Part shown: in pieces, positions 1 to 45,521 of the stretch | How the letters are laid out: each line of letters begins with the position of its first letter | Numbering within the stretch: position 1 is the first letter of the stretch | Assembly: GCF_947507565.1 (NCBI RefSeq) | Contig: NC_089176.1 | Location: 4,076,882-4,122,402, forward strand | Reading direction: 5' to 3' | DNA from: Oscarella lobularis | Lineage: Eukaryota | Length of the DNA: 45,521 nucleotides | The notes under the pieces: generated by a model | Databases searched by the model: none | What the model saw: the letters and a program-made list of their open reading frames with translations, nothing else | Told to the model about the DNA's origin: nothing | Program-made: the position numbers and the translations under genes

Positions 1-1653
1 GCTGGTAAGAGTCTTGCCCTTGTCATTTGTATGACGGAGTACTCAATAGACGGCAAAGTGCTGCTAGAATGCACTTCGCCTTCTATTATCTGCCAATTTT
101 GCAAATCGTGCCTAAAAAGCTCGCGTTTTCATGAAGAAGACCGTTTACATGTCTCTTTATTCTACGCTCAAGTCCTCCTACATCGGTGTCCGAGGCGTCG
201 TATTGATGCGATTGATCGACAGCTTTCATTTTGTAAAACTCATTTGGAAGCGTTGTCAGCAGACAAGCAAGAGAGTTTCAGAACAAGATACTTGGTAACA
301 TTGGTTGAATTGTGTTTGGTGAAGGGAACGAGCTTACTAGACGAAGATTTGGATGAAATAGAGAAGCAGAAGAGACTGCAGAATAAGGCTGCGCGACTAG
401 CTGCAGCAAAAGCGCGCTTTCAACTGGGCGCGATGAGTTATGGAAAAGATGTCGATAGAGCACACGGTCATTTGAACGAGGCTGTTAGACACTTCAGAGA
501 GTGCCGGGATGAACTACGCGAGACAGACTGTTCTAGATGTTTACATCAAATGTGGATTGGTGATTGTCTCTTTCGAAAGGGAAACTACAAAGACGCTCTC
601 GGCGTTTTCAATGATCTATTGAAGGAGATAGAAGAAGTGTCTTGGCCTGGCGAAGGCGTTGAAACCAAAGACAGAAAAAACATGCGTATCTCTGCTATCT
701 GTTATGCTCAAGGTTTGTCTCAAACTCTGCACTGTTTTGCTGAGAATTCTGGATGGAATGCCGATCAGCTGAAAGAGTGCCTTAAGTTGTTCGAGTCTTC
801 GCTTGAATATATCCGAAATTGCTCCAACTCACCTTTTCTGCATTTTATTTACCTGGCAAAAGGAAAGCTGCATTTGTTGCTTTTTCTATGTGGAGAAGAA
901 CATGATTCTAAACAATTGGAGTTGGCAACTCAATGCTTTGAAAAAGCGGCCGAAAATGACCGTATTCAATGTGAAGCCTCTTCTTTTGAGAAGATCTGCA
1001 ATGCTCCAGGCAAACTTTCAACGAAGAACATTTTTGATTCGGCCAAGATATTTCTTCCTTCAAGCGGCGGCTTTGTCAACATGCAAGAACTTTTCAAAAG
1101 CTGTAAGCGGCGGAACGAAGCGTTAGATCCTTACAAATCTCTCGGAATAAGTCTTTTTGCAAATTCTGCTTTGTATCTGGACAGCTTAAAAAGGGAACGG
1201 AGCAAAGAAGTAGTGTCGCTAGAAAAGGAAGACGTCGACTTCGAGTTTTCTGATGAGGACGACGACGAGGAAGAGGAAGAGGAAGAGGAAGAGGAAGGGG
1301 TTTGGTGGGAAAATGATGTAAAAGCTCAAACCGAGTTTCCAGACGAGAATTCTTCACGTAGGTTATTAATACCATCTAATTGCTTTCGGTCTCTGTCTCT
1401 TTTTGAGCAACACCAACTCTGTCGTCGAAGTAGTGAATCGCGTGGGAATACCAATACTCTAACCAATTTCGATAGTAGCCTCAGTCAGTGGCAAGTCTCA
1501 AGTTATGCTGCTGGTGATGGTGGCGGTGGTCTAGAAAAAAGGGAACGAATTGATCAGAAGTCTATTGGTATTCGCAGTCAAGATGACGAGAGCTCGTTGG
1601 AACTGATATCTTTAGTGGCTGAGCCTCCAACTATGTCAAAATCGCCGCCTTAA
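1..1653 (+). CDS. 3' portion (window starts mid-gene) of a paralog of the DD-STAND-TPR gene at 10.4-13.9 kb; TPR-like helical C-terminal region with acidic Glu/Asp tract
   Basis: Reading frame is open from base 1 to the stop at 1651-1653 (the ORF track's Met at 31 is probably internal). Blocks such as CLHQMWIGDCLFRKGNYKDALGVFNDLLKEIEEVSWP...ISAICYAQGLSQ and the DEDDDEEEEEEEEEE tract parallel CLYTMWIGDCCFLMREYGKALRAYEELLKVEDSVNWP...VSATYYALGLSH and DSEDDDDDDDDDDEDGDG in the 10906-13929 protein. A 3' splice after ~1365 is possible. Confidence 0.5.
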   Translation, partial: AGKSLALVICMTEYSIDGKVLLECTSPSIICQFCKSCLKSSRFHEEDRLHVSLFYAQVLLHRCPRRRIDAIDRQLSFCKTHLEALSADKQESFRTRYLVTLVELCLVKGTSLLDEDLDEIEKQKRLQNKAARLAAAKARFQLGAMSYGKDVDRAHGHLNEAVRHFRECRDELRETDCSRCLHQMWIGDCLFRKGNYKDALGVFNDLLKEIEEVSWPGEGVETKDRKNMRISAICYAQGLSQTLHCFAENSGWNADQLKECLKLFESSLEYIRNCSNSPFLHFIYLAKGKLHLLLFLCGEEHDSKQLELATQCFEKAAENDRIQCEASSFEKICNAPGKLSTKNIFDSAKIFLPSSGGFVNMQELFKSCKRRNEALDPYKSLGISLFANSALYLDSLKRERSKEVVSLEKEDVDFEFSDEDDDEEEEEEEEEEGVWWENDVKAQTEFPDENSSRRLLIPSNCFRSLSLFEQHQLCRRSSESRGNTNTLTNFDSSLSQWQVSSYAAGDGGGGLEKRERIDQKSIGIRSQDDESSLELISLVAEPPTMSKSPP

Positions 1654-2424
1654 GATTTATTTTAAGTGGACTGAACAATGTTGCTAAGGCATCGCTACTT
1701 TTTCAGCCGTTTAGAAATGCTCTAATTATAATTATTTAGTTAATAAATAAATAAATAAATAGTGGGAGTGGAATGAGTGCGTGCCTCTTTGTGAATTCCC
1801 CGGGTTCTGCGTATCTTATGCCTTTTATAGACTGTAGTAGATCAGTCAAGGCAGATAGAACGGATATGCTGCCATGCACGTGATATTCTACCACGTCTTC
1901 TCCTGTAAAACTGTTGGGGCCTACACAGTGTCACAAAGGTCGTTCGCCTATAATGTACAGGGTCTTACGTGGAAACCAGAGAGCCATGGCTTTGTCAATG
2001 AGTTCATACGTGACCGGATTGACGAGTTTTGTCAGTGTAGCTACTCTTGCTTGTGGAAAATGGTCCATTTTGCAAATATCTCGTAGAGTCTGGAGGCAGG
2101 AAAAACTGGAGGGATTGTCGGACTATCTGAGGTCGTACTTTAGAGGCCAAAGGCCCTGATACTCGAACAACAGCTACGCCTATAAGGGGAATGAGCTAGA
2201 AATGCCGTACTATAGAAGATTGTATTTCCCACCGCATTTTCCATGACCAGATGATAAAGCAAAGATCGTAGGCGACCAATTTCTGTCGCAAAAACATCGC
2301 AACTGTTGCAGAATTGCTCGATGACGTCGTTTGACCGATTTGAAGCAGAGAAATTGTGGCCAAGAAGGAAAACGTCGATTGAATAATACGGGCATGTCTT
2401 TTCTAACGTGCGTCTTGCGACGAG

Positions 2425-3003
2425 ATGTTGCTGGTTGGCCTTTCGGGCGGGATAGCAAGCGGTAAAAGCACCGTTTCGCGAATACTGTTGGACTGCGGAT
2501 GTCCTATCATCGACGCTGATCAAATAGCTCGCCAAATCGTGCAGCCGGGCTTGCCTAGCTGGCACGCGATCGTTCGCAAATTTGGCCGAGAAATTTTGAA
2601 CGAGGACGAAACGATAAATCGCGAAAAACTCGGAAAAATCATATTTGATGATCCAGCTAAGCGAAGAGTGCTGAACGGTTGCACGCATCCGGCCATTTTA
2701 CGCAGAATGTTGTGGCAAATTTTGACGAATTTTATTCGAGGAGAAAAAGTCGTAATTTTGGATTCTCCGCTTTTGTTTGAAAGTGGGACGTTTGTTCGAT
2801 ATGTTCATCGTACAATTGTTGTATGGTGTTGCGAGGAAAGGCAAATTGAGAGACTTTATCTTCGAAATGGATTTGATAGAGACAGCGCTCTCAAGAGAAT
2901 TCGTGCTCAAATGTCATTGGACGAAAAGCGTCGAAGGGCTACGTACGTTATTGATAATGACGGTCAGCTGGAAAATACAAGACAGCAAATTCAGGAAATT
3001 TGA
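2425..3003 (+). CDS. DCAKD: monofunctional dephospho-CoA kinase (DCAKD-like, CoaE family), lacking the C-terminal hydrophobic tail present in the 4943-5449 fragment
   Basis: 192-aa ORF MLLVGLSGGIASGKSTV... with Walker-A GGIASGKST. Collinear with remembered human DCAKD (MFLVGLTGGIASGKSS...ILDIPLLFE...). Ends QQIQEI* immediately before an acceptor-like ttatttgcag. Confidence 0.75.
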   Translation: MLLVGLSGGIASGKSTVSRILLDCGCPIIDADQIARQIVQPGLPSWHAIVRKFGREILNEDETINREKLGKIIFDDPAKRRVLNGCTHPAILRRMLWQILTNFIRGEKVVILDSPLLFESGTFVRYVHRTIVVWCCEERQIERLYLRNGFDRDSALKRIRAQMSLDEKRRRATYVIDNDGQLENTRQQIQEI

Positions 3004-3029
3004 TGAGTACTGTATTCCTTTCATTTATT

Positions 3030-4480
3030 TGCAGTACGTACTCAAGAAGGATTGAGCGTATGACACCCTAAAGGGCGTTGTCAATGAAATTGGGATTGTT
3101 CGTGGTGTTGCTAGTGGCTTAGACTATCTTCACAGGAGGGAAAAACCGATAAGTAAGGTGCTTAGCTTAGGTTTCTCAAGTAAGCCACTTTAATAACAAT
3201 TAATTAGCTCGTATAAATCTCACCCCCTGCTGGCGTACGTATAATGGAGAAAAACGGAAAGGCAGTAGCGAAGATTTGTGTTACAAGTACTTCGTCCGAA
3301 TTGAATGAACAGGCAATTAATTGCAATGGAAGGATTCATGTCTCCTGAATTCACCGTCAGAACAGTAGATGTGGGTAGGCGGGGCTGTGTGTCAGTGTCT
3401 TATTTCTGTAGAATCCTGATGCGGATGTCTTTTCGTTTGGATGTTTTGCGTACTACGTCATCACGAAAGGACAGCATCCATTCTGTGAACCGGGGAGCGG
3501 GAGCAGTGAGCGAAGCAAAATTCAGTCAAGAATAAACTCTGGCGAGCATAAACCTACTTTCGAAGCGTTGGAACGTAAGTTAATTAATCAATTGATTAAT
3601 TAAACACGTATTTAGTGCCGCTTTAATTAATATTTTTAAAATTTACTCTACGTAGATTTGGTGAGCAAAACCATGAAACTGGAGGTGGAAGAAGACGAAC
3701 TTAGACGTATAGGGAATCCAGCAGCAGCTTTGGCGCTTGTGAAATCTACGTTGGACGAAGGAAAAAAGTGAGTTTGCCTGTCAGTGCGTGCCTTCTCAGC
3801 AGATGCAGCTCGTTACTGTGAATAGGCCTTCATCTTGCTGTATTACAAGTCACTGTTACTTTTTCAACCCGGAACGCCAATGCCATTTTCATCATGTACG
3901 TGGTAATCATTACTCAACTTCGTTGTTGTTACGATTTCTACGCAGGATTTTGGCAATTGTACACCATTTTATGAAGGGAAGAGAACTGGTAATATGGACA
4001 TGGACCCGCTTTTGGACGAACTGTCTGAACACGAAAAAGAAGTCTTTGGTTCTACCAAGTGGGGAGTTCGACTTCTAAGTTTTGGAGCAAAAATAGAAAT
4101 TGAAAATGGTATTGTTTTCTCATAGTTAGTTCTTATCAACTCTTTGTTAAAAGCGTTCTAGATTTTCAGTTCAAGGTTGCATTTAAGGGTAAGGGCGGGA
4201 GAGATGCAGCCAAAAAGTACGACAATTCCATTCAAGGTTTTTCATATTTCCTGCGTGATCAAGTATGAAACTTCGTGTTTTCAAAAATAAACGAACTACA
4301 GAATGATACATGTAGTTTTCTCACGAACTTAACGATGAGAAAAAAAGAGAATTTTGGGAATCGGATGATAAGAAAGCATTGATGCTCAACCGTGGGTTTC
4401 CCAGGCTTCTTCCTGTGTGCTGGGACATAAGCAAGAAAATGCCCAATTTGTCCAAGTATCACTGCGACGAGAAGCATTAG
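3030..4480 (+). pseudogene. disrupted copy of the death-domain/pseudokinase family gene (kinase C-lobe exons + C-terminal exons), paralogous to 8640-10041
   Basis: Exon YVLKKD*AYDTLKGVVNEIGIVRGVASGLDYLHRREKPI carries an in-frame TGA. The next exon (3240-3540) is frameshifted relative to intact copy 8856-9194. Downstream exons (3640-3775, 3950-4078, 4370-4480 ...LNRGFPRLLPVCWDISKKMPNLSKYHCDEKH*) parallel 9228-10041. Confidence 0.45.
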
Positions 4481-4739
4481 ACAATGACCTCTTCATGATA
4501 TCTCTGCCTCTAACCCTTTTTCTAGTTCTACATTTTTACACTGTCAGTTGCACTCACTGACTGTTTTTTTTCTTCGTTTTATACTGTATGTCGTTAGTCT
4601 ATATGGATGCTGCTGGCCGGTCACTACTAATTAACCGTTCTCGGTATTTAATTAACGAAAGCTGTCCGAGGCTACCTGATGATGTACAGTACAGTGGAGA
4701 GGGCGTGCACTAGCCACCCCCGCGTACGGGAGTACGGGA

Positions 4740-5021
4740 GTGAGATTTCGATCCAAGATGGCGACTGCGAGCGAAAGAGACAGGGTTCCCAAAAGGCATC
4801 GCCTTCGGGCGGTGGCCAGCTACATCGGCCCATACTGGGAGCATATCGCTGACCACCTTCTACTCGAGTCCTCTTGTGAAAGGACCATTGAGAGGATTCG
4901 CCGTGATTACAAGTTCTCTCAAGATCAAGCTTTCCAAATGTTGTGCACGTGGTCGGAAATGTTTCATACGGAAGCTACAGAGGAGAAACTGTGCCTTGCT
5001 CTATTAAGCGAAGAGTGCTGA
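4740..5021 (+). CDS. death-domain-like exon (divergent DD subtype), fused in-frame to a DCAKD C-terminal fragment; probably a gene fragment or chimera
   Basis: LRAVASYIGPYWEHIADHLLLES...DYKFSQDQAFQMLCTWSEMFHTEATEEKLCLALLSEEC has the six-helix DD pattern (cf. DD at 10556-10909). Sequence then runs directly into RRVLNGCTHPAIL of DCAKD. Confidence 0.35.
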   Translation: MRFRSKMATASERDRVPKRHRLRAVASYIGPYWEHIADHLLLESSCERTIERIRRDYKFSQDQAFQMLCTWSEMFHTEATEEKLCLALLSEEC

Positions 5022-5449
5022 ACGGTTGCACGCATCCGGCCATTTTACGCAACATGTTGTGGCAAATTTTGACGAATTTCATTCGAGGAGAAAAAGTCGT
5101 AATTTTGGATTCTCCGCTTTTGTTTGAAAGTGGAACGTTTGTTCGATACATTCATCGTACAATTGTTGTATGGTGTTGCGAGGAGAGGCAAATTGAGAGA
5201 CTTTATCTTCGAAATGGATTTGATAGAGACAGCGCTCTCAAGAGAATTCGTGCTCAAATGTCATTGGATGAAAAGCGCCAAAGAGCTACGTACGTTATTG
5301 ATAATAACGATCAGCTGGAAAATACAAGACAGCAAACTCAACAAATTTACAAAGAACTCCTCAAGTCAAAGTGGTGTTTGATGGGCAGGATTTTTAGACT
5401 GTCTTGTTCTTTTCTTATAGGTCTTTTTGTAGCACTATGGTTTCTGTGA
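5005..5449 (+). pseudogene. partial duplicate of DCAKD (C-terminal half, KRRVLNGCTHPAIL onward) retaining the hydrophobic C-terminal tail
   Basis: ~90% nt identity to 2680-3003. Continues ...QQTQQIYKELLKSKWCLMGRIFRLSCSFLIGLFVALWFL*, matching the C-terminal membrane anchor of human DCAKD. No N-terminal P-loop half. Confidence 0.6.
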
Positions 5450-5523
5450 TAATACATTTAATTGGATTTATGAATTAGTGAGCCAGTGACGCGCGAGTCG
5501 TTTATACGGGAATTGCAACGAAC

Positions 5524-5926
5524 ATGTCGTCGAAACTGCCGCACGATCTAGCCGCCGGCGCTGGACAGAAATTGCCAAGTGCGATTCGTCGTCTCAAGGA
5601 TAGAGGGAATGGTTGTAGTAGCGTAGAACGATTTTACAGACGAGATACTTCTCGACCTCGCGAAGAAAATCGGCGGAAAGTGGGATTTTGTAGCAGTCCG
5701 GCTTGGGTTGGCAGATCACGAAACTGAGAATATCCGTGACAATTTCACGAAAGTGCAAGACCGAGCTTTTGAAATGTTGAAGACGTGGCGACAGAATGCC
5801 TTCAAAGACGCAACTCGTACCAATCTCTGTATCGCCTTGCTTAAAGAAAAATTGAAGAGTATCGCGTCGGAAACTTTTGGGGATGACTTTGTTGAAGGGG
5901 TCGACAAATCATTATCGCAGAAGTGA
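5524..5926 (+). CDS. death-domain gene copy A (DD exon followed directly by the family's terminal 'atgatttgtccaagtatcactgcgagaagcat' element; kinase region deleted)
   Basis: ILLDLAKKIGGKWDFVAVRLGLADHETENIRDNFTKVQDRAFEMLKTWRQNAFKDATRTNLCIALLKEKLKSIASETFGDDFVEGVDKSLSQK is a full-length DD. Upstream ATG (5524) lies in a conserved leader shared with copies at 6416 and 7740. Confidence 0.45.
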
Positions 5927-6059
5927 AGGTGATTTTCAAGAAACACGATGATTTGTCCAAGTATCACTGCGAGAAGCATCCGACAGTGTGATATCTCTGC
6001 TCTAGCTCTTTTTCTAGTTTTTACGCTGTTACTTTCTTTCTTTTGCTTTTTGTTATTAT

Positions 6060-6300
6060 CATACGGGCATGTTCAATGTGGATACAGTAGCAAGCGGCGA
6101 AAGCACCGTTTCGCGAGTACAGTTGGATTGCGGATCGACGCCGATCAAATAGCTCGCCAAATCGTGCAGCCGGGCTTGCCTAGCTGGCACGCGATCATTC
6201 GCAAATTTGGCCGAGAAATTTTGAACGAGGACGAAACGATAAATCGCGAAAAAGTCGATCCAGCCAGCTAAGCGAAGAGTGCTGAATGGTTCCAGCTATT
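6060..6300 (+). pseudogene. degraded N-terminal DCAKD fragment (P-loop deleted)
   Basis: gtagcaagcggcgaaagcaccgtttcgcgagtacagttggattgcggatcgacgccgatcaaatagctcgccaaatcgtgcagccgggcttgcc... matches 2455-2650 with deletions. Encodes ...IDADQIARQIVQPGLPSWHAIIRKFGREILNEDETINREK then degenerates. Second near-identical copy at 6940-7185. Confidence 0.6.
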
Positions 6301-6335
6301 TTACGCAGCACTTCACGAGTAGTCTGGAGGCCACA

Positions 6336-6418
6336 CCTATGCCACGGTCACGTGCAAGGGTCAGGTGACCTGACTACTTCACGAGCGAGTCGATTATACG
6401 GGAATTGCAACAAACATG
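6336..6418 (+). promoter_or_regulatory. conserved leader/promoter-like element of the DD gene copies (E-box CACGTG + inverted AGGTCA-like repeat GGTCAGGTGACC + cgagtcgattatacgggaattgcaac.aacATG); repeated at 7661-7742 and partially at 5480-5526
   Basis: Near-identical 80-bp block immediately upstream of the ATG of DD copies B and C. Copy A keeps only the 3' half (gcgcgagtcgtttatacgggaattgcaacgaacATG). Confidence 0.3.
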
Positions 6419-6805
6419 GCGGCGCACGTCGGGGCTGGAGAAGAATTGTCAGGTACAATCCGTCGTCCCAAGGATAGAGAATGATTGTAGCAGCGTAGAA
6501 ACGATTTTACAGATAAGACACTTCTCGACGTCGCGAAGAAAATCGGCGGAAAGTGGGATTTTGTAGCAGTCTGGCTTACGCCCAAGTTGGAAGAGCATGA
6601 AATTGACAATATCAAAGCCAATTTTACGAGAGTACAAGACCAAGCTTTTGAAATGTTGAAGATGTGGCGAAAGAATGGCCACAAAGCTGCAACTCCTACC
6701 AATCTCTGTGTCGCCTTGCTTGAAGAAAAGTTGAAGAAAATCGCGTCGGAAACTTTTGGGGATGACTTTGTTGAAGGGGTCGACAAATCATTATCGCAGA
6801 AGTGA
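6416..6805 (+). CDS. death-domain gene copy B (truncated paralog)
   Basis: Conserved leader ...cgagtcgattatacgggaattgcaacaaacATGgcggcgcac. DD TLLDVAKKIGGKWDFVAVWLTPKLEEHEIDNIKANFTRVQDQAFEMLKMWRKNGHKAATPTNLCVALLEEKLKKIASETFGDDFVEGVDKSLSQK. ~880 bp tandem repeat relative to copy A. Confidence 0.45.
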
Positions 6806-6939
6806 AGGTGATTTTCAAGAAACACGATGATTTGTCCAAGTATCACTGCGAGAAGCATCCGACAGTGTGATATCTCTGCTCTAGCTCTTTTTCTAGTTTT
6901 TACGCTGTTACTTTCGTTCTTTCTTTTGCTTTTTGTTAT

Positions 6940-7185
6940 TATCATACGGGCATGTTCAATGTGGATACAGTAGCAAGCGGCGAAAGCACCGTTTCGCGAG
7001 TACAGTTGGATTGCGGATCGACGCCGATCAAATAGCTCGCCAAATCGTGCAGCCGGGCTTGCCTAGCTGGCACGCGATCATTCGCAAATTTGGCCGAGAA
7101 ATTTTGAACGAGGACGAAACGATAAATCGCGAAAAAGTCGATCCAGCCAGCTAAGCGAAGAGTGCTGAATGGTTCCAGCTATTTT
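6940..7185 (+). pseudogene. second degraded N-terminal DCAKD fragment (tandem repeat of 6060-6300)
   Basis: Near-identical to 6060-6300; part of an ~880-bp tandem repeat that also carries DD copy B. Confidence 0.6.
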
Positions 7186-7739
7186 ACGCAGCACTTCACG
7201 AGTAGTCTGGAGGCCACACCCTTCGCTCGGGAGGAAGGGTCTGGCCAAACGCGCATGGTCCAAGTGTTGCATGCGGTACGCGCTAAACGAATTAAGTTAT
7301 TAGAGACGCCCTACGTCATAGCTTCGACATCGCAAAAGCGAGACAACTAGGGGAGAATTGGAACGTCTAGGCGATCGTACGCAGAAGCGACGAGCTCCGC
7401 AGCAGAGGAGTTCGTCGTTTTCGCGTACTACATTGCTTTCTTTCGCGTACGATCGCCACGTTTTCGCTTACGATCGCGTACGATTGGATGGCTTAAGCGT
7501 GCGATCGACCTGGATCGCTCATCGCTACTCCTATAAAAACATTCGAGGGCGATAAACGGTTAGAACAGCTAATTGGCCCCTACGTCACAGACAACTCGGC
7601 CTGTGATTGGGCCGCACTCCACAGTGCGGGGTGCAACACATCCCCCCCTCCCGATTGACCTGACCCCACGGTCACGTGCAAGGGTCAGGTGACCTGACTA
7701 CTTCACGAGCGAGTCGATTATACGGGAATTGCAACAAAC

Positions 7740-10041
7740 ATGGCGGCGCACGTCGGGGCTGGAGAAGAATTGTCAGGTACAATCCGTCGTCCCAAGGATA
7801 GAGAATGATTGTAGCAGCGTAGAAACGATTTTACAGATAAGACACTTCTCGACGTCGCGAAGAAAATCGGCGGAAAGTGGGATTTTGTAGCAGTCTGGCT
7901 TACGCCCAAGTTGGAAGAGCATGAAATTGACAATATCAAAGCCAATTTTACGAGAGTACAAGACCAAGCTTTTGAAATGTTGAAGATGTGGCGACGGAAT
8001 GACCACAAAGCTGCAACTCGTACCAATCTCTGTGTCGCCTTGCTTGAAGAAAAGTTGAAGAAAATCGCGTCGGAAACTTTTGGGGATGACTTTGTTGAAA
8101 GGGTCGACAAATTATTATCGCAGAAGAGAGAAGGTGATTTTCATGATTTGCAAAACAATAGGCCCATTACCGGTGCTACTGGTACATTTCTTGTAGAAAT
8201 TGAAAAGAGAGGCCAAGACGATAAGAGGGTTTTTGATCTTGAAAATGAGCCGTTCTTCCAGGATATGCATAGGTATGGCCAAATAGATGCAGTAGTTTTA
8301 GTTTTGCAAATTGTTTGAATGGCTAGAGGTTATTTTGTACGTCATCAAAATCAAAAGAAACGTTTGGTGGCTGTCAGAAAAGCTCCTTTGAATGACAAAC
8401 GGATGAGCAATGAAATGGATATCTTGGAATCGAGAAAATGCGACAATTTGATTGGATTTATTGATGTCGTGGTAAGTCTACGGTACCATGTAGCGAGGAC
8501 GTGTATTAGATGTCTACTGCAGACGATTGACACCGTTTGGCACTGCTGTCTTCAATATTGTGAATATTCAGTAGAACAAGTAGGTGCCCAGTCTCTAGTT
8601 GTGCCATCATAGATGCCATACGCTATGTGTATTCCTTTAATTTATTTGTAGTATGTACTTAAGAAGGATGACGCATATAAAACCCTAAAGGGCGTTATCT
8701 ACGAAATTGACATTGTTCGTGGTGTTGCTAGCGGTTTAGACGATCTTCACAGCAGGGAAAAACCAATAAGTAAGGTGCCTGGTTTCGTGTAGGGTCATAT
8801 TCTCTTTAATAATCAATTAGCTCATATAAATCTCGCCCCTGCTGGCGTACGTATAATGGTGGACGAAAACGGAAAGGTAGAAGCAAAAATTTGTGACATA
8901 AGTACTTCGCCCAGATTGTACGAACATGCAATTGCAATGGAAGGATTCATTGTCAGAACAGTAGATGTGGGTAGGTGGGGCTGTGTGTCAGTATCTTACT
9001 TTCTGCAGAATCCAAGTCCTGATGTGGATGTCTTTTCGTTTGGATGTTTTGCGTACTACGTCATCACTAACGGAAAGCATCCGTTCAGTGAGCCTGGGAG
9101 CGTGAGCAGTGAGCTAAGCGAAATTCAGTCAAGAATAGACTCTGGCAAGTTTGAACCTAATTTTGAAGCGTTGGAAGGTAAGTCGATTAATTAATTAATT
9201 AAACGCGTATTTTAGTGTGGTCTTACTATACGTAGATTTGGTGAACAAAAGCGTGGAACTGAAGGTGAAAGAAGACAAAATTAGACGTATAGGGAATCCA
9301 GCAGCAGCTTTGGCGCTTGTGAAATCTACATTGTCTGAAGGAAAAAAGTGAGTTTGCCTGTCAGTGCGTGCATTCTCAGCAGATGCAGCTCGTTACTGTG
9401 AATAGGCCTTCATCTTGCTGTATTAAAAGTCACTGTTACTTTTTCAAGCCGGGTCGCCAAGTTGAATTTCATTGGGTACGCTGTAATCATTACTCAACTT
9501 CATTGTTGTTACAATTTCTATGCAGGATTTTGGCGGTACTACACCATTTTATGAAGGGGAGAAAACTGACAACGAGGATATGGACTCGCTTTTGGACGAA
9601 CTGTCTAGACACGATGAAGACGTCGTTGGTTGGAAAGGTCGACTTGAAAATTTGGGAGCAAAAAAGGGTAGTGTTCTCATAGTAAATTCTCATCAACTCT
9701 TTGTTGAAAGCGCTTCTAGAATTTTTGAGCAAGCAGCTCGTCAGGCACAAAAAATGCGGAGATAACGTCCAATCTTTTTCAAAATTCCTGCGTAATCAAG
9801 TATGAAACTTCATGTTTTCGAAAATAAACTAATTACACAACGGCACGTACATGTAGTTCTCCCACAAACAAAACAGGGACGAAATAAGAGAGTTTTTTGA
9901 ATCGGATGAGAAGAGTGCATTGTTACTCAACCGTGGGTTTCCCAAGCTTCTTCCTGTATGTTGGGAAATAAGCAAGAAGTTGTTGTTGTTGCAAAAACAA
10001 CATGATTTGTCCAAGTATCATTGCGAGAAGCATTTTTCATA
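7740..10041 (+). CDS. death domain + pseudokinase gene (IRAK/Pelle-like domain order), multi-exon; most complete member of the local family, possibly itself inactivated by one in-frame stop
   Basis: DD exon 7825-8130. Same-frame continuation into a kinase N-lobe (8319-8471: ...KKRLVAVRKAPLNDKRMSNEMDILESRKCDNLIGFIDVV|gtaag) but with a TGA at 8316-8318. Exon 8655-8777 (...GVASGLDDLHSREKPI|gtaagg). Exon ~8860-9190 (NGKVEAKICDISTSPRL...DVFSFGCFAYYVITNGKHPF...|gtaag). C-terminal exons 9228-9345, 9520-9690, ~9880-10041 (...LSKYHCEKHFS*). VAIK Lys->Arg, HRD->HSREKP, DFG->DIS. Confidence 0.5.
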
Positions 10042-10393
10042 GGCTTCATGACATTTCCGCCTCTAGCTCTTTTTCTACTACTGCTGTCAGTTGTCGTACT
10101 TTCAATGCGCTGTTTTATTCGATTTTTTACCCTGGCTTTTTTTACTGTTGTTATTGAATATACGGACGTGGTAATAGCACCGTATGACAGTCAAAGTGGG
10201 TGTTTGGTGGGCCGGATTTTTAGACTGTCTTGTTCTTTTCTTATAGGTCTTTTGCAGCAATTTGGTATCTAGGCTGATAATTAATGGCGAACGAGGGCGG
10301 CCTGTGACTGGTTACAGCACGTGCGCAGCGCAACCAACCATACATGGTATGGCGCAACTCGAGCGCGGGTGTGGTAATACGGGCTTCAGCGAA

Positions 10394-13300
10394 CATGGCG
10401 TCGCAAAAAGAAGACTCTCCTGCCAGAAGAGGGTCTACGCCATCTTCATCTTCGACGCGTGACGAGTTTCTTGACGACAATTTAGAGCAAGAAAATTCCT
10501 CTTGCAGCTTTCGTTATGGTAGAGAGGAGTTAGCAGGTAAATAATCGCTAAAAGAGTGGATGAAAACCGTACTAGTAACTACGCTCACTTTATAGAAGAC
10601 CTACTTCTCGATTTGGCGAAGAAAATTGTTTCTTTTTGGCCAAATTTGGCAATCAGGCTGAAGTTGGAGAGAAGTGATATCGATGCTATCGAACTCGATG
10701 TAGAGAAAGTTCAAAACCGAGCGTTCAAAATGCTGATGACATGGAAAGAGCAGGTCTACGAAAAGGCAAATGCTTTCAGTCTTTGCCAAGCTTTGCTTGA
10801 GGAGAAAAGACGGGACATTGCTTTGGAGATTTTTGGAAAAGACTTGGTTAGGAACGTCGAAAGTTCCGCAGAAGGTGATACAGTATTAAATCAGGCTGCC
10901 TTACAATGATGTCTGTTTCTCTTACAGCCGCAAAGAGTGCAAAGGGCTCCCTGCTGTCTTTGGATAATTCAGGAATTGAGAAGGGAGAGAAAAAAATTCT
11001 GGAAGAAAGCTTGCCGCCTCAGTCAAGCTTTAAGCCAACGTTGGGAAGTGAGTCTAGTGGAAAATGTCTTTTGAATCATCACAGTCTTCCTCTCTTGCCG
11101 GAATCGTTTTGCGGGAGAGATGACGTTATACGAGATGTCATTCGGTGTATTGAAGAAGACAAAATTCCTCTTTGCTGGCTTTGGGGGCCACCCGGATGCG
11201 GCACAAGCACTGTCGGAATTGCAGTTCTTCACAGGATACGTGACAGACGGGGAACGCCAAGCGCTGTAGCGGTAAAAGCTTCTCGGTTTTCGTTTCTTCA
11301 ACTGCAAGAACTTATTCGCTCACATTTACGGCAACTTTCTGAGCATGATCATTGTACGTTTCTCGTTGACGGATACGACGAGAATTTAGAGCACCACGAG
11401 AAGGATTTTCTCGTGGCAATTGAGGATTTTGTTCAAGAGCTGGGCAAGGAATTTACTGTGTTGGTGACTTCACATAAAAAGTCTTCTTGCTTTATTGGCG
11501 CATTGCGCGTTGAATCAATTGAAGTCAGCTGGCTTGGAGACGAAGAAGCAACGGAATTGTTGACTTGGCACTATACGGGAGGGAAGAAAGATAGGGTTTC
11601 TGATGACTCTATTCATAAATACCTGAAGCGTCTCGCTCTACGTTGTGATGGAATTCCTTTTGTCCTCAAAGCTGTTGGTTCAGCAGGATATGCAGCTTGT
11701 CATTCTCGTTCTGATCGCGTGTCTATGGAACGTTCAATACGTAACTCGCAGAGGGTTCTTCGCTTAGACAACGCTTTGTTTGAACGGTTTTGCAGCAGTT
11801 TTGATCCAGAAGGAGAAGGACTTGAGGCCTGCTTCAAGACGTGTCATGAACGTTTGCCAGAGGAACTAAAAGTCTTCATTCTGGGTCTGGCTATTATCTC
11901 GGATTCATTTTCTGCCGATTTTGGACGAAAAATTCTTGGTCTTAAACAAAAAGAAAGCGATAGGATTATGACTCGCTTAAAAGATCGGGGCTTGATTACT
12001 TCTTGTCAGCGCAAAAGGGGCCAAGGCTACCGTCAAAGCTACTGTATTCCACGATATTTACGCCAATACCTTATGGCTAAAAGCCAGTCAAGCACCGAAC
12101 AGTGTGTAGCTGCAGCGAGAGCAAGATACTTTGAAAAAATTCGAGAGGTTATCACACATATTTCTAAACGTCTTCGAGATAAAAGGCAGAGCGATGCTCT
12201 GCAGACTTTTACAGATCACAGAAGCAGAATACTTGGTTTTCTTCAGTTGCCCTCCAGCATTTTAGATTCGAAAGCCCATGAAGTTACTATGGCCATCTGC
12301 AAATCTGCTTACGTGAAAAATGTCTTGCTTGACTACGTATTAGTAGACACGCTTCGCCTGTTTTGCGAAACCAGCTTGGATCGTATTGCCAAATCGGACT
12401 CTAAAAGCAAACAGGACGAAGCTTATATTGCTATCTTTTTAGCGCAAATCGTATTAAAGCAGCAGCGGTACCGGCAAGGTGATCTAAAGAAAATAGATGG
12501 TATGCTGCAGGCCGTCGTAAAAGAAGGTACTTTACCGAAAGAGATTTTGCTTCAGCGCAAGATAGCGCAAGCTCAAATTTTAATGGCAAAGGGCGAGCAT
12601 TTTAACGCCGTCGATTTATTAGAAAGGAAGAAAAAGAAAGTGAGTTTATCAGCACTCGCTATTCTTGGAAAAGCGTCGTATCAGCTTGGTATTCGTAACG
12701 CGGCAGATTCGCAATCGGAAGAGGAATTTTGGAAGATTGTGCGTCCTCATTTTGAAGAAGCGAGAGAATGTTTTGCTAAATGCATTGAAAATTTAGCGAA
12801 GAACGATAGCCTGACATGTCTGTATACAATGTGGATTGGAGACTGCTGCTTCTTGATGCGAGAGTATGGCAAAGCGCTGAGAGCCTACGAAGAACTTCTA
12901 AAAGTAGAAGACAGTGTAAATTGGCCCAATACGGGAAGCGACTTTGTTAGCAGGAAGAGGACGCGAGTGTCAGCCACTTACTACGCGTTAGGGCTGTCTC
13001 ACCTACAACTTCACGTCAAGGAAGGAGGCTGGGATGCTAAAGATTTAGCTTTCTGTCTTGCTTCTTTAGATGCTTCAATACAAGGACTCGCTGCAGGGTT
13101 TCCCTACTCTTGCTTTCTTTCAGACGTTGTGTATCGGGCGAGAGGAATAGTGCTTTTGCTACTGGCTTTGAAGGAGCAGTGGAAGACTTCCTCCAACCAG
13201 CCAAACCGTCACGTTGTTGCCTACCTAAGCAAGGCTGTAGAGTCGTTCACGGAGATTTCTTGCAGAAATTCGGTTCTCACTAATGAACGAAAAGCTTTTC

Positions 13301-13929
13301 TTGACGTCGCGAATGCATATAAAGAAGGGCGAACGGTCTCTCCTGAAACCAAGCTCGTTTCAAAATCAGCGCGAATTTTATTGGACCTAACACCTGGCTC
13401 TGAAAAATCGAAGGTGAAGCTTCTTTTTGCCAAGTCTCTTTTGTATCTCGATATTGTTGAAAAAGACAGAAATCAAAGACTGGTGTCTCATGAAAAAGCT
13501 TTGTCTTATGAAAGAGCTTTTGATTCGGACTTGGATGCGTCTGATTCTGAAGACGATGATGACGATGACGATGATGACGATGAAGACGGTGACGGCGTTC
13601 CCGACTCCTCCTATGAACATCAAACAGCATATGCAGCAAGCCGTTTCCAAAGACGAAAAGTTATGAAAGGATTCGTAAATTGCTTTTTGCCATCTTGGAC
13701 AAATGAGACAATTCAATCACAGTCTAATGGAACTGGTCTCAATGAAACGCAAACATTGGCATCTGAGCTGATCACATCGTCTGTTGAGTGGGCAGATCTT
13801 ACGTACTCCGGTCTTCCCGGGCGTTCTTGTCCTGCGAGAGCTAAAAATTCTAGTGGCAACTACTCGTCATCCGATTTCACTACTCGGAAGTCCGCAAAGA
13901 CTGGTCCTCCTGTGATGGACCACTCTTGA
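10394..13929 (+). CDS. death domain - P-loop STAND NTPase (NACHT/NB-ARC-like, Walker-A Lys replaced by Thr) - TPR-like helical repeat protein; NLR-like/Apaf-like architecture
   Basis: Candidate exon 1 MASQKEDSPARRGS... (10394-~10536). DD exon 10556-10909 (...LDLAKKIVSFWPNLAIRLKLERSDIDAIELDVEKVQNRAFKMLMTWKEQ...CQALLEEKRRDIALEIFGKD). 1007-codon ORF 10906-13929 with LWGPPGCGTSTVGIAVL (Walker A, K->T), CTFLVDGYDE (Walker B), long helical C-terminus and acidic tract. DD/NTPase junction differs in frame and the splice is unresolved. Confidence 0.6.
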
Positions 13930-14039
13930 AGTGGCCTCTGTACACTCGGCTGCACTGGTATACACGTGAAATGTCTCAGCATACATACTATTCACTACGG
14001 AGACGCAAAGTTTATTTGCTGACTTTTTCGGCTACAGCA

Positions 14040-15330
14040 CGACAACTTTGACGGACCTTTTCGGCAGTATCAATGCCCCACATAGTCAAAAGTCCTTCGT
14101 ATCCACCGACTTCATATTCGTCAGGAGTTGCAAAATAGCCCATGTGATTATTGCTGTATCTGGAGAGAAGCGATTGAAGGAGAGATTGTTATTCTTGAGA
14201 AATCTGTACCCTGCAAGAAGAGTATTCGTGAATCCCAATTTGAGCGAGTCATTTCGAATATTCCACCCAAGCTCAAGCAGCGCTTCTCCTGGAACGGTCA
14301 CCATGAGAGTATGGTTTCCACCGATACTAGAAAGGAAAGGAAATCAGTCTCTGTTTGGATTGAAAATTTATTACCTTATATTCAATGCAGTGAACGTTGG
14401 AGACTCTTCAATCCAGGCAGAATCCAAGTGAAGGTTAACATCACAGCGAAGCTGATTGGGGAGAAAAGACGCGTGGCTGGCTATTTGTCATCGCTCTGCC
14501 TACTCACCACCCTGCAGAGAGAACAGATGTCGAGTGGACCGCCCTGCGTACAATTTGCGACACGGGCTAGAGTCAAATTCCCCTGCGTCTCTCCAAAATC
14601 GACTACAGTGGAAGCGGAAACGAGTCCGACGTCGTCCGACGTCACCGGCGTATCGTCGCGCAGCCGTTGAACGGCAGACGCAATAACGGGCGCTCCGGCA
14701 TAATTGGGTTTGCCGGCACACGCAGATCCAGCTAAAAACGACAAACAAATTCGTCTAGAGACAGCTATAGTCGTCTTATTGACCGACCGGGAGCAATGTC
14801 TCCAGCGTCGGCATTGATGAACATGGCGACGCTTTGATGACCGACAGCCGTCTCGATGGCGTCGCATGCACCACCCATGATGTCGCCGTTGGAAAGCATT
14901 TGATCGGGTCCCCAGCACGTTCCATGAATGGCAAAGTTCCACACTTAATAAATAAATAAATAGAGAGAGAAGGCGGTAGGCGAAGCGTTTGAAGATTGTA
15001 TCTTGAAGCGTACCTGTCGCCAAAGGGGTTCCATCCGACGATCGATCGACACGTATGACGCCCAAATGAGGATCAATTGAACCGACTTGCACGTACGGAC
15101 TGATGTCGGCTCGTCGATTTTCCGTCACTCCGACCAGTTGACCAAAATCTATAAAAGTCAATATTTGTCATCGTCTAACATCTGGCGGCGGACGAGCGAG
15201 AGACGGACTAATTCCCATTTTGGCTGGTTGGAGATTGGCTTGCGCCTGAAGCATTGCGTCGGCGAGAGACGATGCAAGCATGTCTTGAAGCTCTGCAAGA
15301 GCAAGGCAATGAAATTAGCGTCCGTTTGAT
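14040..15330 (-). CDS. unidentified multi-exon gene (minus strand); exons encode ...LQDMLASSLADAMLQAQANLQPAKMGI / DFGQLVGVTENRRADISPYVQVGSIDPHLGVIRVDRSSDGTPLAT / GNFAIHGTCWGPDQMLSNGDIMGGACDAIETAVGHQSVAMFINADAGDIAPG / AGSACAGKPNYAGAPVIASAVQRL...
   Basis: Consecutive open segments on the minus strand joined by plausible GT/AG sites (e.g. acceptor cttttatag|attttggtcaactgg at ~15128, donor after ...PLAT at ~15008). Product not recognised with confidence. Confidence 0.3.
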
Positions 15331-16349
15331 TGTTTACGCTTCGATCGTTTGCTGGCCACTACCGGCTTCGATGGGCGGCCGGTGGCGGAATGGACTACCT
15401 ACCTGGAACAAGGATATCAGTAGCCGGCGCAAGAGACCAGAGGAGTTCAGGCGTCACGGCGCCTGGTCCGCTATGAGTGTGCGATCCGTGGACGGTGAAG
15501 CGATCGAACGGCACGGTGAAACCGCGCGCCGCCGCCTTTTCCCAGGCGAGTTTTCGCAACGTGCCGTCAGCGCCTAGCAGCCTCCGTCACGTACGGTATA
15601 CGTATGGAAAAGTGCGGTCACAATGTTATACCAATTGCGTCAACCGTAAGAAAACAGAAGGTCGTATTGCCATTATCGAGAAGGAGCGCTTTTGCCCACG
15701 TCGTTTGCAGGTGGCCCACACTCGGAGTCATAAACTGCAGACAGGTATCTTTTAGTAGGTCTGCGATTCCCCCCGCCCACCCCATCATATGCAATAAGAG
15801 CTTACATTTGTATACTGCTTTGGATCGGGTAGAGGCCAGTATTTGACTCTTCTCTCTCCATGGTTATAGCCTAGCAGAGGACGTACATATAGCCAGTGTC
15901 TGTTGCGTGTGCGCATATTCATTGAACATCCTATTGACTCACCTGCCAGTGGAACGCCGACAGGAAGAGTTGCTGTAAGGAAAAAATTCGATAAGTGTCG
16001 CGCGGTATCCGATAGGGGCAAGTTATTCAATATTCACTCTAGCCGAGAGGCGTGTTTACGTAACGGCTTGCGAGGCGGGGTTTGCAGAGGATAAAAGGGC
16101 TCGCGCTCGGACACGAACGAACGAAAGGTCAACTTTGTTTGGGTTCCCCCGGCGACTGACCGTTGACTTTGGCCACGCCAGCACGTAGGGTGCCTGCAGT
16201 CGCAGCTGTAAGAGACAAGAGGAAGAAGACGAAGAAGGAGAACATTGGCCTCCGAGGAGGGGTGGAGTCGCAGACAAGAGAAGAGAGGACTATCCGGGTG
16301 CACACGCCCCTCCCCCTCGATAAGGCTTCTTCCCTCGCGTTCGTTCTCG

Positions 16350-19300
16350 ATGGCGAGGACGCTGCCTCAATGCGGCGTTCTACGATTGACTCTTCTCTTT
16401 GCCGCGCTCGTCGTCGTCGTTCAGGTCGTCGTTTTAGTTCGCTTCTCGTCGTCGTACGATGACGTTGACAATTCGAAAGGAGCGATTGGGGCTCCCAACG
16501 GGGAAACGCGAACGTCGATCCCTGCTGTGGTCTCTCGTACGAGCGACAGAGTCACAGAGGTAAGTTGCGTAGAGACGACGAGGAGAGAGAAGGACTTATT
16601 TACGTAGAAGCCGCATTTTGTCGACGATCGTCGCAAAGAAGAAGAAAGTCGGAAGCCGGAACGTATTAATGTCGACTCTCGCATCACAAAAGAAATGCCA
16701 GTGAACGTTCTTGTTCCTTCAGACAACGATGACGACGAGGAGGAGAAGGAAGAGGAGAAGAAAGAGGAGAAAGAGGATGCAGAGGTGAGTTGGAGCGAAC
16801 CGACAACGAGTCCATGCGACATCGAATGGCCCGACGCTCAATCGGCACTCAATCGAGCGCGTAGCGATCAATGCAAAGCGGAGCTACGACGCGTCACTTG
16901 TCTCGCTCAACGTAATCTTCTTTACGATGTCAATTTGAAGAAGAGTTGTCCTTCTTTGCCAACCGCCGCCGCCGCCGGCGCTGGCGGCGCTGGCGCGATT
17001 CAAAAAGAGCAACGTGTCGTCGATTGGAAAGATCTACGAATCGTTTATCTGATGGTTGTACATGGTCGTGCATTTCGACAGTTTCGTCGACTTTTCAAAG
17101 CGATTTATAATCGACAGCATTACTATTACATTCACGTCGATTCGGTGAGAAAAAGAAAAAGAGAGAGGAGAATCTACATATGCACGTATACGTAGAGGGT
17201 GACCATCTGGTCAGTCCGTCCTACTTGTGTCTAGTGCGAGGGTTTGAGACGTATAGATAGCTGAAAAGTGCGTCTAGGCAAACATCAGACCGACTCGATA
17301 TCCTCATCTTTTACCCCTCTTTTCTCAATTCCATTAGCGACAAGGGCTTCCGCTTGCATGCCACAAACGTTTCCCTTTCCTATAACAATAATATCTTTTC
17401 TTGGGGGCTAGAGATCCGACTATTTGCATCGAAAGATTGAGGAGTTGGCCTATGATTATTCGAACGTCGTTTTGTCGTCGTGGCGATTGGCTTCGATTTG
17501 GGGCGGAGCTAGTCTTCTACAAGTTTTGCTTCGTTCCATCGACGATCTCATACAACGACGTGACTGGGAGTGGGATTTCGTAATTAATTTAAGCGAAAGC
17601 GACTATCCTATTAAGTAAATGGCCTCGCACAAGACGACGCGTGTTTCATATTTTTATTGAGTATTTATAGAACGGAAGAAGCGTTGATGAAGTATCTCGC
17701 CCAACGTCGTGGGAAGAATTTTCTGAAGCCACACGGAGGCAATGCCATGAGGTGAGGCGGATGTGATTGGGGAAATATCCCTTCCCTAGGGGCGTGATTG
17801 TGATCCATCCATCATCGATTATTAGATTTATTAAGAAACAAGGTCTCGATCGAACGTTCGTGGAATGCGACAATCACATGTGGCGAATAGGAAATCGCGT
17901 TGTTCCGCCTGATATTGACGTCGATGGGGGAAGCGATTGGATCTGTTTGAATCGCGAGTTTAGTGACTATCTCATCAATTCAAGAGACCATTTGCTCGTT
18001 GGACTCAAACAGATGTATAAGTATTCTTTACTTCCGGCTGAGGTGAGTGAGTAACAGTACTATTTATGAATAATCTACGTTTTTTTTTCTAGTCGTTTTT
18101 TCATACTGTTCTTCGCAATGGACCCATGTGTCATTCGTTTGAGAAGAATAATCTTCGCGTGACGAATTGGAATCGAAAATTGGGCTGTCGTTGTCAATAC
18201 AAACACATTGTCGATTGGTGTGGTTGTTCTCCTAACGATTTCAAGCCAGAGGATTTAGGTCGACTTCAGGTGAGGCACAAAAAAAAAAGAGAAGAGAAAT
18301 TAGAAAGCGCCATATTTCTTCTTTTCAGAATTCCCCTGATCGATTTTTTGCGCGAAAATTCGAAGCGGTCGTAAATCAGGAAATTATTAATCGACTCGAC
18401 TCGTGGCTCTTTGGGGAAATGCCTCCAGATACGCCCGGTATGGATACATACATCGAAAGTCTTTATCACGTAGACGATACACTGATAAAGCCGCCAGATT
18501 CACATATGACTTGTTGGCTTGCGTTCATGCGATTGGGCACAAGTCATTTAGGGCAAATATCAAAGCAACAGCAGCACGGGGGTGTCGGGGGTGGTGTATT
18601 AGGAGCAGATTCTGGCTCTAATCATCCCCATGGCAGCCCCTGTGCACTCGAACCCGTTGGAAAACCAATTGAAGTGAGCGTTTTTAAGGAAAAGGACGAT
18701 CTTCGCGGGCTTGTTGTGACGTTTGACGTCAGTCCCGTGGGAACGGGGGGACGGCAACGTTTAAAAGCGCAAACGTGGTTTGAACGAATTGCTGATCCGA
18801 CGACGTATTCGGCATTGAGAGGACCTTCAGCACGACTCACATTTTTAGGAGTAAGACCTACGTCTTTTCTGCTCTACGTCCTTTTGGTTTTTTTAGGTTG
18901 GATATCACTACGATGAAAAGGAGAGAATGTTTCGTAGTTTTGGAAATATTATCGGTCCCCATGACGACGTCGTCGTCGCTTGTCAATGGACCCAAGGAAT
19001 GGTTATCACTGTCAAATTCACGTGGTATGATCCACTTGGTCAAGTGGCAGCCGTTCAATCTCAATCTGTTCAAGCGACGTCCGTTGTCTCCTTTTATCGT
19101 CCTTCTCTCGATCGACCACTCAAACCGGGCGTTTGGCGAACTGTAGCTGAGTACGAAGGTGAGAAATTGGCGTCTACTGAATTCGTTATTATGCCCGTTT
19201 CCGTTCACAATGGCGTCGAGATGCGTGACATGGAATTGGCGGCGAAATTAAATGGCATTCCTAGTCATGCCGCCGCCGCCGCCGCCGCCAATAATGATCG

Positions 19301-19514
19301 CGTTCTTCGCGACGTTCCAGACGTGAATCGTTGGGTAGACGCCGTTGTTGGGAAGCATTGGCGATTGCAAGGCTTTTGCTTGGAAACGGCGCCACCGCAA
19401 GACGAATGCGGTTCATCGGCCGTTTCTCTTTGCTCTTCGGAATATTGGAGTACAGCTTATCCTGATCCCAAATCGGAATTGGGTCCTATAGGAAAAAATG
19501 GTCGCATCCGGTAG
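16350..19514 (+). CDS. XYLT: protein xylosyltransferase (XYLT1/2 / oxt / sqv-6 family, GT14 core), type II membrane protein, multi-exon
   Basis: Exon 1 16350-16559 ([24 protein letters not shown]... signal anchor; donor gag|gtaagt). 48-bp intron. Exon 2 16608-17144 (...[36 protein letters not shown]|gtgag). Further exons ~17412-17605 ([23 protein letters not shown]...[15 protein letters not shown]), ~17655-17752, ~17782-18048 ([24 protein letters not shown]...DGGSDW), ~18100-18270 ([37 protein letters not shown]), ~18322-18850, ~18900-19514 (...[18 protein letters not shown]). Collinear with remembered human XYLT2 including the C-terminal DPKSELGP motif. Confidence 0.85.
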
Positions 19515-20342
19515 CACATAGACTTGGATTTTATTCTCTTACTAGCATGCCGTATTAGTTTGTTGGTGGTTGAGGTGGGCGATGGATGGCGGCGGCGCAG
19601 AGCTACTTTAGGAATTATGGTTGTAGACAGGAGGAAAAAAAGATGGAGTCAGTGTGTAGCACTACTACATGTAGATTATTATAGACTGACTGAAGCTGTC
19701 CGCCGCCGCCCGATTCTCTATCCCTACCATCGTACCTGATTGTTTTTTCTAGTAGAGAGATCAAATGTTTTCAAATAAATTATTGACTCTGTATTTCTTC
19801 GTACGGGGACCGCGCTCTTCGCCACGTCAGCGTTGACGTCACGGTACGGAAGCGTGTTTCGCTTCGTTCGCCGTCGAATAAGGGTATTTTAGACGCGAAA
19901 GTTTAGCTCTGCTATTGTTTGGTTTAGGATTGGCGAGATAGTGCGTCTTTTTTCGTCGCATATCGATTGTTGTCGCCGCTTCCGCCGCCATCTTTCAGTT
20001 TGTCTGATTAAATCAGCGCGTAGGGCGGTGCGTTACGTCTTACGTCGTTCGCGAGGACCGTCTCGGATCCTTAGAGCAAGCGTCGAGTGAAAAAGAAATG
20101 GAATAGACGAAGAAAAGCGAGCTACAATCAGTGTATCGTTTTTCCTTCGTTTTCTTCGTTTCTGACATCACTACGGACACGTGCACGAGCAATTTGAATC
20201 GTGGATTTCTATATTTGGACGGCGCGTTTCCGGGTAATGGCTATTGGGCGTCGATTGAGCGACTAGACAGTCGCAACTGCGCGATCCTCTTTCGTCGTCC
20301 AAGAGATGAGACACGACCCATGGCACACACATTCCCATTCAC

Positions 20343-20349
20343 TATAAAA
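20343..20349 (+). promoter_or_regulatory. TATA box (TATAAAA) ~55 bp upstream of the start codon of the cbEGF gene
   Basis: actataaaacgcagtcgctgagccgagacacatcacttc...ATG(20402). Confidence 0.35.
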
Positions 20350-20401
20350 CGCAGTCGCTGAGCCGAGACACATCACTTCTTCATTGTCCCTCATCACGAA
20401 G

Positions 20402-23400
20402 ATGCTCTCTCGTTTTCTCTTCTTTGCTTCGGCGGCTCTCATCGCCGTCACTTGGGCTACAAACAGAAGTACGCATCATCTCTTATACTTTGTTTTTTTT
20501 GGGGGGTTTTTTGACGCGTGCTGTGTTTCCCAGGCCCTGGATTTCCTTGTTTTGGGGCTCCCGTTGTTCGTAATCGGTACAGTTCAAAGTGGCAACAGTG
20601 TTCGGCTCGCGAAGCGTGTCCCTCTGGATCGTGGTGTCATCGCAGTCCTTTCACTTATTGGCCCAGTGTGTGCTGTCCAGGTAAGGAGACTAATAATGAA
20701 TTGATTTGATTAATTGATTTGATTTGATTGATTGTGTGCACTAAATAGGATGCAAATCGCCCGAAGGTGAAGTCGTTCCCGTTGGAGCTCGATATTCCAG
20801 GGGTCCCTGTGTCTCATGCCAATGTGGCTATGATAATAAGGCAAAGAAAGTCCGCGAAATCTGTTCGACTGTTTCCTGTCTGCGTCCTGTTTGCAACACG
20901 GCTCTCGTCACTCCGCCTGGACAATGTTGTCCTATCTGCCCCAAGGGTAAAAGAAGCTCATCTTACAAGTTGGTTTTTCATTTGAATATGTTTTCTTTTA
21001 GCCTGCACTCCCAACCCGTGTGAAAACGAGGGAAAATGTCTCGTCAATCCCCGAGATCCCAAGCAATTCACGTGTCAGTGTGTCGATGGATTTAAAGGAA
21101 GAAAGTGCGAGATCAGTAAGTCGTCTCTTTGTCTTCTTTCTGAGGTCTGATAACCGTCGTTCTACGTCTCTAGATATTGACGAATGCGCGAGCAATCCGT
21201 GCTTGAACGACGGAATGTGCGCTGACGGAGTCAACGGATTCATGTGCGAATGCGAAGACGGTTTCATGGGAGATTTTTGCGAGACAGACATTGACGAATG
21301 CGAGAGCGATCCGTGCTTGAATGGAGCCACGTGCGTCGACAAGCGAAACGCATTCGAGTGCCAATGCGCCGACGGTTTCGAAGGGGAGACGTGCGAAATA
21401 AGTAAGGAATTGAAAACGGCCGCGTGAATTTCTTTTATTTAATCGTTTTAGATATTGATGATTGTGCTGATGAGCCGTGTGAAAACGGTGGCACTTGCGT
21501 CGATCAGGTCGATTCTTTTGTCTGCAAATGTGCGCTTGGTTTTGAGGGAGACGAATGTGAAATTGGTAAGAGCGACGAAACAAGAAAAAGAAGAAGAATT
21601 CTTATTTTTATTTTTATTTTAGATATTGATGATTGTGCTGATGAGCCATGTCAGAATGGCGGAGCTTGCGTCGATCAGGTAAACGACTTTATGTGCAATT
21701 GTGCTGATGGATACGAAGGTGAAACGTGTGAAATTGGTACGTGCGTTAGTTAGACGTTTCTCCTGCTACAATACACTATTTTTTCCTCTTTCAGATATTG
21801 ATGAATGTGAGAGCGATCCTTGTCAGAACGGTGCCACGTGCATCGATCAAGAAAACGGCTTTGAGTGTCAATGTGCCGACGGTTATGAGGGCGATCTCTG
21901 TGAAATTGGTACAATGATAGAATCAATAGTCGTTGAACCCTCTAAACTGTTTATTTTTATGATCAGATATTGACGAGTGTGATGCGGAGCCCTGTCAGAA
22001 TAACGGCGTTTGCACCGATTTGGTGAACGGATTTGAGTGCGATTGCGCTGACGGTTACGAAGGAGACATGTGCGAAATTGGTAAACAATAGATAATAATT
22101 AATAATTAATAATTGAGTATTGCGTGTATGTAGATATTGATGAATGTGCCAGTGATCCGTGTCAGAATGATGGCACGTGCATTGACCAAGTCGCCGGCTT
22201 TGAATGCGAATGCGCTGACGGTTATGAAGGAGATGTCTGCGAAATCGGTAAAACTAATAAATAATTCAATAATAATCAAACTTACTACTACGGTATAGAC
22301 ATTGATGAATGCGAGAGCGATCCGTGTTTGAATGGTGCCACGTGCGTCGATCAGGTCAATGGATTCGAATGCCAATGCGCCGATGGTTACGAAGGAGAGA
22401 CGTGTGACGTTGGTAAGTTTTGCGTCATATTTTGATGGATAGTGGTGTGATTTTTGTATTGAAGATATTGATGAATGCGCGAGTGATCCGTGTGAAAACG
22501 ATGGCGTGTGCAAGGACGAAGTCAACGGCTTTGTGTGCGATTGTCAGGACGGATTTGAAGGCGATCAGTGTGAAATAAGTGAGAAAATAATAATGCCGCT
22601 TTATTTATATATGAGGTTACTGTTGTTAGACATTGATGAATGCGCAAGTCGTCCCTGTCAAAATGGAGCCAATTGCGTCGATCTCGTCAACGCGTTTGAA
22701 TGCGAATGCGAGGATGGATTTACGGGAGATTTGTGTGAAGTTGGTAAGAAGAAATTCAATAAATCAATAACTAGTGATCAATGGTGACGATAGATATTGA
22801 CGATTGTGCTGATGAACCGTGTCAGAACGGAGGCACGTGCGTTGATCAAGTGAACGGTTTCGTTTGCATGTGTGAAGACGGTTTCGAGGGAGACGTCTGT
22901 CAAACAGGTACCACCATGGACTCACTCTCTCTCTAATAAATCTGACGTGTGATTACAGATATTGATGAGTGCGATAGTGATCCGTGTTTGAATGGAGGAC
23001 AATGCTTCGACGAAGTCAACGGTTTCCGATGCGAGTGCGCTCCTGGATACGAAGGAGACGTCTGCGAAGAAGGTACCAGTAAAAAATTAAATAATCATAA
23101 ATAAATAATTAATTTTAGATATTGACGAATGCGCTTCGGATCCTTGCTTGAATGACGGTACTTGTGTCGATCGTATTGCCTCCTTCGAATGCCGATGTCG
23201 CCGAGGATTTGCTGGAGATTTGTGTGAAGAAGGTGACGCAATGATCCACGTGTGTCTCACTCAATCATTATTTTTTATTTTTTTGTTTTAGAAATTGACG
23301 AATGCGAATCGATCCCGTGTCAAAATGGTGCCAAGTGCGTCGATCAAGAAGGACGATTTGAATGTCGATGTCTTCCCGGCTATCAGGGAGATTTGTGCGA

Positions 23401-45521: not shown

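Follow-up and report, generated by a model that had tools for sequence, protein, structure and literature searches.

A subtelomeric, haplotype-variable cluster of signalling genes with probable relics of a dephospho-CoA kinase gene in Oscarella lobularis

The array described here very likely represents a subtelomeric, structurally polymorphic cluster of fast-evolving signalling genes of immune type, in which relics of the DCAKD gene would have been left behind by tandem duplication and subsequent remodelling. It is located on the hifiasm contig ptg000371l of O. lobularis, from which the window, i.e. the whole stretch of 45,521 nucleotides that was analysed, is derived. The window terminates in (TTAGGG)n, and this telomere is ~35-43 kb from the array. 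DCAKD is a conserved housekeeping gene with a single exon and lies among these signalling genes. The features of the array and its downstream flank are as follows (DD, death domain).

1707-2395, + strand: X1, native DCAKD upstream region, ending in the motif AATACGGGCATG, 39 nt before the ATG
2425-3003, + strand: D1, DCAKD copy of 192 aa with complete CoaE domain and P-loop, without C-terminal anchor
3011-4527, + strand: K1, IRE1-like gene of which only the 3' portion is present, from within the intron before exon 5 (gene end T1 at 4446-4527)
4740-5021, + strand: D1dd, diverged DD exon (DD-STAND type) with its ATG at 4758, cut short where it meets the DCAKD half
5005-5449, + strand: BT, DCAKD codons 79-225, comprising the 3' half and the hydrophobic tail, without start codon
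5489-6337, + strand: U1, leader, exon 1 (5524-5578), DD exon (5640-5926), gene end T (5941-6019), ATACGGG spacer, DCAKD fragment a' (6088-6308)
6342-7220, + strand: U2, recombinant unit, exon 1 (6416-6452), DD exon (6513-6805), T (6820-6898), a' (6971-7191)
7221-7665, no strand: GC-rich insert of 445 bp separating U2 from U3
7666-10077, + strand: U3+K2, intact DD / IRE1-like pseudokinase / KEN-like gene, 12 exons (7740-10042), gene end T2 (9995-10077)
10124-10279, + strand: DCAKD relic with an internal deletion, which joins the spacer, ATACGG motif and P-loop codons 13-17 to codons ~198-225
10396-13929, + strand: DD-STAND-B, death domain plus STAND/NB-ARC-like NTPase, in the downstream collinear flank

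Organization of the repeats

A self-alignment by blastn recovered all repeats listed in a preliminary description of this DNA, with identities of 74-98%, and together with Pfam it bore out the mosaic array with its DD-only units and orphan DCAKD pieces. The matches comprise the DCAKD 3' half (2658-3001 and 5005-5348, 95.3%), degraded DCAKD 5' fragments (2453-2705 with 6088-6308 and 6971-7191, 82%), the kinase cassette (3011-4524 and 8628-10077, 77.5%), the DCAKD tail (5364-5445 and 10189-10270, 90%), and the DD units (5489-6337 and 6381-7220, 90.3%; 6342-6820 and 7666-8146, 97.9%). Of the proposed ~880-bp tandem units, the third shares just the first ~480 bp (7666-8146) and runs on past ~8146 as the complete 12-exon gene.

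The ‘terminal element’ of the preliminary description recurs at 4446-4527, 5951-6019, 6830-6898 and 9995-10077, and it corresponds to the C-terminal coding end of the kinase gene (..DLSKYHCEKH*) plus the 3' flank. This bears on the idea that the units were captured by a Pack-MULE or Helitron-like transposon or were retroposed, the ‘terminal element’ being a transposon end. The recurrence of a ~80-bp element at unit ends would fit such an origin, as would the termini of the 7221-7665 insert, which form a weak 13-nt inverted repeat. However, the element is in frame as the last coding exon with the conserved ..LSKYHC..KH*, and all copies run in the same direction and follow the order that the parent unit has in the genome; we therefore consider this origin extremely improbable. 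The junctions showed neither target-site duplications nor poly(A) tracts. Since K1 retains its introns and starts mid-intron, it was rejected as a retrocopy. A search of 58 kb from this haplotype and 20.7 kb from the alternate one gave no second copy of the insert, which also had no match in Rfam.

Intact and partial copies of DCAKD

It had been left unclear whether the organism retains an intact, membrane-anchored DCAKD. The search for one elsewhere was successful: D0, a tail-anchored copy identical to RefSeq XP_065826875.1, is located 2.1-2.8 kb upstream (window -2767 to -2087), and a second intact allele is present in the alternate haplotype (hapB). DCAKD is not lost, and D0 probably covers its function. 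The dN/dS between D0 and the hapB gene is 0.07, which points to strong purifying selection on both intact alleles. The C-terminal hydrophobic tail is kept in 85 of 93 eukaryote-type homologs versus none of 22 bacterial ones.

D1 matches Pfam CoaE at 2425-3000 (199.9 bits, profile positions 2-179 of 180) and is 96.7% identical to D0 and 97.6% to the hapB allele, with only 2-3 private substitutions. As had been noticed before, its ORF stops exactly where the sequence at 5005-5449 runs into the hydrophobic tail, and the kinase cassette sits precisely at this site of tail loss; the stop codon arises at the junction itself. The best 19-residue stretch in the last 40 aa scores 2.12 for hydropathy in D0 versus -0.85 in D1. 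X1 is 90.4% identical to X0 (window -6201 to -5504), and the stretch from X1 to DCAKD is continuous with the hapB upstream region and its intact DCAKD (96.1%). D1 shows no decay, with a complete CoaE domain, few private changes and the native upstream region, and could still be expressed as a soluble enzyme.

BT covers CoaE profile positions 78-179 (5006-5446), is 95.3% identical to D1, and shares the derived S164 with it. Its match to hapB (92.1%) extends beyond the stop into the DD leader. It has private changes in 5 nonsynonymous and 3 synonymous codons and has lost the last codon. BT occupies the place that the 3' end of DCAKD has in hapB, and it is decaying. The a' fragments in U1 and U2 carry deletions that take out the DCAKD start codon. 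An orphan tail had been reported at 10200-10272; a tail copy is indeed present, but local alignments place it within the larger relic at 10124-10279, and hapB has an orphan tail in the equivalent position ahead of the same DD-STAND gene. These DCAKD fragments are presumably without function.

IRE1-like kinase genes

In the U3+K2 gene model all introns are GT-AG and the product has 565 aa; the RefSeq protein P0125 (‘IRE1-like’, 539 aa) is the same except for two splice choices. Pfam detected Death and Pkinase domains, and 16 of 16 matches to PDB sequences were IRE1. The ‘pseudokinase’ of the earlier description is IRE1-like. The C-terminal domain of K2 and of K0, a kinase gene further upstream, is probably a KEN domain of the RNase L/IRE1 type, although the Pfam KEN score of such proteins is under threshold. 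The N-terminus is a death domain in K2 and a TIR-like domain in K0. This DD/TIR-IRE1-like-KEN family is tiny, with 3 matches among 1.84 billion representatives.

K1 (77.5% identical to K2 and 75.5% to K0) has an in-frame stop in exon 5 and a frameshift in exon 6. Between K0 and K2, exon identity is 85.0%, intron identity 87.8% and dN/dS 0.82; indels are multiples of three in 9 of 9 cases in exons and 4 of 12 in introns. In contrast to DCAKD, the kinase genes thus appear to diversify, with dN/dS of about 0.8-1.0, yet to keep their reading frame. As dN/dS values around 1 in the kinase and DD exons are equally expected under neutral decay, the frame-preserving indels are the sole argument for function.

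Death-domain units

The death domains of U1, U2 and U3 score 32-35 bits in Pfam (U1, 35.3) at a cut-off of 22.6 bits, whereas D1dd is slightly under this cut-off with 21.9 bits; the end of D1dd aligns with the death domain of DD-STAND-0. The suggested DD-DCAKD chimera at 4740-5021 could not be upheld: the DD ORF and the DCAKD half at 5006-5449 are in different reading frames, and there is therefore no in-frame fusion. Their junction would lie in AAGCGAAGAG, which is similar to both parents. In U1, the DD exon abuts T, while in an alignment the same point of K2 holds 1.85 kb of exons; U1 thus appears to be an IRE1-like gene minus all kinase and KEN exons.

U2 recombines U3 and U1 cleanly. Up to ~6745 it is near-identical to U3 (blocks of 100/100 and 91/91), the only differences being private substitutions at ~6655-6690, and from ~6775 onward it is identical to U1 (98-100/100). 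The switch point falls within a 40-nt stretch common to all three units.

That each half of U2 is identical to a neighbouring unit across 300-400 bp is also what might be expected if the extra units were false duplications or haplotype mis-joins of the assembly. In addition, the contig is known from one sample. Even so, we regard such an artefact as very unlikely. The halves of U2 are the exception to an otherwise general divergence of the copies, which differ by 2-25% between paralogs, and U2 has 4-5 substitutions and a 4-nt indel that are private to it. With its 8 kb, the array as a whole does not reach the length of a typical HiFi read. The two haplotypes were assembled separately and have collinear flanks, and the allelic flank is closer to hapB (98.4%) than is any of the copies in the primary contig (X1-D1, 96.1%). 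RefSeq O. lobularis proteins match the exons of K0, K1, K2 and D0 at 100% identity, an agreement that may not be independent, as the RefSeq assembly is possibly derived from the same reads.

Comparison of the two haplotypes

The alternate haplotype contig, atg000654l, is collinear on both sides, with 98.4% identity over 7.4 kb upstream and 92.6% over 5.5 kb downstream. The downstream match includes DD-STAND-B (Pfam Death 37.2 bits, with NPHP3_N and NB-ARC matches), which is 92.6% identical to hapB 15219-20681. The interval between the flanks is 15.9 kb in this haplotype versus 5.2 kb in hapB, where it holds a single intact DCAKD directly after X; a search of hapB for kinase-like sequence found none. 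The hapB X block starts with X0-like flank and then switches to X1-like sequence, and the hapB DD-STAND gene is a mosaic with a 5' part resembling DD-STAND-0 and a 3' part resembling DD-STAND-B.

The haplotype difference also bears on whether at least some pieces of the array reflect functional innovation, the candidates being D1 as a soluble dephospho-CoA kinase, U1 and U2 as DD-only adaptors or decoys, and K1 exons 8-12 spliced to K0 as an alternative 3' (RNase) cassette. D1 has retained its complete CoaE domain behind what would be its native promoter region, X1, with fewer private changes than BT (p about 0.02-0.06, hand binomial). In U1 and U2, exon 1 is intact, the intron is GT-AG and the DD ORFs are open, and K1 exons 7-12 are open despite the broken exons 5-6. 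Moreover, the RefSeq model P0126 uses K1 exons 8-12 (3655-4477) at 100% identity and links them over 7.46 kb to K0 exons 1-7. This long-range join may, however, be an annotation artefact, because exons 8-12 of K0 itself are intact and have good splice sites, and the other local introns measure 42-180 nt. The open ORFs can be explained by recent events, the DD exons have dN/dS values of 1.2-2.9, and no NCBI protein for D1 or BT was found in the 90% cluster. As hapB is without D1, U1/U2 and the K1 parts, these are not essential. Taken together, we consider functional innovation possible but rather unlikely, and favour duplication followed by decay of the DCAKD copies.

Proposed history of the array

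Under this preferred history, a multi-gene unit, consisting of an IRE1-like gene (with its 3' end T), DCAKD and a DD gene in this order, would have been tandemly duplicated in several rounds. Co-duplication is suggested because the adjacency of kinase 3' end, spacer, ATACGGG motif and DCAKD 5' end recurs, clearly in four places (T0-D0, U1, U2 and K2-relic) and tentatively in a fifth after T1; in both haplotypes, the DD leader comes after the DCAKD tail. The copies may then have been reshaped by unequal crossing-over between paralogous units, as indicated by the joining of U3 and U1 parts in U2 and by the switch in the hapB X block, as well as by deletion and insertion events at sites of short homology. 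D0, which lies a short way upstream of the window, would have been left intact while the remaining DCAKD copies turned into relics. D1 was probably separated from its tail when 2 kb of DNA, a kinase-gene fragment plus a DD exon, was inserted; a 344-bp DCAKD duplication flanks this insertion, and BT would be the displaced 3' half plus tail. Two DCAKD 5' fragments would have ended up within the DD-only units U1 and U2, and the internally deleted relic after K2.

The earlier proposal of ectopic recombination between DCAKD and DD genes therefore stands as far as a mosaic made by recombination is concerned, but not with DCAKD and DD genes as the exchanging partners: kinase, DCAKD and DD genes were probably adjacent, duplicated together and then decayed. 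The order of events and the molecular mechanism at each junction are what we infer from these arrangements, and this order is not uniquely fixed because both haplotypes are mosaics. The process as such is ordinary; it is visible here in unusual detail.

Comparison with known systems

As in animal DCAKD, D0, the hapB copy and, in pieces, D1 plus BT combine a CoaE domain and P-loop with the C-terminal hydrophobic segment typical of eukaryotic homologs, with 59% identity to the DCAKD-like protein of Corticium candelabrum. What differs is that this haplotype has one intact and five partial copies, and that D1 lacks the anchor.

The kinase domain is specifically nearest to that of IRE1, and KEN aligns collinearly with the C-terminal helical domain, in which the Rx4H and FP.LL motifs are conserved; Pfam KEN is below threshold, and the RNase activity is putative. 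Degenerate catalytic kinase residues and an N-terminal signalling or ligand module in place of the ER-luminal sensor recall RNase L. Unlike IRE1, these proteins have no transmembrane or luminal domain, and unlike RNase L they have no ankyrin repeats but an N-terminal death domain (K2) or TIR-like domain (K0). A death domain followed by a (pseudo)kinase in an innate-immunity-like neighbourhood also resembles IRAK/Pelle. It differs in that the kinase domain finds its best PDB matches, and its sole specific ones, in IRE1 and not in IRAK, and in the C-terminal KEN-like extension, which is absent from IRAKs.

The locus resembles tandem immune-gene clusters that undergo birth and death through unequal crossing-over (plant NLR clusters, sponge NLR expansions, vertebrate KIR/LRC), and also segmental duplication near telomeres. 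The shared features are direct-orientation paralogous blocks of graded divergence, hybrid units that change parent within an identical stretch, presence or absence of whole genes between haplotypes, bystander pseudogene fragments, dN/dS near or above 1 in signalling domains, and a position within ~40 kb of a telomere. Unlike classical NLR or Ig receptors, the amplified genes combine DD or TIR modules with an IRE1-like kinase and a KEN-like domain; a further difference lies in the bystander, the conserved metabolic gene DCAKD, pieces of which mark every duplication.

Organization of the primary haplotype

Alignment of the window against itself reproduced all of the repeats listed in the preliminary description. 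The 3' half of DCAKD is repeated (2658-3001 and 5005-5348, 95.3% identity), and two degraded DCAKD 5' fragments (6088-6308 and 6971-7191) match 2453-2705 with 82% identity. Likewise, the kinase cassette (3011-4524 and 8628-10077, 77.5%) and the DCAKD tail (5364-5445 and 10189-10270, 90%) are each found twice, and the tandem units align with 90.3% (5489-6337 and 6381-7220) and 97.9% identity (6342-6820 and 7666-8146). The third of these tandem units has only ~480 bp in common and then runs on as a complete gene. The resulting map is given below.

Features of the primary haplotype in window coordinates; negative values lie upstream of the window. DD, death domain; K0 to K2, IRE1-like kinase genes or fragment; U1 to U3, DD units.
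X0, -6201 to -5504: upstream block
K0, -5495 to -2901: TIR-like/IRE1-like gene, every exon open
D0, -2767 to -2087: intact DCAKD
DD-STAND-0, after D0, to ~1650: DD and STAND NTPase
X1, 1707-2395: native upstream region of DCAKD
D1, 2425-3003: DCAKD without tail
K1, 3011-4527: fragment of kinase gene
D1dd, 4740-5021: diverged DD exon
BT, 5005-5449: DCAKD 3' half and tail
U1, 5489-6337: DD-only unit
U2, 6342-7220: DD-only unit, recombinant
Insert, 7221-7665: 445 bp, GC-rich, between U2 and U3
U3+K2, 7666-10077: intact gene
Relic, 10124-10279: DCAKD with internal deletion
DD-STAND-B, 10396 onwards: downstream flank

Two elements had to be reinterpreted. The 'terminal element' (T), previously described as a component of the repeat unit, corresponds to the C-terminal coding end of the kinase gene together with its 3' flank. 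The tail sequence noted as an orphan at 10200-10272 is present, but it belongs to the larger DCAKD relic, which keeps the spacer, the ATACGG motif and P-loop codons 13-17, and then jumps to codons ~198-225. For the proposed chimera of the DD at 4740-5021 with half of DCAKD, an in-frame fusion was ruled out, since the DD ORF and the DCAKD half lie in different frames.

DCAKD copies and the hydrophobic C-terminus

Relative to the gathering score of 27 bits for the Pfam CoaE family (PF01121), D1 (2425-3000; 199.9 bits, profile positions 2-179 of 180) contains a complete domain and D0 scores 196.6 bits, while BT (5006-5446) reaches 84.2 bits, covering only positions 78-179. The Walker A P-loop (G-x4-G-K-[ST]) reads GGIASGKS in D1, D0 and the copy of the alternate haplotype, and is absent from BT. 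In the 5' fragments of U1 and U2, the start codon region is deleted. D0 encodes 226 amino acids, running from the P-loop through the tail, and is 100% identical to RefSeq XP_065826875.1 ('dephospho-CoA kinase-like [Oscarella lobularis]'), to which the D1 ORF is joined by a 90%-identity cluster. The closest named relative is from the homoscleromorph sponge Corticium (59% identity), and the next-closest matches also include an unnamed protein with 56% identity.

As previously described, the ORF at 2425-3003 ends at the point where the copy at 5005-5449 proceeds into the hydrophobic tail. Accordingly, the best 19-residue hydropathy within the last 40 residues is -0.85 for D1 versus 2.12 for D0, and a tail-anchor-like C-terminal segment is present in D0, BT and the copy of the alternate haplotype, and absent from D1. 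C-terminal hydropathy of at least 1.6 was observed in 85 of 93 eukaryote-type homologs versus none of 22 bacterial CoaE proteins, and a hydrophobic C-terminus is a feature of the DCAKD family. Whether a functional anchored dephospho-CoA kinase persists in this sponge had been questioned. This concern is resolved, because the intact tail-bearing D0 upstream of the window and a second intact copy (P0001, 97%) on the alternate contig atg000654l imply that the anchored enzyme is retained and not lost. The dN/dS ratio between these two intact copies is 0.07. Among the private changes of BT, five codons are nonsynonymous and three synonymous, and the last codon is lost. Only 2-3 private changes were counted in D1, and the derived residue S164 is common to D1 and BT. 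A further, tentative remnant of a DCAKD start, ATGGATGCTGCTGGCCGG (11/14 similar), may be located after the terminal element T1 at ~4598-4615.

Chromosomal position and comparison of haplotypes

The ORF at 2425-3003 was matched exactly on the ENA contig ptg000371l, a hifiasm-style primary contig of 108 kb. At its end, the window consists of (TTAGGG)n blocks and satellites in the orientation expected for a true chromosome end, which implies that the entire window is subtelomeric and that the array is located ~35-43 kb from the telomere. Within this terminal stretch (43273-45521), a tandem array (AGCTTAGCCC)x31 at 43273-43580 is followed from 43907 by (TTAGGG)n blocks alternating with satellites of 91, 141, 288 and 429 bp, and by 55 copies of GGGTTA up to the window end.

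The alternate contig atg000654l (L002) and the primary contig are collinear in both flanks, with 98.4% identity over 7.4 kb and the same gene order upstream, and 92.6% identity over 5.5 kb downstream. The interval between these flanks measures 15.9 kb in the primary haplotype versus 5.2 kb in the alternate one, where it contains, in this order, an X block, an intact DCAKD, DD-STAND-A and an orphan tail. Kinase-like sequence is absent altogether from the alternate haplotype. The DD-STAND gene of this haplotype (L002 14505-20681) looks hybrid, its DD end being 81% like the primary DD-STAND-0 and the sequence from 15219 onward matching DD-STAND-B with 92.6% identity, which suggests an additional unequal exchange among STAND genes.

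It seems unlikely that the array represents an assembly artefact. The paralogous copies are diverged, whereas the preliminary description had named copies with zero divergence as the mark of an artefact, and U2 carries private changes. In addition, HiFi reads are longer than the array. The two haplotypes were assembled separately, and a haplotype mis-join was rejected on the same ground.

Origin of the mosaic

The order of T, a spacer with ATACGGG and the DCAKD 5' end is found at T0-D0, within each of U1 and U2, and downstream of K2. In both haplotypes, the DD leader comes after the DCAKD tail. The 5' part of U2 is identical to U3 except for private substitutions and its 3' part is identical to U1, with the switch occurring within a 40-nt stretch that is identical in all three units. 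Thus, the locus combines paralogous blocks in direct orientation, a hybrid unit that switches within shared identity, and a haplotype difference in copy number between collinear flanks. U2 is a clean recombinant, the expected product of unequal crossing-over, and the X block of the alternate haplotype shows a comparable switch, from the shared flank into X1-like sequence. The recurrent adjacencies, the recombinants and the split or deleted units together point to co-duplication followed by recombination and deletion. The preliminary observation is thus confirmed and its interpretation supported in part: the region is a recombination mosaic, but the process was probably not simply repeated exchange between a housekeeping gene and a DD gene family. 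Instead, a multi-gene unit, in which the kinase 3' end lies next to DCAKD and DCAKD next to a DD gene, would have been co-duplicated, and the resulting units would have been reshaped by unequal crossing-over and deletion. U1 and U2 would derive from IRE1-like genes by loss of 1.85 kb of kinase/KEN exons; indeed, in both units the DD exon is joined straight to T and these exons are missing. In D1 and BT, the positional DCAKD allele is divided by an insertion of 2 kb (the K1 fragment plus D1dd) with a 344-bp duplication on its flanks. The D1dd/BT junction presumably lies in AAGCGAAGAG, which appears to resemble both parent sequences.

We also considered transposon capture or retroposition of gene pieces, which does not fit these data. 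Both were rejected because the terminal element is the end of a coding exon and K1 retains introns, starting mid-intron. Moreover, the copies are all in direct order, and neither target-site duplications nor poly(A) tracts were seen at the rearrangement junctions. We regard the locus as a case of birth-and-death evolution in a subtelomeric cluster of immune-type genes, with a housekeeping gene as bystander. This process is known, but the example is new and well resolved. It documents how unequal crossing-over and short-homology junctions remodel such a cluster, with the conserved DCAKD marking each event and the compact second haplotype offering a comparison.

Death domains and further sequence elements

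With a gathering score of 22.6 bits for Pfam Death (PF00531), the DDs of U1 (35.3 bits), U2 (32.3), U3 (32.6) and DD-STAND-B (37.2) were recognized, and the DD at 4740-5018 falls marginally under the cut-off (21.9). The DD exons have dN/dS ratios of 1.2-2.9. In U2, 4-5 private substitutions are concentrated within ~35 nt (6655-6690) just upstream of the U3/U1 switch, the copy being otherwise identical; this cluster could stem from error-prone synthesis during repair or be a patch converted from a paralog that was not sampled. The start of the DD-gene leader (7666-7702, also 6342-6378) contains the palindromic elements CACGTG and GGTCAGGTGACC, and an imperfect inverted copy is located at the end of the preceding DCAKD 5' fragment (7201-7223). 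These elements may act as promoter sites or form a hairpin prone to recombination.

The heptamer ATACGGG is located 18-39 nt 5' of the start codon in each type of gene in the cluster (DCAKD, DD-kinase, TIR-like kinase and DD-STAND). It was found exclusively on the + strand, at 2386, 5504, 6061, 6396, 6944, 7720 and 10377, at -5513 and -2789, and at 9964, 10735 and 14484 of L002. Its count in the window is 9 versus 2.3 expected, a number reached in none of 100 shuffles, and there is none within the 7.4-kb single-copy upstream flank. Several rearrangement junctions coincide with ATACGGG, which may serve as a core-promoter element common to these genes or as recombination microhomology.

The 445-bp insert at 7221-7665 contains inverted repeats (GGCGATCGTACGC...) in its interior and a weak inverted repeat of 13 nt at its termini; no further copy was found in the ~78 kb examined and no Rfam match was obtained for it, nor was any RNA family detected by Rfam elsewhere in the window. 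Downstream of the array lies a second segmental duplication in tandem, which is larger (~7.3 kb; 25639-32959 and 33222-40580) and shows 86-92% identity; two reverse-strand ORFs of ~310 amino acids in it have no clear Pfam family. Tandem EGF-like (calcium-binding EGF) exons are located at 21172-23577, with periods of 114-165 bp and a mutual identity of 64-76%.

The IRE1-like pseudokinase genes

The more interesting by-product of this analysis is the amplified gene family itself, which encodes an IRE1-like pseudokinase linked to a DD or TIR-like domain and to a probable RNase domain of the KEN type. The U3+K2 gene was modelled with 12 exons, all with GT-AG introns, encoding 565 amino acids, and agrees with its RefSeq protein P0125 ('serine/threonine-protein kinase/endoribonuclease IRE1-like') except for two splice choices. 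P0126, the RefSeq model that includes K0 exons, is also named 'IRE1-like' by NCBI. The N-terminus is a DD in K2/P0125 and a weak TIR-like domain in K0/P0126 (E 9e-4 to 7e-3, below the cut-off). The K2 protein matches Pfam Pkinase with 41.9 bits, and all 16 matches in a phmmer search of the PDB were IRE1 (E 1e-11). A profile search against the PDB likewise ranked IRE1 first, with TTK far behind, and was significant only at the kinase C-lobe and the kinase-KEN junction. K0, K1 and K2 have degenerate residues at the VAIK lysine (VAVR), the HRD aspartate (H-I-N) and DFG (D-I-S) and therefore look like pseudokinases, whereas the relative P0127, a homolog with 44% identity, retains HRD and DFG.

The C-terminal ~200 amino acids are collinear with KEN and share an FP.LL motif with it. 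Pfam KEN (Ribonuc_2-5A, PF06479) gave no match on K2 and a sub-threshold one on P0127 (18.0 bits versus a cut-off of 23.3; profile positions 12-119, i.e. 108 of 127). Comparison of the C-terminal profile with IRE1-like proteins by hhalign gave a probability of 98.6% (E 4.8e-16) when the end of the C-lobe is counted in, and of 34.5% (E 4.2e-4, 111 columns) for the KEN part alone. The HEPN/KEN active-site motif R-x4-6-H, as defined in PMC3710099, is found as LRNQFSH in K2, LRNQFCH in K0, LRNQICH in P0127 and, with N changed to D, LRDQFSH in K1, and these segments align with MRNKKHH of IRE1. Relatives of this domain are almost absent: a single-sequence HMMER search against 1.84 billion representatives returned one real relative (P0127) and a fragment of that gene, while a third match, to a repetitive zinc-finger protein, was judged spurious. 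The search did not connect the domain directly with IRE1 or RNase L. A word-index homolog search with alignment mostly added unrelated kinases. The AlphaFold2 model of P0125, built from a 5-sequence alignment, had a mean pLDDT of 40 and was left out of the fold search. With the model of P0127, the top 50 Foldseek matches were all IRE1 kinase/RNase structures over ~350 of 361 columns, but as this model is itself weak (pLDDT 50, pTM 0.51), we regard the result as supporting evidence only. Taken together, the C-terminal domain is probably homologous to KEN, and its RNase activity is putative.

K0 and K2 are open throughout, whereas K1 has an in-frame stop in exon 5 and a frameshift in exon 6, with exons 7-12 open. 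Between K0 and K2, identity is 85.0% in exons versus 87.8% in introns, dN/dS is 0.82, and indels are multiples of three in 9 of 9 cases in exons versus 4 of 12 in introns. Judging from this pattern, the protein seems to be diversifying while its reading frame is kept.

P0126 (577 amino acids) joins K0 exons 1-7 (-5495 to -3803) to K1 exons 8-12 (3655-4477) across an implied intron of 7.46 kb that contains D0, DD-STAND-0, X1 and D1. This model reflects real splicing, long-range or alternative, or else an artefact of the annotation. Some pieces of the mosaic may be functional, including a soluble D1, DD-only decoys and, as P0126 implies, the K1 exons as an alternative 3' cassette. However, exons 8-12 of K0 are intact, and all of these parts are missing from the compact haplotype. 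A still broader proposal, which we consider rather doubtful, is that the amplified genes form an undescribed class of cytosolic immune effectors, a sponge 'RNase L analogue' combining a DD or TIR-like domain with a pseudokinase of the IRE1/RNase L type and a KEN endoribonuclease that is active. These genes would be maintained in a subtelomeric array that diversifies and varies between haplotypes, and in it, as P0126 implies, the leftover K1 RNase exons would serve the upstream gene as an alternative 3' cassette. If the KEN-like domain were active, the protein would be a candidate effector that cleaves RNA downstream of death-fold/TIR signalling, in an animal of an early-branching lineage.

Neither this locus nor any DD/TIR-KEN fusion was found described in the literature that we searched. 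The fusion partners of KEN recorded in a survey of HEPN domains are kinase, ankyrin, CCCH, ubiquitin-like and BRCT, with DD and TIR not among them (PMC3710099), and according to phylogenomic work RNase L proper is confined to jawed vertebrates, whereas kinase plus RNase homologs are widespread (PMC10400998). IRE1 proper has an ER-luminal sensor and a transmembrane segment, and RNase L proper has ankyrin repeats, whereas K0 and K2 have none of these; RNase L, on the other hand, is likewise pseudokinase-like, as are K0, K1 and K2.

Follow-up and report, generated by a model that had tools for sequence, protein, structure and literature searches.

In proteins of the IRE1/RNase L family, the C-lobe of a kinase fold is directly followed by a KEN (kinase-extension nuclease, HEPN-type) ribonuclease domain. 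IRE1 is assembled via its ER-luminal domain, and RNase L via the binding of 2-5A to its ankyrin repeats. The origin of RNase L proper is placed in jawed vertebrates, where a pre-existing kinase-RNase protein gained ankyrin repeats, and these repeats define its lineage (PMC10400998). Within the HEPN motif, catalytic roles are assigned to an arginine, the polar residue next to it and a histidine (PMC3710099). Fusions of HEPN RNases to DEATH domains have also been proposed to act as suicide or defence effectors in sponges and cnidarians, with Sacsin-like proteins in Amphimedon and the CXorf38 and DZIP3 families among the cases of Anantharaman et al. 2013 (PMC3710099). As fusion partners of the KEN domain, the survey holds kinase, ankyrin, CCCH, UBI and BRCT only, with DEATH not being among them (PMC3710099).

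Here, we describe a gene of the homoscleromorph sponge Oscarella lobularis that very probably joins a death domain, a dead IRE1-type kinase and a C-terminal KEN RNase domain. It is located in a subtelomeric window (the whole stretch of DNA that was analysed, 45,521 nucleotides of contig NC_089176.1). The spliced coding sequence of 1620 nt yields a translation identical to the NCBI protein P0001 (539 aa), named 'serine/threonine-protein kinase/endoribonuclease IRE1-like' [Oscarella lobularis], as judged from exact exon mapping. The locus is thus a single intact gene of 13 exons:

7740..10042, plus strand: complete CDS span, ATG at 7740, TAG at 10040-10042
7740-7776, 7837-8133, 8197-8272, 8327-8471, 8523-8579, 8652-8769, 8821-8951, plus strand: exons 1-7 of the death-domain/kinase/KEN gene
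9009-9177, 9236-9347, 9406-9475, 9526-9667, 9720-9799, 9857-10042, plus strand: exons 8-13 of the same gene
8273..8326, plus strand: intron 3, 54 nt, holding the TGA at 8316-8318 (exact exon mapping, GT..AG check)

All 12 introns are bounded by GT..AG and measure 50-72 nt each, and their removal leaves an open frame of 540 codons. The in-frame TGA at 8316-8318 had originally been read either as a coding stop or as part of an unrecognised intron; it sits in intron 3, and the second alternative was the correct one. Two further observations support the exon/intron model. An EGF-repeat gene elsewhere in the window likewise has introns of ~51 nt, and P0007, the ORF of a paralog's death-domain exon, diverges immediately past the intron-2 donor. 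Retention of intron 2 as coding sequence ('ITGATGTFLV', restoring a Gly-rich loop) was rejected, as the profile score was no better and the P0007 ORF diverges at this donor. A gene model containing an exon 'MPYAMCIPLIYL*' and placing a nonsense TAG at 8649, with frameshifts near 9347 and 9750, was also discarded, as the P0001 mapping turned these features into intron sequence and splice sites. In raw three-frame translations of 2401-10600, Pfam found Death and CoaE alone and the kinase went undetected because its exons are short. As a general caution for the O. lobularis genome, apparent frameshifts and in-frame stops usually correspond to introns of 50-70 nt.

The N-terminal death domain and the kinase fold behind it were both predicted correctly, the former with a Pfam Death match above its cutoff and the latter with a Pfam Pkinase match of 41 bits (cutoff 31.7).

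7845..8072, plus strand: death domain, residues 16-91, inside exon 2 (Pfam Death 30 bits, E 5.7e-7, cutoff 22.6)

The assignment of the kinase as 'IRAK-like' did not hold. A phmmer search of the single sequence against the PDB returned IRE1 for all of its top 16 matches (best E 2e-10). A profile built from three Oscarella proteins matched IRE1 at E 3.5e-21 and the next kinase at 1e-11, placing IRE1 ahead by ~10 orders of magnitude; both IRAK and RNase L were absent from the best 60 PDB matches of this profile. An AF2 model of P0001 (pLDDT 77.5, pTM 0.76), whose input alignment consisted mostly of IRE1-family sequences, which makes the fold match partly dependent on them, was aligned by Foldseek over 410-465 columns to IRE1 kinase-RNase chains. 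Such chains filled the top 50 throughout, IRAK being absent from them (target-normalised TM-scores 0.67-0.81, identity 18-24%). Moreover, Pfam Pkinase and Ribonuc_2-5A occur together in 22 of the 25 sequences of our family alignment (P0001, its paralog P0002 and 23 selected HMMER matches) and in 7 of 10 from another set of best HMMER matches. A custom profile, HMMER and Foldseek each indicated a KEN domain directly after the kinase C-lobe of P0001, a domain absent from IRAK, Tube and MLKL. Judging from sequence comparison and the modelled fold, the P0001 kinase is a member of the IRE1/RNase L lineage.

This KEN/HEPN domain occupies the C-terminal third of the very interval covered by the original prediction, where it had been overlooked.

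9431..10039, plus strand: KEN domain, residues ~390-539, exons 10-13, starting with 'HCYFF' (IRE1 'HPFFW')
9791..9865, plus strand: KEN active-site motif R476-N477-Q-F-S-H481 (Rx4H), with intron 12 (9800-9856) inside
9755..9757, plus strand: Cys464 where the family consensus 'RKYxG' has its KEN tyrosine (alignment); the paralog P0002 has Tyr

Residues 292-532, spanning the C-lobe and KEN, scored 90.5 bits against a profile from 22 other IRE1/RNase L-family proteins, with the Oscarella sequences left out of the build. HMMER alignments of P0001 to proteins carrying both kinase and Ribonuc_2-5A domains run contiguously up to residues ~514-534. In the AF2 model, pLDDT ranges at ~68-95 per ten-residue block from residue ~420 and dips to 56 at 411-420. 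The R476-N477-Q-F-S-H481 motif aligns with the RNKxxH of the family and has the Rx4-6H spacing of HEPN domains; within the 25-sequence alignment, R476 does not vary, and conservation of N477 and H481 is 90% or higher. A 'RGFPxLLP' block is conserved in the KEN domain of P0001 as well. The Pfam Ribonuc_2-5A model (PF06479) gave no match on P0001, and reached 20.1 bits (cutoff 23.3, E 7e-4) solely on a conceptual translation in which intron 11 had been kept by mistake. A phmmer search of the PDB with just the C-terminal 199 aa found no KEN match. With respect to Cys464, several LRR-type family members that pass Pfam Ribonuc_2-5A likewise have no KEN tyrosine, so that this residue is not universal in the family. 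In yeast Ire1, the equivalent tyrosine is reportedly required for activity, in work attributed to Lee et al. 2008.

For the kinase domain, a pseudokinase with all three catalytic residues lost had been proposed, and our alignments place the motifs in part differently:

8364..8381, plus strand: beta3 strand L-V-A-V-R154-K155, Arg at the VAIK lysine position (alignment; family consensus VAVKR, here VAVRK)
8823..8846, plus strand: degenerate catalytic loop H245-I-N-L-A-P-A-G252, the HRDxKPxN equivalent (phmmer against IRE1 structures, MAFFT alignment, custom HMM, profile against PDB)
8895..8903, plus strand: D269-I-S, the DFG equivalent, with the Asp kept and Phe-Gly replaced by Ile-Ser (phmmer, family alignment, profile against PDB)

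R154 aligns with the lysine of the consensus V-A-V-K-R, and the loss of the VAIK lysine is thereby borne out. The 'HSREKP' stretch taken for the HRD motif lies within 8733-8768 and represents the end of helix E (IRE1 'GLAHLHS'), while the HRD equivalent H245-I246-N247 is found at 8823-8831 in the next exon. Here, the catalytic loop has exchanged Asp for Asn (N247), Lys for Ala (A249) and Asn for Gly (G252), so the HRD aspartate is gone too. The DFG aspartate, by contrast, had wrongly been listed as substituted: D269 aligns to the Asp of D-F-G and is present. The GxGxxG loop is absent from the kinase domain, and the activation loop is at least 10 residues shorter than in the aligned family members. 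Thus, of the three canonical catalytic residues only one remains, the Gly-rich loop and the Lys and Asn of the catalytic loop have disappeared as well, and the protein is a true pseudokinase. With D269 the sole remainder of the set that makes a kinase competent (VAIK Lys, HRD Asp, DFG Asp, Gly-rich loop), the domain is predicted from its sequence to be unable to transfer phosphate.

We found no signal peptide in P0001, no luminal or PQQ domain by Pfam and no hydrophobic stretch that could serve as a transmembrane segment (maximum Kyte-Doolittle 19-residue average 1.32), and the protein is accordingly predicted to be cytosolic. The same architecture was not present among 44 database matches scanned for domains, nor did the literature searched contain a description of a death domain joined to a KEN/IRE1-like module.

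As originally noted, the gene adjoins a death-domain STAND gene:

10556..13929, plus strand: neighbour with a death domain (10556-10909) and a STAND NTPase plus TPR-like C-terminus (10906-13929)

Pfam scored Death at 37 bits, NPHP3_N at 27.6 bits (cutoff 24.8) and NB-ARC at 22.9 bits in this neighbour. Its death domain is 45% identical to that of P0001 (BLASTP E 1e-21), and its death-domain ORF (P0015) and a tandem-DD protein (P0013) are the best two outside matches to the death domain of P0001 in a representative library of 1.84 billion proteins. Since the STAND gene is adjacent and its death domain both 45% identical and among these two best matches, the neighbour is probably a candidate upstream partner of P0001. 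The adjacency could also merely reflect subtelomeric segmental duplication.

By analogy to its relatives, P0001 resembles less an IRAK-like adaptor than an RNA-degrading effector in the style of RNase L that is linked to death-domain signalling. In the mechanism that we propose from the working of IRE1 and RNase L, the pseudokinase would be a dimerisation scaffold only, bringing two KEN domains together as an active RNase, and death-domain oligomerisation would be the trigger. An activated death-domain STAND-TPR (NLR-like) neighbour might nucleate a death-domain assembly, which would recruit and cluster P0001 and thereby switch on RNA cleavage; translation shutdown or cell death could follow. 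We rate this proximity-activated mechanism itself at slightly below even odds, and the overall reading, weighing identity and architecture together with mechanism, at about 55%.

A non-catalytic adaptor or scaffold, in which kinase and KEN would both be dead and the protein would link death-domain complexes with other factors or bind RNA uncut, is the strongest competitor, and we consider it unlikely. The thoroughly dead kinase fits this alternative, as do Cys464 in P0001 and the Asp found at the KEN asparagine position of P0002 and copy 1 (a truncated paralogous fragment, see below), which leave each paralog without one classical catalytic residue. HEPN domains without full motifs have moreover been proposed as RNA binders (PMC3710099). 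Against it, the Rx4H core (R476, H481) and N477 are intact in P0001, and these KEN motifs are held in common with P0003, a transcript of O. pearsei at 44% identity; the missing tyrosine carries less weight given the LRR-type members that also lack it. Such an adaptor, which has been likened to IRAK3, Tube or inactive HEPN domains, is the idea of the original prediction in corrected form.

Further, incomplete copies of the gene lie in the window:

3011..4524, plus strand: copy 1, truncated paralogous fragment (exon 6-13 equivalents), 77% DNA identity to 8628-10077
5489..6019, plus strand: death-domain-only remnant, exon 1 and the DD exon fused to the gene's last ~80 nt, 82% identity to 7705-8146
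6342..6898, plus strand: second death-domain-only remnant, 6342-6820 being 98% identical to 7666-8146 and 6820-6923 matching 9995-10103

Copy 1 begins directly after CoaE stop codons and misses exons 1-5 entirely. Its 5' part is broken, as predicted: the exon-6 equivalent is interrupted by a TGA at 3053-3055, the frame shifts by +1 at ~3222-3226 and 4 nt are inserted at ~3319. Its 3' exons are intact, and those in 3656-4480 correspond exactly to residues 375-577 of P0002. Within the first remnant, 5951-6019 matches the 3' end of copy 1 (4446-4527), which itself aligns near 10000-10077. Its near-identity in sequence marks the second remnant as a duplicate of the gene's 5' end that arose very recently. 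Besides the intact gene, this subtelomeric birth-and-death cluster comprises the truncated copy 1 and the two death-domain-only remnants. Decay of the family, as had been suspected, is seen in copy 1 and the remnants and not in the copy at 7740-10042.

This setting raises the possibility that the gene is a young, effectively neutral subtelomeric duplicate heading to pseudogenisation, intact by chance and without a maintained function. The gene and copy 1 have a dN/dS of 1.0 over 187 C-terminal codons (95% bootstrap interval 0.65-1.7), compatible with relaxed constraint. The truncated copy, the death-domain-only remnants and CoaE fragments lie all around, the telomere is ~35 kb away, and the catalytic motifs are degenerate whereas the O. 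pearsei relative retains HRD and DFG. We nevertheless judge this explanation improbable, even more so than an adaptor. The 540 codons stay open over 13 exons with 12 canonical splice-site pairs. The equivalents of exons 9-13 in copy 1 differ in length from those of the gene by 0, 0, +21, +21 and -21, all multiples of three, and the introns among them by 0, 0, +1 and -4, which are not; this pattern additionally supports the exon/intron model. Several introns are better conserved than the exons, which argues for diversifying selection or gene conversion over uniform neutral decay. Finally, the blocks RIGNPAAAL and SSCCxKSHCYF are family-specific and common to P0001 and P0003, and the conservation of motifs and blocks between species at 44% identity suggests long-term constraint. 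A homolog search from P0003 returned no additional Oscarella family members.

A role as regulator of canonical IRE1, through a back-to-back heterodimer with its cytosolic part that would either dampen the unfolded-protein response or connect it to death-domain signalling, is suggested by IRE1 being by far the nearest relative in sequence and structure and is very improbable at an identity of only 18-24% and with no precedent found in the literature searched.

Returning to the RNase effector reading, a wider evolutionary version of it is tentative and on balance doubtful: homoscleromorph sponges may independently have made a soluble RNase for immunity or cell death out of an IRE1-derived kinase-KEN module, and this RNase would be activated by death-fold oligomerisation downstream of an NLR-like DD STAND-TPR sensor and shaped by diversifying selection within a subtelomeric birth-and-death cluster. 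The paralog P0002 might then possibly be activated through another N-terminal adaptor module. Its N-terminus matched Pfam TIR at E 0.007, under the cutoff, and found no PDB match and no informative homologs; a single-sequence AF2 model of it (pLDDT 44) was unusable. Were this version true, the sponge system would parallel the OAS-RNase L effector arm in function while needing neither 2-5A nor nucleotide binding. More generally, an active RNase would mean that animals arrived more than once, via a swap of sensor or adaptor, at regulated RNA decay as an output of innate immunity or cell death, and the many death-domain/NLR-like genes of sponges would gain a concrete effector. The protein would also provide a natural test of whether KEN activation requires nucleotide binding by the (pseudo)kinase.

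Among the known systems, MLKL combines an N-terminal four-helix-bundle executioner with a RIPK3-regulated pseudokinase, whereas P0001 carries a Pfam Death domain and an IRE1-type kinase. IRAK2/IRAK3, Tube and Pelle share with P0001 the order of an N-terminal death domain and a kinase fold, which is a pseudokinase in P0001, and by analogy a recruitment into death-domain assemblies appears likely; in contrast, IRAKs have no KEN RNase, and the P0001 kinase falls outside the IRAK/Pelle lineage. The DEATH and HEPN fusions of Anantharaman et al. likewise pair a death-fold adaptor with a HEPN-superfamily RNase in an early-branching animal, with a predicted link between RNA degradation and apoptosis or defence (PMC3710099), but the HEPN domain of P0001 is of KEN type and embedded in a kinase-KEN module. 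IRE1 is the nearest relative across kinase and KEN by sequence and predicted fold. It differs from P0001 in its luminal domain and transmembrane segment, of which P0001 has neither, bearing a death domain at the N-terminus instead, and in its dependence on trans-autophosphorylation, the P0001 kinase being catalytically dead. RNase L resembles P0001 in being soluble and cytosolic, in the order of N-terminal regulatory module, pseudokinase and KEN domain with R-N-x3-H, in a pseudokinase presumed to serve dimerisation only, and in its innate-immune flavour. The two part where RNase L has 2-5A-binding ankyrin repeats and P0001 a death domain, with no Pfam Ank match; in sequence, moreover, IRE1 rather than RNase L is the nearer relative of the P0001 kinase, and the degeneration of this kinase is deeper than in the RNase L-like relatives of our alignment, which keep HRD and D-F-D. 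Taken together, the sponge gene appears to use the same kinase-RNase chassis as RNase L with another input, the death domain, and a more complete pseudokinase, and given the jawed-vertebrate origin of RNase L (PMC10400998) it would be an independent derivation.

The conceptual translation of the region matched two proteins at NCBI/UniRef, both named 'serine/threonine-protein kinase/endoribonuclease IRE1-like [Oscarella lobularis]'. One of them, P0001 (539 aa), combines a death domain, a pseudokinase and a KEN domain and could be placed on the window in 13 blocks at 100% identity (7740-10042, forward strand; hereafter copy C). After refinement of the boundaries, all 12 introns of copy C showed GT..AG ends and lengths of 50-72 nt, and the spliced coding sequence of 1620 nt yields exactly P0001 plus the stop codon. 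The P0001 sequence itself is not new, since RefSeq already lists it, automatically named 'IRE1-like'. The TGA at 8316-8318, which the original prediction had taken either for a sign of decay or for part of an unrecognised intron, lies inside intron 3 (8273-8326); the intron option therefore stands, and decay of copy C by that stop does not. A seeming nonsense codon (TAG at 8649-8651) is in fact the acceptor of intron 5, and seeming frameshifts near 9347 and 9750 are introns 9 and 11.

Gene debris of copy C occupies the upstream part of the window, and the features flanking the gene are as follows.

2425-3003: CoaE (dephospho-CoA kinase) ORF, intact and intronless, Pfam 200 bits
3011-4524 (forward strand): copy 1, a truncated paralogous fragment, 77% identical to copy C, starting directly past the intact CoaE ORF and lacking exons 1-5
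5005-5348, 6088-6308 and 6971-7191: three partial CoaE copies, 82-95% identity, interleaved with death-domain fragments
5489-6019: death-domain-only remnant
6342-6898: death-domain-only remnant, 98% identical to the 5' end of copy C
10556-13929, directly downstream of copy C: gene for Death, STAND NTPase and a TPR-like tail (Death 37 bits, NPHP3_N 27.6 bits, NB-ARC 22.9 bits)

A divergent death-domain ORF at 4740-5021 abuts a CoaE fragment at ~5005. Copy 1 is indeed broken, as had been proposed, by a TGA (3053-3055) and, within its exon-7 equivalent, by two frameshifts. Its exons 9-13 (3656-4480) are intact and code exactly for residues 375-577 of P0002, the second IRE1-like protein, whose residues 1-374 are not in the window; P0002 either stems from a near-identical paralog at another place on the scaffold or is a chimeric gene model. 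Within its residues 1-150, another N-terminal module replaces the death domain, with a weak, sub-threshold Pfam TIR match (E 0.007), no PDB or database homologs and a single-sequence AlphaFold2 model too poor for use (pLDDT 44).

Between copy C and copy 1, the lengths of exons 9-13 differ by 0, 0, +21, +21 and -21 nt, every one a multiple of three, and those of introns 9-12 by 0, 0, +1 and -4 nt. In P0007, an ORF from another Oscarella sequence, 70% identity across the death-domain exon is followed by divergence directly past the conserved intron-2 donor. An unrelated EGF-like-repeat gene (21172-23586) has a period of 114 nt where exons abut and of 165 nt where an intron lies between, its AT-rich GT..AG introns of ~51 nt separating 114-nt exons; introns of ~50 nt are thus normal in the O. 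lobularis genome. Length differences, EGF-gene introns and the divergence of P0007 together argue that the tiny introns of copy C are real and no artefact of annotation software. Intron 2 (8134-8196, 63 nt) is in frame and stop-free and would encode GDFHDLQNNRPITGATGTFLV if retained; its stretch 'TGATGTFLV' looks like the Gly-rich loop of IRE1 ('HGAEGTIVY') and may be what is left of the lost loop. With the intron retained the profile score was no better, and a paralog's ORF did not conserve the stretch.

P0001 contains a Pfam Death domain at residues 16-91 (30 bits; cutoff 22.6) and a Pfam Pkinase match (41 bits; cutoff 31.7). The kinase had been described as IRAK-like, an assignment we abandon: with P0001 as single query, IRE1 takes the top 16 PDB matches (best E 2e-10). 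A PDB search with a profile of three Oscarella family members returned IRE1 at E 3.5e-21, the next kinases being SOBIR1 and B-Raf at 1e-11 to 1e-9, and IRAK was absent among its top 60 matches. HMMER, run exhaustively against 1.84 billion representative proteins, gave only 169 matches at E < 1e-3; of those scanned with Pfam, most were Pkinase plus Ribonuc_2-5A proteins whose N-termini were luminal/PQQ, ankyrin, LRR or TPR. Among 44 domain-scanned matches, a limited sample and no census, no second protein joined Death to Pkinase and Ribonuc_2-5A. The combination of death domain, pseudokinase and KEN was not found in literature searches, goes unmentioned in the text of the 2023 paper on the origin of RNase L (PMC10400998) and is not listed in the HEPN survey, where the partners fused to KEN are kinase, ankyrin, CCCH, UBI and BRCT (PMC3710099).

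Residues of the kinase were assigned from three independent alignments.

Beta3 strand: family consensus V-A-V-K-R; P0001 V-A-V-R154-K, lysine lost
Helix C: consensus Glu; kept in P0001 (NEMDIL)
Catalytic loop: consensus HRDxKPxN; P0001 H245-I-N-L-A-P-A-G252, with Asp to Asn, Lys to Ala and Asn to Gly
DFG: consensus D-F-G; P0001 D269-I-S, Asp kept
Gly-rich loop: consensus GxGxxG; absent from P0001
Activation segment: at least 10 residues shorter in P0001 than in aligned relatives

The original prediction had all three catalytic motifs substituted. This holds for the VAIK lysine, with Arg154 at the consensus V-A-V-K-R position, and for loss of the HRD Asp; the 'HSREKP' read as the HRD motif belongs instead to the last part of helix E ('GLDDLHS'; 'GLAHLHS' in IRE1), with the catalytic loop following in the next exon, and the DFG Asp is retained as D269. 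The closest relative from outside O. lobularis, the O. pearsei transcript product P0003 (EukProt, 44% identity), keeps both HRDLKPSN and DFG; the pseudokinase state was thus derived recently, within Oscarella.

From 'HCYFF' (IRE1 'HPFFW') to its C-terminus, P0001 is a KEN domain, which had been overlooked. Residues 292-532 align at 90.5 bits, across 'FLRNQFSH' and 'RGFPKLLP', to a profile of 22 IRE1/RNase L-family proteins from which Oscarella sequences were excluded. An AlphaFold2 model, its input alignment dominated by IRE1-family sequences, reached pLDDT 77.5 and pTM 0.76; ten-residue blocks of kinase and KEN lay mostly at pLDDT 70-97 with brief dips to ~50-56, and the death domain was poorly modelled. 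All 50 of the 50 best Foldseek matches to this model were IRE1 kinase-RNase chains (410-465 aligned columns, target-normalised TM-score 0.67-0.81). Pfam PF06479 stayed under its cutoff on the region's conceptual translation and did not match P0001, and the KEN region alone had no phmmer matches in the PDB. KEN belongs to the HEPN superfamily. The HEPN Rx4-6H motif forms the RNase active site, to which the Arg, the next polar residue and the His all contribute (PMC3710099). P0001 has all three: R476, which never varies across 25 aligned sequences, and N477 and H481, each conserved there to at least 90%. In P0001, Cys464 takes the place of the conserved 'RKYxG' Tyr; P0002 and copy 1 keep this Tyr, but their KEN Asn is Asp. 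A rival reading would make P0001 a purely non-catalytic adaptor, and another a modulator of canonical IRE1.

In exons 9-13, a comparison of copy C with copy 1 across 187 aligned codons gave dN 0.232 and dS 0.233 (dN/dS 1.0; bootstrap 95% interval 0.65-1.7). Introns 7, 9 and 10 (8952-9008, 9348-9405, 9476-9525) are 90-98% identical between the copies, above the exons, with 95% for intron 7 and 98% for intron 9 next to flanking exons at 80-89%. This pattern is unusual and suggests that the coding parts are under diversifying selection, that tracts were converted between the copies, or both; diversifying selection with patchy conversion fits dN/dS, conserved introns and frame-preserving indels together. 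Relaxed constraint may be an alternative. In a further rival reading, copy C would be a neutral young duplicate; the blocks RIGNPAAAL, SSCCxKSHCYF, FLRNQxxH, RGFPxLLP and SKYHC are family-specific and conserved across species at 44% overall identity, which argues for a maintained function.

The window ends in telomere, (TTAGGG)n, with GGGTTA x55.7 at 45188-45521. Ahead of it lie subtelomeric repeats of 141, 288 and 429 bp that contain TTAGGG blocks (43907-45253) and, at 43273-43580, a perfect microsatellite with a 10-bp unit, (AGCTTAGCCC) x31. Copy C thus lies ~35 kb from the chromosome end, and the whole gene cluster is subtelomeric. A 7.3-kb tandem segmental duplication (25639-32959 and 33222-40580; 86-92% identity) carries in each duplicate a minus-strand ORF of 311-314 aa (25644-26579; 33227-34171). 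The centre of this ORF is hydrophobic and rich in Gly/Ala, and Pfam gave no significant match.

The death domain of the downstream STAND gene (P0015) shares 45% identity with the P0001 death domain (BLASTP E 1e-21). P0015 and P0013, a tandem-death-domain protein, are the two top-scoring death-domain matches to P0001 in the whole representative library, own gene fragments aside. A second STAND gene is represented at 31-1653 by an ORF for its TPR-like C-terminal portion, visibly paralogous to the C-terminus of 10906-13929; STAND genes were thus duplicated in the cluster too.

IRE1 and RNase L are triggered when the N-terminal module oligomerises, and back-to-back (pseudo)kinase dimers join a pair of KEN domains as an active RNase. 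The domain roles of RNase L have been summarised (PMC10400998), and death domains are known to build helical oligomers (PMC11874512). Since its N-terminal module is a death domain, and thus an oligomer builder, induced-proximity activation would be the simplest model for P0001 by analogy with IRE1 and RNase L. P0001 would be drawn into clusters by the adjacent death-domain STAND protein or by some other platform with death domains, its dead kinase would serve as scaffold only, and the clustered KEN domains would cut RNA. A search of P0001 for a hydrophobic segment found none, so that, unlike IRE1, it is soluble. The induced-proximity model of P0001 matches a concept from 2013 for other sponge and cnidarian DEATH-HEPN fusions (PMC3710099).

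Follow-up and report, generated by a model that had tools for sequence, protein, structure and literature searches.

A lysine-less P-loop in a predicted death domain-STAND-TPR gene from a subtelomere of the sponge Oscarella lobularis

The lysine of the Walker A motif is regarded as necessary for STAND switches such as Apaf-1, NLRs and plant R proteins, and its mutation is the standard means of inactivating them. The predicted death domain (DD)-STAND-TPR gene of Oscarella lobularis described here carries a threonine at this position, which raises the question of whether such a gene is intact and, if so, what a nucleotide-binding pocket of this kind might do. The gene lies within a window of 45,521 nt, by which we mean the whole stretch of DNA that was analysed (contig NC_089176.1, positions 4,076,882 to 4,122,402, forward strand), and all coordinates below refer to this window.

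Gene model and comparison of the two alleles

The initial annotation described an NTPase ORF of 1007 aa (10906-13929) and an upstream ORF containing the DD (10556-10909), both of which are present. It saw no clean canonical intron between them and left the integrity of the gene in doubt. On both these points we differ, as a 53-nt GT..AG intron at 10875-10927 joins the DD exon to the NTPase ORF in frame, in agreement with the comparison of the two alleles, and the removal of two short GT..AG introns gives a single intact ORF of 1140 aa in both haplotypes. As a predicted gene model, 10395-13929 is one intact spliced gene with three exons:

10395..10536, + strand: exon 1, starting MASQKEDSPARRGS..., 47 codons plus 1 base (spliced translation)
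10537..10595, + strand: intron 1, 59 nt, GTAAAT...TTTATAG (50 nt in the other allele)
10596..10874, + strand: exon 2, death domain, with Pfam Death match
10875..10927, + strand: intron 2, 53 nt, GTGATA...TCTCTTACAG (60 nt in the other allele)
10928..13929, + strand: exon 3, linker, NOD (NBD-HD1-WHD), TPR-like domain, acidic tract and C-terminal tail, with stop TGA at 13927-13929

The probable start codon is at 10395, with an alternative in-frame ATG at 10344, and the start of the paralog shows an A-K-M-A context similar to that of exon 1. Removal of intron 2 restores the frame from the death-domain exon into the NTPase exon in the spliced translation. Since the DD ORF reaches its stop inside intron 2 and the 1007-aa ORF also takes its ATG from there, we consider the ATGA stop/start overlap (10906-10909) incidental, and prokaryote-style coupling through it was rejected for this eukaryotic gene. 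The present gene model corrects prokaryote-style ORF calling, which breaks the gene up into separate DD and NTPase ORFs.

The other allele, found on the alternate haplotig, differs by a single 6-nt indel in exon 1, by indels of only 3 and 9 nt in exon 2 and by ten indels in exon 3, each a multiple of three. All 13 of the 13 exonic indels are hence in frame, while the intronic ones (1 and 10 nt in intron 1, one of 7 nt inside intron 2) are not multiples of three; the splice sites of both introns are retained, and both predicted products are 1140 aa long without stops. A 20-nt mini-intron 1 (10537-10556) was ruled out, as the 10-nt allelic deletion at 10574 would then hit coding sequence. Exon 3 is colinear to its C-terminus with two Oscarella transcript ORFs, and the two transcript-derived proteins, from Oscarella pearsei, are colinear from a death-fold (CARD) N-terminus through the C-terminal tail.

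The alleles diverge by 7.4% within the gene versus 0.56% in 9.4 kb of flank, a 13-fold excess, and the haplotypes differ in gene content. Between the alleles, whose dS is 0.12, dN/dS comes to 0.50 for the NOD (Fisher p 0.013) and to 0.44 for the TPR region (p 0.0011); the overall value of 0.6 indicates only moderate constraint, and the death domain (about 1.3, not significant) gives no signal of constraint. The initial annotation had suggested a fast-evolving immune-type family. The excess of allelic divergence fits the fast evolution, whereas the immune part is something we only infer: the very high allelic divergence together with the presence/absence variation suggests a role in nonself or pathogen recognition.

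The subtelomeric setting was correctly recognised, as the window ends in telomere repeats about 31 kb from the gene. The surroundings contain the following features:

1..1653, + strand: C-terminal 550 codons of the neighbouring paralog P0006 (940-aa ORF)
4803..8108, + strand: segmental-duplication mosaic
4803-5015, 5630-5911, 6497-6790 and 7821-8108, inside the mosaic: orphan death-domain exons
5006-5446, 5963-6299 and 6889-7182: dephospho-CoA-kinase (CoaE) fragments, interleaved with the orphan DD exons
45188-45521: (TTAGGG)n

The ORF ending at 1653 is indeed a paralog (28% identity, E 3e-29) and lies on the same strand about 8.7-9 kb upstream. There are hence at least two paralogs within 12 kb, as had been stated, though P0006 belongs to a different, lysine-containing subclade; a comparison beyond the window start, proposed in the initial annotation, identified its Walker A upstream of the window as the canonical GPPGCGKS. 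Pfam Death also matches the paralog and the orphan DD exons, and CoaE ORFs occur repeatedly directly upstream of DD exons. A single fused CoaE-DD-STAND gene was not adopted, as each CoaE ORF ends at a stop of its own, the DD genes begin in a separate, conserved start context, and all that is left of CoaE at the focal gene is a remnant of 50 nt.

The lysine-less pocket and its clade

The structure of the protein was predicted for a query of 799 aa beginning at window position 11056, and the strand numbers below follow this model.

11107..11535, + strand: nucleotide-binding domain, five-stranded P-loop core (strands 39-43, 70-74, 99-105, 132-139 and 152-156 of the model), with fold matches to CED-4 and plant NLRs
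11185..11211, + strand: Walker A GPPGCGTST, with Thr codon ACA (11203-11205) at the expected Lys position
11356..11382, + strand: Walker B TFLVDGYDE on strand 3, with a NACHT-like DGxDE extension
11461..11481, + strand: strand 4 and sensor-1 position LVTSHKK, His-Lys where NB-ARC and NACHT carry Arg
11644..11679, + strand: GxP motif of HD1, CDGIPFVLKAVG, Pro invariant in 15/15 aligned relatives
12040..12072, + strand: winged-helix 'MHD'-equivalent YCIPRYLRQYL, Pro for His and Arg for Asp (IPRY)
12088..13428, + strand: TPR-like alpha-solenoid, presumed sensor domain
13522..13596, + strand: acidic tract DSDLDASDSEDDDDDDDDDDEDGDG, positionally conserved throughout the family

The replacement of Lys by Thr and the intact Walker B, both noted in the initial annotation, are confirmed. 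Except for the lysine, the STAND Walker A pattern GxxxxGK[ST] is intact, and the Walker B follows the hhhhD pattern with a subsequent acidic residue, its Asp being nearly invariant among 15 relatives. HD1 carries the GxP (GLPL) motif of NB-ARC proteins. Their sensor-1 Arg (RNBS-B 'TTR') and MHD/LHD His are missing, from the lysine-containing relatives too, hence the nucleotide cycle may be atypical in the family generally.

The motif GPPGCGTST is found in the focal gene, its allele and the loci L004 and L005, and GPPGCGTTT in P0003. These lysine-less loci, at least four in number, share 40-56% mutual identity; the Thr codon is ACA or ACC, and the flanking codons differ synonymously. The lysine-less relatives lie on other contigs than the focal gene, with the exception of P0003, a pseudogene copy with at least three frameshifts found in this region on the alternate haplotig only; P0005 has a frame change near its C-terminus. 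Lysine is kept, as G[PS]PGCGKS, in the neighbour P0006 and in the O. pearsei proteins P0009 and P0010. Across the four lysine-less loci 12 of 14 residues of the P-loop block are identical versus a background of 27.7%, which ranks it first in conservation, followed by the MHD-equivalent and GxP blocks.

As the change is common to at least four loci, with turnover between ACA and ACC, with the P-loop as the most conserved block and with dN/dS below 1, we do not attribute it to decay. The initial annotation had offered two readings, a regulatory or non-hydrolysing family member or an unusual nucleotide-binding mode; both are strengthened by the conservation of the change in a clade, where it is no one-off, and as judged from these alignments they stay the best readings. 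Further, since conservation in the protein is highest in the motifs of the pocket, we think that the pocket is probably still in use and not dead, whether it binds nucleotide or phosphate or latches the NBD structurally to the WHD. Our main reading, to which we assign a probability of roughly 0.55, is that of an intact DD-STAND-TPR gene of a lysine-less clade, encoding a non-cycling, P-loop-independent receptor or adaptor in which the pocket is retained.

A possible though doubtful alternative is a 'with-no-lysine' pocket that would still be catalytically competent, the charge coming from the sensor-1 His-Lys/Arg or from the Arg of IPRY. It would fit the co-variation in the Thr clade, where the Walker B reads DG[YWF][D/A] (D in 3/4 loci), sensor-1 [SL]H[KR] and the MHD-equivalent IPR, in contrast to D[KN], [AT][YC] and [IV]P[DGE] in the Lys clade. 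The ranking of P-loop, MHD-equivalent and GxP as the three most conserved blocks of the Thr clade points the same way, and so does the NLRP3 mutant K232A, which retains one third of its hydrolysis in vitro (PMC9633759). The co-variation, however, comes from five sequences of one genome and may reflect shared ancestry, and the absence of sensor-1 Arg and MHD His extends to the whole family. To our knowledge, a relocated Walker A lysine has no precedent among STAND proteins.

Domain architecture and closest known systems

The combination of a DD, a STAND NTPase and a helical-repeat sensor called in the initial annotation is backed by HMMs and fold comparison, which support a predicted architecture like that of Apaf-1 and plant NLRs, with a death domain, a nucleotide-binding module and a TPR sensor. 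STAND P-loop NTPases were reportedly treated as a class by Leipe, Koonin and Aravind in 2004, and the focal protein has the three-subdomain NOD fold (NBD-HD1-WHD) as well as the C-terminal superstructure-forming repeats of STAND proteins.

The HMM search of the translated ORF proposed in the initial annotation placed Death and NPHP3_N above cut-off and NB-ARC about at cut-off. Pfam Death (PF00531) matches the upstream ORF with 37.2 bits (E 3.3e-9, cut-off 22.6, profile positions 7-82 of 86); for exon 2, AF2 predicts an all-helical structure with five helices against the six of the death fold, at a low pLDDT of 61.5. NPHP3_N (PF24883) scores 27.6-28.3 bits against a gathering cut-off of 24.8 in a match limited to the part from P-loop to Walker B (profile positions 21-116 of 164), and NB-ARC (PF00931) reaches 22.9 bits with the whole ORF and 23.5 bits with the trimmed protein, the gathering cut-off being 23.5. 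The repeats count as TPR by a criterion that asks either for above-threshold repeat HMMs or for the superhelix fold of TPR proteins, and the solenoid is LGN/Pins-like. A sequence search of the PDB gave nothing but insignificant RFC P-loop matches.

We find it unlikely that the protein is a bona fide animal NLR of the NACHT clade and not NB-ARC/Apaf-1-like. Its best Pfam match, NPHP3_N, is the nephrocystin-3 P-loop module, which we take to be NACHT-related, and 7 of 15 relatives match the NACHT model. The Walker B DGYDE also fits the NACHT-type DGxDE (PMC9633759), and it is the only NACHT-like trait among those of bona fide animal NLRs, which combine a NACHT HMM match with C-terminal LRRs. Against this, the NACHT HMM has no match to the focal protein at E<=1, the repeats are TPR and not LRR, and NB-ARC matches 10 of the 15 relatives (best E 3.9e-19). 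The closest solved folds, moreover, all belong to NB-ARC proteins (CED-4, ZAR1, a wheat NLR, WRR4A and NRC2).

CED-4/Apaf-1 and the plant NLRs ZAR1, NRC2 and WRR4A are the best structural matches to the NBD-HD1-WHD of the focal model, over about 320-400 residues. The P-loop of the family, GPPGCG[K/T]S, resembles the GMAGCGKS of Apaf-1, and the GxP motif is present. The focal protein differs from these proteins in having a DD and not a CARD, CC or TIR, in having TPR and not WD40 or LRR, which also separates it from the Apaf-1/CED-4 adaptors with their caspase-recruiting CARD N-terminus and, in Apaf-1 and Dark, WD40 sensor, and in the missing lysine, sensor-1 Arg and MHD His.

Closer in composition are the invertebrate CED-4/Apaf-1 homologs, which are expanded in amphioxus, sea urchin and Nematostella and have DD, CARD, DED or TIR N-termini and TPR replacing WD40 (Zmasek et al. 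2007, PMC2246300). They share with the focal protein the death-fold N-terminus, the NB-ARC-like NOD, the C-terminal TPR and lineage-specific expansion. The focal protein differs in matching NB-ARC at the Pfam cut-off only, in the Thr for the Walker A Lys, in lacking the sensor-1 Arg and the MHD His, and in its acidic tract and family-specific tail. The gene is hence of the already known invertebrate DD-NB-ARC-TPR kind, and the lysine-less P-loop is a new variation. The bona fide NLRs of the sponge Amphimedon, which are NACHT-LRR proteins with DD or CARD (Yuen et al. 2014, PMC3879445), resemble the focal family in phylum, death-fold N-termini, multiple copies and candidate innate-immune role, but the NB-ARC-like and TPR composition of the focal protein places it outside the definition of bona fide NLRs (PMC3879445).

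The family itself is small and lineage-specific, as judged from sequence searches. An exhaustive HMMER search revealed only 22 relatives among 1.84 billion representative proteins, and a scan of JGI metagenomes with the P-loop pattern gave 125 pattern matches and 0 relatives. Word-indexed protein searches, in which the acidic tract probably swamped the candidate list, returned nothing beyond the focal gene, its allele and P0003. Distant relatives (P0011 and P0013-P0016, identity 16-20%) combine NB-ARC with TPR_12, one of them with a TIR-like N-terminus, and are of the same kind as the expanded invertebrate CED-4/Apaf-1 homologs. The only named relatives are the O. pearsei transcripts EP00118_P017210 and P010396 (P0009 and P0010), which, like the focal protein, are full-length family members including the acidic tract and tail motifs. 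These two have a CARD for the DD, their Walker A is a canonical GK[S], and their identity to the focal protein is 21-23%. They are not orthologs of the focal gene, whose sole transcript-backed relatives are lysine-containing.

Proposed function and significance

The Walker A lysine contacts the beta and gamma phosphates, and in NLRP3 the mutation K232A lowers hydrolysis threefold and abolishes signalling (PMC9633759). With no lysine, and with His for the sensor-1 Arg, hydrolysis of NTP by the focal protein would be expected to be poor or absent, and a protein with little or no hydrolysis would have a non-cycling, P-loop-independent role as receptor or adaptor. Such a role has functional analogs among STAND immune proteins in plants, where rice Pb1 and the ADR1 family work without a canonical or functional P-loop (PMC3782705, PMC7747998). 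Pb1 has lost the whole P-loop motif and ADR1 proteins keep the lysine, whereas in the focal clade Lys alone is replaced and the other P-loop residues are strictly kept; the effector and sensor domains and the phylum are different as well.

Most likely, then, the focal protein is a polymorphic, non-hydrolysing receptor or adaptor, as predicted from its sequence. According to this proposal the Walker A Lys would have changed to Thr once (AAA to ACA) in a subclade of at least four loci, and GPPGCGT[ST]T would since have been kept there by purifying selection. The TPR domain might sense a ligand or partner, the NOD might act as a conformational and oligomerisation scaffold, and homotypic assembly through the death domain might bring in death-fold partners that act downstream, as happens in apoptosome and NLR signalling. 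Co-assembly with lysine-containing relatives may also occur.

A stricter form of such co-operation, in which a lysine-less, P-loop-independent sensor needs the adjacent lysine-containing P0006 as helper like the paired NLRs of plants, seems improbable to us. On the primary haplotype members of the two subclades lie next to each other, both genes have death domains which could interact, and partner-dependent, P-loop-independent NLRs are known in plants (PMC7747998, PMC3782705); but the two genes are arranged head-to-tail at a distance of 9 kb and are separated by further genes and fragments, neither L004 nor L005 has a lysine-containing neighbour within 6 kb, and the alternate haplotig has no P0006 within 10 kb of the focal allele. 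Least of all do we believe in a decaying pseudogene, a dying subtelomeric copy marked by Lys to Thr and a DD/NTPase frame break, for although the duplication mosaic with its orphan DD exons and CoaE fragments, the frameshifted sister copy on the alternate haplotig and the dN/dS values (0.6 overall, about 1.3 in the DD) would suit it, the frame break is a clean intron, both alleles keep the ORF at dS 0.12 with all exonic indels in frame, dS significantly exceeds dN both in the NOD and in the TPR region, and the Thr is kept at four loci with synonymous codon turnover in the best-conserved block.

Returning to the non-cycling receptor or adaptor, a natural clade has here dropped the lysine while the rest of the pocket is under the strongest constraint in the protein. 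The lysine-less clade is hence a test case for roles of the pocket beyond hydrolysis and for the origin of non-cycling members. The 13-fold allelic excess and the haplotype-specific gene content make the locus a candidate for balancing selection or allorecognition, and the little that is known of intracellular receptors in homoscleromorph sponges is extended by a very divergent DD-NB-ARC-like-TPR family. Further, we speculate, while considering it rather unlikely, that this is an animal STAND clade with a stable 'with-no-lysine' pocket, its charge supplied in trans within the NOD from the sensor-1 His-Lys/Arg or the IPRY Arg, or its ligand a different one, which would serve as a non-cycling switch with ancient, balanced and hyper-divergent alleles. 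If true, the gene would be a candidate nonself or allorecognition receptor in the subtelomere of a sponge, an early-branching animal.

Gene structure and domain architecture

ORF calling on the forward strand returned two frames, at 10556-10909 (117 aa) and 10906-13929 (1007 aa), and translation of the latter confirmed the GPPGCGTST P-loop and intact Walker B that the initial annotation had read there. That annotation saw no clean canonical intron between the death domain (DD) exon and the NTPase ORF, which proved wrong, as excision of a 53-nt intron puts the two exactly into one frame. The product after splicing is 1140 aa.

Features of the focal gene
10395, +, ATG, likely start of exon 1 (spliced translation)
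10537-10595, +, intron 1, 59 nt, GTAAAT...CACTTTATAG, connecting exon 1 to exon 2
10875-10927, +, intron 2, 53 nt, GTGATACAG...TGTTTCTCTTACAG, with canonical donor, pyrimidine tract and AG acceptor
11185-11211, +, Walker A GPPGCGTST, codons GGG CCA CCC GGA TGC GGC ACA AGC ACT
11356-11382, +, Walker B TFLVDGYDE (translation)

We compared the hifiasm primary contig ptg000371l with the alternate haplotig atg000654l of the same assembly, both of which span the locus. In the alignment of the three exons all 13 indels are multiples of three (6, 3, 9, 9, 9, 3, 3, 3, 15, 12, 3, 6 and 3 nt); frame-breaking lengths occur only in intron 1 (1 and 10 nt), intron 2 (7 nt) and just after the stop codon (7 nt). 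The four splice sites are all conserved, and both alleles give a stop-free translation of 1140 aa. The focal gene is thus an intact spliced gene. For P0002, the allele on the alternate haplotig, a prokaryotic gene caller placed DD and NTPase in one 1085-aa ORF, because intron 2 there measures 60 nt and contains no stop codon. Two transcript-derived proteins of Oscarella pearsei, P0009 and P0010, are colinear with the whole focal protein (death-fold N-terminus, NOD, helical domain, acidic tract and tail), hence exon 3 requires no additional intron; the N-terminus of these relatives is a CARD (E 1.6e-12). An alternative 20-nt first intron was ruled out by the 10-nt allelic indel, and the ATGA stop/start overlap at 10906-10909 falls within intron 2 and has no significance.

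The HMM search proposed in the initial annotation gave Pfam Death at 37.2 bits (cut-off 22.6) for the DD ORF, and for the 1007-aa ORF NPHP3_N at 27.6 bits (cut-off 24.8), NB-ARC at 22.9 bits (cut-off 23.5) and weaker signals for AAA_16, AAA and TPR. The trimmed protein reached 23.5 bits for NB-ARC, exactly the cut-off. An AlphaFold2 model of the residues encoded by 11056-13452, built on an alignment of 15 sequences (mean pLDDT 82.8, pTM 0.69), predicts a five-stranded P-loop core, helical and winged-helix subdomains and then a long alpha-solenoid. Its top Foldseek matches in the PDB were CED-4 (8jol, 2a5y, 3lqq), the ZAR1 resistosome (6j5t), a wheat NLR, WRR4A and NRC2. HMMs and structural matches together support the DD, STAND NOD and helical-repeat order first suggested, and the architecture is DD, NB-ARC-like NOD and TPR.

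The motifs themselves read as a NACHT/NB-ARC hybrid: the Walker B DGYDE resembles the NACHT type and the GxP motif CDGIPFVLKAVG the NB-ARC type, His-Lys replaces Arg at the sensor-1 position, and the MHD position is IPR, with Pro substituting His. The 15 relatives are likewise mixed by HMM (NB-ARC 10/15, NPHP3_N 12/15, NACHT 7/15). The protein is filed here as a divergent NB-ARC-like STAND protein; a bona fide NACHT-LRR NLR it is not. An acidic tract at 13522-13596 is conserved in position through the Oscarella transcripts; an LFA.S.LY.D motif comes before it, and NCF.P and PP.M..S motifs and a tail to 13926 come after it. Tract and tail appear to be a family-specific C-terminal module.

The lysine-less Walker A clade

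Loci on other contigs carry the same substitution when the Walker A is read upstream of the ORFs called there.

Walker A sequences
Focal gene: GPPGCGTST
P0002, focal allele on the alternate haplotig: GPPGCGTST
L004, paralog locus on ptg000332l: GPPGCGTST
L005, paralog locus on ptg000025l: GPPGCGTST
P0003, extra copy on the alternate haplotig: GPPGCGTTT
P0006, upstream neighbour: GPPGCGKS
P0009, O. pearsei: GPPGCGKS
P0010, O. pearsei: GSPGCGKS

The lysine-less proteins share 40-56% identity with the focal protein, and every more distant relative likewise has GK[ST]. The truncated paralog described at 1-1653 is the 3' end of P0006, whose Walker A, read upstream of the window, is canonical. Three copies encode the Thr by ACA and two by ACC, with synonymous differences in the Gly, Pro, Cys and Thr codons around it; P0006 has AAA there. 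A single A-to-C change in the clade ancestor followed by purifying selection explains this pattern. Lys-to-Thr is a clade character, not a lesion.

In 27.7% of alignment columns all four lysine-less loci agree. The P-loop block LCWLWGPPGCGTST, with 12/14 identical, is the top 14-residue block of the protein, followed by the MHD-equivalent (9/14) and GxP (8/14) blocks. In these alignments the pocket is the most constrained region of proteins that have lost the residue usually deemed indispensable for it.

Pocket positions by clade
Walker B: Thr clade DG[YWF][D/A] (D in 3/4 loci); Lys clade D[KN]
Sensor-1: Thr clade [SL]H[KR]; Lys clade [AT][YC]
MHD-equivalent: Thr clade IPR; Lys clade [IV]P[DGE]

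These differences are the ground for a "relocated charge" reading; the co-variation, in five sequences of one genome, may be plain shared ancestry.

The paralog P0005 at L005 is bracketed by very large HEPN-domain (sacsin-like) ORFs (L005 1-4214 and 10996-12720), a family often tied to stress or defence. Its reading frame shifts near the C-terminus (intron or frameshift) identically on both haplotigs.

Allelic divergence and subtelomeric setting

Between the alleles dS is 0.122 and dN 0.073 (ratio 0.60). The regional dN/dS values are 0.50 for the NOD (Fisher p 0.013), 0.44 for the TPR region (p 0.0011) and about 1.3 for the DD, the last not significant. The gene is under purifying selection. 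Within it (10374-13929) the haplotigs differ by 7.4%; over the 9.4 kb that follow position 14500 (14500-23902; alternate-haplotig stretch L001 9711-23258) they differ by 0.56%, and the boundary, at the 3' end of the gene, is sharp. This contrast suggests alleles that are old or balanced, or else gene conversion between paralogous copies, and the locus fits the pattern expected for a fast-evolving recognition locus, possibly under balancing selection. With two haplotypes compared, gene conversion or a non-allelic assembly may also lie behind the differences.

Further upstream, before position 10374, the two haplotypes differ in structure. The primary one holds P0006, CoaE copies and four orphan DD exons, in all of which the domain is intact. 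P0006 was not found within 10 kb upstream on the alternate haplotig, which has instead the lysine-less P0003 (L001 5466-8807, DD exon and NOD), missing from the window and, with at least three frameshifts, a haplotype-specific pseudogene. A near-identical P0006-type DD exon immediately precedes exon 1 of the focal allele and shares its open frame (309-aa ORF, L001 9000-9929), so that a tandem-DD transcript is conceivable from that haplotype.

Dephospho-CoA kinase (CoaE) ORFs recur at 2422-3000, 4803-8108 and 10201-10251 and at L003 4653-6163, one complete (~200 bits) and the rest partial or degenerate, each about 100-300 nt upstream of a DD exon. The focal gene itself has a 50-nt remnant of a CoaE 3' end upstream of it. 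CoaE plus DD(-STAND) seems to form the unit of duplication.

Downstream, a xylosyltransferase-like gene (16695-19514; Branch and Xylo_C domains, several ORFs split by short introns) is 99-100% identical between haplotigs. An EGF/EGF_CA repeat gene (21172-23400) consists of ~165-nt units, each one EGF exon and a ~50-nt A/T-rich GT..AG intron, a size that agrees with both focal-gene introns. The window is eukaryotic DNA and terminates in perfect (TTAGGG)n (45188-45521) preceded by telomere-associated repeats: within 43273-45521, 31 perfect copies of the 10-mer AGCTTAGCCC (43273-43580), then 429-bp and 141-bp units containing short TTAGGG runs.

Proposed function and family breadth

The mechanism as a whole we infer as follows: the TPR solenoid would bind a ligand or partner, the NOD would serve as conformational and oligomerisation scaffold, and the DD would bring in partners with a death fold. 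In NLRP3, hydrolysis falls threefold and signalling is lost when the Walker A lysine, the residue in contact with the beta and gamma phosphates, is mutated (K232A; PMC9633759). With both this lysine and the sensor-1 Arg missing from the focal protein, we expect little or no hydrolysis. The protein would then be a receptor or adaptor that does not cycle, similar in principle to Pb1 and ADR1, plant NLRs whose activity needs no functional P-loop (PMC3782705, PMC7747998). That the pocket is so strongly conserved speaks for its still binding something or latching NBD to WHD. Pairing with the neighbouring lysine-containing P0006, as sensor and helper, is possible; conserved linkage does not support it.

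Among 1.84 billion representative proteins searched exhaustively with HMMER, only 22 matched at E<=0.001, and 8 matched at E<=1e-10. The close ones all come from the same assembly, followed by the two O. pearsei transcripts, and the remainder are invertebrate NB-ARC-TPR proteins at 16-20% identity; a JGI metagenome scan found no relatives. The two distant named matches, the TTAGGG telomere and the intron length of 50-60 nt make a homoscleromorph sponge, or something closely related, the probable source. In amphioxus, sea urchin and Nematostella, NB-ARC proteins are on record that combine a DD, CARD or TIR with TPR replacing WD40 (PMC2246300), and sponges are known to have NACHT-LRR NLRs that carry a DD or a CARD (PMC3879445); the architecture is therefore already a known kind. 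What is new is a very divergent sponge-type family, the conserved Lys-to-Thr P-loop clade inside it, and a hyper-divergent, structurally polymorphic subtelomeric locus.
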